43,638 nt of DNA from the NCBI GenBank assembly GCA_027031025.1, contig JALVEJ010000033.1:1-43638 (forward strand). The letters run 5' to 3'. Source of the DNA: Flavobacteriales bacterium (GTDB taxonomy: Bacteria; Bacteroidota; Bacteroidia; Flavobacteriales; Flavobacteriaceae). Below are positions 1 through 43,638 of the stretch, in pieces. Made by a program: the position numbers and the translations under genes. Every line of letters starts with the position of its first letter. Positions within the stretch are counted from its first letter, which is position 1. The notes beneath the pieces are model-generated. The model was not told the origin of the DNA. It did no database searches and saw only the letters and a program-made list of their open reading frames with translations.

Positions 1-28
1 TTATAGAAAATTTATGACGTTAAAAATC

Positions 29-127
29 ATAAACCCCGAAGGGGTGAAATAATTTGAAAATAAAATAGCCATGATTACATGGTTTTGAACCTGATTTATT
101 ATTACCCATACAAAACAACATAGAGCC
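29..127 (-). repeat. ~99-nt dispersed element, copy 1 (inverted copy at 18329..18427); candidate sRNA or MITE core
   Basis: Hand alignment to the reverse complement of 18329..18427 gives about 87 of 99 identical positions and no indels. The minus-strand reading ends CCCCTTCGGGG followed by a T-rich tract. Confidence 0.6.
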
Positions 128-206
128 TTGTTTTTTTGTCTAATAAATAGTTGTTTTTGATATTAAATCTCCGGTTATCACTTTATAACCCTAAAATTTA
201 TTCATT

Positions 207-1382
207 ATGAATCTAAAAACTTTTTTAAGTCTATTTTTTCTTCTTATAATGATTCAAGTACAAGGGCAAACCAAGCCGGTAACCGGAGATTGGATTTTAA
301 CCTTGATTAAAACCGCTCAAAAAACAGACCAACCTTTTATCATCAACCGGTTTGAAGCAGATAGTTCCGTAACAATATACGGCACCAAAATAGCAACTTG
401 GACACAAAAAAATAAAACTATTGATTTTAAATCCGAACGGTTTAAAATATACAACGGCAGTTTTGATATTTTAAAGCAAACATCCGGTCAGTTAGTGCTA
501 AAAGGCAGTAAAGCTACACTATATTTTAAACGGGCTTATGATCCGAAACAAAACAATCCGGTCTATCAAAACTTAATCGGCACTTGGCTGATGCACGGCA
601 CAACGCCTACTTATGTCAGGTTTGAGAATGATGGTCAGTTTATAATGCTGAATGCGGAAGAAAATACTGAAGTTATCACCAAAGGCAATTGGCTATTTCT
701 ACCTGATGATAAAGCTTTTGTGATTTTAGCTGATGTTGATATATTAAGACGAAAAAATACCATTTTGCAGATTAATAAAGACTATATGGAAGTGATGAAC
801 AACGGCATCCAATATCAACTTGAAAAACAACCGGAAGTGTTAGCCGTCAAACATTTGCAAATGAAAGAAGAAAGACTGACCGAACCCACAAAGGGGCAGC
901 CCGGCTTACCATGGACTGATGATGATATTTGGATATTTTTAGCCAAACTAAAAAACTTGCATTATAAATATTCGGTCTACCATCCGGATGTTAAAGTTTT
1001 TTCTGAAAATGATATTTCCGTTGATATAGTTCTTAATCCGGAAAAACAAAGCATCAAATTTGTTAGTTATAAAGAAATAAATGAAGAACGTGTGCCATTT
1101 ATCACCAGAACCAAAGGACCTTTAATGGAGTCGTGCAATCGCTTTTTTCCACAAAAAGATTTAGACAGCTATAGTGTTATTGATAAAAAACGTCCTTGGA
1201 AATTGGGAGACAAAACTTATGAATGTACCATTGTCAACGGTGTGATTGGTGATGAGCAATATCAATACTGGATGATAAACCGTATGCCCGGAGTTTTTGC
1301 CAAAGTTATATACGAAAAACCCAACGATGACGATAAACCGGCATATATCAAATATGAACTGGATTCTATCAAAATGAATTAA
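207..1382 (+). CDS. hypothetical secreted protein
   Basis: 391-aa ORF with an N-terminal hydrophobic signal-like segment MNLKTFLSLFFLLIMIQVQG. No family recognised by eye. Confidence 0.55.
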   Translation: MNLKTFLSLFFLLIMIQVQGQTKPVTGDWILTLIKTAQKTDQPFIINRFEADSSVTIYGTKIATWTQKNKTIDFKSERFKIYNGSFDILKQTSGQLVLKGSKATLYFKRAYDPKQNNPVYQNLIGTWLMHGTTPTYVRFENDGQFIMLNAEENTEVITKGNWLFLPDDKAFVILADVDILRRKNTILQINKDYMEVMNNGIQYQLEKQPEVLAVKHLQMKEERLTEPTKGQPGLPWTDDDIWIFLAKLKNLHYKYSVYHPDVKVFSENDISVDIVLNPEKQSIKFVSYKEINEERVPFITRTKGPLMESCNRFFPQKDLDSYSVIDKKRPWKLGDKTYECTIVNGVIGDEQYQYWMINRMPGVFAKVIYEKPNDDDKPAYIKYELDSIKMN

Positions 1383-1392
1383 ACATAAAAAA

Positions 1393-1423
1393 GGCCTACT
1401 AGGTTTTTAAAACCTAGTAGGTC
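1393..1423. repeat. palindromic element GGCCTACTAGGTTTT-T-AAAACCTAGTAGGTC (related copy at 14907..14939)
   Basis: Near-perfect 15-bp arms. It shares the core CCTnnTAGGTTTTnAAAACCTnnnAGGTC with the second copy. No T-run follows on the + strand, so it is not a canonical terminator. Confidence 0.6.
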
Positions 1424-1443
1424 TGCTATTAAAAAGAAAAGAA

Positions 1444-2121
1444 ATGAAAAACATCTTTATCTTTTTAAGCTTATTGTTTTTAGGACAAACACAAGCACAA
1501 CAAAAAATCAATCAAGATAATTTGCAAGACGTATTCAGTGCTTATATGGACTATTTCAAAGAATATGAGCCTTTGGCACCTGAGCCTGTTCGTAGAGCAA
1601 AATTTAACAAGATTGTAAACAAACAAAATCCGAATTTATCACAAGCCGATAGAGAAAAAGCTTTTAAAATAGTTGATGCTTATATACGGGCAGACAAAGG
1701 CTTGGATATGGATTATAAAATTTCTGACCAAGACAAACAACTCATTAAAGACCTGTTTGCCGATGCCGAAAAACAAAAAGAACAAGGTATACAAGCCATG
1801 ATGGGTGAAGTTTCACGTTTTCAAAATATGTCATATAGCGAATTTAAAAATTTTATCACTCAAAACGGACAATTGCCTTTAAAAGAAATAGAGATTAAGA
1901 AAGCATATAATCAAATGCACAAAAATGACGGTAAAGCAATAAGCATTACAGCCGCCGACGAACAAAAATCCAAGCAACTCAATCAAATAGAAGCCCTTGA
2001 TATTTTACGCGAACCCGGTAAGCACAGTTTTAGCGAATTTAAAGCCGCTATGAAGGTGCTAAAACCCGACATTTCCGATGAAGAAATCAAAGAATATTGG
2101 AAAAAAATCAATAAAAAATAA
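1444..2121 (+). CDS. hypothetical secreted protein (K/E/Q-rich)
   Basis: 225-aa ORF with a signal-like N-terminus MKNIFIFLSLLFLGQTQAQ. Confidence 0.55.
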   Translation: MKNIFIFLSLLFLGQTQAQQKINQDNLQDVFSAYMDYFKEYEPLAPEPVRRAKFNKIVNKQNPNLSQADREKAFKIVDAYIRADKGLDMDYKISDQDKQLIKDLFADAEKQKEQGIQAMMGEVSRFQNMSYSEFKNFITQNGQLPLKEIEIKKAYNQMHKNDGKAISITAADEQKSKQLNQIEALDILREPGKHSFSEFKAAMKVLKPDISDEEIKEYWKKINKK

Positions 2122-2193
2122 TATTATAAGTTGGGAATAAGCCGAAAAACCAACTTAAAAAAAAGGAGTAGGCATTATGTTTAATTAAAATTT

Positions 2194-2664
2194 ATGATTA
2201 TGAAAAAAGGATTGTTATTAACATTGTTTGCCTTGTTCTCAATGACAAGAATAAGTGCGCAAACCTCCCTGGGAGGGGGTCTGCTTTTAGGCTCTTACAC
2301 TACAGCAGTGGAAGTTAAAGCGGATTTTGGGGTTTCCGAACAAATTTCTATTTCCCCATCTATTGATTATTATCTGGTGGATAGTTCTTTTGGGTCAAAT
2401 GTGACCATGTATTTATTAGGTGTAGATGGTCATTATAATTTAGGTGATGCGGAATCTTTTAATTACTACCCCTTATTAGGTTTAAACTATTTTTCGGTTT
2501 CATTTAGTGGTGAAGGTTACAATTTTTCATATGGTTCGGGGGTAGGACTTACTGTTGGTGGTGGAGGCACCTATGCGCTTTCCGAAAGTTTAAAATTATA
2601 TGGAGAGCTTAAATACATTAGATCCGGTGTTAGTTTTTCAGCCGGTGTTATGTTTTCTTTATAA
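2194..2664 (+). CDS. small outer-membrane beta-barrel protein (porin/OmpW-like)
   Basis: 156 aa with a signal peptide ending ISAQ. It has alternating hydrophobic, Gly/Tyr/Ser-rich strands and a hydrophobic C-terminal strand GVMFSL. Confidence 0.6.
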   Translation: MIMKKGLLLTLFALFSMTRISAQTSLGGGLLLGSYTTAVEVKADFGVSEQISISPSIDYYLVDSSFGSNVTMYLLGVDGHYNLGDAESFNYYPLLGLNYFSVSFSGEGYNFSYGSGVGLTVGGGGTYALSESLKLYGELKYIRSGVSFSAGVMFSL

Positions 2665-2686
2665 GCTTGCAGAAAGTATAAATTTT

Positions 2687-2718
2687 AAAAGCCGCTAATT
2701 TTTATTAAAGCGGCTTTT
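2687..2718. terminator. bidirectional intrinsic terminator between convergent genes
   Basis: AAAAGCCGCT-loop-AGCGGCTTTT hairpin with an A-run before and a T-run after. It lies between the + OM-barrel gene and the - recX gene. Confidence 0.7.
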
Positions 2719-2736
2719 ATTTTTGTATAACATTTA

Positions 2737-3192
2737 TCAAGATTTTAAGCATTCTGCAAATGCCTCATATCTGTAACCCTTTTGTATCAAATACCGGGCA
2801 ATTTTTTGGTTGGTTTGAGAAGTATTAGGTCCCGGTAAGTGCTTTTTTTTCTTGGCAATTAACTCTTTAATCGTTTGTTGATAGTCGTTTTCGTCTATTT
2901 CATTTAAGGCGGATTGAATCAAATTTTGATGTATCCGATGCTGTTTTAAACCGTTGATTATCTTCTGTTTACCCCATTTGTTTTGATAAAATTTGCCTCG
3001 CACGTAAGCTCGGGCAAAACGCTCTTCATTTAAAAAACCTTCTTGAATTAAAAACAACATTATGGCATCGATAGCATCAGGAATCATCCCCATTTCACGC
3101 AGTTTTTTCTCAACTTGATAATGCGAACGCTCTTGATAAGCACAATACCGCGCCATTTTTTGTTTGACTTCATCAATGCTGTAATAAGTCAT
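2737..3192 (-). CDS. recX: RecX family regulatory protein
   Basis: 151 aa. The N-terminal ARYCAYQERSHYQVEKKL pattern and repeated helical modules are typical of RecX. There is a 4-nt ATGA overlap with folA. Confidence 0.75.
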   Translation of the reverse strand: MTYYSIDEVKQKMARYCAYQERSHYQVEKKLREMGMIPDAIDAIMLFLIQEGFLNEERFARAYVRGKFYQNKWGKQKIINGLKQHRIHQNLIQSALNEIDENDYQQTIKELIAKKKKHLPGPNTSQTNQKIARYLIQKGYRYEAFAECLKS

Positions 3193-3707
3193 TTTCGTCC
3201 AATTTTACGATAAGTTACCACTTCAAAATCATAATCATTCTTTTCTCCTTTCTTAAATTGTTGTTTATCAATTACTTCCCATTGATTCCAATCTATTTCC
3301 GGCATAAATGTGTCGGCTTTTCCTTCATAATCAACATGCGTGATAATCAATTTATCAGCCAAACCCAAACTTTGCCGGTAAATGCTAGCCCCACCAATGA
3401 CAAAAATTTCTTTGCCCGTTAAGGCAGCTTGTTTGATGGCTTGTTCTAAGTTTTTTACGGGGCAAACGTTATAAGCCGTGATATTTTCAGGTTTTGAAGT
3501 AATCACAAAATTCAATCTGTTGGGAAGCGCTTTACCAATACTTTCAAAAGTCTTTCGTCCCATTATAACCGGATGCCCTGAGGTTAATTTTTTAAAATTT
3601 TTCAAATCATCGGACAAATGCCAAGGCATCGTGCCGTTTAAACCGATTTGATTCTGACGTCCCATGGCTACAATGATGCTGATATTTTGTTTTATTGATT
3701 GATGCAT
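3189..3707 (-). CDS. folA: dihydrofolate reductase
   Basis: 172 aa. DHFR motifs seen: IVAMGRQNQIGLNGTMPWHL, VIMGRKTFESIG, FVIGGASIY. Confidence 0.9.
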   Translation of the reverse strand: MHQSIKQNISIIVAMGRQNQIGLNGTMPWHLSDDLKNFKKLTSGHPVIMGRKTFESIGKALPNRLNFVITSKPENITAYNVCPVKNLEQAIKQAALTGKEIFVIGGASIYRQSLGLADKLIITHVDYEGKADTFMPEIDWNQWEVIDKQQFKKGEKNDYDFEVVTYRKIGRK

Positions 3708-3751
3708 ACATTCTAAAATTTTGATACTATGGCAAATTTAGTGATTATTGA

Positions 3752-3853
3752 GAAAATGAGGATGTATTGTGCTTCGTATAATAAACCGTTGTTTAATGAT
3801 TGTTTTGGCTTTCATACAATATTCTGCTTTTTAATTTGAGGAAGTGAGGATTT
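3752..3853 (+). repeat. ~90-bp repeat unit of the TTTGAGGAAnTGAGGATT family (one unit plus the start of the next)
   Basis: GAAAATGAGGATGTATTGTGCTTCGTATA...CTGCTTTTTAATTTGAGGAAGTGAGGATTT matches the units at 37383..37700, 24692..24890 and (reverse) 15637..15832. Confidence 0.7.
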
Positions 3854-3862
3854 AAAAAGTAG

Positions 3863-3930
3863 TCGCTGTTCCGACCCCGACTTTCGTCGGGGGGATTGTG
3901 ACATAGGAACAAAATTGTATCGATGTGACC
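3863..3930 (+). repeat. hairpin-module repeat, composite copy
   Basis: Contains CGACCCCGAC-TTTC-GTCGGGG, which also occurs inverted at 27044..27066. This is followed by TTGT-GACATAGGA-ACAA and TGTATCGATGTGACC. Confidence 0.6.
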
Positions 3931-3977
3931 GGATTTTGATTTCAGATGTCAGATTTTCGATGTTAGATTTTCGATTT

Positions 3978-4029
3978 GGTTGCTGAGTGATTTTGGGACG
4001 TTAGGAGCAAAATTTTACCGAAGTAAACC
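3978..4029 (+). repeat. hairpin-module repeat (CTGAGTG ... ACCGAAG type)
   Basis: GGTT-GCTGAGTG-ATTTTG-GGACGTTAGGAG-CAAAAT-TTTACCGAAGTA-AACC. The outer GGTT/AACC and inner ATTTTG/CAAAAT helices can pair. Confidence 0.65.
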
Positions 4030-4373
4030 ATTAAGGCATTAAGAAGATTAAGTTTTTTTCTTTTGTGTTCTTATGTGTCTTATGTGGTTTTATTCATTTC
4101 AGATTCACTTACTGAGTGCCACTTGTTAATTTTCGATTATTCATTCTCAATTAATCCTTCCTTCTAGCTTTTTACGATTTTATCAAATATCTGCTAAATA
4201 TTTGCATATTTTCAATAAAAAAGGGCTTATTAGCTTTCTAAAATAATTTATTCGCAATTTACAAAATACTTTCAACAAAAACCTATATCTTAGCTCGTAA
4301 TTTTGTCGATTTTTTTGTTTTTTTTGGTAATAACAAGAATGCAATTAAAAATAGAAAATAAACAACCTAAGAT

Positions 4374-5972
4374 ATGAAACGAAAAATTTTGTTATGGATG
4401 ACTTTGTTCGTTCCGGCGTTAAATTTTGCTCAAGAAACAGCAGAAAAAGGAATTGATCAACGCATTGAAGAAATGTTTAAACCCGTCTCCGATTTTTGGT
4501 GGGATTTGGTGTTTTCTTCCATCAATGTTGTCGGTTACAAAATTCCTATCGTATTGATTTTATTGATATTAGGGGCAGCATATTTTACGTTTTATTTTAG
4601 ACTTCCACAATTCAAATTGTTTAAAACAGCCATAAAAGTGGTTGCCGGCAAATATGATGACATCGATCATCACGATTCTTACAAACCTGCGGATGACCCT
4701 TTAGTTGAGCCACATGAAGATATTCCCGAAACCATCAAAATAGAAGGTGCGCATCATGGTGAAGTATCACATTTTCAAGCCTTGTCAGCGGCTTTGTCCG
4801 CAACAGTAGGACTTGGAAATATTGCCGGTGTAGCAGTAGCTATTGCCATTGGTGGTCCGGGCGCTACTTTTTGGATGATTCTTGCCGGATTACTGGGCAT
4901 GGCTTCCAAATTTACCGAATGTACACTTGGCGTCAAATACCGGGATATTGGTGAAGATGGCACTGTTTACGGTGGTCCGATGTATTACCTGAAAAAAGGT
5001 TTTGCAGAAATGGGCAAAGGAACTTTCGGAAAATTTTTGGCAGTATTTTTCGCCATTATGGTCGTCGGTGGATCATTTGGCGGTGGCAATATGTTTCAAG
5101 CCAATCAAGCCGCGGCGCAGTTTAAAAAATTGTTTGATATTACACATCCCAATGCCGGTTCGTATTTTGGAATTGTTCTGGCTATCATTGTAGGAATTGT
5201 AATTATAGGTGGCATTAAACGAATTGGTAAAGTGGCGGAAAAAATTGTGCCGTTTATGGCTGTCATGTATGTGGGGGCGGCTTTACTTATTATTTTTTTA
5301 AACTTGGGTTTGGTTCCTGAGGCTTTCAAACTTATTGTTACCCAAGCCTTTACGCCGGCAGCTGGTTTAGGAGGCTTTATGGGCGTATTGATTCAAGGTT
5401 TTAGAAGGGGAACTTTCTCTAATGAAGCCGGTGTCGGGTCGGCGGCTATAGCCCACTCAGCCGTTAAAACCAAATATCCTGCCAGCGAAGGCATCGTTGC
5501 ACTTCTTGAACCTTTTATTGACACTGTTGTCATTTGCACTATGACAGCTTTGGTATTGATTATCACTAACTTAAAATATGGTTTGTTCAATTACGGCGAC
5601 GCCTCGCTAGACGGTAAAGGGGTTGAATTAACCGCAACGGCTTTTGATTCGGTTATTCCGCATTTTTCCATTATTCTGACCATTGCTGTTATTTTGTTTG
5701 CTTTTTCCACCATGTTATCTTGGTCTTATTACGGACTGCAAGGTTGGAAGTTTGTATTCGGTCGTAGCAAAACTGCCGATTTGGTCTATAAATTTTTATT
5801 CTTATTTTTCGTTTTTGTCGGTTCGTCTGTCAAATTGGGTTCCGTTCTCAATTTCTCAGACGCTATGATTTTTGCTATGGTCTTTCCCAATGTGATTGGA
5901 CTGTTCTTTTTGGCGCCCAAAGTCAAGACGGAATTGCGTAGATATCTGAAAGCTATTAAGAAGAATAAGTGA
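4374..5972 (+). CDS. alanine/glycine:cation symporter (AGCS) family amino-acid carrier
   Basis: 532 aa and multi-pass. AGCS-type segments seen: FQALSAALSATVGLGNIAGVAVAIAIGGPGA and FSNEAGVGSAAIAHSA. Confidence 0.85.
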   Translation: MKRKILLWMTLFVPALNFAQETAEKGIDQRIEEMFKPVSDFWWDLVFSSINVVGYKIPIVLILLILGAAYFTFYFRLPQFKLFKTAIKVVAGKYDDIDHHDSYKPADDPLVEPHEDIPETIKIEGAHHGEVSHFQALSAALSATVGLGNIAGVAVAIAIGGPGATFWMILAGLLGMASKFTECTLGVKYRDIGEDGTVYGGPMYYLKKGFAEMGKGTFGKFLAVFFAIMVVGGSFGGGNMFQANQAAAQFKKLFDITHPNAGSYFGIVLAIIVGIVIIGGIKRIGKVAEKIVPFMAVMYVGAALLIIFLNLGLVPEAFKLIVTQAFTPAAGLGGFMGVLIQGFRRGTFSNEAGVGSAAIAHSAVKTKYPASEGIVALLEPFIDTVVICTMTALVLIITNLKYGLFNYGDASLDGKGVELTATAFDSVIPHFSIILTIAVILFAFSTMLSWSYYGLQGWKFVFGRSKTADLVYKFLFLFFVFVGSSVKLGSVLNFSDAMIFAMVFPNVIGLFFLAPKVKTELRRYLKAIKKNK

Positions 5973-6021
5973 GTTATGTAGTGGAAAACGATATAGTAAA
6001 AAAAGTATCAAATACTAACAT

Positions 6022-6071
6022 CGGTCCCTTCGGTAAGATTTTGTTCCTACGTCACAAAATCACTCAGTGAC
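6022..6071 (-). repeat. hairpin-module repeat
   Basis: The reverse complement reads GGTC-ACTGAGTG-ATTTTGT-GACGTAGGA-ACAAAAT-CTTACCGAAGG-GACC. Confidence 0.65.
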
Positions 6072-6092
6072 CTGCCTTTGAAGCAGCGTTAA

Positions 6093-6137
6093 AGGTGGCT
6101 GAGTGTTCTGAGCGCAGCGAAGAATGTACCGAAACCA
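6093..6137 (+). repeat. hairpin-module repeat
   Basis: GGTGG-CTGAGTG-TTCT-GAGCGCAGCGA-AGAA-TGTACCGAAA-CCAC. CATCAAATAACAAATAACC follows, running up to the start codon at 6171. Confidence 0.55.
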
Positions 6138-6170
6138 CTGGTCATCAAATAACAAATAACCCATAATGAA

Positions 6171-7244
6171 ATGATACCAATACGCCTTTTGCCCTATTTT
6201 AACCGTTCACAGCGCAGAGGTATTTTGTTACTACTTAGTTTCATTTTTTTAGGTCAAATCGCCATTTGGCAATCAGGAAAGCTAAAAACATATCCAATAC
6301 AAACAAGTAATATCCCCTCGGAATTACAACAACAATATGATTCATTAAAAAAAATTGCCTTACAACAACAAAAACTAAAGATTTACCCCTTCAATCCCAA
6401 CTATTTATCCGACTACAAAGGCTATGTTTTGGGCTTAACGCCGGAACAAATCGATAAGGTAATAAATTTTAGAAAATCCGGAAAATATTTCCGGTCCAAA
6501 CAAGAATTTAAACAAGTTGCAGATTTGTCTGATTCGTTGTTTCAAATATTGGTGCCATATATCAAAATTCCGGATTTTAAATTTAAAAACAATTCCTTTC
6601 AAAACAAACATAAATCGTTGACAACCAACGATATTAATATGGCAACAGCCAAAGATTTTCAAAGCGTTTACGGGGTTGGACCGATATTGTCCAAGCGTAT
6701 TGTAAAATACCGAAATCTTATCGGTGGATTTAAAAACATGGCACAACTAAACAAAGTTTATGGTTTAGAACCGGAAGTGGTAGCCAGAATCAAGCAAAAG
6801 TTCGTCATCAAATCAATACCGCAAACCCAAAACACTATCATAGTCAAAAAACCTATCAATATTGCAACCGAAGAAGATTTTCAAAAAGTATATGGCATTG
6901 GTAAAAAATTAGCTCGACGTATTGTCAATTACCGGCAATCACTCGGCGGATTTAGCGCCAAAGAACAATTAAATGATGTCTATGGACTATCTTCCGAAGC
7001 AATTGAAGAACTTTGGAAAAATTTTAAAATTGCAAATCCGGCAAAAATTCGCTTAAAAATTAATTTGAATGATGCCAATATCAAAGAACTGGCAAAAAAT
7101 CCGTATATTTCATACCAATTGGCAAAAAAAATCGTTACGTATAGAACTTTAAACGGTGCTTTTCATACCTTTGACGAATTATTAAAAGTGCCGGATTATC
7201 CGGTTGACAAACACAAACGAATTAAGCTATATTTAAAACTATAA
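6171..7244 (+). CDS. ComEA-like protein with four tandem helix-hairpin-helix modules
   Basis: 357 aa with an N-terminal TM segment. ~65-aa modules repeat, each with the pattern Y-G-(V/I)-G-x-x-L-(S/A)-(K/R)-R-I-V-x-Y-R. Confidence 0.7.
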
Positions 7245-7248
7245 AATA

Positions 7249-8391
7249 ATGATGAACTTTGAATTAAACGAAGAGCAAAAACATATTGCCCAAGCAGTCA
7301 GAGATTTTAACAAACAATATGTGGCGCCTTATTATATGGAGTGGGACGAACAACAAATTTTTCCGGTTGATTTGTTTCACAAATTGGGTGAATTGGGATT
7401 TATGGGTATCGTCATACCCGAAAAATATGGCGGTTCTGGTTTGTCGTATCAAGATTATGTCACTATTATTGACGAATTATCACAACAAGATCCGTCCATA
7501 GGCTTATCGGTTGCTGCCCATAACTCGTTGTGTACCAATCATATTTATGAATTTGGAAACGAAGAACAACGCATGCGTTGGCTGCCAAAGCTGGCATCAG
7601 GCGAATGGATTGGTGCCTGGGGTTTGACCGAACACAATACCGGATCGGATGCCGGAAGTATGAGTACAACAGCTGTTGAAAATGGTGATTATTATGTGTT
7701 AAACGGCGCCAAAAATTTTATCACACATGGCATCAGCGGTAATGTCGCCGTGGTATTAGCACGAACCGGCAAAAAAGGCGCTCGACGCAATGCTACGGCA
7801 TTTGTAGTAGAGCGTGGCACGCCCGGATTTTATGCCGGCAAAAAAGAAAATAAACTGGGTATGCGTGCCAGTGAAACTGCCGAAATGATTTTTGATAATT
7901 GCCGTGTCCCCAAAGAAAATATTTTAGGAGAAGTCGGAGAGGGGTTTGTGCAAGCCCTAAAAATATTGGATGGCGGACGTATTTCAATCGGATCTAACGC
8001 CTTGGGAATAGCTAAAGGCGCTTATAAAGCCGCTTTAAAATATTCAAAAGAACGGGAACAATTTGGAAAACCTATCAGTCAGTTTCAAGCCATAGCGTTT
8101 AAATTGGCGGATATGGCTACTGAAATTGAAGCTGCGGAATTGTTGATTCGTAAAGCAGCTTACCTAAAAGACACTAAACAAAACCTGACCAAACTCGGTG
8201 CAATGGCCAAAATGTATGCCTCGGAAGTCAGTGTAAAAGTTTCAACGGAAGCCGTACAAATACACGGTGGCTATGGATATACAAAAGATTTTCCGGTTGA
8301 AAAGTTTTATCGCGACAGTAAACTGACTACAATTGGAGAAGGCACGACAGAGATACAAAAACTGGTTATTTCCAGACAAATTTTAAAATAG
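7249..8391 (+). CDS. acyl-CoA dehydrogenase
   Basis: 380 aa. ACAD motifs seen: [61 protein letters not shown]. Confidence 0.9.
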
Positions 8392-8832
8392 ATGATTGAT
8401 TACCGCATACGACCGGCAACCGAGCAAGATTTTGAAGCCATTTTGGGTTTGATAAAAGAACTGGCACTGTTTGAAAAAGCCCCTGAAAAAGTTATCAATA
8501 CCGTACCACAAATGAAAGCCGAACAAGATTTGTTTGACGCTTTGGTTGCCGAAAAATCCGATGGCGAAATTATCGGTTTTGCGTTGTATTATTTTGTATA
8601 TTACACTTGGGTAGGCAAGTCGCTTTACCTGGATGATTTGTATGTCAAAGAGGCTTATCGCGGACAAAAAATCGGGTCAAAACTACTCGATAAAGTCATA
8701 GAAACAGGAAAACAAAACAACTGCAAACGTATCCGTTGGCAGGTTTTGAATTGGAACAAACCCGCCATTGAATTTTATAAAAAACTAGGTGCCGATATAG
8801 ACGACGAATGGCTAAATTGTGACTTGGAATAA
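8392..8832 (+). CDS. GNAT family N-acetyltransferase
   Basis: 146 aa. The acetyl-CoA-binding pattern YRGQKIGSKLL is present. Its start codon abuts the stop of the acyl-CoA dehydrogenase gene. Confidence 0.8.
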   Translation: MIDYRIRPATEQDFEAILGLIKELALFEKAPEKVINTVPQMKAEQDLFDALVAEKSDGEIIGFALYYFVYYTWVGKSLYLDDLYVKEAYRGQKIGSKLLDKVIETGKQNNCKRIRWQVLNWNKPAIEFYKKLGADIDDEWLNCDLE

Positions 8833-8939
8833 ATTTTTGGTTCCTCTATTTATTTAATCATGTCGGTTTCAAAACATCATCGATCATTATAAAAAATGAT
8901 AAAAAATAACCGACAAAACATATTTTTCAAAAAAATATG

Positions 8940-8947
8940 TATCTTTG
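8940..8947 (+). promoter_or_regulatory. Bacteroidota -7 promoter box TATCTTTG (TAnnTTTG) upstream of rpsU
   Basis: Exact match to TAnnTTTG, 47 nt upstream of the rpsU ATG. The same GTATCTTTG core recurs upstream of the genes starting at 15290(-), 15438(+) and 36386(-); upstream of trx (25371, -) the core is TTATCTTTG. Confidence 0.5.
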
Positions 8948-8993
8948 CCTCTCAAAATGAAGTATTAACCAACAAAAAAAGAGGTGTAAAATT

Positions 8994-9191
8994 ATGTTGA
9001 TCATACCTGTAAAAGAAGGAGAGTCTATTGACAGAGCTTTGAAACGTTTTAAACGTAAATTTGACCAAACTAAAATGATGCGTCAAATTAGAGAACGAAA
9101 AGAATTTGTCAAACCATCTGTCAAACGCAGACAACAAATCCTGAAAGCGAAGTATATCCAACGACTTCGTGATATGGAAGATCAATACTAA
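8994..9191 (+). CDS. rpsU: 30S ribosomal protein S21
   Basis: 65 aa: MLIIPVKEGESIDRALKRFKRKFDQTKMMRQIRERKEFVKPS..., the typical S21 sequence. Confidence 0.9.
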   Translation: MLIIPVKEGESIDRALKRFKRKFDQTKMMRQIRERKEFVKPSVKRRQQILKAKYIQRLRDMEDQY

Positions 9192-9214
9192 ACGCGTTTT
9201 AGTAAACCGATTTG

Positions 9215-9256
9215 AAAAACCTTGGAGTTCTGACTCTGAGGTTTTTTTGTTTTTTA
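9215..9256 (+). terminator. rpsU intrinsic terminator
   Basis: AAAAACC...GGTTTTT stem enclosing GAGT-TCTG-ACTC, followed by TTTTTTTGTTTTTT. Confidence 0.7.
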
Positions 9257-9298
9257 TCACTTTATTTTTTTATCTTTGATAGACCAAGCGCCTCTAAA

Positions 9299-10186
9299 AT
9301 GCTCATAGACCGGTTTCTTACTTATTTGCAAAAAGAAAAAAACTATTCGGCTTTAACGCTCAAAGCTTACAGGAAAGATTTATCTGATTTTGAAGTGTTT
9401 TTAACCGACCTTAATAGTCATTTTAAAAAAGCAACTCCTAAGGAAATCCGCTTGTGGATAGCACATTTATCCGAACGTAATTTGTCGGAAAAGACCATAA
9501 ATCGCAAAGTAGCCGCTTTAAAAAGTTTCTATAAATTTCTTCAAAAAACCCATACTATTCAACAAAATCCGGCAACCCAATTAAGCGGATTGAAAGTGCA
9601 TCGTAAAGTTCCTGTGCCGTTTTCAACCGGCGAAATGCAAGAATTGTTGGATAGTGATATTTTTAACGACGATTTTGAAGGTTTACGGGATTATGCCGTC
9701 ATTAATTTGCTCTATAGCACCGGTATCAGACGGGCAGAATTGATTAATATCAAACCGGTAGATGTCGATTTTCATAAAAAAACCTTAAAAGTAACCGGTA
9801 AGCGTAATAAGCAACGGATCATTCCGTTATTATTAAACACGATAGAAGCGTTAAAAGCATACACGGCAGCAAAAGAAGAATTTTTTGCGGATAAACCGGT
9901 TGAGCATTATCTGTTTCTGACCAAAAAAGGTAAAAAAATGTATGATGTTCTTGTCTATCGCATTATAAATTCGTATCTTAGTAGAGTGAGTGTCAAGCAC
10001 AAAAAAAGTCCGCATATGTTACGTCATACTTTTGCCACGCATTTGCTCAACAACGGCGCAGACCTCAATTCTATCAAAGAATTGTTGGGACACAGTAGCT
10101 TGGCAGCCACACAAGTTTACACGCATAGTAGCATTCAAAAATTAAAACGTATTTATCAAAATACGCATCCGAGAAGTAAAAAATAA
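9299..10186 (+). CDS. tyrosine recombinase, XerC/XerD family
   Basis: SAM-like N-domain (LIDRFLTYLQKEKNYSALTLKAYRKDL) and catalytic RHTFATHLL...LGHSSLAATQVYTH. I prefer the start at the internal ATG at 9299, because 9212..9298 overlaps the rpsU terminator. Confidence 0.85.
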   Translation: MLIDRFLTYLQKEKNYSALTLKAYRKDLSDFEVFLTDLNSHFKKATPKEIRLWIAHLSERNLSEKTINRKVAALKSFYKFLQKTHTIQQNPATQLSGLKVHRKVPVPFSTGEMQELLDSDIFNDDFEGLRDYAVINLLYSTGIRRAELINIKPVDVDFHKKTLKVTGKRNKQRIIPLLLNTIEALKAYTAAKEEFFADKPVEHYLFLTKKGKKMYDVLVYRIINSYLSRVSVKHKKSPHMLRHTFATHLLNNGADLNSIKELLGHSSLAATQVYTHSSIQKLKRIYQNTHPRSKK

Positions 10187-10211
10187 CATATTAATTTAAA
10201 ATGTAGGACCT

Positions 10212-10505
10212 ATGAAAGCAATTTACCAAGCAACCAATTTTGACGCCGATCAAAAACTGATTAATTTTATTCAAAAAAAATTAGACCGGTTAGATAGTTT
10301 TTTTGATAGGGTGATTGAAGCGGAAGTGTTTTTAAAACTTAACAATACCGGTAAAACAAACAAAACCGTGGAAATAAAAATAGGAGTTCCCGGCAATGAT
10401 ATTGTCGTATCTCGCGATGCCGAAACTTTTGAAAAAGCCATGGATTTAGCTTATGATGTTTTAAAAAGGCAACTACGCAAACAAAAAGAAAAAGTAAAAC
10501 GTTAA
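10212..10505 (+). CDS. hpf: ribosome hibernation factor, HPF/RaiA family (short form)
   Basis: 97 aa. Family pattern seen: LINFIQKKLDRLDSFFDRVIEAEVFLK...AMDLAYDVLKRQLRK. Confidence 0.75.
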   Translation: MKAIYQATNFDADQKLINFIQKKLDRLDSFFDRVIEAEVFLKLNNTGKTNKTVEIKIGVPGNDIVVSRDAETFEKAMDLAYDVLKRQLRKQKEKVKR

Positions 10506-10523
10506 ACTTTGTTTGAGGTATAA

Positions 10524-10558
10524 TAAAAAAAGACTGCAATTTGTGCAGTCTTTTTTTT
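10524..10558. terminator. bidirectional intrinsic terminator
   Basis: A-run, then AGACTGCA-ATTTG-TGCAGTCT, then a T-run. It lies between convergent hpf (+) and the DUF3127 gene (-). Confidence 0.8.
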
Positions 10559-10574
10559 ATTTTAAACCAATTCA

Positions 10575-10952
10575 TTAAAAGGGCAAGTCGTCTGCGCCGT
10601 CATCGTTATTATCAAAATTATCTGCCGGTTCAAAACCGTCATCTACCGGTGGCGGCACGTTTTGCGGCGCTTCGGTATTGAGCTTGGTAATACGCCAACC
10701 TTGTATCGAATTAAAATATTTGGTTTCGCCTTGCGGACTAATCCACTCTCGACCCCGCAAATTGATGCTGACTTCTACTTCGTCACCGACTTTAAAATTG
10801 TCAAGTAATTCGGTTTTGTCTTGCACAAATTCAATATTGATAAACTGTGGATATTGCTCATCCGTTGTAACGACCATTTCTCTTTTTCTGAAACCGTTAG
10901 TCCCATAGGTTTTGGTTTCGGTAATCAATTTGATTTTTCCTTTTACTTCCAT
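10575..10952 (-). CDS. DUF3127-like OB-fold protein with an SSB-type acidic C-terminal tip
   Basis: 125 aa. The N-terminal ~90 aa resemble DUF3127 (MEVKGKIKLITETKTYGTNGFRKREMVVTTDEQYPQFINIEF). A Pro/Asp-rich linker follows, ending NNDDGADDLPF. Confidence 0.7.
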   Translation of the reverse strand: MEVKGKIKLITETKTYGTNGFRKREMVVTTDEQYPQFINIEFVQDKTELLDNFKVGDEVEVSINLRGREWISPQGETKYFNSIQGWRITKLNTEAPQNVPPPVDDGFEPADNFDNNDDGADDLPF

Positions 10953-10964
10953 AATTTATAATTG

Positions 10965-11867
10965 TTATTTAATGTACTTGTTGGGTAAGGGCTTGTGTGC
11001 AAACCCGCTATGATTTTTAAATTTTTTGGCGCCTTCAAAATAATTGTATGTTAGCACCAAAAACAGCAAATATAAAGCAGCCAAACTGCCAATAATTACA
11101 TCGTAATAGGCTTGTGAGGTTAAAGCAATTCTGATAAAAATGGTTGCCAAAATAAATGCTGAATACCGGTACATAGTGCGGTAATCCAAAGCATATCGTA
11201 TAGTGATTAATAAAACTAAAATGTCGCTAAAAATCAAGATGGTAAAAAACGTATGAAATGATGCTACATATATACTGTTGACAATCAGCTCGTTAAAATC
11301 TTTCAAGGCGATATATAAAAAAGCAGCTAATAACAATAAAGATATTCCCCGTTTAAACCGGACAAAATTGCGTTGTGCCCTGTCGGTACGGCAAATGATG
11401 ATGTGTCGTTGCTTCTTATACACAATACCGATGATGAAATAAATAAACAACGAAGAAGCTCCGTAGACAAACATGTGCTCGACGGGTTTGACCATTTCGT
11501 GCCAATCCAGCGAATGCACATTGGAAAACTCTTGAAACCCATGTCGCAAAAAGATTAAAGACAATAACTCAAATTGTTTGGTGACAGATTTTGCTACCGA
11601 TTTGGGCAGGACAAAAATCATTGAAATTATCTCTGTTAACAACAACATGGTAAAAGACACTTCAATGCTAAAAAAAGGATTGGCAAATGATTTTAACAAC
11701 CCGCGTTCCGGTAAAAAATGGTGGCGAATCAAGAAATACAATATCAAAGACATCAAAAAAATGAATACTAAAAAATTACTGATAATCCGGTGCATACGTT
11801 CGGTCTCCCAAACGTCTTTTATTTTGAGATAAATTTGTTCGCCGAAAATGAGAATTTTATCAATCAT
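10965..11867 (-). CDS. hypothetical multi-pass membrane protein
   Basis: 300-aa ORF with about 7-8 hydrophobic segments. No family recognised. Confidence 0.55.
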   Translation of the reverse strand: MIDKILIFGEQIYLKIKDVWETERMHRIISNFLVFIFLMSLILYFLIRHHFLPERGLLKSFANPFFSIEVSFTMLLLTEIISMIFVLPKSVAKSVTKQFELLSLIFLRHGFQEFSNVHSLDWHEMVKPVEHMFVYGASSLFIYFIIGIVYKKQRHIIICRTDRAQRNFVRFKRGISLLLLAAFLYIALKDFNELIVNSIYVASFHTFFTILIFSDILVLLITIRYALDYRTMYRYSAFILATIFIRIALTSQAYYDVIIGSLAALYLLFLVLTYNYFEGAKKFKNHSGFAHKPLPNKYIK

Positions 11868-11973
11868 AACATGCTTTCTAAATGCAAAGATAATTTAAAA
11901 AAACCTATGATATAACACAAAGAAACCGATATATCCAAACAAATGCGTATTTTTATAAAATTTTAAACAATTT

Positions 11974-12327
11974 ATGTATTTGGATACAATCAGACAATAT
12001 TGTTTGGACAAACCGGCAACAACCGAAAGCTTGCCCTTTGACGAGCATACTTTGGTTTTTAAAGTTGGCAGTAAAATGTTTGCTTTGGTGAGTTTAAATA
12101 CCGAACCGCTAAGAATCAACCTAAAATGCGACCCTGAACGCGCCGTGATTTTACGAGAACGATATCCACAAATAATGCCGGGCTATCACATGAATAAAAA
12201 ACACTGGAATACCATTGTTGTAGACGGTATATTATCGCCTTTGTTTATCAATGAACTCATAGACCATTCGTATCACTTGGTCGTAAAATCTTTAACCCGG
12301 AAAGAACGCCAAAAACTCGGTTTATAA
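11974..12327 (+). CDS. MmcQ/YjbR family DNA-binding protein
   Basis: 117 aa. Pattern seen: RQYCLDKPATTESLPFDEHTLVFKVGSKMFALV...MNKKHWNTIVVDG. Confidence 0.75.
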   Translation: MYLDTIRQYCLDKPATTESLPFDEHTLVFKVGSKMFALVSLNTEPLRINLKCDPERAVILRERYPQIMPGYHMNKKHWNTIVVDGILSPLFINELIDHSYHLVVKSLTRKERQKLGL

Positions 12328-12656
12328 AAAATACCATATATAGTAGATCTTATCAAATTTTACTTCGCACATTTTCACAATTAAACCGTTGATTTACAAT
12401 ATTTTGCAATTTTTTACAGGCACTACAATTTAGATTATTCGGTGTGACTTCATAATAAAAACCTCATGTTTTGTTTACTTCTTCGTAAATTCTCATTAAT
12501 GATATAAATGTATGCGTAAGCTTAATAAGCAACATATATTCTGTTATAATTTTAGTAAAATAAAAAAAACACCGCGCTAAAAATACAAATTAGCCAATTT
12601 TTAATAGCTAATAACAACAAAAATTATAAAATTGTTTCATAATACATTAATTTATC

Positions 12657-12664
12657 TATTTTTG
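12657..12664 (+). promoter_or_regulatory. -7 promoter box TATTTTTG upstream of the pyrophosphatase gene
   Basis: Matches TAnnTTTG, 28 nt upstream of the ATG at 12692. Confidence 0.4.
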
Positions 12665-12691
12665 CAAAATAATTAAAAAAACGAACTAAAA

Positions 12692-14848
12692 ATGACTCAA
12701 AACATTATTTATGTAGTCTTGGCGATTGGAATTATCGCCTTATTATTTACGTATTGGCGCTCAGTATGGGTAGCCAAACAAGAAGTTGGGACTGATAGAA
12801 TGGCAAGTATAGCCCAACATATCCGTAAAGGCGCCATGGCTTTTCTGATGGCCGAATATAAAGTTTTATGGATATTCGTAGCCATTGTCTTCGCACTTTT
12901 GGCTTTTTCTGCCGACTCTAAGGAATCATCTTGGTTGGTCGGTGTTTCTTTTATTATGGGGGCTTTGAGTTCCGCTTTGGCAGGATTTATCGGGATGCGC
13001 GTAGCTACCAATGCCAATGTCAGAACCACCAATGCCGCCCGAACCAGCTTAGGCAAAGCTCTAGAAGTGGCTTTTACCGGTGGAAGTGTTATGGGAATGG
13101 CAGTTGTCGGACTAGGGGTGACCGGATTGACACTTTTATTCTTGATTTATTCAAATTTGGATTGGGATATTCATAAAGTTATTACCGTGATAACCGGATT
13201 TTCATTCGGAGCATCTTCTATTGCTTTATTTGCCCGTGTCGGTGGCGGTATTTATACCAAAGCTGCTGACGTTGGTGCCGACTTGGTAGGAAAAGTAGAA
13301 GCCGGTATTCCCGAAGACCATCCCTTAAACCCTGCTACTATTGCCGATAACGTCGGCGACAACGTTGGTGATGTTGCCGGTATGGGCGCCGACTTATTCG
13401 AATCTTATGTCGGTTCCATTATCTCGGCTATGGTTTTAGGGGCGGTATTTATCGGCACAGGTGGTTTTACGGGGGACAACAGTCTCAATGCTGTTTTATT
13501 ACCTTTGATTTTAGCTGCTACCGGAATTATCACTTCTATTATTGGCTCTTTCTTTGTTAAAGTCAAAGACGGTGGCAGTCCGCATAAAGCTTTAAATACC
13601 GGTGAAATCATTGCTGCAATTTTAATGATTATTGCTACTTATTTTATCGTGATGAACTATCTGCCTGAATCTTGGCAAGTAGGTGACAAAACATATACCG
13701 CTATGGGTGTATTTATTGCTATTGTTTTGGGTTTATTATCCGGTGTAGCTATTGGTATGATTACCGAATACTATACGGGAACCGGTAAAAAACCGGTATT
13801 GAAAATCGTAAAACAATCCACTACCGGACCGGCAACTAACATTATTTCAGGTTTGGCAGTCGGTATGCAATCTACTTTATGGCCGATTATCTTTATCGTA
13901 ATTGCCATTATCGGCGCTTATCATTATGCCGGTTTATATGGTATTGCTATTGCCGCTATCGGTATGTTATCAAACTTGGGTATTCAATTAGCAGTTGATG
14001 CTTACGGACCTATCGCTGACAACGCAGGTGGTATTGCCGAGATGGCTAATTTACCCAAAGAAGTACGTGAAAGAACCGACAAACTTGACGCCGTTGGTAA
14101 TACAACTGCCGCTATCGGTAAAGGTTTTGCCATCGGTTCAGCCGCTTTGACTGCCTTGGCACTTTTCTCTGCTTTTATGCACACAGCCGGTATCGATGTA
14201 ATTGATATTTCTAACCCGAAAGTAATGGGTGGTTTATTGCTTGGTGGCATGTTACCGTTCTTGTTTTCTTCTATGGCTATGGATGCTGTTGGACGCGCCG
14301 CAGAAGATATGATTGATGAAGTACGTCGTCAATTCCATAACATTCCCGAATTGAAAAATGCGCTTCAAGTAATGCGTAAAAACGAAGGTAAAGATGAAGA
14401 TAAGTGGTCTGCCGAAGATAAAGCTGTTTTTGATAAAGCTGATGGAAAAGCCGAATATGAAAAATGTGTAGCTATTTCAACCAAAGCCTCTATTCGTGAG
14501 ATGTTAATGCCCGGTTTGATAGCCGTGTTAACGCCGGCTATTGTCGGTTTCTTAGGCGGTGCTGAAATGCTCGGTGGTTTGCTTGCCGGTGTAACCGTTA
14601 CCGGAGTGATGATGGCTATCTTCCAATCCAATGCCGGTGGCGCATGGGATAATGCCAAAAAAATGGTGGAAGAAGGCATCGAAATTAAAGGTAAAAAATA
14701 CGGCAAAGGCAGTGAAGTACACGCCGCAGCCGTAACCGGTGATACTGTTGGCGATCCGTTTAAAGACACTTCCGGTCCTTCCTTAAATATCTTGATTAAA
14801 TTAATGTCAGTCGTAGCGCTGATTTTAGCACCGCTATTGGCAAAGTAA
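12692..14848 (+). CDS. hppA: membrane-bound ion-translocating pyrophosphatase
   Basis: 718 aa. Motifs seen: [84 protein letters not shown]. From memory, GNTTAA rather than GNTTKA marks the K+-dependent subfamily. Confidence 0.92.
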
Positions 14849-14870
14849 TTTAATTTGACACAAATATTTT

Positions 14871-14906
14871 ATAAGGCGTTCAAAATGAACGCCTTATTTA
14901 TTTTTT
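14871..14906 (+). terminator. hppA intrinsic terminator
   Basis: ATAAGGCGTTC-AAAAT-GAACGCCTTAT followed by TTATTTTTT. Confidence 0.75.
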
Positions 14907-14939
14907 AGACCTGATAGGTTTTGAAAACCTGTCAGGTCT
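14907..14939. repeat. palindromic element AGACCTGATAGGTTTT-G-AAAACCTGTCAGGTCT (related to 1393..1423)
   Basis: 16-bp arms with one G-U-compatible mismatch. The AGGTTTTnAAAACCT core is shared with 1393..1423. Confidence 0.6.
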
Positions 14940-14966
14940 TTGATCGGATTTTTCTTTTAACACTAC

Positions 14967-15290
14967 CTACAAAGCAATTTTTAAACGGTTGTTTTCTAAA
15001 ATAACACTAAAATTGATTTCAGCTTTGAGCGCTTTAAATATTTTAATTATTGTATCAATTCTGGCACTATTGGCGTTGTTTTCTATTTTTGAAATTTGAG
15101 ATTTATTTATACCAATCATTTTACCCAATTTTTCTTGGGTTAATTTTCTTTCTTTTCTGGCGGTTCTTATCATTTGTCCCAAAAGCTCCATTTTTAGTTC
15201 GTATTCATATTCATCTCTTTCTTTGGTCTCTTTTTTTCCTATGTATTTATCTTCCATTTCAGATAAAGTGTATGTTTTCATCTTTGCCAT
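14967..15290 (-). CDS. XRE-family helix-turn-helix regulator (HigA-like antitoxin architecture, no adjacent toxin gene)
   Basis: 107 aa. HTH: LTQEKLGKMIGINKSQISKIENN. The N-terminal extension TLSEMEDKYIGKKETKERDEYEYEL is typical of Bacteroidota HigA-like proteins. Confidence 0.8.
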   Translation of the reverse strand: MAKMKTYTLSEMEDKYIGKKETKERDEYEYELKMELLGQMIRTARKERKLTQEKLGKMIGINKSQISKIENNANSARIDTIIKIFKALKAEINFSVILENNRLKIAL

Positions 15291-15310
15291 AATAATTAAA
15301 GTTTAAAATA

Positions 15311-15428
15311 GTTTCAAAATATTGCAAAACATTAATTTTTGACAAAGATACATAAAAAGTTTCAAAATTTTGAAACTTTTTATAGTTAAACCTATTCTGT
15401 CTCCAAATATCCGTATCTTTGTCAAAAA
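15311..15428. promoter_or_regulatory. divergent promoter/operator region
   Basis: Perfect 16-bp inverted repeat TTTTTGACAAAGATAC (15336..15351) / GTATCTTTGTCAAAAA (15413..15428), each arm carrying a TATCTTTG -7 box facing outward. There is a perfect 28-bp palindrome AAAAAGTTTCAAAATTTTGAAACTTTTT at 15354..15381. A further GTTTCAAAA half-site sits in an imperfect palindrome at 15311..15330. Confidence 0.6.
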
Positions 15429-15437
15429 ATTAAATCA

Positions 15438-15533
15438 ATGAAAAGTCAAGATGCTGTTTTATATATTATGGGAATGATTATGATTGTGATGATTTTAATG
15501 TTTTTGTTGCAACTTTATACCTCGGGAAAGTAA
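15438..15533 (+). CDS. candidate 31-aa hydrophobic small protein
   Basis: ATG lies 17 nt after the + strand -7 box. The product is MKSQDAVLYIMGMIMIVMILMFLLQLYTSGK, a single predicted TM helix. It is below the ORF-track cutoff and I could not assess conservation. Confidence 0.3.
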   Translation: MKSQDAVLYIMGMIMIVMILMFLLQLYTSGK

Positions 15534-15586
15534 TTTAGTTGAAAGAGGAAAGCGAAAAAGTGCCAAGTACGAATGAATTGAGAATT

Positions 15587-15636
15587 GACACTTCGATACA
15601 TTCTTTGCTCCTACGTCGCAAAGAACACTCAGTGTC
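15587..15636 (-). repeat. hairpin-module repeat
   Basis: The reverse complement reads GACAC-TGAGTG-TTCTTTGC-GACGTAGGA-GCAAAGAA-TGTATCGAA-GTGTC. Both helices are perfect. Confidence 0.7.
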
Positions 15637-15832
15637 CTTTCCTCAATACCTCAAAATATTATGCAGGAACTTAGTATGAAATAATGAGTCGTCATCATAC
15701 AACAAAATTTTCTATGAAGTACATCAAATCCTCAATACCTCAAATTAAAAAGCAGTATTAAAGTATGAAGCAATAGGCAGTCATCAAAGAACAAAATATT
15801 CTATGAAGCACAATAAATCCTCAATTCCTCAT
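15637..15832 (-). repeat. tandem array of ~89-bp units (reverse orientation of the TTTGAGGAA family)
   Basis: TCCTCAAT recurs at 15640, 15729 and 15818 (period 89). TTCTATGAAG(T/C)ACA..AAATCCTCAAT(A/T)CCTCA occurs at 15712 and 15799. Confidence 0.7.
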
Positions 15833-18211
15833 AAAAAACTTACTTGTTACCATTGCGGATTGGAAATGTCTGAAAGCGAGACCGTATGGTTTGACGATAA
15901 GCCATTTTGTTGCAACGGCTGTAAAACGGTGTATGAAATACTGAACCAAAATCAACTTTCACAATACTATACTATTAATAAGAACCCGGGGATTAAAACC
16001 GATGAAATTGACAAAAGTATTAAGCAAAAGTATGCCTATTTAGACAATCCGGGCATCGAGAAAAAGTTGTTAGAATTTGATGACGGCAATACCAAAATCG
16101 TTAATTTTTACATTCCTAATATACATTGTAGTTCTTGTATCTGGGTTTTAGAACACCTAGACAAACTCAATTCTGCCGTAAAACATTCCGAAGTTAATTT
16201 CCCGACTAAAAACGTGCGAATTACTTATGACGGCAGTCAAATAAGCTTGCGTCAAATAGTAGAAATTCTGGCTTCGATTGCCTATCCGCCTTTGATTAGT
16301 TTGGAAGACCTAAATAAAGACAAAAAACAATCGCATAAAAAACTGCTTTATCAGTTAGCCATAGCCGGCTTTGCTTTTGGCAATATCATGTTGATGTCTT
16401 TACCGGAATATATTCAAACTGAAGGCTTTTGGATTGAAAAGTTTGCTCCTTTATTTCGTTGGTTGTCTTTAGGGCTTGCCATTCCAGTAGTATTTTATTC
16501 GGCAAGAGATTATTTTGAAAGTGCCATTAAGGGACTGCGACAAAAAATTGTCAATGTCGATATTTTAATTGCTCTGGGTATAACCGTTTTGTTTTTGCGT
16601 AGCAGTTATGAAGTTTTGACAGGAACCGGACAAGGATATTTCGACAGCTTGACCGGCTTGGTGTTTTTCTTATTGTTGGGCAAATATTTTCAACGAATTA
16701 CTTATGATTATTTGTCTTTTGAACGCGATTACAAATCGTATTTTCCTATTGCCGTAACCAAAATAGCCGACGGTAAAGAAAAAATCATCGAAATTAAAGA
16801 TTTAAAACCCGGCGACCGCTTTATTATTCGCAACGAAGAAATTATTCCCGTAGATGGTATTTTGATGAAAAATCCGGCATTGATAGACTACAGTTTTGTA
16901 ACCGGAGAATCTTTGCCGGTTGAAAAACAAGTAGGTGACCAATTATTAGCCGGAGGTAAACAAATAGGCGGTTATATAGAAGTGGAAGCCATTAACGATG
17001 TGGATAACAGCTACTTAACCAAATTGTGGAGTCGAGAAGCTTTTCAAAATCCGACTGCCGGAAATATTAAAAATTTGACCGACCAAATCAGTCAATATTT
17101 TACCTATATTATTTTAAGCATTGCCTTATTTGCCGGACTCTATTGGTGGATTACCTCCGGTTTTGGTACGGCTATTTGGGTTATAACCGCCGTATTAATT
17201 GTAGCTTGTCCGTGTGCATTGGCTCTGTCAGCGCCTTTTGCTTTCGGTAATATTTTACGGCAATTCGGCTACCGCAATTTTTATTTAAAGAACGCCCAAG
17301 TAATTGAACGTCTGTCTAAAATAGACAGTATTGTTTTTGATAAAACAGGCACATTGACTTTACAAGAAAAGTATCAAGTCCATTATGAAGGACAAAATTT
17401 GACACCGGAACAAAAATCGGTGCTTAAAACTATGGTTAAGGCTTCTAATCACCCTTTGAGCCGTTTAATTTATGATTTTTTTAAAGAAGCGCCACTTATC
17501 GAATTAGATAACGTAGAAGAAATAACCGGACAGGGCGTTGTCGCTCAAAAGGACGATAAATCCTATAAAATAGGTTCGGCATCATTTACCGGCGCATCTA
17601 CCACCGGACAAGGCACGCGAGTTTGGGTGGCTGTCAATGATCAGATAATCGGGAAATTTGTGTTTGAAGCACATTACCGCAAAGGCTTACAAAAGCTGTT
17701 TGATAGATTGCAACAAGGCTATAAACTGTATATTTTGTCAGGAGATAATGATGCCGAAAAACCGGTTTTGCAAAAATTGTTACCTGACGGCACAAGCTTT
17801 CGATTTAACCAATCGGTGCATGATAAAATGGATTTTGTTCAAAACTTGCAACAACAAGGCAAAAATGTGATGATGATTGGCGACGGACTCAATGATGCCG
17901 GTGCGCTGCAACAAGCCGATGTCGGCATTGCTATATCGGAAAACACCAATGTGTTTACCCCATCATCCGATGGTATTTTAAAAGCCGATAAACTTTTGCG
18001 ATTGCCTGATTTTCTACAAGTTGCCATACAAACCAAACGCATTATTTATCTTAGTTTTATCATTGCCTTTTTTTACAACATTATCGGTTTGGGCTTTGCG
18101 GTAACCAATCATTTAACCCCTATAGTTGCTGCTATATTGATGCCCATCAGTTCTATTTCCATTGTTATTTTCGTAACGGTTTTGACCAATTGGATTGTTC
18201 GTAAATTGTAA
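15803..18211 (+). CDS. heavy-metal (copper) translocating P-type ATPase, CcoI/FixI-like
   Basis: 802 aa. N-terminal CYHCG...FCCNGCKTVYEIL metal-binding domain and an HMA-like HCSSC. Also CPC (VACPCALAL), DKTGTLT and GDGLNDAGAL. Confidence 0.9.
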   Translation: MKHNKSSIPHKKLTCYHCGLEMSESETVWFDDKPFCCNGCKTVYEILNQNQLSQYYTINKNPGIKTDEIDKSIKQKYAYLDNPGIEKKLLEFDDGNTKIVNFYIPNIHCSSCIWVLEHLDKLNSAVKHSEVNFPTKNVRITYDGSQISLRQIVEILASIAYPPLISLEDLNKDKKQSHKKLLYQLAIAGFAFGNIMLMSLPEYIQTEGFWIEKFAPLFRWLSLGLAIPVVFYSARDYFESAIKGLRQKIVNVDILIALGITVLFLRSSYEVLTGTGQGYFDSLTGLVFFLLLGKYFQRITYDYLSFERDYKSYFPIAVTKIADGKEKIIEIKDLKPGDRFIIRNEEIIPVDGILMKNPALIDYSFVTGESLPVEKQVGDQLLAGGKQIGGYIEVEAINDVDNSYLTKLWSREAFQNPTAGNIKNLTDQISQYFTYIILSIALFAGLYWWITSGFGTAIWVITAVLIVACPCALALSAPFAFGNILRQFGYRNFYLKNAQVIERLSKIDSIVFDKTGTLTLQEKYQVHYEGQNLTPEQKSVLKTMVKASNHPLSRLIYDFFKEAPLIELDNVEEITGQGVVAQKDDKSYKIGSASFTGASTTGQGTRVWVAVNDQIIGKFVFEAHYRKGLQKLFDRLQQGYKLYILSGDNDAEKPVLQKLLPDGTSFRFNQSVHDKMDFVQNLQQQGKNVMMIGDGLNDAGALQQADVGIAISENTNVFTPSSDGILKADKLLRLPDFLQVAIQTKRIIYLSFIIAFFYNIIGLGFAVTNHLTPIVAAILMPISSISIVIFVTVLTNWIVRKL

Positions 18212-18313
18212 TGAAATAAAACCAATTCCGACTTTATAATAAACCTTACATTATCAACTCAAAGATCCAAAAACAATAAAATTGTATTTAGAATGATTTG
18301 AAGCGTTTTTAAA

Positions 18314-18496
18314 TCTATATCGATTTTAGGCTCTATGTTGTTTGGTATGGGTAATAATAAATTAGGTTCAAAATCATATAATCATGGTGATTATCTTTTT
18401 AAATAATTTCATTCCTTCGGGGTTTATAAAATAAGCCGGACGACTGTCGGAGGACATTATTATTTGAGATATTATATATTCCAAAATCGATATAGA
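18314..18496. mobile_element. MITE-like unit bounded by 14-bp terminal inverted repeats, containing copy 2 (18329..18427) of the ~99-nt element
   Basis: TCTATATCGATTTT (18314..18327) and AAAATCGATATAGA (18483..18496) are perfect inverted repeats. No transposase and no obvious target-site duplication. Confidence 0.45.
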
Positions 18497-18647
18497 GTCT
18501 CGATTTAAGTGGATTCTTCCATACTAAATTAGATTACAGTTAAAAGAACATGGTGCATTTGGTAGATTTAATAAGTATTAATATTTTAAATTCATAAATT
18601 AGAAATTGATCTTCCAAATACACCAACATCACAGCGTTTCAAAAAGT

Positions 18648-19202
18648 TTATTTATTTGATTGTATAAGCCTTCTTTGATCACGCATCTGCATCCGTTTGC
18701 GTTCCATGTCTTTTTTCCGTTTTTGAAGTTCTCTACGTTTTTTTAGATGTTTCATCAATTGCCGGTTAAAACGGCGTTCCAATTCAAAATAACGAATGAC
18801 TTTTTCAGAAGGTAAAAAACGGGTTAAATCTTTGGTAAATCCGGTATTGAGATCATATAACTGCTTGTCCAATTCCAACTTCCTTTTGATGATAGCTTGT
18901 TTTTCGGCTTCACTAAGTTCGGGCAGCTTTCCACCTTTTATTTTTTCGACAATATCGGTTTGATAAGCTTTTTTAATAGCCATCCTTTTTTGAACATAAT
19001 CCTTATATAAGGTTTCAAATTTTTGACTTTCTTCCTTTGTTAAAATAAGGTTTTTCTTTAAAAAATCTAATTTTCTCTTAAAGATTTTTTCTTGGCGTTC
19101 TTTTAAAATGCCCTTTCTTTTTTTCATGCCGGGTTGTTGGGCATATCCGGTAGTCGATAGCCACAAAAAGGCTATCAAACTCAATAAAACTCTTTGTTTC
19201 AT
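18648..19202 (-). CDS. periplasmic K/R/E-rich helical protein, third gene of the ECF sigma operon (Spy/CpxP-like or sensor-of-ECF type)
   Basis: 184 aa with a signal peptide ending GYAQQ and highly charged coiled-coil-like sequence. It lies 22 nt downstream of the anti-sigma-like gene. Confidence 0.55.
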   Translation of the reverse strand: MKQRVLLSLIAFLWLSTTGYAQQPGMKKRKGILKERQEKIFKRKLDFLKKNLILTKEESQKFETLYKDYVQKRMAIKKAYQTDIVEKIKGGKLPELSEAEKQAIIKRKLELDKQLYDLNTGFTKDLTRFLPSEKVIRYFELERRFNRQLMKHLKKRRELQKRKKDMERKRMQMRDQRRLIQSNK

Positions 19203-19224
19203 ATTTATTGATTTTAATTATTAT

Positions 19225-19563
19225 TTATTGAATGCCTTGGTCATACCAATCTTCATCAGCCAGATAGTCTATAATGTCTTCGTCGGATAAGTCGCTGAAT
19301 AAATCGTCATTTGTAAGCGTGTTGGTCGATGACAAATCCGGCTTGATCGGTTTTGGATGCGACCAGTTAAACACTTTATAACCTAAACTCACCAACAAAA
19401 GAATGAAGGCGGCAGCCATCCAAACTTTTTTATCTTGCCAAAAAGTTTTAGTTTTGACCGGTAGCGGTTTCTTGATTTGCAAATGTTCAAAGTAAGCTTC
19501 CGGAACGTTGTAATGCTGTTTTAAAGCTGTTAGTTTTTGTTCTATGTTGTCTGTTGATTTCAT
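19225..19563 (-). CDS. single-pass membrane protein, putative anti-sigma factor
   Basis: 112 aa with a central TM segment VWMAAAFILLLVSLGY and an acidic C-terminus. It sits immediately downstream of the ECF sigma gene. Confidence 0.5.
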   Translation of the reverse strand: MKSTDNIEQKLTALKQHYNVPEAYFEHLQIKKPLPVKTKTFWQDKKVWMAAAFILLLVSLGYKVFNWSHPKPIKPDLSSTNTLTNDDLFSDLSDEDIIDYLADEDWYDQGIQ

Positions 19564-19594
19564 CGTTTATAAGACCAAGTTTTTCATAAAAGGT

Positions 19595-20119
19595 TTAATG
19601 TTCGCTTAAATATTTTTTTATTTTTTTGACGGCCAAATGATAGTTTGCCTTTAACCCACCAACCGAAGTGCCGGTAATTTCGGCTATTTCGGCAAATTTC
19701 AATTCGTTAAAATATTTTAACCGGAATATCTCTTGTTGCTTTGGCGGCAAGTTTAACAGGGCTTTTTCCAATTTCAAGGCAATCTCATCACCGGAATAAT
19801 ATGGATCTTGTGTCAATAGGTTTATTAAATATTCATCACTATTGTCAATAGCGGTTAATTTGTGCCGACGCAAAAAACTTAATGATTCATTGACGGCAAT
19901 CCGGTATAACCAAGAAAAAAGCTTGCTGTCGTGGCGAAATTTCGGTAAATTTTGATAAACCTTGATAAATGTGTTTTGCAAGACATCATCGGCATTTTCA
20001 TGCGTTTTGACAATAGGACGAATTACCCAATACAAATCTTGCGCATAGTGTTTGACAATCCAGTTTAATTGGTCGTCGATAGATAAAGATTTAAAAAACT
20101 TTATATTGGGATGCTTCAT
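19595..20119 (-). CDS. RNA polymerase ECF-type sigma-70 factor
   Basis: 174 aa. Region 2: DVLQNTFIKVYQNL...SWLYRIAVNESLSFLRR. Region 4: FAEIAEITGTSVGGLKANYHLAVKKI. Confidence 0.85.
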   Translation of the reverse strand: MKHPNIKFFKSLSIDDQLNWIVKHYAQDLYWVIRPIVKTHENADDVLQNTFIKVYQNLPKFRHDSKLFSWLYRIAVNESLSFLRRHKLTAIDNSDEYLINLLTQDPYYSGDEIALKLEKALLNLPPKQQEIFRLKYFNELKFAEIAEITGTSVGGLKANYHLAVKKIKKYLSEH

Positions 20120-20232
20120 TCTGTTTATGCCGTTTGCTTCTTATGATAACAAAAACCATTTCTTTTGGTATTAGACGCCGGTTGTATCAAAAGGTTTAAT
20201 TGGATTGTATGCCAAAAAGAATCATATGATAC

Positions 20233-20270
20233 AAAAAAAAGTTTAATAAACCGGAAACGGCTCATTAAAC
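20233..20270 (-). terminator. intrinsic terminator of the SRPBCC-like gene
   Basis: The minus strand reads GTTTAATGAGCCG-TTTC-CGGTTTATTAAAC followed by TTTTTTTT. Confidence 0.65.
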
Positions 20271-20298
20271 TTTTATCATATTGTCGTAAATTTTATTC

Positions 20299-20691
20299 TT
20301 ACAAAGCGCCGATAATATGTTTCAAATCACCAATTTGATTTTCCCATAACAAGCGGGTTTCTTCTTCCTCACCTTCATCGCAAAAATCGGTTACCAACAA
20401 TGAAACATCTTTGGTCAATTCGTCTACCATTATGTTAAATTCTATATAAGAGCCGGTTTCATTATCATTTTCATCCAGCCATTTATATTTCACCCTTTCG
20501 TTGTCTTTTTTGGTAGCAAGTTTGGCTTTTTCTTCAACACCATCCCAGATAAACGTGTATAATTTACCTCGTGAGTTTACATCATCGGCAAACCAACCAC
20601 TTAATCCGGAAGGCGTGGTCAAATACTGAAAAATCATACTGGGAGAAGCGTGAATGGGAAATTCCATTTCAACTTTAACTTTTTTACTCAT
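20299..20691 (-). CDS. START/AHSA1-like (SRPBCC superfamily) protein
   Basis: 130 aa. Pattern seen: FPIHASPSMIFQYLTTPSGLSGWFADDV. Confidence 0.65.
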   Translation of the reverse strand: MSKKVKVEMEFPIHASPSMIFQYLTTPSGLSGWFADDVNSRGKLYTFIWDGVEEKAKLATKKDNERVKYKWLDENDNETGSYIEFNIMVDELTKDVSLLVTDFCDEGEEEETRLLWENQIGDLKHIIGAL

Positions 20692-20783
20692 AAATTTTAT
20701 GTTTAGCGGCGCACAAATTATAAATAAAAATTTAATAATAAAAATTTATTGTCTTATTTTTGTCCAAAGTAAAATGATTTTTT

Positions 20784-21891
20784 ATGATAACACAAGAACA
20801 ACTCAAAGATTTGGAAAGACGTTTAACCGCTTTAAACCACTATCTTTGACATCGATAAGAAACGCATTGAAATAGAAAACGAAGAAGAAAAAACCGGCAA
20901 TCCCGATTTTTGGAACGACCCCAAAGAGGCGCAAAAAGTGATGAAGTCCATTCAATCGAAAAAAAAATGGATTTCCGATTACCAAGAAGCCAAAGAAAAC
21001 TTTGAAGAATTACAGATTTTATACGATTTTTATAAAGAAAAGGAAGCCACTGAAGAAGAGGTTGTCAAACAATATGAACAAACCAAAACCTTGATAGAAA
21101 ATATTGAGTTTAGAAACATGCTATCGGGCGAAGCCGACCAACTCAGCGCCGTTTTGCAAATCACAGCCGGTGCCGGTGGTACCGAAAGCAACGATTGGGC
21201 TGAAATGCTCCTGCGCATGTATTTGATGTGGGCACAAAAAAACGGCTTCAAAACCAAAGAACTCAACTACCAAGCCGGCGATGTCGCCGGTGTTAAAACC
21301 GTGACTATTGAAATAGAAGGCGACTTTGCCTATGGCTACTTAAAAGGCGAAAACGGCGTGCACCGGTTGGTCAGAATCTCTCCTTTTGACAGCAATGCCA
21401 AACGGCACACCTCTTTTGCATCGGTTTATGTTTATCCTTTGGTTGATGACAGCATTGAAATTAATATCAATCCTGCAGATATCAAATGGGAAACCATGCG
21501 TGCCAGCGGGGCAGGCGGGCAGGCCGTCAACAAACTGGAAACAGCTGTCCGGTTGCGTCACGAACCTTCGGGAATTATTATTGAAAATTCGGAAACACGC
21601 TCGCAACTCGAAAACAAAGAAAAAGCTATGAAACTGCTCAAATCGCGCTTATATGAAATTGAAATGCAAAAACGCATGGAAGAGCGTAATAAAATTGAAG
21701 CCAATAAAAAGAAAATAGAATGGGGCTCACAAATCCGGAATTATGTGATGCATCCTTACAAATTGGTCAAAGATGTGCGAACCGGACATGAAACATCACA
21801 AGTAGATAACGTTATGAATGGCGAAATAGACGACTTTTTAAAAGCTTATCTGATGATGACCGGACAAAAAACGGAAGATGGAACTAATTAA
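20784..21891 (+). CDS. prfB: peptide chain release factor 2, requires programmed +1 frameshift (join 20784..20846, 20848..21891)
   Basis: Frame 0 is MITQEQLKDLERRLTALNHYL, ending at CTT TGA C (20844..20850). The +1 frame continues DIDKKRIEIENEEEKTGNPDFWNDP in phase with the listed ORF at 20938. SPF (RISPFDS) and GGQ (SGAGGQAVNK) motifs are present. Confidence 0.92.
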
Positions 21892-21972
21892 AATTTTAAT
21901 ACGGGACATTCTTAACATAGAGACACAAAATTTTATGCCTCTATTTTTTATCAATACAAATACTCAACTAAT

Positions 21973-23349
21973 ATGAATTTTCCATACGCAGAACCTTTTA
22001 AAATCAAAAGCATTGAAAACATTAAGCGTTCGACCATTGAACAACGCAAACAATGGATACAAGAAGCACATTACAATTTGTTTAACCTCAGAAGCGACCA
22101 AGTTTTCATCGATTTACTGACCGACAGCGGTACCGGTTCGATGAGCGACCAACAATGGGCGGAAATTATGAAAGGCGATGAAGCTTATGCCGGCTCGCGG
22201 TCTTTCGAATTGCTCAAAGCCACGGTGCAACGGCTCACCGGATATAAATATCTCATCCCGACACATCAAGGACGTGCTGCCGAAAACGTGTTGTTTTCAG
22301 CCATGGTTCACGCCGGCGATGTTATTCCCGGAAATTCCCATTTTGACACTACCAAAGGACATATCGAATTTCGCAAAGCCAAAGCTATTGATTGTACCAT
22401 TGATGAAGCTTCGGATACCTCCAAATTTCATCCGTTTAAAGGCAATATCGATTTAGACAAACTCGAAAAAGTCTTTAAAACCTATCCGAAAGAACAAATA
22501 CCGATGGTTATCATGACCGTCACCTGCAATACTGCCGGCGGTCAACCGGTTTCTATGAAAAATATTCGCGAGACTGCCGAGTTATGCCGCCGATATAGCA
22601 TCCCATTGTTTTTTGATGCCGCAAGATTTGCCGAAAATGCCTACTTTATCAAAAAACGGGAAGACGCTTACAAGCATAAAACCATCAAGGAAATAGTCCG
22701 TGAAATGTTCAGTTACGGCGACGGCATGACCATGAGCGCTAAAAAGGACGGCTTGGTCAATATGGGCGGTTTTATTGCCACAAATGACGAAGATATTTAT
22801 AACAAAGCCACGGTTTTTGCTATTTTGTTTGAAGGTTTTATTACCTACGGCGGTATGAGTGGACGCGATATGGGTGCTCTGGCTATCGGTTTGGATGAAG
22901 CTACGGAATTTGATTACTTGGAAAGCCGGGTAGAACAAGTGCAATATCTGGGGCGTAAATTAATGGCTGCCAATGTGCCGGTGCAACAACCTATCGGCGG
23001 ACATGCTATTTATCTGGATGCCAATAAATTCGTCCCGACCATTCCCCGAGAACAATACCGTGCGCAAGCCTTAGCCATTGAATTGTATATAGTTGGCGGT
23101 ATTCGTGGTGTAGAAATAGGCACCATACTTGCAGACAGAGACCCCGAAACCGGTGAAAACCGCTATCCTGATTTGGAATTGGTACGTTTGGCAATTCCCA
23201 GACGAACTTATACCAACAATCACATGGATTATGTGGCAGCAGTTATTGAACAGGTTTATCATACCCGTAACGAAGCCAAAACCGGATATGAAATTATTTA
23301 TGAAGCGCCTGTTTTAAGACATTTTACCGTCAAATTGCGTAAGATTTAA
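21973..23349 (+). CDS. tnaA: tryptophanase / beta-eliminating lyase family (tryptophanase most likely)
   Basis: 458 aa. Seen: DLLTDSGTGSMSDQQWA and the PLP-lysine region MSAKKDGLVNMGGF. I cannot separate tryptophanase from tyrosine phenol-lyase by eye. Confidence 0.8.
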   Translation: MNFPYAEPFKIKSIENIKRSTIEQRKQWIQEAHYNLFNLRSDQVFIDLLTDSGTGSMSDQQWAEIMKGDEAYAGSRSFELLKATVQRLTGYKYLIPTHQGRAAENVLFSAMVHAGDVIPGNSHFDTTKGHIEFRKAKAIDCTIDEASDTSKFHPFKGNIDLDKLEKVFKTYPKEQIPMVIMTVTCNTAGGQPVSMKNIRETAELCRRYSIPLFFDAARFAENAYFIKKREDAYKHKTIKEIVREMFSYGDGMTMSAKKDGLVNMGGFIATNDEDIYNKATVFAILFEGFITYGGMSGRDMGALAIGLDEATEFDYLESRVEQVQYLGRKLMAANVPVQQPIGGHAIYLDANKFVPTIPREQYRAQALAIELYIVGGIRGVEIGTILADRDPETGENRYPDLELVRLAIPRRTYTNNHMDYVAAVIEQVYHTRNEAKTGYEIIYEAPVLRHFTVKLRKI

Positions 23350-23404
23350 TATATTTGATGACAAAATATGGATTTTATACTAAATTTGTAAAAACTAAAA
23401 TGTT

Positions 23405-23767
23405 ATGAATAAAATCATTGTATGGCATAATCCCCGTTGTCGTAAAAGCCGTGAAGGTTTGGCAATGGCTCAAAAAATGGCGGAAGATAAAGCTTTGGAG
23501 CTGGAAATCCGTAAATATTTAGACCATCCGCCCAGCCAAGAAGAATTAAAAAAAGTCTTGAAAATGTTGGGTATGAAACCTATTGAATTGGTAAGAACCA
23601 AAGAAGCTGTATGGAAGGAACATTTCAAAGGAAAAGATTTGTCCGATGACCAAATCATAAAAGCCATGACGCAATATCCCAAATTGATTGAACGTCCGGT
23701 GGTTATTTATAAAAACAAAGCCGTCTTAGCTCGTCCGGCTGAAAAAGTATTAGAACTATTTAATTAA
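23405..23767 (+). CDS. ArsC/Spx/YffB family thiol-reductase-like protein
   Basis: 120 aa. Seen: IVWHNPRCRKSREGL (CxxS) and the LIERPVV motif. Confidence 0.8.
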   Translation: MNKIIVWHNPRCRKSREGLAMAQKMAEDKALELEIRKYLDHPPSQEELKKVLKMLGMKPIELVRTKEAVWKEHFKGKDLSDDQIIKAMTQYPKLIERPVVIYKNKAVLARPAEKVLELFN

Positions 23768-23777
23768 AATTCTGATT

Positions 23778-24137
23778 ATGAAACCTTTATCAAAATATTT
23801 ATGGATTCTTATGGCAAGTATGCTTTTGGTTACCGCTTGTAAGAAAGACCAAAATGAAGATGAACAACCAAAAGAAACCAAAATCATTATTCATACTACG
23901 GTCGCCGGTTTAGGTAAAGTTGCCGGCGTTCATGTTTTTTTGCATTATTATAACAATCCGCCCATAGAGCAAGTAACTGATGACACCGGCAAAGTCGTTT
24001 ATGAAAATATGCCACCCGGTTATTACTACGGCAGTGCCTCCTATGATGATGGTAACGGACAAGAATATATGATAGGTATTCCGACTTTTAGAGTTGATGA
24101 AGGGGAAACTGTTAAAAAAGATATTGAATTGCAATAA
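23778..24137 (+). CDS. hypothetical lipoprotein
   Basis: 119 aa with a lipobox-like LLVTAC after the signal sequence. The body is beta-rich, resembling a carboxypeptidase-regulatory-like fold. Confidence 0.55.
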   Translation: MKPLSKYLWILMASMLLVTACKKDQNEDEQPKETKIIIHTTVAGLGKVAGVHVFLHYYNNPPIEQVTDDTGKVVYENMPPGYYYGSASYDDGNGQEYMIGIPTFRVDEGETVKKDIELQ

Positions 24138-24162
24138 AAAAAGCGCCAATGGCGCTTTTTTC
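24138..24162 (+). terminator. intrinsic terminator
   Basis: AAGCGCC-AAT-GGCGCTT followed by TTTTCTTTTT. Confidence 0.8.
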
Positions 24163-24174
24163 TTTTTAATAAAG

Positions 24175-24245
24175 AGGCACCTAGCAGATTCGAACTGCTG
24201 TAAACGGTTTTGCAGACCGCTGCCTAGCCACTCGGCCAAGGTGCC
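24175..24245 (-). tRNA. tRNA-Cys (anticodon GCA)
   Basis: The reverse complement is GGCACCTTGGCCGAGTGGCTAGGCAGCGGTCTGCAAAACCGTTTACAGCAGTTCGAATCTGCTAGGTGCCT. Acceptor GGCACCT/AGGTGCC, anticodon loop CT-GCA-AA, T-arm AGCAG-TTCGAAT-CTGCT, discriminator T. Confidence 0.9.
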
Positions 24246-24275
24246 TGATTTTGGGACGACAAATTTAGCCAATTT

Positions 24276-24650
24276 TTAAAGTTTAACCAAATCTTTTCGT
24301 CTTTTTTTCAAAACCACACTGACGGCTTCTATATTGCCACCAACCGGTGGATTGAGTTTGGTAACCTTAACTTCCACCTTTTTGGCAATATTAAACTCGT
24401 TAAAAATTCGCTTGATGATACGCAGCGCAACCGTTTCCATCAATTTAGCTCTGATTTTCATTTCCGTCATAACTATTTCGTTGAGCCGCGTATAATCTAA
24501 TCCGTATTGTAAATTATCGGTTTCGGCAGCTTGTGTCATATCGGTTTTTACCTTGATATCCGTTCGAAATTCCGCTCCTATTTTTTCTTCTTCATCCATA
24601 CAACCGTGATAGCTGTATGTGCGGACATTGGACAAAATAATGTATCCCAT
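24276..24650 (-). CDS. folB: dihydroneopterin aldolase
   Basis: 124 aa. The FolB pattern is present: YSYHGCMDEEEKIGAEFRTDIKV...DYTRLNEIV. Confidence 0.8.
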   Translation of the reverse strand: MGYIILSNVRTYSYHGCMDEEEKIGAEFRTDIKVKTDMTQAAETDNLQYGLDYTRLNEIVMTEMKIRAKLMETVALRIIKRIFNEFNIAKKVEVKVTKLNPPVGGNIEAVSVVLKKRRKDLVKL

Positions 24651-24691
24651 AAGTCTTTGATTTGATTGGCAAAGTTAATAATTATTGATTA

Positions 24692-24890
24692 TTTGAGGAA
24701 TTGAGGATTTTATATGTTTTATATGACAATCAGCTTCAATGATGTTAGTTTGCTACTTCCGACCGAGCTTCTGCATACAATTTGAGGAAATGTTCTGCTT
24801 TGTTATGTTCTTTAATAGTTGTGCTTGCTTCAAACATTATTTCTGCTTCAAATTTGAGGAAATGATGAACTGAGGAATTGATGCTATTTA
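24692..24890 (+). repeat. tandem array of TTTGAGGAA-family units (about 3 units)
   Basis: TTTGAGGA occurs at 24692, 24781 and 24853. Units share GCTTCA and CTGCTT blocks with 37383..37700. Confidence 0.65.
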
Positions 24891-24931
24891 AGAATAATGT
24901 AGAGATTAATGTTTGTTCGGCACATAAATAA

Positions 24932-24960
24932 AAAGCCCCTGTAAAAACTACAAGGGCTTT
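24932..24960 (-). terminator. hairpin downstream of the thioredoxin gene
   Basis: AAAGCCCCTGTA-AAAAC-TACAAGGGCTTT, 12-bp arms with one mismatch. The U-tail on the minus strand is weak. Confidence 0.5.
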
Positions 24961-24984
24961 AAATATCAGTTTCAATAAAATGTA

Positions 24985-25371
24985 TTATTTCTCTTCTTTT
25001 TTCTCTTCTTTTCCTTCCTTAAAAAGTTCTTTTTGAATGATTTCATCATAAACATTTTCCGGAAGAGCACCCGGTTGCATCATAGGCGTGCCTTCTACCG
25101 GAATAAACAAAATGCTGGGGATACTGCGAATACCGAACATACCTGATAATTCGCGTTCTTTTTCAGTATCTACTTTGTAAACTTTAAGCTTGCCTTCGTA
25201 TTTATTTGAAAGGTTTTCCATAATAGGCGCTACCATTTTACAAGGCTGACACCAATCTGCCCAAAAATCTATGATAGCAGGCACATCACCTTTGTATTTC
25301 CACTCTTTTTCGTTTTCGTAATCAAAAATTTCGTCTTTAAATTTTTGCAATGTCAAATCAATTGTAGGCAT
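24985..25371 (-). CDS. thioredoxin-family protein with K/E-rich C-terminal tail
   Basis: 128 aa. Active site WADWCQPCKM, plus RSIPSILF. Confidence 0.85.
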   Translation of the reverse strand: MPTIDLTLQKFKDEIFDYENEKEWKYKGDVPAIIDFWADWCQPCKMVAPIMENLSNKYEGKLKVYKVDTEKERELSGMFGIRSIPSILFIPVEGTPMMQPGALPENVYDEIIQKELFKEGKEEKKEEK

Positions 25372-25395
25372 AATTTTTTAATTTTTAATGAGTTG

Positions 25396-25403
25396 CAAAG
25401 ATA
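25396..25403 (-). promoter_or_regulatory. -7 promoter box TATCTTTG for the thioredoxin gene
   Basis: The + strand CAAAGATA is TATCTTTG on the minus strand, 24 nt upstream of the ATG at 25371. Confidence 0.5.
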
Positions 25404-25634
25404 AAACATTTTTTAAGCCAAAGTCAAGTATTTTATAAAAAATGTAACTTTCTGATTTTTAATACAAAAAAACCACAAAGTAATACTTGTTACTTAATTG
25501 ATAGGGCATTGGTTGAGAAAAATACTTTTTTAATCAGGTTGTTTGTTTATCTCAGATGTTATGTCCTGGTTTCGGGCAACCTGCAAAACCGTATGTCGAA
25601 TTAGAAGTCATAAAATAATGGCAAACAATCAGTG

Positions 25635-26981
25635 CTACTCTACCCCTTCAAACCAATGATGTTTTATCAACAAAATTAAGCCGGCAATAGCGGTTAAAAT
25701 ATTGGTGATAGGATAACTAATCCAAATACCAAATTGTTTCAATCCGGTATGGTAGCCTAGATAATACGCCAGAGGAAAACGCAAAAGCCAAACCGAAAAT
25801 AATGCCAGTATCATGGAAATTTTGGTTTTACCGGCGCCGCGAAAAGCGCCCATTAAGACGATAAGAATCCCCAAAAATCCGAAAGAAACCGACAAAGATT
25901 TTATGAATATGGCACTTTCTTTGATCGTTGCCGTATCACCGGGAATAAAAAACATTGCTACTTCTTCGGCAAAAATAAATAACAATAAACCGATAAAAGT
26001 CAAAGTTCCAAAAGCAATTTTTAAACTAAGTTGCAAGGTTTTTTTAACACGGTCATATTGTTTGGCACCGATATTTTGCCCAACCAAAGTGGAAGTTGCC
26101 ATCCCTAAACCGAAGGCAGGAATAATGATAAAACTCAAAATCCGGCTACCGATACCATAACTAGCTAAAACCATAGTTCCGAAATGGGTCACCAACAAAA
26201 CCATCATAAAAATCCCCAAAGCACGACTCACTTGCTCTACGGATACCGGAAAACCTAATTTAAACAACTCTTTAATCAGTGAAAAATCAGGGTGATAATC
26301 GCTTAACCGGATTTTAATACCTTGTTTGCCTCTAAACAAAATAAATAAGCCGATGACTGCCGATAAAATTTGTGTTCCGACTGTAGCAATTGCAGCTCCT
26401 TTAACACCTGCTGCCGGAACAACATCTTTCCAACCGAAAATAAACAAAGGGTCTAAGGCTAAGTTCAACAAAACCGTCGATAAAACAATGTAAAAGGGTA
26501 ATTTGACATTCCCGATACTGCGCATGAGGGATTGAAAAGTCAGATATGTAAACAAAGGCGGCAATCCCAAAAAAGTGATTTTCAAATAAGCAACAGCATC
26601 ATCGTAAACCGCCGGTTCTACCTTCATCATGCCAACTAAAAGCGGTGCTATCAGATAGCCCAACAATGCCAATATCAACGAAATACTCAAAACCGAAAAA
26701 AAAGTCTGAGTCGAAATATGTGCTACGGCACCGGCATCTTTGGCGCCATAGCGTTTGGCAACCAAAATAGATCCGGCAATAGCCATGCCCGCCCCTAATG
26801 ACACGATGATAAAAACAATGGGAAAAGCCAATGAAACCGCAGCCACCGCTTCGCTCCCCAATCGCCCGACCCAAAACGTATCGGTTAAGTTGTATGCCGT
26901 CTGTAAAATATTAGTCAAAATCAACGGGATAGATAACTTTATCAATGCCCGTAATATGGGACCTTCCGTTAGTTTATTCAT
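25635..26981 (-). CDS. MATE family efflux transporter
   Basis: 448 aa with 12 predicted TM segments. The N-terminal PILRALIKLSIPLILTNILQTAYNLTDTFWVGRLG is typical of NorM/DinF-type MATE proteins. Confidence 0.85.
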   Translation of the reverse strand: MNKLTEGPILRALIKLSIPLILTNILQTAYNLTDTFWVGRLGSEAVAAVSLAFPIVFIIVSLGAGMAIAGSILVAKRYGAKDAGAVAHISTQTFFSVLSISLILALLGYLIAPLLVGMMKVEPAVYDDAVAYLKITFLGLPPLFTYLTFQSLMRSIGNVKLPFYIVLSTVLLNLALDPLFIFGWKDVVPAAGVKGAAIATVGTQILSAVIGLFILFRGKQGIKIRLSDYHPDFSLIKELFKLGFPVSVEQVSRALGIFMMVLLVTHFGTMVLASYGIGSRILSFIIIPAFGLGMATSTLVGQNIGAKQYDRVKKTLQLSLKIAFGTLTFIGLLLFIFAEEVAMFFIPGDTATIKESAIFIKSLSVSFGFLGILIVLMGAFRGAGKTKISMILALFSVWLLRFPLAYYLGYHTGLKQFGIWISYPITNILTAIAGLILLIKHHWFEGVE

Positions 26982-26982
26982 T

Positions 26983-27022
26983 GGTTAATGGGTTATGTGG
27001 TTATTTGGTTATTTGGTTGTTT
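26983..27022 (-). repeat. five tandem octamers (AAATAACC-like on the gene strand) ending 1 nt before the MATE start codon
   Basis: The + strand reads GGTTAATG GGTTATGT GGTTATTT GGTTATTT GGTTGTTT. Confidence 0.7.
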
Positions 27023-27080
27023 GATGTCGGGGCTTCGATATATCCCCCCGACGAAAGTCGGGGTCGTGCCACTCAGCCAC
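27023..27080 (-). repeat. hairpin-module repeat
   Basis: The reverse complement reads GTGGC-TGAGTG-GCA-CGACCCCGAC-TTTC-GTCGGGG-GGATATATCGAAG-CC... The inner hairpin is identical to that at 3873..3895. Confidence 0.6.
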
Positions 27081-27192
27081 TTTTGATTCTACTTCATAGA
27101 AAGGGACCTTCATTCCGGTTACTCTTACTGTTTGATTTCTATTTCAAGAGATATTCGTCATTAAAAACAGCCACTTCTGATTCTGCATTGCA

Positions 27193-27237
27193 GGTCACTG
27201 AGTGTCCCGATGCTAATCGGGATGTATCGAAGTGACC
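27193..27237 (+). repeat. hairpin-module repeat (cleanest copy)
   Basis: GGTCAC-TGAGTG-TCCCGAT-GCTA-ATCGGGA-TGTATCGAA-GTGACC, with a perfect 6-bp outer and a perfect 7-bp inner helix. Confidence 0.75.
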
Positions 27238-27247
27238 GGTGTTAAAT

Positions 27248-30200
27248 TTAATTCAACCTAAAACGCAATTTCATTTTTTCCAACAATTCGACTAATTCCG
27301 GATAAACTTTAACACCGAGTCTGGTATCTAAAGGCATACTCAATTCCGGATCATGTGGATCGATAATATTGATGCGTAACTTTTGTTTTCCTTTAAATTT
27401 TTGCAAATGCTCATGTAAGACATCCACCAGTTTAGTGTCGACCATATTGGCAAAAAGGTTGATAGTTAAATCTTTCGGATTGTTTTCAAAAACTTCTGTC
27501 AACAACCCGACATTTAACACATTTACCCGGTATCGGTTATTATAATAATTGCGAGTTACTTTTAGCCGCACAATGACAAAAAGTTTAGGCACGAAATATT
27601 TAGCATTTTCCAGATAATCTTCATTCCAGAATTCCAAAGTGATGCTATCGGTATAGTCTTCAATGGTCAATTCGCCTTTTTGTTTCCCGTTTTTGGTTTC
27701 AAAATGTCTTGTGCCTGTAACCATTCCGGCAATCACAATCTCCCGTCCCAGCATTTGTTGGTATTTTTGAAATTCTAATTCTTTCTCGGCTTTTTCTTCT
27801 TCGCTTTCCAGCATTTCTTCTCCTTCTTGTTTATTTTCTTCTTTATCCCCCGATAAGGTTTGAAGCATTTTATTAACAAAACTAATGGGATGTTGGACAT
27901 AATACTTATACTGAATTTTTAGGGTGTCCAATGGATGCCCCGACAAGTAAATACCGGCTACTTCCTTTTCTTTTTCCAGTTTTTGCAATTCACTCCAAGG
28001 TTCGCAATCGGGGATTTCCGGTTCCGGAATTTGCACCTCTTCCGAATCGCCAAACAAGGAACCTTGCATTGATTCTTTATTTTTTTTGTAACGGTTTCCG
28101 AATTTTATGGCTTTTTCAATAAAATTAGTGCCGTCTTTTTCTTGAAAATATTGTGCCCTGTGTGTGCCTTCAAAGCAATCAAAGGCACCGGCTTTAACCA
28201 AATTTTCAATAGTCCGCTTGTTGACAGCCCGCAAATTAACCCGTTTGATAAAATCAAAAAATGTTTTGTAAGGACCGTTTGCTTTACGTTCTTCAATAAT
28301 GGCATCAACTGCTGCTTTACCAACGCCGGATGCGCCACCTAAACCATACCGGATATTACCTTCTTTATTGACCGTATATAAATAATCCGATTCGTTAATG
28401 TCCGGAGGTAACACCTTGATGCCCATTTTACGGGTTTCAGCCATTAAAAAAGACAATTTTTTGGCATCTTTCATATTATGTGACAAAACCGCCGCCATAT
28501 ATTCCGACGGATAATTGGCTTTGAGATAGGCTGTTTGATACGCAACAATAGCATAACTGACCGCATGCGACCGGTTAAAAGCATACGAAGCAAAACTTTT
28601 CCAGTCTTCCCAAATTTTTTCCAAAACTTCCCTAGGGTGACCATTTTTTACAGCACCTTCAATAAACAAAGGTTTCATTTGTGCCAACAATTCGTGATTC
28701 TTTTTACCCATAGCTTTTCGCAAGGTATCGGCTTGTCCTTTGGTAAAGCCGGCTAATTTTTGCGACAATAACATGACTTGCTCTTGATAAATAGTGATAC
28801 CATAAGTGGTTTTTAAAAATTCTTCCATTTCGGGCAAATCGTAAGTGACCGGTTCTTGCCCGTATTTCCGGCGGATATAATTGGGAATTTTTTCCATAGG
28901 TCCCGGACGGTAGAGTGCCACCATAGCTATTAAATCTTCAAATTCTGAAGGGCGTAAATCTCTTAAATATTTTCGCATACCGTCCGATTCAAATTGGAAA
29001 ACCGTAATGGTTTGCCCACGTTGAAACAACCGGTAAGTTTTTTCGTCGTCAAGTGGAATATTGTCTATATCTATTTCAATTCCGCTACGTTGTTTAATGA
29101 TGCGCAAAGCATCTCTAATAATGGTCAGGGTTTTAATTCCCAAAAAGTCCATTTTTAACAAACCGGCTGATTCGACCACTGAGTTGTCAAACTGCGTAAC
29201 AAACATGTCGGAACCTTTGGCGGTGGTTACCGGAACCACTTCATCTAAAGCTGTTGGTGCTATGATAAAACCACAAGCATGTAAACCCAAATTTCGTAAA
29301 GACCCTTCAATACGTCCGGCTGTTTTAACGGTTTGTGCTGCTTGGTCAAAGCCTTGCGCGATTTCCGATAAGCTTAATGCGTCTTTTATCAATTCCGGTC
29401 GTTTGGCTTTTTCTTTAATTTTTTCTTCATCTTTGTTAAGTATCAACGATAAAGAAACATGGGCTTTTTTAGCCAAATCATCAGCCTGATTTAAAGGCAA
29501 CTCCATGACACGTGCCGCATCGCGTATCGATGATTTGGCTGCCATGGAACCGTAAGTGATAATCTGAGCCACCCGTTCGCGTCCGTATTTATTGATGACA
29601 TATTCGATGACACGCTCTCGTCCTTCATCATCAAAATCCATATCAATATCGGGCAATGATACCCGTTCCGGATTGAGAAATCGCTCAAAGAGTAAATTGT
29701 ATTTTATCGGGTCGACATTGGTGATACCTAATGCATAAGCTACCGCTGAACCGGCTGCCGAACCCCTCCCGGGACCGCAAACTACGCCCATTTTTTTAGC
29801 TTGCTTGATGATATCTTGCACAATTAAAAAATAACCCGGGTAACCGGTTTTTTCAATCGTATCGAGTTCAAACTCCAAACGTTCTTTGATTTCAGGAGTC
29901 AGTTCACCCCAGCGTTTTTTGGCGCCTTCAAATGTCAAGTAGCGCAAATAGGCATTTTCACCTCTTTTTCCGCCGTCTACTTCGTCCAATGGGTCGATAA
30001 ATTCTTCGGGAATGTCAAATTTTGGCAACAAAACATCCCGTTTTAACGGATAGTTTTCAACTTTATCGACAATTTCCTGTGTATTAATGATGGCTTCCGG
30101 AATATCATGAAACAATTCTTTCATTTGCTCCGGCGACTTAAAATAGTATTCATTATTGGGTAAGCCGTAACGGAAACCGCGTCCCCGTCCTATAGGCGTC

Positions 30201-31660
30201 GATTTTTTTTCATTGTCACGAATACAAAGCAAAACATCTTGCGCATCGGCATCGGATTGTTCAATATAATAAGTATTATTGGTAGCGACGACTTTGATGC
30301 CGTATTTTTCAGAAAATTTTAAAAGCACTTCATTGACGTGTTCTTCTTCTTCCAAACCATGCCGGTTCAATTCGAGGTAATAATCATTGCCAAAGATTTT
30401 ATGCCACCATTGCAAAGCTTCCTCGGCTTGCTTGTCGCCCATGGTAAGGATTTTTTGAGCAATTTCACCTGAAAGAGACCCGCTTAAAACAATAAGCCCG
30501 TCTTTATATTTTTCTACCCAATCGCGCCCGATACGCGGCACATAATAAAACCCCTCGGTATGTGCTATTGATGTAAGTTTGACTAAATGTTGATAAGCTT
30601 GTTTGTTTTTGGCAATAAAAACCGTTGGGTACCCATTGTCTTTCTTGGTTTTGTCGGTATGGTCATCTACCACATTGAGTTCTACACCAACCAAAGCTTT
30701 AAGTTGGTCTTGTGGGGCTTTATCTTTATTATATTTTTCAACGGCTGACACAAAATGAAAAGCGCCCATTAAATTATTAATATCGGTTATGGCGACTCCG
30801 GGCATTTTGTATTCTCCGGCTTTTTGTACCAATTCTTGAATTTTGGTTGTAGATTGTAGCACCGAATACTGGGAATGATTGTGTAAGTGTGAGAAACTGA
30901 CATCAGTTAAAGAAACTTTTTTGGTTTCCGAAGTTTTTTTCTCTGTTTTTTTAACTTTTTGCTTTAATTGAGCGCTTTTTTTCTTAAAACTCTCGTGTTT
31001 TAAGCCGATTAGTTGAATAGTATCCGGATTTTCTTTTCTAAATTTTTCAAGATAATTCTTATCAGTTTCCAATTCTTCCGCTGTAAAATGATCTTTTCGC
31101 AACAGTTCAAAAAACACGCGGGCTGTGGCTTCCACATCAGCCGTAGCATTATGTGCCTCAACAAAATCGACCCCAAACAAATGACGATACAATTCGCCTA
31201 AACGTGGCATTTTGAATTTACCGTTTTTGCCACCTGGCAACTGACATAAGGCGGCTGTTCTTTCGGTCATGGTATCCAAAACTTTCTTTTTGAGCAAAGT
31301 TGTTGGAATATTTTTGCGGTAAAATTCTGCCCCGGTTACTTTTCTGTCAAATTCGATATTGTGTCCGACTACAAATTTGGCTTTTTCCAAAGCTTGGTTA
31401 AACCGGTTTAAGACATCTTGCAAATCATGTCCCTCAGTCATTGCCAATTCGGTAGAAATACCGTGAATTTGTTCGGCTTCAAAAGGAACATTAAAACCTT
31501 CGGGTTTAATCAAAAAATCTTGTTGTTCAATTAATTGCCCCATGTCGTCGTGCAATTGCCAAGCTATTTGAATCACACGAGGCCAATTGTCAGTCTTGCT
31601 AACCGGCGCATTGAAGTCTTTGGGGAGTCCGGTGGTTTCGGTGTCGAAAATTAGATACAT
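27248..31660 (-). CDS. dnaE: DNA polymerase III alpha subunit with fused N-terminal DEDDh (epsilon-like) 3'-5' exonuclease domain
   Basis: 1470 aa. Exo motifs: FDTETTG, VGHNIEFD, HNATADVEAT. PHP: FSHLHNHSQYS. Polymerase core: GPGRGSAAGSAVAY, LLKMDFLGIKTL, FNRSHAVSYA. Confidence 0.92.
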   Translation of the reverse strand: MYLIFDTETTGLPKDFNAPVSKTDNWPRVIQIAWQLHDDMGQLIEQQDFLIKPEGFNVPFEAEQIHGISTELAMTEGHDLQDVLNRFNQALEKAKFVVGHNIEFDRKVTGAEFYRKNIPTTLLKKKVLDTMTERTAALCQLPGGKNGKFKMPRLGELYRHLFGVDFVEAHNATADVEATARVFFELLRKDHFTAEELETDKNYLEKFRKENPDTIQLIGLKHESFKKKSAQLKQKVKKTEKKTSETKKVSLTDVSFSHLHNHSQYSVLQSTTKIQELVQKAGEYKMPGVAITDINNLMGAFHFVSAVEKYNKDKAPQDQLKALVGVELNVVDDHTDKTKKDNGYPTVFIAKNKQAYQHLVKLTSIAHTEGFYYVPRIGRDWVEKYKDGLIVLSGSLSGEIAQKILTMGDKQAEEALQWWHKIFGNDYYLELNRHGLEEEEHVNEVLLKFSEKYGIKVVATNNTYYIEQSDADAQDVLLCIRDNEKKSTPIGRGRGFRYGLPNNEYYFKSPEQMKELFHDIPEAIINTQEIVDKVENYPLKRDVLLPKFDIPEEFIDPLDEVDGGKRGENAYLRYLTFEGAKKRWGELTPEIKERLEFELDTIEKTGYPGYFLIVQDIIKQAKKMGVVCGPGRGSAAGSAVAYALGITNVDPIKYNLLFERFLNPERVSLPDIDMDFDDEGRERVIEYVINKYGRERVAQIITYGSMAAKSSIRDAARVMELPLNQADDLAKKAHVSLSLILNKDEEKIKEKAKRPELIKDALSLSEIAQGFDQAAQTVKTAGRIEGSLRNLGLHACGFIIAPTALDEVVPVTTAKGSDMFVTQFDNSVVESAGLLKMDFLGIKTLTIIRDALRIIKQRSGIEIDIDNIPLDDEKTYRLFQRGQTITVFQFESDGMRKYLRDLRPSEFEDLIAMVALYRPGPMEKIPNYIRRKYGQEPVTYDLPEMEEFLKTTYGITIYQEQVMLLSQKLAGFTKGQADTLRKAMGKKNHELLAQMKPLFIEGAVKNGHPREVLEKIWEDWKSFASYAFNRSHAVSYAIVAYQTAYLKANYPSEYMAAVLSHNMKDAKKLSFLMAETRKMGIKVLPPDINESDYLYTVNKEGNIRYGLGGASGVGKAAVDAIIEERKANGPYKTFFDFIKRVNLRAVNKRTIENLVKAGAFDCFEGTHRAQYFQEKDGTNFIEKAIKFGNRYKKNKESMQGSLFGDSEEVQIPEPEIPDCEPWSELQKLEKEKEVAGIYLSGHPLDTLKIQYKYYVQHPISFVNKMLQTLSGDKEENKQEGEEMLESEEEKAEKELEFQKYQQMLGREIVIAGMVTGTRHFETKNGKQKGELTIEDYTDSITLEFWNEDYLENAKYFVPKLFVIVRLKVTRNYYNNRYRVNVLNVGLLTEVFENNPKDLTINLFANMVDTKLVDVLHEHLQKFKGKQKLRINIIDPHDPELSMPLDTRLGVKVYPELVELLEKMKLRFRLN

Positions 31661-31770
31661 AGGAAGGGAATTTTAGGTTAATGGAAGTGTTTTCGCTACA
31701 AAATTATAAAATAAACACTTGTTTTTAAAAAATAGTTATTAACATCTGGTTTTATTGACGAAAAACATAA

Positions 31771-31797
31771 AAAAAGGAAGCCGTTAAGCTTCCTTTC
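31771..31797 (-). terminator. infB intrinsic terminator
   Basis: The minus strand reads AAAGGAAGC-TTAACG-GCTTCCTTT followed by TTTTATG. Confidence 0.7.
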
Positions 31798-31839
31798 TTG
31801 TTTGTTTATTGTGTGTGTGTTTGAGTTAAGTTTGGTCTA

Positions 31840-34575
31840 TTACAATTTTCTTTTAACTTCGTAACTTTGATAGGCTTCAACGACATCTCCAACCTCAATA
31901 TTATTGTAATTTTTAATCATCAACCCGCATTCATAGCCTTTGGATACTTCTTTAACATCATCTTTAAAGCGTTTTAATGAAGCCAATTCGCCATCATAAA
32001 TGACGATACCTTCACGGATTAGTCTAACTTTAGAATGGTTATAAATTTTACCTGATGTTACCATACAACCGGCAACCGTTCCGATCTTGGAAATTTTGAA
32101 AGTTTCACGGACTTCTGCCGTTCCGGTAACTTCTTCTTTGATTTCCGGCGACAACATACCTTCCATTGCTTCTTTAACATCGTTAATCACATCGTAAATA
32201 ATGGAATAGGTTTTGATTTGAACTTGTTCTTGTTCTGCCAACCGGCGGGCTGAGGCAGAAGGTCGCACATTAAATCCGATAATAATGGCATCGGATGCAG
32301 ACGCTAAATTGACATCGGTATCGGAAATTTGTCCAACTGCTTTATGAATAATATTAACATTGACATTTTCGGTGGATAATTTTTGTAAAGAATCTGACAA
32401 GGCTTCAACAGAACCATCCACATCTCCTTTGATTATCAAGTTGAGTTCTTTAAAATCGCCTAAGGCAATCCGACGCCCAATTTCATCCAAAGTAATGTGT
32501 TTTTGGGCGCGCAATTGTTGTTCTCTGATAATTTGGTCGCGTTTTTGGGCAATTCGTTTGGCTTCTCTTTCATCTTGATAAACTTTGAATCGGTCGCCGG
32601 CTGTCGGTGCGCCGTCTAAACCGAGCACTCGCACCGGTGTAGAAGGTTCGGCTGCTTTGACACGATTGTCGCGCTCGTCATACATAGCTTTAACCTTGCC
32701 GTGGTATTTTCCGGCTAAAACATAATCACCGACTTTAAGTGTGCCGTTTTGCACTAACATATCGGCTACATAGCCACGTCCTTTGTCGAGCGCAGCTTCT
32801 AAAACCGTACCGACAGCCGGTCTGTTAGGATTGGCTTTCAGGTCGAGCATTTCGGCTTCTAAGACTATTTTTTCTAACAATTCATCAACCCCTTGACCGG
32901 TTTTGGCCGAAATTTCTTGAGATTGATATTTTCCGCCCCAATCTTCGACCAATAGGTTCATATTTGCCAATTGTTGTTTGATATTGTCGGGGTTGGCAGC
33001 CGGACGGTCAATTTTATTAATGGCAAAAATCATAGGGACACCGGCAGCTTGAGCATGACTGATGGCCTCTTTTGTTTGAGGCATTATATTGTCGTCAGCA
33101 GCTATCACAATAACCGCCACATCGGTTACTTTGGTTCCGCGTGCCCGCATAGCGGTAAAGGCCTCGTGTCCGGGTGTATCAATAAAGGTGAGTTTTTCGC
33201 CGTTATCCAATTCAACTTTGTAGGCACCAATATGTTGGGTAATACCGCCTGATTCTCCGGCAACCACATTGGATTTTCTGATATAATCCAATAACGAGGT
33301 TTTTCCGTGATCGACGTGTCCCATGATGGTTACAATAGGTGGTCGTTTAACCAAATCTTCTTCGGCGTCTTCTTGTTCAGTATCTTCCAGCTCTTCTTCG
33401 GCATCGATAAATTTGACGTCATAATTGAATTCATCGGCAACCAAACTCAATGTTTCTGCATCGAGGCGTTGGTTCATGGTAACCATGAGTCCTAAATTAA
33501 AGCAAGCCGTAATGACATCGGTTACCGGGACGTCCATCATATTTGCCAATTCGGATACCGTGATAAACTCGGTTACTTTGAGTATTCTGCTTTCTTCATC
33601 TTGTTTGAGCTGATCGGCAAGGGCTTGTTCTTTGCGTTTTTGACGAACTTCACGTTTGATTTTAGAGCGTTTACTTTTGCCGCGCCCTTGCAATCGTTCA
33701 AGGGTTTCTTTTATTTGTTTTTGGATTTCTTCTTCGGTTATTTCTTTTTTCTCAGCCGGTTTTTTATAACCGCCTTTTTTTGATTTCTGGTCTTTTTGGA
33801 AACCTTGATTTTTAGCAGATGCCGAAATACGTTTACGTTTACGCTTGCGTTTTTTCTTTTCTTCGGTCGCACCGGTTTCTTTTTTCTTAGGTTTTTTTTC
33901 AAACTGACTAAGGTCAATTTTCTCACCGGTAGTTTTAATGCCTTGCAGTTTTTGATATTTGGTTGTTATTTCTTCCGGTTCTTTATTTTCTTTATCAATA
34001 GCCTCAGCCTGTTTTTCTTGAACTTGTTCCGGTTCTTTCGTTTGGGTTGTGGCTTTGGGAATCTTTTTGGTTTCCGGTTTTTTAGGCGTTTTTTCCGCAG
34101 CTTTTTTCTGTAGACTTGTGTCTTGATTTTTTTCTTCTTTTTCGGGATGTGCCGGTTCAACTGCTTCTTTGTTTTCCGGTTGTGCAAGTGGTTGTTCTGT
34201 TTCTACGGATTTAGTTGTTGAAGTGGATTTTTTATCACTCAATGCTTCGACTTTTCCGACAATTTTAGGGCCGGTTAACTTGACCCTTCCGGTAATAACT
34301 TCTTCTTTTTGTTGCGTTACCGTTTCTTCCTTCTCTTTCTCTTTGCGCAATTCGGCTTTGGCTTCTTCTTGTTCTTTTTTGATAGATGCCGATTGATCTT
34401 TGACATTTTTGTCAGACTGAAATTCTTGTTGTAATAAATTGTAAGCTTCTTCTGAAATTTTGGCACGTGGACTCGGCCGTTTTATCTCGATTTCTTTTTT
34501 TTGTAAAAAATCGATAACGGTTTGGAGTCCAACATTAAACTCAAGCATTACCTCTCTTATGGTTTTATTTGCCAT
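31840..34575 (-). CDS. infB: translation initiation factor IF-2
   Basis: 911 aa. G domain: [24 protein letters not shown]. Long K/E-rich N-terminal region. It lies downstream of nusA. Confidence 0.95.
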
Positions 34576-34626
34576 ATATTCTTTTATTAGTTTTTATATC
34601 TGTTTTTTTGAAAAAGAAAAAGCCAT

Positions 34627-35904
34627 TTATTTTTTAAACTCTTCTTTTAAAATTCTAAATACTTCATAAATGGTTTCTTCTTCCAAATCGGTGCGTCTTA
34701 CCAAATCATCGACATCATTGGCTAAAATGCTTTTGGCAGAATCCAGACCGATTTTTTTAAATTCTTGGATTACCCAATCATCAATTTCATCGGCAAATTC
34801 GTCTAAATCAACATCTTCTTCGTCTTGTTCTCGTTGTATTTCTATTTCGTATCCGGTGATATCGCTTGCCAAACGGATATTCTGTCCGCGTTTGCCGATG
34901 GCTTTTGATATTTCATCGGGTTTCATATAAACATAAGCGGTTTTTTGTCCTTTGGCATTTTCACCCAGTTCCAAACGTTGTATTTGCACCGGTCCTAAGG
35001 CACGTTGGATAAACAATTTATCGTTATCGGTATAATTGATTACATCGATATTTTCATTGCCCAATTCGCGCACAATACCATGAATTCGGGAGCCTCTAAC
35101 GCCCACGCAAGCGCCTACGGGATCAATGCGGTCGTCATAAGTATCGACGGCGACTTTGGCTTTTTCGCCGGGGATACGTGCAATGCGTTTGACCGTAATC
35201 AAGCCGTCGAATACTTCCGGTATTTCTTGTTCAAACAATTTTTCTAAGAATCGGTTATCGGTTCTAGACATAATAACAACCGGCTTGTTGCCTTTCATCT
35301 CGACCTTTTCTATAATACCTTTGACATTATCGCCTTTACGAAAACGGTCGGAAGGAATTTGCCGGTCACGCGGCAATATCAATTCGTTGCCTTCGTCGTC
35401 AATCAAATATACGGCATTGGGGCGCACATGATGCACTTCGGCGGTATAAAGTTCGCCTTCTCTGTCTTTAAAAAATTTATGTAAATTGATAAAATCATAC
35501 TCGGTTAAACGATTTTCAAGATTTTGTTTTAAGGCAATAATGGCGCGCCTTCCGAGATTGACTAATTGGAAAGGTTCGTCCAGTTCATCACCGACTTCAA
35601 CATCGGGGTCAATTTTTTTGGCATCGGACAAATGAATTTCTTGGTATTCATTAATCGGATATTTGTCATCCGGCACGACGGTTCGGTATATCCAAATATC
35701 CAAATCGCCCCGGTCGGGGTTGATGATGATATCAAAATTATCTTCATCGGGCTCACTACCGTCACGTTTCTTTTTAATAATACCGTTTCTTTTACGCAAA
35801 GCATGTGCAATGACATCTTTTAGAATAGCCAATATAGTGGCTTTATCGATATTTTTTTCGTCTTTAAATTCCAGAAAGGCTTCAACCAATTCTTTGTTAT
35901 TCAT
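34627..35904 (-). CDS. nusA: transcription termination/antitermination factor NusA
   Basis: 425 aa. S1 domain (GDNVKGIIEKVE) and KH domains (DPVGACVGVRGSRI, AIGKRGQNIRLAS). Conserved rimP-nusA-infB order. Confidence 0.95.
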   Translation of the reverse strand: MNNKELVEAFLEFKDEKNIDKATILAILKDVIAHALRKRNGIIKKKRDGSEPDEDNFDIIINPDRGDLDIWIYRTVVPDDKYPINEYQEIHLSDAKKIDPDVEVGDELDEPFQLVNLGRRAIIALKQNLENRLTEYDFINLHKFFKDREGELYTAEVHHVRPNAVYLIDDEGNELILPRDRQIPSDRFRKGDNVKGIIEKVEMKGNKPVVIMSRTDNRFLEKLFEQEIPEVFDGLITVKRIARIPGEKAKVAVDTYDDRIDPVGACVGVRGSRIHGIVRELGNENIDVINYTDNDKLFIQRALGPVQIQRLELGENAKGQKTAYVYMKPDEISKAIGKRGQNIRLASDITGYEIEIQREQDEEDVDLDEFADEIDDWVIQEFKKIGLDSAKSILANDVDDLVRRTDLEEETIYEVFRILKEEFKK

Positions 35905-35921
35905 AACTCCTTATTATTTTT

Positions 35922-36386
35922 TTAAAATTTTAAGACCACTTTTGCTTCTTTTATGTCGTCAAAAGGGATAGTATTTTGTTTGACCACCGTTACTTTTCCT
36001 TTTCCTATTTTTTTAGGTTCTCTTACTTTGTTTTCCAACACAATTTGATTGTCATCTACATGAACCAAAACCCCTTCCACTTCTCCTGTTGTGGTTTTAA
36101 CTTTAACCGGGCGGCTTATGTTTTTTTGAAATTGCCGTTTCAGATGAAATGGTTTGGTAATATCAACAGATGACACAGTCAATGCAAAGTCTTCGGCTTC
36201 ACGATCCAAATTGTGTTCAATATGACGACTCAAATGGACGATATCGTCAATTGTTACGCCTTGGTCTCCGTCGATAATTACGTTTATGTTATTGTTTTCC
36301 GAGACTTTTACATCCAATAGAAACAAATCCGGACGTTCTTGTAATCCTGATTTTAATAATTTTTTAACTTTTTCTATCAAGCTCAT
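35922..36386 (-). CDS. rimP: ribosome maturation factor RimP
   Basis: 154 aa, immediately upstream of nusA. The pattern LFLLDVKV...INVIIDGDQGVTIDD fits RimP. Confidence 0.85.
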   Translation of the reverse strand: MSLIEKVKKLLKSGLQERPDLFLLDVKVSENNNINVIIDGDQGVTIDDIVHLSRHIEHNLDREAEDFALTVSSVDITKPFHLKRQFQKNISRPVKVKTTTGEVEGVLVHVDDNQIVLENKVREPKKIGKGKVTVVKQNTIPFDDIKEAKVVLKF

Positions 36387-36408
36387 GTTGATTTTTTGTA
36401 TAAAAATA

Positions 36409-36460
36409 GGGGACTACAAGTCCCCATACCACTCTTCTCCATAAATTCGTTGCAAAGATA
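36409..36460 (-). promoter_or_regulatory. rimP-nusA-infB promoter -7 box plus leader terminator-like hairpin
   Basis: Minus-strand TATCTTTG at 36460..36453. About 30 nt downstream is GGGGACU-UGU-AGUCCCC (36425..36409), followed by UAUUUUUAU, 22 nt before the rimP ATG. Confidence 0.5.
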
Positions 36461-36535
36461 CAATTTTTTTTTAAACTCATATCATTTCGTATATTAAAAA
36501 AATTTTGTATTTTTAGAACATAAAAAATAAATGTT

Positions 36536-37375
36536 ATGAAAAAAATACTCGTTCCGGTCGATTTTTCTCAAAAATCAGAAGAAGCTCTTAAAGTTGCTGC
36601 CAAAATAGCCCGAAAAATAGATGGTGAAATATATGTTTTACACCTCTTGGATATCCCTTCGGGTGAAGTGGATATGATTGACGGACACCAAGTTCCCAAA
36701 GGTCCTATGGCTATGATGTTGTTTGAAACTACCCATGAAAAGTTTGATGAGTTTCTAGATAAAGATTACTTGGATGACATTCCGGTTTATGAAAAAGTAA
36801 TGACCGATGCCCCGGTTGAAGGGATTTCTGAATTTGCACAAAAAAACGATATTGATTTTATAGTAATGGGCTCACACGGCACCAGTGGATTGGAAGAATT
36901 TTTTGTCGGTTCCAATACCGAAAAAGTGGTCAGAACGTCTAAAATTCCGGTTTTGGTCATCAAAAAACCTGCTGAAGAATTCAAAGTAGACAAAGTGGTC
37001 ATAGCCGGTAAGTTTTTGGGTAAAAATATGAAGGAGTTTAGAAAAATTATGGAATTTTTTAAAATTTTCAACCCCGAAATTTATTTGCTTAGAGTCAATA
37101 CTATTTCCAACTTCAAATCTACCAAAGAGCTGGAAGAAGTCTTTGATAATTTTTTAAAGAAAGTTCCTGAGTATACTGATTTAAAGCCGGTTATTTATGA
37201 TGACTACACGGTTCAAGAAGGTATTTTTAATTTTGCCGAGAAAATTAATGCCGATATTATTGCTTTGGCAACTCGCGGCAGACAAGGTATTATGCATTTT
37301 TTAACGGATAGTATTGCCGAAAATGTGGTAAACGCTGCTAAACGGAATATTTTGACTATCAAGGTTGAGAAATAG
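36536..37375 (+). CDS. universal stress protein, tandem UspA domains
   Basis: 279 aa. Two Usp modules: MKKILVPVDFS...IVMGSHGTSGLEEFFVGSNTEKVVRTSKIPVLVI, and a second ending ALATRGRQGIMHFLTDSIAENVV. Confidence 0.8.
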   Translation: MKKILVPVDFSQKSEEALKVAAKIARKIDGEIYVLHLLDIPSGEVDMIDGHQVPKGPMAMMLFETTHEKFDEFLDKDYLDDIPVYEKVMTDAPVEGISEFAQKNDIDFIVMGSHGTSGLEEFFVGSNTEKVVRTSKIPVLVIKKPAEEFKVDKVVIAGKFLGKNMKEFRKIMEFFKIFNPEIYLLRVNTISNFKSTKELEEVFDNFLKKVPEYTDLKPVIYDDYTVQEGIFNFAEKINADIIALATRGRQGIMHFLTDSIAENVVNAAKRNILTIKVEK

Positions 37376-37382
37376 ATTGTTT

Positions 37383-37700
37383 TTTTGAGGAATTGAGGAT
37401 TTTCCCTGCTTCATAGTTTATTTGTCACTTTTGATGATTGCTTATAGCTTCATACTATATTACTGCTTCTAATTTGAGGAAGTGAGGATTTTTTCGCTGC
37501 TTCATAGAAGGCTTTGCGCTTTGATGATTGCTTGTTGCTTCAAACAATGTTTCTGCTTACGATTTGAGGAATTGATGAAATGATGAAATGATGAGTTGAG
37601 GAAATGAGGATTATAACTGCTTCATAAATTGTTATGGTCTTTGATATTTTTTCACTACTTCTGATGTTACTTCTGCTTACAATTTGAGGAAGTGAGGAAT
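37383..37700 (+). repeat. tandem array, about 3.5 units of the ~90-bp TTTGAGGAAnTGAGGATT family
   Basis: TTTGAGGA occurs at 37383, 37472, 37562 and 37683 (periods 89, 90, 121; the long unit has an internal GATGAAAT duplication). Shared blocks: CTGCTTCATA, TTTGATGATTGCTT, GCTTCA, CTGCTT. Confidence 0.8.
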
Positions 37701-37709
37701 TGAAAAGTA

Positions 37710-37763
37710 GGTCGCTGAGTGTTCCGTCACGACAAAAGACGTAACGGAATGTGCCGAAGCGCC
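37710..37763 (+). repeat. hairpin-module repeat
   Basis: GG(T)CGC-TGAGTG-TTCCGTCACG-ACAAAAGA-CGTAACGGAA-TGTGCCGAA-GCGCC. Confidence 0.65.
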
Positions 37764-37920
37764 GGTTTTCAATTGCAAATTTTATTAAAAACAACTTTTT
37801 ACTCTCCATTACTTCTAAAATCGGCGTTCGTCACTTCGACAGGCTCAACACAAGTGTTCTATATTCGTCATTCAAGTTTTCAATATTTTGTTGTGTTTTT
37901 TAGTATAAAGCAGCCGGTTA

Positions 37921-37940
37921 TTTTTAGCTTTTACCACACG
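37921..37940. repeat. left arm of a 20-bp perfect inverted repeat bracketing the toxin locus
   Basis: TTTTTAGCTTTTACCACACG is the exact reverse complement of 43429..43448. Imperfect extension GGTT(A/TC) lies outside both arms. GGTAGCGGG at 37955..37963 is mirrored by CCCGCTACC at 43381..43389. Confidence 0.8.
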
Positions 37941-37951
37941 AAAGAATTTGT

Positions 37952-40543
37952 GTGGTAGCGGGCGAACGCCTGCATACCGATAAAGACATGGGACACGACG
38001 GCTATAATGGTGACCGTGTAGCCGGTGATGCTTTCGGATTTTCTTTATCCTATTTTTCAAATACTACAGGACAACCCTACGACGACTATAAAGCCCGTAA
38101 AGCCGATGAAAGTATTAATTTAGGACTAACTCATAATAGTACTATTTACAATTACAACAGAAACCTGTTTAACGGCAATATTAAGACTATGGTAACCGCT
38201 TTGCGCGATACTAAAAGTAAGCCTATTGATATTGCGCTTAACAACTATACTTACGACCAGCTTAACCGTATTCGAAATATGGAGTCGCATATATTAGAAC
38301 CATCTACTTTGGCTCCGCAATACAATGACTTGATACAAACCTCGTACAATTATGACCGTAATGGAAACTTAAAAAAGTTAAATCGTAATGCCATTATTGG
38401 TGGTACTGTGCAACATATGGACGCACTGACTTATCATTATAATATGACAGGCTCCCCTTCAAGGTTAGAAAACAACCAATTGCTATGGGTTGATGATGCT
38501 GTACCTGCCACCGTAACCAATGTAGATGTTGATGATCAAGATAAAGGCAACTATACTTACGATGCCATAGGACAACTTACCAAAGACGAAGCCGAAGGAC
38601 TAAAAAGCATAGAATGGACGGTTACCGGCAAAGTCAAGAAAATAATTAAAGTAAAAAATGAGGTTACAGAAGAAATCAGCTTTACCTATGATCCTTTAGG
38701 CAATAGGTTAAGCAAGAGCGTTAAAAATAAAAAAGGAACGACTACGACTTACTATATCCGTGATGCGCAAGGCAATCCGTTAGCGGTCTATCAATGCACA
38801 AAAGAAAACAATGAAATAGCCTCATTCTATCTGCAAGAAAATGATATATACGGCAGCAAACGACTGGGTATCCATCATTATGATTCTAAAACCGGCAATA
38901 TGCTGGTCTCTCGTCCTGCTACTGATGTATATGCCAACACCATAGGCGACAAGCAATACGAACTGAGTAACCATTTGGGCAATGTGCTCAGTGTGATTAC
39001 CGACCAAAAATTACTTAACATCCAACGCGGCACACCGGTATTTGAAGCCCGTTTTGATGAGGATGATGAGATAATGCCGTTTAGCCCAACTCCGGACATA
39101 ACCAAAGTAGCCAACACCGGACATGTTTTATTAGTAGAAAACACACCGGGCATACCGGAACAAGGCGCTTATACAACCATAAGTTTACAATCCGGCAAAA
39201 AATATTTGTTAAACTTTGACATGCCGCTTAACGAACTCGAAGGCACGTTTGAAGTAATCATTTTGGATAATACTTCGAATGATGCAGTTATAAAAGAGCT
39301 TATAGAACAAAAACAAACCGGACACCTAAGTTACACGTTTACAGCCCCAACCACCGGTGGTTACACCCTATCATTCTTAACCTACGAAAAAGCCCAAGGC
39401 ACATTTAGCCTCGACAACATAGAAATTTTAGACATAACCGGATTAAACCCCGCCGAAGTAGCCGCACATTCGCAAGAAATGCCTATCTTTGTACCAAGCG
39501 TTCTTTCATTTAGTGATTATTATCCTTTTGGTATGTTGATGCCGGGTAGGCATGCAAGTAGTAGTTTTTATAGGTATGGATTTGGTGGGCAAGAGAAAGA
39601 TGATGAGATTAAGGGAAAAGGTAATCATATTGCATATGCCGAAAGAGGATATGACCCAAGAGTAGCAAGATGGATAAGCGTTGATGTCTATGCACCGGCA
39701 TTAGCCTCATTTTCACCTTATAATTATGCCTTAAATAATCCCATTTGTCTTGTTGATGAAGAAGGAAATTGGCCTAAACCTTCAAGTTTATTGCCGGATG
39801 ACACTTCACCTTTGATAAAAGGCTTGGTTGATGGAGTATGGGAAGGCTTAACAGGTTCAGTAGGATTTGCTTGGGATTATGCAACTGATTCAAAATTCAG
39901 GGAACAAGTAAACGCTTCTTTCAAAGCATTAATAAATGATCCGTTAGGAACACTTCAAGGTATTGTAGATGAATATGCAGATTTAATAAACAGGACTTTA
40001 TCAGGAGATGCTTCTGATGAAGATATTTATAGAATTGGTGAGGAAATAGGTGAAAATGGCATTGGTTTGCTACTTGGTGGTTCAACTTTGGTTGCCAAAG
40101 GTGTCAAAAAATTTAGCAAACTTAAAATTGCGAAAGGTAGGTTTGTTAAAAAAATTATTAAAGAAACAGAAAAAATGCCTGCTTGGGTTAAAGCAGGTAA
40201 AGACTTTGAGATTGATTTAATGAATAAGTTTGTTAATAAGGGTTATAAGGTAGTTACACAAGTCTCATTTGCAGCAATAGATCCAAAAACTGGAAAAAAA
40301 ATTAGAGCAGTTGTTGATGGTATTGTTATAAAAAATGGAAAAATCTTAGGTTTCGTTGAAGCAAAATTAACCAAAGGAAAAACCCAATTAACAAGAAATC
40401 AAAAAATTGTTTATGAAGCTTTAAGGAAAGGAGAAGCGGTAGCAGTTGGCAGTAAAGCAAAAAAAGTAGAAGAAATAACAAAAGGTGCTATTAAAGTTGG
40501 AGAAAAAGTCAAAGCAAATGTACATATTTTATATAAACAATAA
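37952..40543 (+). CDS. Rhs/YD-repeat protein fragment (N-terminally truncated) with RHS core end and C-terminal toxin domain
   Basis: 863 aa from a GTG; the frame opens only at 37928, after TAG at 37925..37927. YD repeats: YNYDRNGNL, YTYDAIGQLT, FTYDPLGNRL. Core end: DYYPFGMLMPGR, YGFGGQEKDDE, RGYDPRVARWISVD, SPYNYALNNPICLVDEEGNWP. A 255-aa variable tip follows. Confidence 0.8.
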   Translation: MVAGERLHTDKDMGHDGYNGDRVAGDAFGFSLSYFSNTTGQPYDDYKARKADESINLGLTHNSTIYNYNRNLFNGNIKTMVTALRDTKSKPIDIALNNYTYDQLNRIRNMESHILEPSTLAPQYNDLIQTSYNYDRNGNLKKLNRNAIIGGTVQHMDALTYHYNMTGSPSRLENNQLLWVDDAVPATVTNVDVDDQDKGNYTYDAIGQLTKDEAEGLKSIEWTVTGKVKKIIKVKNEVTEEISFTYDPLGNRLSKSVKNKKGTTTTYYIRDAQGNPLAVYQCTKENNEIASFYLQENDIYGSKRLGIHHYDSKTGNMLVSRPATDVYANTIGDKQYELSNHLGNVLSVITDQKLLNIQRGTPVFEARFDEDDEIMPFSPTPDITKVANTGHVLLVENTPGIPEQGAYTTISLQSGKKYLLNFDMPLNELEGTFEVIILDNTSNDAVIKELIEQKQTGHLSYTFTAPTTGGYTLSFLTYEKAQGTFSLDNIEILDITGLNPAEVAAHSQEMPIFVPSVLSFSDYYPFGMLMPGRHASSSFYRYGFGGQEKDDEIKGKGNHIAYAERGYDPRVARWISVDVYAPALASFSPYNYALNNPICLVDEEGNWPKPSSLLPDDTSPLIKGLVDGVWEGLTGSVGFAWDYATDSKFREQVNASFKALINDPLGTLQGIVDEYADLINRTLSGDASDEDIYRIGEEIGENGIGLLLGGSTLVAKGVKKFSKLKIAKGRFVKKIIKETEKMPAWVKAGKDFEIDLMNKFVNKGYKVVTQVSFAAIDPKTGKKIRAVVDGIVIKNGKILGFVEAKLTKGKTQLTRNQKIVYEALRKGEAVAVGSKAKKVEEITKGAIKVGEKVKANVHILYKQ
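39211..39357 (+). repeat. rhs-internal segment duplicated at 43492..43638
   Basis: 39241..39357 is identical to 43522..43638 (117/117). 39230..39240 has 2 mismatches. Homology decays upstream to about 39211. Confidence 0.9.
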
Positions 40544-40548
40544 TAATT

Positions 40549-41175
40549 ATGGAAAGAAAAGAATTGTTTTTCAGTTTGCTAAACAAGGAGTTGTCAAAGG
40601 ATGGATTTAAATTTGTTAAAAGTAAAAAAATATTTAGGAAGAAAGAAAATGGCAATGATTTTTTTATTGAATATGAAACTTGGCCATATTTTTTTGCAAT
40701 CAAAACCCATTATTATATTTTTTTAAAAGAAGTAGAAAAAATAAAAAAAAAGGCATGGGGCGAGATATATCAAAGATATTATACATTAGGAGACACTAAA
40801 CAAGATATAGAAAAAACAGACACCGAAAAAAAGGTAATCGAAGTTGCTAAAAAAGAGATAAAATTTTATCATTCTTTTTTAAAAGATTATTTCAAAAAAA
40901 ACTCTAACTATGAGCATATAGATAAAACTCTTAACGAAATTCCCGGAAAGAATTTACACTTGAGTTTTAATGAAATTTTAACTAGCTATTTAGCTATTAT
41001 TGTTGCAAAACTTACAAATAATCCAAAAATTGAAGAATTATTTGTTTTTTATAGAAATGTAATAATAAGTTTAAAAAATGAAAAACTTTTTTCAAAAACA
41101 CAGGAAGAATATATAGATGAAAGTATTGTTAAGTATGATTTATTAGTTGATTATTTAAGAAAAATGAAAAAATGA
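40549..41175 (+). CDS. putative cognate immunity protein (DUF4304-like N-terminal pattern)
   Basis: 208 aa. It starts 5 nt after the toxin stop, on the same strand. N-terminus: ELFFSLLNKELSKDGFKFVKSKKIFRKKENGNDFFIEYE. No signal peptide. Confidence 0.55.
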   Translation: MERKELFFSLLNKELSKDGFKFVKSKKIFRKKENGNDFFIEYETWPYFFAIKTHYYIFLKEVEKIKKKAWGEIYQRYYTLGDTKQDIEKTDTEKKVIEVAKKEIKFYHSFLKDYFKKNSNYEHIDKTLNEIPGKNLHLSFNEILTSYLAIIVAKLTNNPKIEELFVFYRNVIISLKNEKLFSKTQEEYIDESIVKYDLLVDYLRKMKK

Positions 41176-41245
41176 AAAAAGTAAGAGAAAATTTTATTAT
41201 TATTAAAGATCCAAGTATTAGTCCTCAAAAATAATATGACTAACT

Positions 41246-42016
41246 ATGAAAAACGTATATAGAATAAAATTGGCATGTTTAAAAAAGATTAATAATGAGA
41301 CTATTAAACTATTTTTCGATTATTTAAAAACATTTGAAGGAGGAAAGTATTTTCCTGCAAAATGCGATGTATATGAACCTGTGAAAACTGTTTTACATCC
41401 TAATGACTATAACAAACAAGTGAATTGGCTTTTACAACCAGCAAGTTCTTTGATATGTAAAACCAAAGATGGTGTTTTTTTAGGAATAATTGAAAATAAA
41501 ACAAAAGCAGAAATTTTTGTTATTCAAAATGGAAAAAAAACGCCCTTTGGGAATCAGGAAGAAAATATATTTAAAACTGAAATTACAATATGGATAAAAA
41601 GTAATGATTATAACCATTTAGCTATTTTTATTAAAGAATTATATGAACGATTAGAATGTGATTATGGTTTTTTAACATTGGAAGATGACTATTTAAATCA
41701 GAACTTTATCAGAAAAGTTATTCATAATGACATAACAATTGAAGAATTTGTTGGCGATAATTTAAATGATTTTATACCCGGAATTTATTGGTTAAATTTT
41801 TTTGGAAATTTACCAATGTTTCATCATATTCATAAAATTAACCTTAATGATTTTTATACTGAAAAATTAAAAAATAATTCATTGCTTGTAAAAGTTTTTG
41901 AACATCCGTCGGACTATAACAAAAGATATGCATTTATTAATACTAAGAAACTAAGAAGTTTAATTGGTGAAAAATATATATTTGATAAATCAGATATAAT
42001 TGAAAAGGAATTCTAA
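41246..42016 (+). CDS. second immunity-like protein (orphan)
   Basis: 256 aa, cytoplasmic and very A/T-rich. The C-terminal segment IPGIYWLNFFGN recalls immunity families of polymorphic toxin loci; this is from memory and unverified. Confidence 0.4.
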   Translation: MKNVYRIKLACLKKINNETIKLFFDYLKTFEGGKYFPAKCDVYEPVKTVLHPNDYNKQVNWLLQPASSLICKTKDGVFLGIIENKTKAEIFVIQNGKKTPFGNQEENIFKTEITIWIKSNDYNHLAIFIKELYERLECDYGFLTLEDDYLNQNFIRKVIHNDITIEEFVGDNLNDFIPGIYWLNFFGNLPMFHHIHKINLNDFYTEKLKNNSLLVKVFEHPSDYNKRYAFINTKKLRSLIGEKYIFDKSDIIEKEF

Positions 42017-42025
42017 AAACGTTAT

Positions 42026-42087
42026 TTAAAAAAAATGAATAAAACTTTATTAATTTTATTTTTGGGAATTTTTACCATAACCAATGC
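42026..42087 (+). repeat. duplicated 5' end (ribosome-binding region plus signal peptide) of the 42953 gene
   Basis: 42048..42087 is identical to 42966..43005 (40/40: TATTAATTTTATTTTTGGGAATTTTTACCATAACCAATGC). The upstream AAAAAAAATGAA is also shared. Confidence 0.85.
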
Positions 42088-42089
42088 AC

Positions 42090-42424
42090 GGATATGATGT
42101 AGTTTACAAAAGAATTGATGCAGATGGAAATGTATACATAGGTCAAGCTAAAAGCAAAGAAAGATTTATAAAAAGAATGAAGGAACACGACAAGAAGTTT
42201 TCCGATACTGATTGATTTTGAATTTGAGATTTTAGATATAGCAGAACCTGGAATAGAAATTAGATGTATTAGAAGAAAGTCATATAAGAAAAACAGGTAT
42301 TCCAACCACAAAAAAGACAGCAAAGAATGGAACAGGAACAATTAAAAATAAAAGATACCAAATGAATGATAAGAGATATAGAGAAAATGGAGGAACTGTA
42401 AATAAACAAAAAGGATCATATTAA
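42090..42424 (+). pseudogene. degraded GIY-YIG (URI-type) nuclease toxin tip, two frameshifts
   Basis: Three frames read in series. First GYDVVYKRIDADGNVYIGQAKSKERFIKRMKEHDKKFSDTD* (42090..42215). Then IDFEFEILDIAEPGIE (from 42211). Then KLDVLEESHIRKTGIPTTKKTAKNGTGTIKNKRYQMNDKRY...* (42257..42424). The YIG, R, H and E positions fit a GIY-YIG fold. Confidence 0.5.
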
Positions 42425-42436
42425 TTATAATATATT

Positions 42437-42910
42437 ATGAAAAAAATAAAAAAAGGAGATGTTTTTGTGTTCAAGTATAATGATAGAAAGTTTGTTGTTG
42501 GTCAAATTATCAGAAAAATGGAACATCATATTGTTGTGATTATCTTTAAAGATTTGATTGACAAAAACAAATTGAATGATATTAATATAGATAAACTTAC
42601 ACCTATTTTGATAGCGAATACATTTGAAAGTAAATTGGAAAAAGGTGACTGGGTTATAGTTTCTAATAAAAGTGTTAAAAATAAATTTGAAAAAAGTAGA
42701 TATTATAAAGTTGGGATGAATGGTAGAAAAACTTTATTAATAAATGAAAAAAATGAAATAATAAGAGAATTAAAAAAGGATGAAGAGGATAATTATTGTT
42801 ATGAGAAATATGTTTCACCTGTTAGATTAGAAAAAGCGATTAGAGCATTTATTGATAAAGATGCATGGAAAGAGAGTTATAATTGTCTACTAATCTCTAA
42901 ATATTATTAA
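42437..42910 (+). CDS. immunity protein, Imm26-like by N-terminal pattern
   Basis: 157 aa. It starts 12 nt after the degraded toxin tip. N-terminus: KKIKKGDVFVFKYNDRKFVVGQIIRK. Confidence 0.5.
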   Translation: MKKIKKGDVFVFKYNDRKFVVGQIIRKMEHHIVVIIFKDLIDKNKLNDINIDKLTPILIANTFESKLEKGDWVIVSNKSVKNKFEKSRYYKVGMNGRKTLLINEKNEIIRELKKDEEDNYCYEKYVSPVRLEKAIRAFIDKDAWKESYNCLLISKYY

Positions 42911-42943
42911 TATTCAGATTGTGAATGCAATTTTAAAATTTAT

Positions 42944-43005
42944 ATAAAAAAAATGAAGCAAGCACTATTAATTTTATTTTTGGGAATTTTTACCATAACC
43001 AATGC
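42944..43005 (+). repeat. partner of the 42026..42087 duplication
   Basis: See 42026..42087. Confidence 0.85.
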
Positions 43006-43378
43006 CCAAAATAGAGAGTCACAAGTTGTAGATGAATTAATAGCGGTTACAAAAGTAAAAGAATCTTTACCGCTTATGGTTAATTCTATAATAGACAGAT
43101 TTAAGCAGAAAAGCACTAATATTCCTGATACATATTGGGAAGAAATAAAAAATAGCATAGACTATTTTACTTTTTTAGAGAAGGTTAAAAAACTTTATAT
43201 CGAAAATTACAACTTAGCAGAACTAAAAGAATTGGTATCGCTTTATAAATCGGGAAATATAGAATCTTATAAGCTAAAATTAGAAAAGATAACACCACAA
43301 CTTTATCAAATAGGAAAAGAATTTGGACAACAAACAGCTCAATTTATTGTAGAGAAAATTAAAGCCTATAAAAAATAA
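42953..43378 (+). CDS. secreted DUF2059-like protein
   Basis: 141 aa. Signal peptide MKQALLILFLGIFTITNAQ. The helical body has a YNLAELKELVSLYKS segment reminiscent of DUF2059. Confidence 0.55.
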   Translation: MKQALLILFLGIFTITNAQNRESQVVDELIAVTKVKESLPLMVNSIIDRFKQKSTNIPDTYWEEIKNSIDYFTFLEKVKKLYIENYNLAELKELVSLYKSGNIESYKLKLEKITPQLYQIGKEFGQQTAQFIVEKIKAYKK

Positions 43379-43384
43379 GCCCCG

Positions 43385-43411
43385 CTACCGCCAGCTTGTA
43401 GCTGGTGGTAG
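43385..43411 (+). terminator. hairpin after the DUF2059-like gene
   Basis: CTACCGCCAGC-TTGTA-GCTGGTGGTAG (one G-U pair) followed by TTTAATCTT. Confidence 0.55.
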
Positions 43412-43428
43412 TTTAATCTTAAAAAAAT

Positions 43429-43448
43429 CGTGTGGTAAAAGCTAAAAA
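43429..43448. repeat. right arm of the 20-bp perfect inverted repeat
   Basis: CGTGTGGTAAAAGCTAAAAA is the reverse complement of 37921..37940. Confidence 0.8.
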
Positions 43449-43454
43449 GAAACC

Positions 43455-43484
43455 AAAAAGCCACTTGTTTTTAGTGGCTTTTTT
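43455..43484. terminator. strong intrinsic terminator
   Basis: AAAAAGCCACT-TGTTTTT-AGTGGCTTTTT followed by a further T, then GG. Confidence 0.75.
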
Positions 43485-43490
43485 GGCTTT

Positions 43491-43638
43491 AAAACTTTGC
43501 AATAACATCCAACGAACTAAAAGGCACGTTTGAAGTAATCATTTTGGATAATACTTCGAATGATGCAGTTATAAAAGAGCTTATAGAACAAAAACAAACC
43601 GGACACCTAAGTTACACGTTTACAGCCCCAACCACCGG
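43491..43638 (+). pseudogene. start-less orphan rhs fragment (partial, continues beyond the window)
   Basis: The frame opens after TAA at 43488..43490 and reads NFAITSNELKGTFEVIILDNTSNDAVIKELIEQKQTGHLSYTFTAPTTG. This matches residues of the 37952 gene encoded at 39214..39357. No ATG/GTG/TTG start lies in frame. Confidence 0.6.

Follow-up and report, generated by a model that had tools for sequence, protein, structure and literature searches.

The closest described counterparts of the repeats analyzed here accompany the Ssn nucleases, single-domain GIY-YIG proteins of ~94 aa (CDD cd10448) whose genes are flanked by NTS/SRM hairpin repeats, elements likewise found by the hundreds in intergenic regions; NTS includes the Neisseria dRS3 element (Chenal et al. 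2025, PMC11893778). Binding by SsnA is to the hairpin on one strand of single-stranded DNA (ssDNA); the enzyme cuts upstream of it and is inactive on double-stranded DNA, RNA, and the reverse strand. Conserved unpaired flanks of the SRM set its orientation and the loop is dispensable; for the SsnA of N. meningitidis the sequence of the stem matters (PMC11893778). Chenal et al. themselves note the likeness of this system to IS elements and to RAYT/REP/BIME, and the main text of their paper makes no mention of Bacteroidota (PMC11893778). Within Bacteroidetes, CGTC-tagged REPs have been described in G. forsetii; these elements consist of a simple 8–9-bp stem and a 4–5-nt loop, with CGTC at the head and CCA at the tail, and have no known transposase (Di Nocera et al. 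2013, PMC3733652).

We analyzed a 43,638-nucleotide stretch of Flavobacteriales DNA (the window), in which a sequence-only reading had proposed at least nine copies of a dispersed two-helix module. These modules belong to a widespread intergenic hairpin-repeat family of Flavobacteria and their relatives, and the copies in the window are probably orphan REP/BIME-like hairpin repeats that serve as ssDNA recognition sites of a small GIY-YIG nuclease, in a system of REP/Ssn type, and not a regulatory RNA class of their own. A covariance model (CM; R1) built from 23 copies in the window and other genomes, searched against the whole window with filters off, returned exactly seven full matches of 28–64 bits (E 2e-5 to 4e-15), and the best unrelated match, at 9.6 bits, sets the noise ceiling. 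Seven of the proposed copies are therefore full modules, each at the place and on the strand where it had been reported, whereas the copy at 3863 is partial only and a further one near 4107 is doubtful; the helices and loops that had been quoted for the window copies read correctly from the DNA.

The first full module, at 3978..4029 on the plus strand (CM 3974–4032, 44.6 bits), has a two-helix fold with the layout GGTTG-CTGAGTG-ATTTTG-GGACGTTAGGAG-CAAAAT-TTTACCGAAG-TAAACC. The module at 6022..6071 on the minus strand (CM 6019–6076, 62.5 bits) also has a two-helix fold, carries the loop GACGTAGGA, and is 89–91% identical to copies in two loci of Flavobacteriales metagenome-assembled genomes (MAGs; L004 and L009). 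It forms an inverted pair, with 5' ends facing across a 21-nt spacer, with the plus-strand module at 6093..6137 (CM 6090–6143, 46.9 bits), which lies 34 nt 5' of the ATG start codon at 6171. The latter copy has a C.A mismatch at the pair beside its tandem G.A, a position where relatives have a compensated U-A; in the alignment of genome copies this pair (10–79) is CG in 53 cases and UA in 7. The minus-strand module at 15587..15636 (CM 15582–15641, 64.4 bits; fold z-score −3.9) again carries the loop GACGTAGGA, ends a tandem array of ~89-nt units (15640–15838), and has a near-identical copy in another locus, L019. A variant module at 27023..27080 on the minus strand (CM 27024–27085, 28.1 bits) has the inner hairpin CCCCGAC-TTTC-GTCGGGG, lies 42 nt upstream of the start of the MatE gene at 26981, and shares a 25-nt block identical to positions 3872–3896. 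Its inverted partner, with 5' ends facing across a 112-nt spacer, is the plus-strand module at 27193..27237 (CM 27189–27241, 50.0 bits; fold −25 kcal/mol, z-score −4.75), laid out as GGTCA-CTGAGTG-TCCCGAT-GCTA-ATCGGGA-TGTATCGAAG-TGACC. The last full copy, at 37710..37763 on the plus strand (CM 37706–37768, 39.8 bits), has a two-tier inner hairpin and adjoins a ~90-nt tandem array (37376–37705) at its 3' end; a related copy occupies positions 1822–1884 of L019.

The plus-strand copy at 3863..3930 is a composite, degenerate one that gives a partial CM match of 17 bits (3892–3923, model positions 14–44). Another hairpin, CCCCGACTTTCGTCGGGG, breaks up its 5' strand and stands in place of the 5' half, and what it retains is the inner hairpin (loop GACATAGGA) and the 3' strand TGTATCGATG. 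The doubtful fragment at 4105..4145 on the plus strand reads CTGAGTG ... TTTCGAT without helices; it was picked up only by a loose regular expression and gave no CM match at E up to 10 in the whole-window search.

All seven full copies are intergenic, as the sequence-only reading had said, and its placement of two of them directly upstream of start codons (6171 and 26981) holds as well. The long open reading frames (ORFs) on either side of them encode ordinary housekeeping proteins, namely DHFR, a Na/Ala symporter, a ComEA-like protein, a P-type ATPase, MatE, DnaE, Usp, and an RHS-repeat protein; the window contains no transposase. Modules in the window lie at the termini of arrays made up of a different ~90-nt repeat, which is also found in Flavobacteriales MAGs with otherwise unrelated genes, and the repeats are all that L019 and the window have in common. 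The hexamer TGAGTG alone is not enriched in the window (13 observed against 9.3 expected), and the signal is the whole architecture. The window has a GC content of 36% and contains 343 short inverted-repeat pairs.

The architecture that had been described from the window copies is confirmed: an outer helix of 4–6 bp, CTGAGTG, an inner hairpin, (T/C)(G/T)T-A-Y-CGAA(G/A), and the complement of the outer helix, with a flank profile of A-GGTCN-CTGAGTG. Read along the sense strand, the outer helix is followed by an asymmetric internal loop, three G.T wobbles, and an inner helix of variable sequence. The internal loop sets GA opposite A-Y-C-G-A, which amounts to a tandem G.A plus a 3-nt bulge. The unpaired GA of the 5' strand and A-Y-C-G-A of the 3' strand are nearly invariant, and so are the GTG positions that face (N)(N)T, where all pairing is by G.T wobbles (GTG/TGT). 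The loop GACGTAGGA, which recurs often, has a mini-helix of its own, in which a second tandem G.A closes a one-pair stem with a GNA triloop. The corresponding loop pattern, GA-N-(3–4 nt, mostly GTA, GAA, or GCA)-N-GA, is present in 79 of 274 distinct copies, and its two N positions are CG in 53, GC in 19, and AT in 3 copies, with only two non-pairs.

Compensatory changes in the helices, first proposed from the few copies of the window, are borne out by covariation statistics on much larger independent sets, in which the covariation of both helices is strong. In the genome set 85% of cells are paired compared with 69% after shuffling, and 12 of 14 pairs show double changes; the corresponding fractions in the independent metagenome set are 92.4% and 73.4%, and a slid-alignment control gave 34–56% paired cells in the genome set and 32–56% over the two sets. 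Covariation scores were 0.378 (genome) and 0.484 (metagenome), compared with shuffled values of 0.129 and 0.160, and none of 500 shuffles reached the observed score. Among the covarying pairs of the metagenome set, pair 9–136 is AU in 58, GC in 40, and CG in 34 copies, and pair 19–123 is UA in 67 and CG in 44.

The pairing is asymmetric between the strands. In the inner helices, G.T pairs number 670 and A.C mismatches 18; the conserved GTG/TGT positions account for most of the former, and 255 of 274 copies have the lower folding energy on the sense strand. This asymmetry, which neither a cruciform nor a symmetric palindrome in duplex DNA would produce, points to a single-stranded hairpin. The sequence-only reading had offered a structured RNA or a protein-recognized cruciform; given that good pairing is confined to one strand, a cruciform is unlikely, and what stands is a structure selected in one strand only, be it ssDNA or RNA, and likely to be recognized by a protein. 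The modules are real and beyond chance, and the description of them as structured and protein-recognized is right in spirit.

A scan of species-representative genomes with the pattern CTGAGTG..GACGTAGGA..YCGAAG found true copies in Zunongwangia, Mesonia, Marixanthomonas, Lutibacter, Flavobacterium, and many Flavobacteriales MAGs, and also in MAGs labeled Sphingobacteriales, Bacteroidota, Neomarinimicrobiota, and Cloacimonadota. Three matches in Proteobacteria look like chance. A loop-independent pattern applied to metagenomes recovered at least 118 stretches, and the covariance model, run on the collected loci, found at least 67, at least 156, and at least 86 copies in three sets. The total comes to at least 303 modules in at least 120 loci, of which 8 of 303 lie inside called ORFs. 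The survey of relatives that had been suggested thus yielded ~300 further copies in Flavobacteriales and other genomes and metagenomes of the FCB group. Viral contigs gave no module match, leaving a phage origin unsupported. The sequence-only reading could not match the module to a known family, and Rfam 15 agrees: only tRNA passes the gathering score in the whole window, no module match appears at E up to 10, and lax filters on the region 5990–6160 gave none either.

The distribution of the modules is that of a dispersed DNA repeat. Copies between co-directional genes are sense in 74 cases and antisense in 52 (~40% antisense), and the spacers between such genes are sense-only in 30, antisense-only in 13, and mixed in 25. 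Adjacent modules form 110 inverted pairs (79 with 5' ends facing and 31 with 3' ends facing) and 25 direct pairs. Dense metagenome arrays alternate strictly in orientation at a spacing of ~57 nt and are composed of two module subtypes (L070); alternating arrays were seen in L070, L046/L052, L055, and L156, and this layout is the one described for BIMEs (PMC2817692). Same-strand tandem arrays occur in other genomes, with a period of 98 in L008 and of ~237 in Zunongwangia. Copy number varies at a single position: within an orthologous operon of Zunongwangia and Mesonia (698-aa, 426-aa, and 461-aa proteins), one spacer holds 0, 2, or 4 modules. The possibility that the element belongs to a REP/BIME-like family had been named as one that would overturn the first interpretation, and it is like a member of this class that the element behaves, given its inverted dimers, alternating arrays, ~40% antisense copies, and variation in copy number. 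We consider that the window copies should be annotated as repeat elements rather than as riboswitch-like regulators of their neighbors.

The modules share with REP/BIME elements, REPINs, and RAYT systems the form of short extragenic imperfect palindromes of high copy number that occur as inverted dimers; like BIMEs, they build regularly spaced arrays of alternating orientation from two subtypes; and like REP/RAYT, they comprise diverse subfamilies within one genome and a single nuclease gene flanked by inverted copies. Unlike REPs, they lack a 5' GTAG tag, GTAG being found only inside one loop variant, and their hairpin has a large conserved internal loop; unlike RAYT, the enzyme is a GIY-YIG protein and not an HUH Y1 transposase. 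CGTC REPs are likewise dispersed palindromic repeats in which inverted dimers are common. Assignment to the REPs of the GTAG class or to those of the CGTC class (PMC3733652) was rejected, as the module has a different architecture and lacks the position of the CGTC tag and the size. IS200/IS605 elements resemble the modules in their imperfect subterminal hairpins with conserved unpaired bases, which a small nuclease recognizes as ssDNA, as we propose for the modules; both IS200/IS605 end hairpins lie on the same strand and are served by an HUH enzyme, whereas the module copies on the two sides of the gene have opposite orientations and the associated enzyme is of the GIY-YIG type.

The link to a nuclease comes from the module loci themselves. 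A 99-aa ORF within the L070 arrays matches PF01541 (E 2.4e-15), and GIY-YIG homologs are present in about a dozen module loci besides L070. The associated ORFs encode 94–104 aa with PF01541 as the sole domain. Among ~15 homologous ORFs in module loci, 11–12 have an antisense module 3–35 nt past the stop codon, and in 5 a sense module ends 24–35 nt before the start codon. We also performed the reverse test, selecting six GIY-YIG genes from 4,232 homolog clusters with protein similarity as the sole criterion. Five of the six are flanked by modules, and four of those five have a sense module upstream and an antisense module downstream. Genes from Aequorivita (L150), Marixanthomonas (L151), and Sinomicrobium (L152) have a sense module upstream, an antisense module past the stop codon, and more copies beyond; a JGI metagenome locus (L156; also L157 and L159) has the same arrangement followed by an array of ~2 kb; and the Mesohalobacter gene (L149) has modules upstream only. 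The sixth gene, from a Calditrichia MAG (L162), has no modules on a contig that ends 19 nt past the gene. Many of the nuclease genes are on contigs of ~1 kb.

An all-against-all BLAST of the ORFs in the genome loci revealed no other recurrent module neighbor, RAYT or transposase included; the same search recovered only the orthologous Zunongwangia/Mesonia operon. No GIY-YIG gene was found in the window, so we infer the partner nuclease of the window copies from other genomes. NCBIfam has no family for the nuclease, and its nearest relatives in the PDB are the UPF0213 proteins 1zg2 and 1ywl.

By analogy in size, domain content, and gene–repeat layout, the best-supported assignment is that the module nuclease is Ssn-like. 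As in the Ssn systems, a single-domain GIY-YIG gene (94–104 aa here) is flanked on both sides by hairpin repeats, numerous further copies of these repeats lie dispersed or clustered between genes, conserved unpaired flanks orient the repeat, and the identity of the loop is dispensable. Strand-specific recognition of ssDNA is demonstrated for Ssn, whereas here it is indicated by the strand-asymmetric pairing. The repeats themselves differ: the SRM consists of CGTC, one 8–9-bp hairpin, and CYRG, whereas the module has two or three helices, the GA/AYCGA loop, and three G.T wobbles, and its stems vary freely whereas the stem sequence is important for SsnA. Using the SRM consensus HGTCWYN(0-2)YYVSBRHN(0-5)WNVSBRGN(0-2)RNCYNB, we found that none of the 303 modules matches on either strand and that 855 kb of loci contain one match.

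We hypothesize that a small single-domain GIY-YIG nuclease recognizes the fold of the sense strand as ssDNA, and that its gene lies elsewhere in such genomes, with a sense module on one side and an antisense module on the other. When the DNA becomes single-stranded, as during replication, DNA uptake, or in transcription bubbles, the nuclease would bind through the unpaired conserved bases and the geometry of the helices, and would nick nearby. A copy would survive and multiply only for as long as it keeps the fold, which in our proposal would account for helices that covary around fixed loops, and arrays would grow through duplication of inverted dimers. The data show the family, its structure, its strand asymmetry, the behavior of its arrays, and its association with the gene; binding, cleavage, and mobilization by the nuclease, together with any effect of the window copies on neighboring genes, are what we infer in proposing this scheme. 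More tentatively, and with less confidence than we place in the recognition sites as such, we speculate that the modules and their nuclease may constitute a new REPtron-like system of the FCB group, in which a GIY-YIG nuclease recognizes, and possibly mobilizes, an ssDNA hairpin that has tandem G.A, resembles a kink-turn, and shows no sequence relationship to NTS/SRM. If so, site-specific ssDNA nucleases would include a second specificity class that differs in structure, and the modules might be the first repeat family of prokaryotes to owe its propagation to a GIY-YIG enzyme. The repeat-stuffed intergenic regions of marine Flavobacteria, which break assemblies, gain a concrete identity from the modules, and the pairing recently found between Ssn-type ssDNA nucleases and hairpin repeats is extended, in our preferred reading, to a new phylum-level group with a clearly different recognition structure (tandem G.A plus bulge). 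Should the nuclease cut the module structure, it would offer a new programmable ssDNA specificity and a test case for how a protein of ~95 aa reads the shape of a nucleic acid.

Selection on a single strand is also expected if the module acts as RNA, namely as a protein-dependent kink-turn hairpin in mRNAs or untranslated regions that affects stability, processing, or translation. The module can be assigned to a kink-turn by taking the outer helix with C-U/A-G as the non-canonical stem, G.A/A.G as the tandem sheared pairs, A-Y-C as the 3-nt bulge, and GUG/UGU with the inner helix as the canonical stem. The non-bulged strand is then [helix]-C-U-G-A-[GUG + helix] and the bulged strand [helix + NNU]-A-Y-C-G-A-A-G-[helix]. 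Kink-turns are conventionally defined by a 3-nt bulge and, after it, tandem G:A and A:G (PMC8191799), a definition to which the internal loop conforms, and the flanking pairs covary in the way predicted (4b:4n is CG in 124 and UA in 16 copies; 3b:3n is UA in 143 and CG in 2). Like the kink-turns of box C/D RNAs, Kt-7, and riboswitches, the module combines a 3-nt bulge with tandem G.A/A.G and covarying helices on both sides, and like box D it has CUGA on its non-bulged strand. Unlike those kink-turns, its −1b:−1n pair is a G.U wobble, its 3b:3n pair is Watson–Crick, and its copies lie on both strands relative to transcription. The wobble is outside the rules given in PMC8191799, and under those rules a Watson–Crick 3b:3n predicts poor folding in metal ions alone, without protein. 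Two other RNA motifs were rejected by inspection: a hammerhead (CUGAUGA...GAAA), because the module lacks a three-way junction, has a different core, and gives no Rfam match, and a sarcin-ricin or loop E motif (AGUA/GAA), because the GAA does not adjoin the inner stem.

Further features that would suit a role as RNA are the tolerance of G.U wobbles on the sense strand only, the sense orientation of the two window copies 34–42 nt before start codons, and the excess of sense-only over antisense-only spacers (30 compared with 13). This moderate sense excess could reflect a role at the RNA level, and an effect of the replication strand would give the same bias: it may be explained without RNA because, in genes co-oriented with replication, the coding-strand sequence lies on the lagging-strand template, which is transiently single-stranded. 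Weighing against RNA, ~40% of copies are antisense to the flanking genes and arrays alternate strictly, one orthologous spacer holds 0 to 4 copies, there is no association with a gene class and no recurrent neighbor except the GIY-YIG gene, and Rfam has no match. Moreover, relative to the nuclease mRNA, the module past the GIY-YIG stop codon is consistently in antisense orientation, and a dedicated structured RNA cannot explain this conserved antisense copy. Sheared G.A pairs in tandem, like GNA triloops, are classic stable features of ssDNA as well. Because of the antisense copies, the antisense copy after the nuclease gene, and the compatibility of the G.A and GNA features with ssDNA, we retain the kink-turn as a minority explanation that we regard as improbable.

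Free-standing GIY-YIG homing endonucleases are well known, and the nuclease could accordingly be a homing-type selfish gene that inserts into pre-existing arrays, the modules having arisen and spread by other means, such as another transposase or replication slippage, in which case they would not be the substrates on which the nuclease works across the genome. The gene is usually embedded in long arrays, and one locus (L131) has 3–4 gene copies in 7 kb of array, both of which would be expected of such a gene. The geometry is nevertheless fixed, with an antisense module 1–35 nt past the stop codon and often a sense module ~15–50 nt before the start codon, and it is kept across proteins of 38–90% identity and across phyla; the modules therefore look like the ends of an element and not like the outcome of random insertion into arrays. 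In addition, no other transposase recurs near the modules, and the characterized Ssn relatives use their own flanking repeats as substrates. We consider homing to be about as improbable as the RNA explanation. As for chance palindromes or ordinary Rho-independent terminators, the AT-rich window (36% GC) does have many short inverted repeats, but we give this explanation virtually no credence given CM scores of 28–64 bits compared with noise of at most 9.6, the hundreds of covarying homologs elsewhere, and the absence of a T-run after the modules.

Relatives of the nuclease that we favor as the partner of the modules are also encoded beyond the FCB group. Its best relatives in the plasmid database are from Methylobacterium (45–47% identity) and Sphingomonas. 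At five alphaproteobacterial homolog loci (L147, L148, and L153–L155) the covariance model gave no match to the flanking repeats. By inspection, two loci of these plasmid relatives again have the gene between inverted repeats, with CTGAG...TCGAAG; this is suggestive that the CTGA...GAAG signature may extend to alphaproteobacterial homologs, as judged from the two loci inspected.

The GIY-YIG gene, the small single-domain nuclease gene that is module-flanked in related loci and absent from the window, is itself multi-copy in some genomes, since one locus (L131, 137-4694) holds three copies, intact or split, within 7 kb, and the same antisense module follows each of them. Homologues of the GIY-YIG protein (42-47% identity) occur in the alphaproteobacteria Sphingomonas parapaucimobilis (L147) and Methylobacterium bullatum (L148). 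These homologues are flanked by inverted repeats (460-545 and 880-905 in the former, 520-590 and 900-1010 in the latter) that also contain CTGAG...TCGAAG, and the loop GGAGCGTAGCGGA is found in one of them. The covariance model of the module, R1, did not detect these flanking repeats when run on the two loci.

Within the window, a 25-nt block, CGA-CCCCGAC-TTTC-GTCGGGG-GGAT, is present at 3872-3896 and, inverted, at 27042-27066 with 100% identity; each of the two copies stands in place of a module's inner hairpin or breaks it up. The intergenic stretch at 4055-4105 (51 nt) is 96% identical to positions 2701-2751 of a Flavobacteriales MAG contig (L021); it is another shared mosaic piece adjoining the modules. 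An 8-nt microsatellite, TTGGTTAT x5.4, lies between the MatE start codon and a module (26981-27023).

A second repeat family beside the modules is composed of tandem units of ~89-90 nt with the layout CTGCTTCATAG...TTTGATGATTGC...TTCTGCTT..AATTTGAGGAAGTGAGGATT, located at 3748-3855(+), 15640-15838(-), 24680-24890(+), and 37376-37705(+), the last of these arrays enclosing the 8-nt microsatellite TGATGAAA x5.4 (37565-37607). At three places in the window a two-helix module stands directly at the end of such an array. The unit is also carried by three Flavobacteriales MAG loci (L004, L009, and L019), with 73-84% identity to the window, and it may contain a covarying stem (TTGTT/AACAA vs. TATAG/CTATA). 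Zunongwangia/Mesonia spacers (L020 4640-4720, L007 7220-7300, and L013 1580-1650) contain CGTC-headed hairpins, e.g., CGTCATCCTGAACTTGTTTCAGGATCTCATCC, together with several other hairpin repeats, so that several families of repeats occur side by side in these mosaic spacers.

Only one sequence in the window passes an Rfam gathering score, a tRNA gene at 24175-24245(-) with 61 bits. An inverted repeat pair of ~100 nt (29-128 and 18328-18427; 87-88% identity), which contains the hairpin AAACCCCGAAGGGGT, is a further dispersed intergenic element. A direct repeat of 147 nt (39211-39357 and 43492-43638; 93% identity) has one copy within an 863-aa RHS-repeat gene and the second at the window end, which suggests paralogous gene copies.

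Follow-up and report, generated by a model that had tools for sequence, protein, structure and literature searches.

The 43,638-nt stretch of DNA analyzed here (hereafter, the window), which comes from a metagenome assembly, ends in a cluster of toxin and immunity genes that is probably a detached, partly decaying orphan rhs-CT array, mainly a polyimmunity island and also a possible donor of toxin tips. In this array, a 5'-truncated rhs open reading frame (ORF) is followed by five small A/T-rich genes, a spacer containing hairpins and terminators, and a second, start-less rhs fragment. Two features of the array, namely, the exact coincidence of the truncation with the end of a hairpin repeat specific to the lineage and the decay of one toxin next to an unchanged immunity gene, are new observations.

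Organization of the array

All the features listed in the original prediction were located, at or close to the positions given there, as were the upstream neighbors it named, usp and rimP-nusA-infB. The limits of the features, refined by our analysis, are as follows.

37800..37916, strand not assigned: left-flank repeat unit, before the inverted hairpin, with the mosaic repeat of the usp side to its left and the array to its right (copy in contig L085)
37917..37963, minus: hairpin repeat H2a, inverted (reverse complement CCCGCTACCACACAAATTCTTTCGTGTGGTAAAAGCTAAAAATAA); the rhs truncation coincides with its outer end
37952..40543, plus: 5'-truncated rhs ORF, 863 aa, with RHS_repeat and TIGR03696 matches
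aa 5-354 of the 863-aa ORF, plus: remnant of the YD-repeat shell
39014..39487 (aa 355-512), plus: inserted domain of ~155 aa
39211..39579, plus: core-coding homology tract common to cassettes 1 and 2 (direct repeats)
39518..39766 (aa 523-605), plus: Rhs core, with the LVDEEGN motif at aa 600
39767..40129 (aa 606-726), plus: pre-toxin linker
40130..40540 (aa 727-863), plus: C-terminal toxin domain (toxin 1), PD-(D/E)xK-nuclease-like, rare family (relatives, invariant residues, AF2/Foldseek)
40549..41175, plus: 208-aa gene, putative cognate immunity gene of toxin 1 (conserved synteny)
41246..42016, plus: 256-aa gene, candidate orphan immunity gene by position (no family, no toxin partner)
42017..42087, plus: duplicated 5' end of a paralogue of the 141-aa gene (start codon and signal peptide MNKTLLILFLGIFTITNA), fused to the toxin remnant
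42088..42424, plus: pseudogenized toxin tip, GIY-YIG/Tox-URI1-like (5' end cut, two frameshifts)
42437..42910, plus: Imm26-family immunity gene, 157 aa, intact (Pfam PF15428)
42953..43378, plus: 141-aa gene with a signal-peptide-like N-terminus, candidate periplasmic immunity protein
43379..43490, plus: inter-cassette spacer (folds, terminator scan)
43384..43412, within the spacer: hairpin H1, terminator-like
43428..43451, within the spacer: 3' half of H2a
43455..43483, within the spacer: bidirectional terminator hairpin (terminator scan)
43491..43638, plus: start-less rhs fragment opening cassette 2, cut by the window end (repeat of 39211-39357)

The rest of the window is occupied by housekeeping genes, with usp, rimP, nusA, infB and dnaE as the neighbors. 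The rhs-like part is confined to 37955-39835, and neither rhs-like sequences elsewhere nor delivery genes were found in the window, in agreement with the claim that the array lacks a full-length rhs gene upstream. The predicted A/T-richness of the cassette genes relative to the flanks was also borne out: the G+C content is 23-27% in the four intact small genes, 29% in the toxin remnant and 30% in the toxin tip, vs 37% in the remaining window and 39-43% in the rhs shell. The locus is chromosomal, and the host, judging from the Rhs relatives, appears to be an uncultured Flavobacteriales-type bacterium.

Truncation of the rhs gene at a hairpin repeat

The 863-aa ORF has 1170 Rhs homologues and contains the RHS core, the lack of which would have spoken against the original prediction: HMM scans detected Pfam RHS_repeat (E 1.3e-4, 22.7 bits vs the cut-off of 22) and NCBIfam TIGR03696 Rhs_assc_core at aa 523-605 (E 9.4e-12). 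In a 3620-aa relative, residues 2779-3362 are the only part to which this ORF can be aligned; among 80 loci from other genomes, the relatives contain 2290-2900 aa upstream of the truncation point, and the motif HGPLAR..DYAYTLQGWLKG immediately precedes the position of the first rhs residue of the window. Thus, by comparison with these loci, the truncation is real, with only the last ~580 residues of the pre-toxin part retained. The full-length relatives from Flavobacteriia are 3514-4109 aa long, with N-termini that read as signal peptides, and both of the two that were scanned contain DUF6443, which makes a very large secreted Rhs toxin with a signal peptide, DUF6443 and YD repeats the likely ancestor of the array. 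The absence of an N-terminal delivery region, as originally proposed, was confirmed: the ORF has neither a signal peptide nor DUF6443, and ~85% of the shell is gone.

The truncated ORF itself was called correctly, but its first four codons (GTG GTA GCG GGC) are not rhs: H2a supplies these codons, including the GTG "start", and the rhs-derived sequence begins at about 37964, downstream of an in-frame stop at 37925-37927. The truncation sits exactly at the end of this hairpin repeat (predicted fold -18.4 kcal/mol, z -4.0), which pairs with 43428-43451 as a 24-nt inverted repeat (19 nt exact, with 0.04 copies expected by chance). The H2a element is also present in contigs L087, L089, L090 and L091, and the hairpin repeat occurs at two further rhs breakpoints, in L085 and L090/L091; the remaining 38 kb of the window contains no hairpin repeats. 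The left-flank unit has a ~80% identical copy, including a degenerate hairpin, at L085:170-290, where an rhs core fragment is interrupted by a toxin-antitoxin pair of the YoeB type adjacent to this copy.

The spacer contains a conserved leader, GGCTTTAAAACTTTGCAATAAC, and folds strongly (-22.2 kcal/mol for H1 alone; -40.9 kcal/mol, z about -5, for the whole spacer). The same module follows unrelated cassettes in L085, L086, L088, L090 and L091, with 88-100% identity, and its hairpins at 43384-43412 and 43455-43483 correspond to the terminators predicted ahead of the second rhs fragment. Across the related metagenome contigs, the hairpin repeat at which rhs is truncated here marks both cassette spacers and other rhs breakpoints. 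Like REP/BIME-type palindromic repeats, these hairpins are short (~30-47 nt), G+C-rich, imperfect palindromes located just after stop codons; they come in variants (H1, H2a and H2b) whose inner stems differ yet stay complementary, and they are associated with rearrangement breakpoints. Unlike REP/BIME, they have been seen so far only at rhs arrays of the lineage.

Given that a repetitive element of 47 nt occupies the junction and that the assembly is metagenomic, a false join at 37.9 kb, with the real gene extending upstream, has to be considered; we regard such an artifact as highly improbable. A second, independent assembly, L092 (ENA ERZ27262687, contig k141_14076), reproduces the usp/rhs junction at 99.75% identity with the same gene order, dnaE-infB-nusA-rimP-usp-hairpin-rhs; outside the shared core tract, the two assemblies disagree at only six positions in 11.5 kb. 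Furthermore, the k141 prefix presumably denotes a 141-nt assembly word, which would span the repeat, and the rhs part is immediately preceded by an in-frame stop and by sequence unrelated to rhs. Because the 5' end abuts an inverted hairpin repeat that is also found in spacers and at other rhs breakpoints, a rearrangement at such a repeat is the most likely way in which the gene lost its head or the array became detached.

Toxins and immunity genes

Only 13 relatives of toxin 1 were identified among 1.84 billion representatives; the domain is C-terminal in all 13, and in one of them it follows a PT-HINT domain, whereas another is a protein of 5260 aa. The family has five invariant residues (E27, D63, E77, K79 and Q91). 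The majority of the top Foldseek matches to the AF2 model (pLDDT 90.9) are PD-(D/E)xK nucleases, although the matches are weak (E >= 4e-3, TM <= 0.4). The predicted nuclease-like tip is thus present, and the invariant residues together with the weak structural matches point to a PD-(D/E)xK-like fold; the tip matched nothing in Pfam or NCBIfam, including whatever Tox-REase models these libraries contain. Toxin 1 resembles the Tox-REase PD-(D/E)xK tips in its conserved E...D...E-x-K...Q signature, its C-terminal location behind Rhs or PT-HINT modules and the dedicated immunity gene downstream; unlike those families, it is very rare, matches no model and shows only a weak fold match to solved nucleases. 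Tox-REase-3, -7 and -10 are among the families tabulated in PMC3482391.

The 208-aa gene has homologues (61% and 48% identity) directly 3' of toxin 1 homologues in L093 and L094, two unrelated contexts, such that the two genes occur together in three contexts. This conserved synteny, a new result, identifies the 208-aa gene as the probable cognate immunity gene of the rare toxin; the proposed immunity role accordingly gains from synteny. The protein matched no known family. For the 256-aa gene, also proposed to be immunity-like, the ORF is real and the protein is 100% identical in L001, but there is no match in Pfam, NCBIfam or PDB, and the gene is not conserved beside the toxin 1 homologue in L094. 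The 141-aa protein begins with MKQALLILFLGIFTITNAQ, a signal-peptide-like N-terminus consistent with the predicted secretion, whereas the DUF2059 label is not supported (E 0.09 only). In L061, a homologue with 52% identity immediately precedes an orphan rhs fragment, suggesting that this gene is a recurrent member of such arrays. No toxin partners were found for the 256-aa and 141-aa genes, both candidate immunity genes by position only.

The toxin remnant is fused to the duplicated gene end (42017-42087 vs 42935-43005, a direct repeat with 89% identity), and the window and L003 share a 4-nt and a 1-nt insertion in it that are absent from the intact 130-aa allele in L002 (98.2% nucleotide identity). 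Its degradation was predicted correctly, but the GIY-YIG label finds little support: in the intact allele, GIY-YIG is the sole Pfam match, below the cut-off (E 0.027; profile positions 2-72 of 78). We equate Tox-URI1, with its URI nuclease fold, with GIY-YIG. Imm26 is listed with Tox-URI1 in PMC3482391. The identification of the adjacent gene as Imm26-like is secure (PF15428, E 9.3e-8, 32.8 bits vs the cut-off of 23.3), and the protein is identical in contigs of three other data sets. Hence, the toxin ahead of Imm26 is a pseudogene here and intact elsewhere, with Imm26 unchanged.

An internal toxin/antitoxin-like module, in which a tip translated from an internal start and its immunity protein would stabilize the locus through addiction or growth control, could account for the intact toxin 1 ORF, but we consider it improbable. 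The toxin-coding part contains two TAnnTTTG sequences (at 40138 and 40225), the consensus of the Bacteroidota-type -7 box; both lie downstream of the toxin's start region and fit a promoter of the immunity gene better. This box is missing upstream of the rhs ORF and in the spacer, and the GTG start is within the hairpin stem. The precedent is Salmonella, where internal promoters drive the expression of main and orphan Rhs toxins, which act like toxin-antitoxin modules of type II (PMC7043789).

The core tract and possible tip exchange

As predicted, a start-less rhs fragment begins at 43491: 39211-39357 is repeated at 43492-43638 with 93% identity, and 39230-39579 matches L001:4066-4415 with 90.6% identity. 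In L001, cassette 2 runs on into a second rhs-CT (L001:4099-5463) with a YkuD-like and SH3 toxin tip (YkuD E 6e-4, SH3_3 E 2.3e-6), followed by a gene for a 171-aa likely lipoprotein (L001:5552-6067). Both L092 and L001 change variant within the core tract, which is likely to be a substrate for tip exchange as well as a site of assembly breaks; the switches at the contig ends could represent real recombinants instead of assembly-graph branching.

These observations bear on the possibility that the array is an active silent-cassette reservoir, mainly feeding tips through the core tract to a distant full-length DUF6443-Rhs gene. Two toxin tips are intact, each behind the conserved ~370-nt tract (90-93% identity); the spacers, 88-100% conserved between unrelated cassettes, would provide a second homology arm; the contig ends change cassette variant inside the tract; and recombination can activate orphan tips in Salmonella (PMC3967940; PMC7043789). 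We nevertheless consider this scenario rather unlikely. The segment 37964-39210 is unbroken in both assemblies, with breaks only where the shared tract begins, and so appears to be single-copy, arguing against a near-identical main core over this segment. In a collection of 5.8 billion clusters, no protein but that of the locus itself showed >60% identity to aa 1-340. Moreover, exchange in the cited enterobacterial systems occurs between adjacent tandem copies, not distant ones, and one tip has already decayed.

Relationship to known systems

The original prediction implied a more unusual arrangement than is the case. Truncated rhs arrays without a main gene lie beside unrelated genes in at least four other Flavobacteriia genomes (L020, L037, L061 and L095), and islets of orphan immunity genes with Rhs remnants are known from the literature (PMC7400221, PMC3482391 and bioRxiv 10.1101/471110). 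A detached array without a main gene is therefore a recurrent, known and fairly common state.

Orphan rhs-CT/rhsI arrays ("displaced tip", "silent cassette") downstream of a main rhs gene go back to Jackson et al. 2009, as cited in PMC6421346, and are covered by Poole et al. 2011 (PMC3150448) and Koskiniemi et al. 2014 (PMC3967940); one Flavobacteriales case is a >9 kb rhs gene with displaced tips in 'Ca. Ornithobacterium hominis' (PMC6421346). The present locus shares with them tandem co-oriented fragments that retain some core-coding sequence, toxin tips that differ from fragment to fragment, each with an A/T-rich immunity gene behind it, downstream fragments without start signals and a shared core tract permitting recombination. 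In contrast to these arrays, no full-length gene lies ahead and the first member is truncated at a hairpin repeat, cassette 1 has acquired a further three small genes as well as a defunct toxin, and the parent is the 3500-4100-aa signal-peptide/DUF6443 Rhs of Flavobacteriia rather than a PAAR/VgrG-linked enterobacterial Rhs.

We also compared the locus with heterogeneous polyimmunity loci (PMC3482391), the acquired interbacterial defense (AID) islands including rAID-1 (bioRxiv 10.1101/471110) and immunity islets such as SAIDI-1 (PMC7400221). It resembles them in having a series of immunity genes of low G+C content in the same orientation, one of them from a named family (Imm26), absent or degraded toxins, Rhs remnants and repetitive non-coding sequence. 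Unlike rAID-1, the locus has no adjacent XerD-like recombinase and accordingly does not qualify as such; unlike polyimmunity loci and AID, it carries only four to five immunity-type genes and keeps two complete toxin tips, and its host is a metagenomic, Flavobacteriales-type bacterium rather than a gut member of Bacteroidales.

Discussion

Of a delivery part of ~3400 residues, the first cassette keeps only the ~580 that directly precede the toxin. With the signal peptide, the DUF6443 region and ~85% of the shell missing, the architecture of the family suggests that the toxin 1 tip is not exportable from this locus. The downstream small genes, that is, the immunity gene of toxin 1, Imm26 and the two partner-less genes, are intact. 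Of the two roles originally proposed, toxin-tip reservoir and immunity island, both are possible and compatible; the evidence leans to the latter because one toxin has decayed while Imm26 is identical and two further small genes are partner-less, and the former stays in play because the first two tips are intact ORFs sharing the ~370-nt tract. The 863-aa and 454-aa toxin ORFs are uninterrupted despite the A/T-rich DNA, an observation that runs against the polyimmunity reading and could mean that the array became detached recently or that the toxins are still under selection.

Expression of orphan immunity genes is possible, and a reservoir function has been suggested for orphan modules (PMC3150448). 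With delivery lost and the small genes intact, the array would function mainly as a polyimmunity island, protecting its host against toxins delivered by relatives in which the complete system is preserved. In a second role, made possible by the shared core tract and the conserved spacers, intact tips could be copied by homologous recombination into a full-length rhs gene, if one exists elsewhere.

The truncated rhs gene

The array at the right end of the window consists of the following co-oriented genes and associated elements:

37917-37963, hairpin repeat of form H2a (reverse orientation)
37952-40543, first rhs ORF (863 aa)
40549-41175, 208-aa gene
41246-42016, 256-aa gene
42017-42424, frameshifted toxin remnant
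42437-42910, Imm26-family gene
42953-43378, 141-aa gene
43379-43490, spacer (112 nt) with two strong hairpins
43491-43638, start-less rhs fragment, the beginning of cassette 2

The first rhs ORF is a single uninterrupted frame, which the original prediction had described as a truncated rhs core, to be checked by profile scan. The scan returned Pfam RHS_repeat just above its cut-off (E 1.3e-4, 22.7 bits against 22) and, at aa 523-605, NCBIfam TIGR03696 (Rhs core; E 9.4e-12, 45.3 bits against 32.5). Database searches produced 1170 Rhs homologues, mostly from Bacteroidota, with 30-60% identity over aa 2-354. The PxxxxDPxGL-type motif at the end of the core is present as the variant NPICLVDEEGN (aa ~596-606), beyond which the sequences of the two cassettes are unrelated.

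The ORF encodes neither a complete shell nor an N-terminal trafficking region. Complete relatives are 3514-4109 aa long, have N-termini that read as signal peptides and, in both of the two that were scanned, contain DUF6443. Among 80 related loci from GTDB species genomes, 2290-2900 extra residues precede the equivalent point, and only residues 2779-3362 of a 3620-aa relative align to the window, with no further rhs-like sequence found elsewhere in the window by this comparison. The relatives carry the strongly conserved HGPLAR..G..KVQG.DYAYTLQGWLKG immediately before the point where the window ORF starts; this motif is missing from the window, and an in-frame stop (37925-37927) lies upstream of the ORF. 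Judged by these alignments, the first rhs ORF is truly 5'-truncated and, as had been proposed, without its N-terminal delivery region, which leaves cassette 1 devoid of a signal peptide, DUF6443 and ~85% of the shell.

Many homologues of ~700 aa start near the same point, suggesting a conserved class of short Rhs proteins with an N-terminus of their own. This candidate was rejected: the start offsets are continuous (-26 to +973 aa), full-length relatives run on upstream through the strongly conserved motif, and short copies sit downstream of longer copies in L035, a related rhs array.

Between the last YD repeats and the Rhs core, the ORF contains a ~155-aa insertion (39014-39487, aa 355-512) that is absent from most homologues and produced only weak family matches (CBM_4_9_1 and choice-of-anchor C, E ~0.05); the homology of cassette 2 begins inside this insertion.

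Integrity of the junction and genomic neighborhood

The same window contig is deposited at NCBI and JGI, and the data sets containing this lineage are ENA ERZ27262687, SRR33151393 and SRR33151384, and JGI Ga0256831, Ga0256832 and Ga0256846. An independent ENA assembly (ERZ27262687) includes a 39.6-kb contig, k141_14076 (L092), that is 99.75% identical to window 27952-39519 and has the same gene order, dnaE-infB-nusA-rimP-usp-hairpin-rhs. Outside the repeat tract, the two contigs differ at six positions, so we read the assemblies as not one sequence deposited again; the junction at 37.9 kb, where a misjoin had been considered, is reproduced. Both assemblies are unbroken across 37964-39210 and break only where the core tract common to the two cassettes begins, which suggests that this stretch is single-copy. 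Given that, and given that no other protein more than 60% identical to aa 1-340 was detected in the large collection, a near-identical main core is unlikely; a diverged main rhs core elsewhere in the genome is possible.

The prediction that no full-length rhs gene precedes the array holds for both contigs, where usp, rimP, nusA, infB and dnaE occupy the upstream region. The remaining 37 kb of the window encode housekeeping functions (dnaE, infB, nusA, rimP, usp, prfB, H+-PPase and others), with no match to PAAR, VgrG, or T6SS or T9SS components, although a few ORFs lack a Pfam match. A search of relatives for a full-length rhs gene beside usp/rimP revealed no common synteny among the 80 loci. 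Neither known RNA families nor a tRNA integration site were found at the locus, the sole tRNA gene being at 24174-24245.

Several other features of the window were recorded. Between usp and the array (37384-37705) lies a tandem "mosaic" repeat of ~90-120 nt in three to four copies, with the motifs TTTGAGGAAGTGAGGA, CTGCTTCATA and TTTGATGATTGCTT; it matches no Rfam family and has no copy detectable by blastn in seven metagenome contigs (L085-L091). The release-factor ORF (20938-21891, PCRF and RF-1) has a GTG start, and its alignment to the PCRF profile begins only at position 29; a programmed +1 frameshift like that of prfB, which puts the N-terminal part into a different frame, would produce this pattern. 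DNA polymerase III alpha (27248-31660, minus strand, 1470 aa) has an N-terminal RNase_T-type exonuclease fused to the PHP/polymerase body.

The toxin tip of cassette 1 and its immunity gene

The core is followed by a conserved pre-toxin linker (aa 606-726, 39767-40129), which in related tips precedes WHH/colicin-DNase, Endonuclease_NS_2 and AHH-like nuclease domains and may be an entry or translocation module. The remaining residues (aa 727-863) comprise a rare domain with 13 relatives among 1.84 billion representatives, all of them C-terminal, including one behind a PT-HINT domain and one within a 5260-aa protein. Five residues, E27, D63, E77, K79 and Q91, are invariant in the 14 sequences. 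The predicted structure is confident (pLDDT 90.9); its best PDB matches, most of which we take to be PD-(D/E)xK nucleases, are weak (E at least 4e-3, TM at most 0.4), and Pfam yielded only HSDR_N and YqaJ at E ~0.1. The invariant E...D...E-x-K...Q pattern together with the weak nuclease matches supports, short of proof, the earlier assignment of a nuclease-like tip, here of the PD-(D/E)xK-like type.

Homologues of the 208-aa protein (61% and 48% identity) directly follow toxin-1 homologues in two unrelated contexts (L093 and L094). This conserved pairing bears out the prediction of an immunity-like gene at 40549-41175 and, by synteny, identifies it as the cognate immunity gene of toxin 1. On this evidence the two constitute a new toxin/immunity pair, in which a rare PD-(D/E)xK-like tip is joined by a 208-aa partner.

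Promoter searches produced sigma-70 matches at background level only. The Bacteroidota-type -7 box has the consensus TAnnTTTG; none was found upstream of the rhs ORF, and the toxin-coding part contains two, both located in front of the immunity gene. A minor alternative, for which PMC7043789 provides the basis, is toxin-antitoxin-like internal expression of the tip; both the missing box ahead of the ORF and the position of the inner boxes, in front of the immunity gene, argue against it.

A decayed toxin next to an unchanged Imm26 gene

The rhs ORF is followed by four intact co-oriented small genes, with the frameshifted remnant among them. The profile and structure searches returned nothing significant for the 208-aa, 256-aa and 141-aa proteins; for the 256-aa gene, we found no relatives, no family and no toxin partner. 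As noted originally, the cassette genes are visibly more A/T-rich: the rhs shell has a G+C content of 39-43%, the toxin tip of 30% and the four small genes of 23-27%, compared to 37% for the rest of the window.

At the head of the remnant, a paralogue of the 141-aa gene is represented by its duplicated start codon and signal peptide, fused to the toxin sequence. In the window and in the metagenome contig L003, the toxin has 4-nt and 1-nt insertions and lacks its 5' part, whereas L002, a contig from another sample, carries an intact 130-aa allele with 98% nucleotide identity. The window's remnant matched neither GIY-YIG nor any other family, and a homologue search with the reconstructed remnant yielded nothing. 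The sole Pfam match of the intact allele is PF01541 (GIY-YIG), at E 0.027 and 15.2 bits, below the cut-off of 22.6; it covers profile positions 2-72 of 78, and the Y...YIG...R motifs are visible. Thus, of the proposed degraded GIY-YIG tip, the degradation stands, and the family label is weak.

The Imm26-like call for the gene directly 3' of the remnant (42437-42910) is borne out by PF15428 at E 9.3e-8, and the protein is identical across all contigs compared. PMC3482391 lists Imm26 as a partner of Tox-URI1 (URI nuclease fold), and here the Imm26-family gene lies directly downstream of the toxin remnant. The frameshifted toxin beside an identical Imm26 indicates that the toxin decayed here and the immunity gene was kept; with intact and frameshifted tip alleles accompanied by the same Imm26, immunity outliving its toxin is caught in the act.

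The 141-aa gene, predicted to be DUF2059-like and secreted, has a signal-peptide-like N-terminus; the DUF2059 label found no support (E 0.09). A homologue with 52% identity precedes an orphan rhs fragment in L061, another rhs array.

Cassette 2 and the shared core tract

The predicted terminators and start-less rhs fragment were both recovered: the spacer with its two hairpins separates the small genes from cassette 2, and from 43491/43492 the window contains a start-less copy of 39211-39357 with 93% identity. A second ENA contig, L001, is 99% identical to 39538-43638 and extends beyond the window; there, the fragment continues as a 454-aa rhs-CT, whose tip contains YkuD-like (E 6e-4) and SH3_3 (E 2.3e-6) domains, followed by a 171-aa gene for a likely lipoprotein. 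The core tract common to cassettes 1 and 2 spans ~370 nt (39211-39579; 93% and 90.6% identity), and the tips differ, PD-(D/E)xK-like in cassette 1 against YkuD/SH3 in cassette 2.

The 34 substitutions between the window and L001 are confined to one core patch (39547-39751) and one position, 40532, with identical immunity genes, and selection analysis of this pair was uninformative. At the contig ends L092:11400-11670 and L001:1-300, the core variant changes from that of cassette 1 to that of cassette 2, and the end of L092 then passes to a third junction (SFSD-stop, then ...MREDFGMLMPGRH). These switches may represent population recombinants or branches of the assembly graph.

Hairpin repeats at cassette borders and breakpoints

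Cassette 1 is bracketed by a 24-nt inverted repeat (37918-37941 and 43428-43451; 19 bases exact). Chance was rejected as its origin (0.04 copies expected, 2 found), as was an invertible segment: no contig has flipped junctions, flipping would restore no gene, and a hairpin family accounts for the repeat. A metagenome scan for the hairpin motif returned the seven contigs L085-L091, in which the elements sit between unrelated rhs-CT/immunity cassettes. The family comprises 15 copies in three forms, all at rhs arrays (in the window and short metagenome contigs only), and its signature includes CCCCGCTRCCRC. The elements are located at the 3' ends of cassettes and, counting the window, at three distinct rhs truncation points. 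The inner stems vary among the forms with complementarity kept, and the folds are stable (z -4 to -5.4). Neither the remaining 38 kb of the window nor the viral contigs searched yielded a copy, so a phage origin is not supported.

Forms of the hairpin repeat
H1 (composite): CCCCGCTACCGCCAGC-TTGT-AGCTGGTGGTAG, A-rich linker, TCGTGTGGTAAAAGCTAAAAA
H2a: CCCCGCTGCCGCACGA-ATCCTT-TCGTGTGGTAAAAGCTAAAAATAAC
H2b: the H2a hairpin with a different tail

The left copy in the window is a complete H2a in reverse orientation, ending ...GTGTGGTAGCGGGC at 37963. Hence, the ORF is open from 37952 as predicted, but its GTG start and first four codons are repeat-derived, and rhs-derived sequence begins at ~37964. 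H2 occurs at two other rhs breakpoints, following ...EGMFEV in L085 and preceding ...LSFLTYEKAQG in L090/L091. The left flank with the hairpin (37800-37963) has a ~80% identical copy in L085, adjoining a YoeB-type toxin-antitoxin pair inserted into an rhs core fragment. We infer that the gene lost its head, or the array became detached, through a rearrangement at such a hairpin repeat; the event may have been an adjacent deletion, repeat-to-repeat recombination or an insertion.

The interruption in L085 (170-1000) contains a YoeB-type toxin gene and, overlapping it on the upstream side, a small ORF, and is flanked by an H2b hairpin on one side and the degenerate copy of 37800-37963 on the other; it looks like a mobile insertion. 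In another species (the protein is named for Tenacibaculum xiamenense), the locus L096 includes a gene with a weak Y1_Tnp (PF01797) match (5051-5602); a truncated rhs of 1038 aa with its immunity gene lies 0.8 kb upstream of it. Y1_Tnp genes are of the IS200/IS605 or REP-associated transposase type, and this one is a lead to what might move the hairpin repeats. REP/BIME-type repeats are characterised by numerous copies scattered between genes across a genome and by a cognate Y1 transposase.

Comparison with known systems

[quoted passage not shown] The canonical order, a main gene followed by ever shorter orphans, is seen in L035, and PMC6421346 describes a main rhs with progressively shorter orphans for a Flavobacteriales species. 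The stand-alone position is less unusual than first thought, as four other loci have a similar arrangement beside unrelated genes:

Truncated rhs/orphan arrays and their upstream genes
L020 (Confluentibacter sediminis): FG-GAP and MFS genes
L037: nitronate monooxygenase and M16 peptidase genes
L061: an unassigned 715-aa gene
L095: RmuC, ribonucleotide reductase and alpha-2-macroglobulin genes

Genes for CHU_C proteins (type IX secretion signal) were observed a few kb upstream of truncated rhs arrays in L004 (2060-15300), where the gene is adjacent, and in L037 (2124-5411), where it is four genes off and on the opposite strand.

Immunity islets with Rhs remnants, polyimmunity loci and AID/rAID are established concepts (PMC7400221, PMC3482391, bioRxiv 10.1101/471110). 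Loci of the rAID-1 kind contain at least two low-G+C immunity-type genes in the same orientation, with repeats in the intergenic sequence. The array shares this pattern, with four co-oriented genes of 23-27% G+C, one of them Imm26; its conserved hairpins lie at cassette boundaries and not between individual genes. The definition of rAID-1 (bioRxiv 10.1101/471110) also calls for a recombinase, and the only integrase-family gene of the window (9212-10186) is 28 kb away behind housekeeping genes. An integron has intI beside attI and an attC hairpin at the end of each cassette; hairpins do occur at cassette ends here, but no integrase is adjacent and one "cassette" consists of six genes. Membership in either system was rejected because no recombinase is adjacent.

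Function and implications

The small genes of the array are intact; one is paired with a toxin by synteny, another is a member of a named immunity family, and one of the toxins is dead. With the signal peptide, DUF6443 and most of the shell missing, the tip of cassette 1 would not be exportable from this locus. Both explanations originally offered, a silent toxin-tip reservoir and an immunity island retained after loss of the delivery part, are still in play; the decayed toxin beside an identical Imm26 leans toward the immunity island. As a polyimmunity island, the array would then chiefly protect against the toxins of relatives. A full-length rhs gene elsewhere could also receive the two intact tips, each of which lies behind the ~370-nt common core tract and is followed by conserved spacers that might serve such an exchange; a reservoir role of orphan tips is discussed in PMC3150448 and PMC3967940.

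On present evidence, we regard the locus as an ordinary variant of an established phenomenon, with a lineage-specific hairpin repeat marking cassette borders and rhs breakpoints as a by-product. In Flavobacteriia, Rhs toxins of the giant DUF6443 type seem to share the life cycle of enterobacterial Rhs: arrays collect displaced tips, the delivery gene may disappear, and toxins are outlived by their immunity genes. The one feature that could hide something new is the hairpin repeat. We consider it improbable that the hairpins, rather than being passive REP-like terminators, serve a cassette-mobilising system as its signals for recombination or transposition, with a Y1-type or tyrosine recombinase acting on them in trans. 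If they did, rhs-CT/immunity cassettes, along with cargo such as the YoeB-type pair, would be cut, inverted, inserted and deleted by this system, which would have created the stand-alone array. The toxin/immunity genes of Flavobacteriia would then have an integron-like or MITE-like platform and be shuffled in a new way.

Follow-up and report, generated by a model that had tools for sequence, protein, structure and literature searches.

A predicted PD-(D/E)xK-type Rhs toxin tip and its candidate immunity gene in a probable orphan cassette of a Flavobacteriales bacterium

The window, i.e., the whole stretch of 43,638 nucleotides from a Flavobacteriales bacterium (GCA_027031025.1 JALVEJ010000033.1) that was analyzed, carries at 37952..40543 on the plus strand a truncated Rhs/YD-repeat open reading frame (ORF) of 863 amino acids with a nominal GTG start, in which the end of the core and the C-terminal tip are intact. 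Scanning of this ORF with NCBIfam profiles placed the Rhs-associated core domain (TIGR03696, Rhs_assc_core) at amino acids 523-605 (39518..39766, plus strand), with a score of 45.3 bits (cutoff, 32.5) and an E-value of 9.4e-12. The domain ends in ...NNPICLVDEEGNWP and comprises the presumed aspartyl autoprotease and plug, a self-cleaving role that we infer from what is published on RhsA and Tc toxins (PMC8765631). The Pfam model RHS_repeat (PF05593) scored 22.7 bits on the ORF (cutoff of 22) and the NCBIfam model TIGR01643 reached 15.0 bits, below its cutoff of 15.8; the presence of YD/RHS repeats is supported by homology to a bona fide Rhs protein of 1449 amino acids from Allomuricauda (locus L014), which extends over amino acids 2-355 and 513-605 of the ORF. 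GC content is about 0.38-0.41 in the Rhs core and 0.23-0.29 from the toxin onward. At the tip it shifts from 0.41 to 0.24, and this change of composition is found together with a variable tip and a small downstream gene, the combination by which Rhs polymorphic toxins are recognized.

This rhs copy is 5′-truncated. Amino acids 2-280 of the ORF align with amino acids 665-930 of the Allomuricauda protein, so that about 660 N-terminal residues are missing. An in-frame stop codon is located at 37925-37927, 9 codons 5′ of the ORF, and the DNA preceding the ORF does not code for protein and is rich in repeats. Pfam and NCBIfam scans of the ORF detected no N-terminal half of the shell, plug or trafficking domain, and an internal ATG (M13) is present. 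Expression and delivery from this locus are doubtful because those N-terminal parts are lacking and the start is only a nominal GTG.

A reading of the sequence alone, made before this analysis, had described a tip of 255 amino acids directly after the Rhs core. Such a tip is present at 39776-40540; it begins KPSSLLPDDTSPLIKGLVDGVWEGLTGSVGFAWDY, its last ~120 amino acids include GKDFEIDLMNKF...RAVVDGIVIKNGKILGFVEAKLTKGKTQLTRNQ, and the segments quoted in that reading from the C-terminal ~110 residues were found exactly as quoted. The tip consists of two modules, a helical pre-toxin of about 125 amino acids followed by a toxin of about 120. Its N-terminal half, previously described as helical, is indeed so, and the description can now be refined, since this half is a separate module that also occurs in tips with unrelated toxins. 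The pre-toxin module lies at 39776..40147 on the plus strand (tip amino acids 1-124, LPDDTSPLIKGLVDGVWEGLTG...LLGGSTLVAKGVKK) and is kept in ten homologues with at least five types of C-terminal domain, that of the window included. The others are WHH/Colicin-DNase (P0007 and P0010), GIY-YIG-like (P0006 and P0008), an ExKNY-type REase (P0002 and P0004), and a further type (P0009). In the pre-toxin module the highest Kyte-Doolittle mean was 0.92, and no transmembrane segment was found.

The toxin domain, with a predicted PD-(D/E)xK-type fold, occupies 40148..40540 on the plus strand (131 amino acids). A profile search against 1.84 billion representatives showed that it represents a family, borne mostly by Rhs proteins of Bacteroidota, in which at least 98 clusters were recovered at E ≤ 1e-3 and 59 at E ≤ 1e-10. 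Throughout the family the domain forms the extreme C-terminus of its host proteins, which reach 5260 amino acids. When eight family members were scanned with Pfam, RHS repeats were detected in five, four of which also contained DUF6443, and no Pfam match was obtained in the remaining three.

The predicted catalytic residues of the toxin are E753 (40208-40210), D789 (40316-40318), E803 (40358-40360), K805 (40364-40366), and Q817 (40400-40402), all encoded on the plus strand and numbered E21, D57, E71, K73, and Q85, respectively, within the 131-amino-acid segment. We aligned the domains of 44 diverse homologues, which are 18-52% identical to that of the window except for one at 80%. E71, K73, and Q85 were invariant (44/44), D57 and G17 were each kept in 43, R53 in 39, and E21, located in helix 1, in 38, with Q or G in its place in the other six. 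The ordered E, D, ExK, Q signature that had been picked out by eye is thus conserved or invariant across the homologues, weakest at its first glutamate; judging from the alignment, we take its conservation not to be due to chance. In the window the motifs run GKDFE...VVDG...EAK...NQKIVY, and QxxxY is kept in its subfamily.

An AlphaFold (AF2) model of the toxin was obtained with a pLDDT of 94.6 and a pTM of 0.85. It comprises H12-30/E34-44/E51-62/E65-73/H83-94/E97-100, i.e., an alpha-beta-beta-beta-alpha-beta core. Helix 1 holds E21, strand 2 (E51-62) D57, strand 3 (E65-73) the ExK motif, and helix 2 Q85. In this model the predicted residues occupy the canonical PD-(D/E)xK positions on the core by which the superfamily is defined. 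No hydrophobic segment was found in the toxin domain.

Searches against known nucleases gave matches that lean to a single superfamily, none of them statistically strong for a characterized nuclease by sequence or by structure. All Pfam matches of the family fell under the gathering cutoffs, and they favored PD-(D/E)xK families, namely REase-ARP in 9 of the 44 members as well as NERD, TnsA, PDDEXK_3, Hjc, HSDR_N, and YqaJ. The best profile match in the PDB was the toxin domain of Pseudomonas protegens RhsA (7q97), at E = 0.0019 over only 50 residues, with R..D, ExK, and LTKNQ aligned, followed by Cas4 SSO0001 (E = 0.027) and Card1 (E = 0.34). Foldseek returned mostly PD-(D/E)xK nucleases at the top (SduA, the R2 restriction-like endonuclease, Exo5, Cas4, AdnAB, RecE, MspJI, and RecU), together with phage RecB-like/PDDEXK proteins, at E ≥ 0.013 against the PDB, E ≥ 0.0015 against BFVD, and TM ≤ 0.5. 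The restriction-endonuclease fold proposed in the sequence-only reading accordingly agrees both with the core of the AF2 model and with the best of these weak matches. That reading had also been unable to place the tip in a named family, and among about 50 members scanned no Pfam-A or NCBIfam model matched the toxin at its cutoff. The profile search of the tip, which it had proposed as a check, assigned it to no non-nuclease family. The Tox-REase families of Pfam, namely Tox-REase-2, -3, -5, -7, and -9, were reported neither for the window tip at E ≤ 1 nor for eight further tips and the RhsA fragment at E ≤ 10, and none was among the 25 most-shared of the 62 Pfam families matched by the 44 members. 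The toxin family lies outside the Pfam and NCBIfam models; it is of a known class, that of Rhs toxins with a predicted PD-(D/E)xK fold.

The rhs ORF ends with a TAA codon at 40541-40543, which is followed by the five nucleotides TAATT and by the ATG, at 40549, of a gene on the plus strand (40549..41175) encoding the candidate cognate immunity protein. This protein has 208 amino acids and is predicted to be cytoplasmic, with an alpha+beta N-terminal half and an all-alpha C-terminal half. The spacing and length noted before were borne out, and so was the lack of a signal peptide, since there is no N-terminal hydrophobic stretch and the highest 19-residue Kyte-Doolittle mean, 1.27, is internal. 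By contrast, the DUF4304-like N-terminus ascribed to the protein was not confirmed: DUF4304 gave no match at E ≤ 1 with the window protein or any of 17 homologues. Likewise, no immunity family was matched at E ≤ 1 among 18 family members, Imm49, DUF1910, and DUF1911 gave no match at that threshold in 18 immunity homologues, and the protein had no Pfam match. An AF2 model of the protein had a pLDDT of 95.3 and no fold match in the PDB.

In addition to the window's own protein, 16 homologues of the immunity candidate were found. In all seven toxin loci examined, which come from five bacterial orders and include L001 and L010-L014, an immunity homologue lies directly 3′ of the toxin, and this adjacency supports the earlier proposal that the downstream gene is the cognate immunity gene. 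In L001 and in the Cyclobacteriaceae, Marinifilum, Saprospiraceae, Ferruginibacter, and Allomuricauda metagenome-assembled genomes the two genes are 7-70 nucleotides apart or overlap, and the loci differ in their Rhs scaffolds and linkers. Orphan copies of the immunity gene occur in eight further loci (L002-L009), in four of which (L002-L005) the gene is preceded by a 47-amino-acid remnant of the toxin C-terminus (HMM E = 1.4e-10). A distant toxin subfamily (P0003 and P0005) is paired with an unrelated protein of 226-227 amino acids, that is, with a switched partner. The toxin-immunity pair is real and conserved, and it is an ordinary example of a well-known kind.

The pair is part of a co-directional array of low GC content, made up of immunity genes and 5′-truncated toxin fragments with shared core homology. 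On the plus strand, 41246..42016 (GC content of 23-25%) encodes a 256-amino-acid protein without a Pfam or NCBIfam match, which may be a further orphan immunity protein, and 42437..42910 encodes an Imm26-family protein of 157 amino acids (PF15428, E = 9.3e-8; 32.8 bits, with the cutoff at 23.3), an orphan with no adjoining toxin. The next gene (42953..43378, plus strand) encodes a 141-amino-acid protein with a signal-peptide-like N-terminus, and elsewhere its homologues form the end of toxin-immunity cassettes. Part of the 5′ end of this gene recurs at 42017-42087 as a duplicated remnant (89% direct repeat), it is 70% identical by blastn to L015 5191-5631, and genes similar to it precede an integrase gene in L015 and L016. 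A second rhs fragment starts at 43492 on the plus strand (43492..43638), as a 93% direct repeat of 39211-39357, and continues past the end of the window; its translation, ...ELKGTFEVIILDNTSNDAVIKELIEQKQTGHLSYTFTAPTT, corresponds to amino acids ~420-469 of the first fragment. Two arms of 24 nucleotides form an inverted repeat with 96% complementarity, one (37918..37941) immediately 5′ of the truncated rhs ORF and its partner (43428..43451) 5′ of the second fragment. The 21-nucleotide core of this repeat occurs in the window exactly twice, on opposite strands, against an expectation of 0 in 100 shuffles. A tyrosine-recombinase (Phage_integrase) gene terminates the related cassettes of L015-L017; no recombinase gene was seen in the window, whose end, at 43638, falls within the second rhs fragment.

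With respect to known systems, the window may be compared to P. protegens RhsA (PFL_6096; PDB 7Q97) and its partner RhsI, where a short Rhs-borne C-terminal toxin is freed by an aspartyl autoprotease, as is presumed here. RhsA is toxic and is neutralized by the downstream rhsI (PMC7773334), and its toxin is only a "predicted" DNase (PMC8765631). The likeness is marginal: the profile alignment is limited to the 50 residues mentioned above and, as the toxin is not resolved in 7Q97, concerns sequence only. Besides, RhsA retains its N-terminus and is a T6SS prePAAR effector of proteobacteria; the protein in the window is a truncated Rhs of the Bacteroidota type. Zhang et al. (2012; PMC3482391) reported the clades Tox-REase-1, -6, and -7 on RHS proteins and in Bacteroidetes, with the motifs "E, D, ExK, Q", "E, D, ExK, Q, Y", and "GxxxE, IxD, ExK, Q", respectively. 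The window toxin fits these strings, a likeness which for Tox-REase-1 and -6 is by published motif and does not prove membership, and its 208-amino-acid partner matches none of the immunity families of these clades (Imm49, Imm-PA2201, Imm23, Imm54, and HEAT). RecB/Cas4-type nucleases (Cas4 SSO0001, PDB 4IC1; Exo5; RecE; AdnAB) are built on the alpha-beta-beta-beta-alpha-beta core as well, where strand 2 carries D, strand 3 carries ExK, and the next helix bears Q, and were recurrent weak matches by sequence and fold, all sub-significant (E of 0.03-0.4, TM of 0.3-0.4). Unlike them, the window toxin is a minimal domain of ~120 amino acids without Fe-S cluster or accessory domains, and its predicted role is that of a toxin and not one in repair or CRISPR adaptation.

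The array itself resembles the orphan rhs-CT/immunity arrays of Enterobacteria and the clusters of recombinase-associated acquired interbacterial defense (rAID-1) of Bacteroidales in its co-directional low-GC immunity genes and its truncated toxin fragments with a common core. rAID-1 systems combine a recombinase and immunity arrays with integron-like repeats (bioRxiv 10.1101/471110), and their definition requires, on the 5′ side, a tyrosine recombinase that is XerD-like (≥44% identity to BF9343_RS08045) and, downstream, two or more co-directional low-GC genes. In L015-L017, however, the recombinase lies 3′ of the cassettes, and none is visible in the window. Moreover, the window keeps a complete toxin domain in addition to an immunity gene, and its host is, so far as one can judge, no gut Bacteroidales.

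Could the toxin cut RNA, with the same fold and the same immunity pairing? The evidence goes no further than a fold class and an active-site motif, which would also suit a tRNase or an rRNase. PD-(D/E)xK-fold proteins are not all DNases, as tRNase activity is known in some polymorphic toxins of this fold (CdiA-CT from Burkholderia), and Card1, one of the weak matches, also cleaves ssRNA. We consider an RNase rather unlikely, given that DNA is the substrate of most characterized members of the fold (Zhang et al., 2012; PMC3482391), that the best matches are DNA enzymes (Cas4, Exo5, RecE, AdnAB, SduA, the R2 restriction-like endonuclease, and restriction enzymes), and that the nearest toxin relative, RhsA, is a predicted DNase. 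It is far less probable still that the E/D/ExK/Q pattern is a coincidence, in a binding or membrane-active module or in a domain that is no toxin. All database matches do fall short of conventional significance; against this, they come overwhelmingly from one superfamily, and the motif residues, kept over 44 divergent members, fall on the canonical helices and strands of a confidently modeled structure. Furthermore, the domain stands at the C-terminus of Rhs proteins without exception, a small gene of its own comes after it, and it has no hydrophobic segment.

The 863-amino-acid ORF might also be viewed as a complete short Rhs toxin, independently expressed and secreted, for its frame is open throughout, with core, cleavage motif, toxin, and coupled immunity gene intact and an internal ATG at M13. 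This is quite improbable, as homology to the full-length Rhs starts at amino acid 2, equivalent to residue 665 of 1449, an in-frame stop closely precedes the ORF, and an N-terminal plug or trafficking domain is lacking. In addition, the second rhs fragment at 43492 has a different truncation point, and related Rhs-tip fragments of 278-346 amino acids are common in cassette arrays. An orphan cassette is the most likely reading because the rhs gene has lost its ~660 N-terminal residues and is grouped, in DNA of low GC content, with other immunity genes and another rhs fragment.

Taken together, 39776-41175 is probably a polymorphic-toxin cassette with a pre-toxin module, a predicted PD-(D/E)xK toxin of ~120 amino acids, and a translationally coupled cytoplasmic immunity protein, present here most likely as an orphan copy. 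We infer its cleavage site, delivery route, metal-dependent catalysis, substrate, and neutralization by binding as follows. The YD-repeat shell of a full-length Rhs protein would enclose the tip, which the aspartyl autoprotease of the Rhs core would release at the ...VDEEGNW motif and which would then enter a neighboring Bacteroidota cell. There, D789, E803, and K805 of beta-strands 2 and 3, together with E753 of helix 1, would coordinate a divalent metal and hydrolyze phosphodiester bonds, most probably of DNA, to which the invariant Q817 of helix 2 may contribute as in RecB/Cas4-type nucleases. In the cytoplasm of the producer, the 208-amino-acid protein would bind and block the toxin.

A bolder proposal, to which we give little credence, is that the array is an active site-specific recombination system that exchanges or inverts Rhs tips in non-gut Bacteroidota, with the 208-amino-acid protein, confidently modeled but lacking a counterpart among PDB folds, perhaps adding a new immunity fold or a new way of inhibiting nucleases. 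It is suggested by the identical 21-nucleotide inverted sequence just upstream of each of the two differently truncated rhs fragments, by the recurring 141-amino-acid end-of-cassette gene, and by the tyrosine recombinase that closes sister loci. If true, it would amount to a mechanism like that of integrons or shufflons, and would differ from the homologous-recombination model of orphan rhs tips. Under the favored interpretation of an orphan cassette, the window copy probably does not serve as a weapon deployed on its own; it could be a reservoir for tip swapping via recombination, and its immunity gene could protect the cell against the same toxin from neighbors.

The 863-aa rhs open reading frame (ORF; 37952..40543, + strand) matched the Rhs-associated core model TIGR03696 over residues 523-605 in an NCBIfam scan (45.3 bits, cutoff 32.5), and in a Pfam scan it gave an RHS_repeat match barely over the cutoff. 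The core terminates in ...NNPICLVDEEGNWP, and translation of the remainder yielded a C-terminal tip of 255 aa (39776-40540, +), matching exactly the tip and coordinates quoted in the sequence-only reading. The stop codon (40541-40543, +) lies 5 bases before the next ORF, which starts with an ATG at 40549 (+) and encodes a 208-aa protein whose hydropathy profile revealed no hydrophobic N-terminal segment. The tight spacing and lack of a signal peptide first read from the sequence were thus confirmed.

A protein search with the full 255-aa tip retrieved ten homologues (P0001-P0010). The first ~125 residues (LPxDTSPLIKGxVDGVWEGLTG ... LLGGSTLVAKGVKK) were common to all ten, whereas the C-terminal part was kept only in P0001 (80% identical to that of the window), P0003 and P0005 (both ~25%). 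On the same N-terminal module, P0007 and P0010 carry a WHH/Colicin-DNase C-terminal domain, P0006 and P0008 a GIY-YIG-looking one, P0002 and P0004 an ExKNY...DxRG one, and P0009 another type. Since the homologues keep it with differing C-terminal domains, the helical half of the tip (39776-40147) is a reusable pre-toxin module, which with the toxin of the window counted is joined to five toxin types or more. The tip, whose N-terminal half the earlier reading had already called helical, is thus not one unit; it comprises this shared module and a toxin domain. The module had no Pfam match, and no pre-toxin family, PT-TG included, was matched by the tip at E ≤ 1. Membrane insertion by this module was not supported, as its top 19-residue hydropathy mean (0.92) was below transmembrane grade; a function in packing, release or entry is one that we infer only. 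By eye, the motif string of Tox-REase-10 (ExKNY ... DxRG) was visible in P0002 and P0004. Despite this motif neither protein had a Pfam match, which suggests that several polymorphic-toxin clades are absent from that library.

For the toxin domain itself (40148-40540, a 131-aa segment corresponding to ORF residues 733-863), a four-sequence profile covering the C-terminal ~130 aa was run against a set of 1.84 billion representatives. This exhaustive search detected at least 98 clusters at E ≤ 1e-3, with 59 at E ≤ 1e-10, whereas a word-indexed homologue search with the same profile returned one protein, so that the family is visible only in the exhaustive search. In every match the domain occupied the extreme C-terminus, in host proteins of 53 to 5260 aa. 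RHS repeats were present in five of eight members scanned with Pfam, four of these also with DUF6443, and the remaining three, which are shorter proteins, had no Pfam match. A genome scan with an eight-sequence alignment of the window's toxin subfamily gave matches in Cyclobacteriaceae, Marinifilum, Saprospiraceae, Ferruginibacter and Allomuricauda MAGs; the family is borne mostly by Bacteroidota Rhs proteins.

Conservation was analyzed in an alignment of 44 diverse toxin domains, 18-52% identical to that of the window except for one at 80%. In toxin-segment numbering, E71, K73 and Q85 (ORF E803, K805 and Q817) were conserved in 44/44 sequences, G17 and D57 (ORF D789) in 43/44, R53 in 39/44 and E21 (ORF E753) in 38/44, with Q or G otherwise; QxxxY is also kept in the window's subfamily (NQKIVY in the window). 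AlphaFold2 modelled the domain from the 44-sequence alignment with a pLDDT of 94.6 and a pTM of 0.85, as helices at 12-30, 83-94 and 102-111 and strands at 34-44, 51-62, 65-73, 97-100 and 125-129. The topology of this model is the alpha-beta-beta-beta-alpha-beta core of PD-(D/E)xK nucleases, with E21 in helix 1, D57 in strand 2, E71-x-K73 in strand 3 and Q85 in helix 2. Both the conserved motif residues and the fit of the predicted core support the PD-(D/E)xK-like signature that had been proposed by eye.

The earlier remark that the tip could not be assigned to a named family also holds, as no Pfam or NCBIfam model reached its cutoff for it; the same was found for the 44 members, eight further tips and a fragment of RhsA. 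No Pfam Tox-REase model was reported for the tip, the eight further tips or the RhsA fragment, or among the 25 most-shared of the 62 families seen in the 44 members. Below threshold, the window tip matched HSDR_N and YqaJ, and the family matched REase-ARP (9/44) as well as NERD, TnsA, PDDEXK_3 and Hjc. Single-sequence PDB searches were uninformative. The best match of a PDB profile search was the toxin region of Pseudomonas protegens RhsA (7q97, E = 0.0019), in an alignment running through R..D, ExK and LTKNQ, followed by weak matches to Cas4 SSO0001 (E = 0.027) and Card1 (E = 0.34). Foldseek comparison of the predicted fold with the PDB gave mainly weak matches of PD-(D/E)xK type (SduA, R2 restriction-like endonuclease, Exo5, Cas4, AdnAB, RecE, MspJI and RecU; best E 0.013, TM at most 0.41), and with viral models (BFVD) it gave restriction enzymes and PD-(D/E)xK and RecB-like proteins (best E 0.0015); neither search gave a match at E ≤ 1e-3. 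Each of these matches is weak, and jointly they are consistent with PD-(D/E)xK. The window toxin fits the motif strings given for Tox-REase-1, -6 and -7 (Zhang et al. 2012, PMC3482391), Tox-REase-1 and -6 being compared by motif alone; the immunity families reported for these three clades are not matched by the 208-aa protein. For P. protegens RhsA, toxicity and its neutralization by RhsI are experimental (PMC7773334), and the toxin is a DNase by prediction only (PMC8765631).

The genetic evidence for the 208-aa product of 40549..41175 as the immunity protein is strong at the level of gene order. Its homologue (16 were found, itself not counted) lies directly downstream of, or overlaps, the toxin in seven of seven subfamily loci (the window and the related loci L001 and L010-L014), which supports the partnership suggested by the sequence-only reading. 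Rhs scaffolds and linkers differ among these seven loci, and the window's pre-toxin module is missing in L011 and L014. The more distant toxins P0003 and P0005 are followed by a 226-227-aa protein unrelated to the 208-aa protein (BLASTP E = 0.85), the co-variation expected of cognate pairs. Stand-alone orphan immunity homologues occur in L006-L009, and in L002-L005 a 47-aa remnant of the toxin C-terminus (HMM E = 1.4e-10) stands ahead of the orphan gene. This remnant ORF (5854-5997 in L002-L005) lies apparently truncated beside Y1_Tnp (REP-associated transposase-like) genes; in the frames that flank it, MLHTCA / MCGGVLVPYN is a recurring peptide. The 208-aa protein had no match in Pfam or NCBIfam. 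A DUF4304-like N-terminus, also proposed earlier, was rejected, as none of 18 family members matched DUF4304 in Pfam at E ≤ 1. The AlphaFold2 model of the 208-aa protein (pLDDT 95.3) is alpha+beta over its N-terminal half and helical over the rest; we assign no fold to it, because no PDB structure matched it in Foldseek (best E = 0.17, TM < 0.3).

This rhs copy is 5'-truncated: ORF residues 2-280 align to residues 665-930 of the 1449-aa Allomuricauda Rhs of L014, and the frame is closed by a stop nine codons upstream. The 570 nt ahead of the ORF consist of degenerate repeats that are non-coding and adjoin the housekeeping genes usp, rimP-nusA-infB and dnaE. Between usp and the rhs fragment (37380-37700) there are three degenerate direct repeats of ~60-90 nt, 90-120 nt apart and 71-81% identical; Rfam gave no credible match in this repeat-rich region. 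The Rhs repeat region contains an insert of ~110 aa (39000-39400, ORF residues ~380-500; FEARFDEDDE...GTFSLDNIEILD) with a weak choice-of-anchor-C-like match (E = 0.06), which the Allomuricauda Rhs lacks over the stretch that aligns. GC content is 0.38-0.41 in the Rhs core and drops to 0.23-0.29 in the toxin and beyond it. In this low-GC array, a 256-aa ORF without Pfam or NCBIfam match (41246-42016, +), flanked by the immunity gene and the remnant of a 141-aa gene, may be another orphan immunity gene, and an Imm26 gene (42437-42910, +; PF15428, E = 9e-8) is one, with no adjoining cognate toxin. The 141-aa gene follows (42953-43378, +; signal-peptide-like N-terminus, weak DUF2059 match), 71 nt of whose 5' end are duplicated at 42017-42087 (89% identical). 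A second rhs fragment (43492-43638, +), a 93% repeat of 39211-39357, starts inside the ~110-aa insert, at about residue 420 of the first, and continues past the window end; being truncated at another point, it makes the locus an array of rhs cassettes with different truncation points.

The window contains exactly two identical copies of a 21-nt sequence, TCGTGTGGTAAAAGCTAAAAA, inverted relative to each other (37921-37941, -; 43428-43448, +; 0 expected by chance), each copy just upstream of an rhs fragment. The first lies within a hairpin, TACCACAC-n10-GTGTGGTA, abutting the rhs truncation point. This inverted repeat, whose core was absent from the 17 related loci, may be a site of recombination or inversion. 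The loci L015-L017 contain short Rhs-tip fragments, partner genes and a relative of the 141-aa gene, and then a tyrosine-recombinase gene. As in the window, the protein of 141-144 aa (L015 5212-5646, L016 3408-3833) stands at the end of toxin-immunity cassettes, and in L015 and L016 a Phage_integrase gene comes after it. The arrangement in the window resembles the orphan rhs-CT arrays of Enterobacteria. It is also loosely like rAID-1 clusters (bioRxiv 10.1101/471110), a context that we considered and do not assert, as the window shows no recombinase.

By computation the analysis shows the domain limits, the family with its conserved residues and predicted topology, the synteny, the truncation and the array. 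The best-supported reading is that of a modular Rhs tip whose toxin is a metal-dependent PD-(D/E)xK nuclease that probably cleaves DNA and whose conserved residues would be catalytic. The 208-aa cytoplasmic protein would be its cognate immunity partner, neutralizing it by binding, and the unit would be preserved here as an orphan cassette; in an Rhs protein of this kind the toxin would be released by autoproteolysis for delivery. The interpretation of the sequence-only reading is supported but needs correcting on three points: a DUF4304-like N-terminus finds no support, the tip is two modules and this rhs copy is truncated. The pair is an unannotated example of a well-known kind and leaves the existing picture of polymorphic toxins unchallenged. 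It newly defines a PD-(D/E)xK toxin family and a dedicated immunity family, whose proteins current pipelines call hypothetical because neither family is covered by Pfam or NCBIfam. With clear predicted catalytic residues and a compact 120-aa domain the pair is easy to test, and the toxin-immunity complex is a reasonable structural target, the immunity model being confident yet without PDB match. The shared pre-toxin module illustrates the modularity of Bacteroidota Rhs tips and also makes visible how cassettes and immunity genes spread as orphans.
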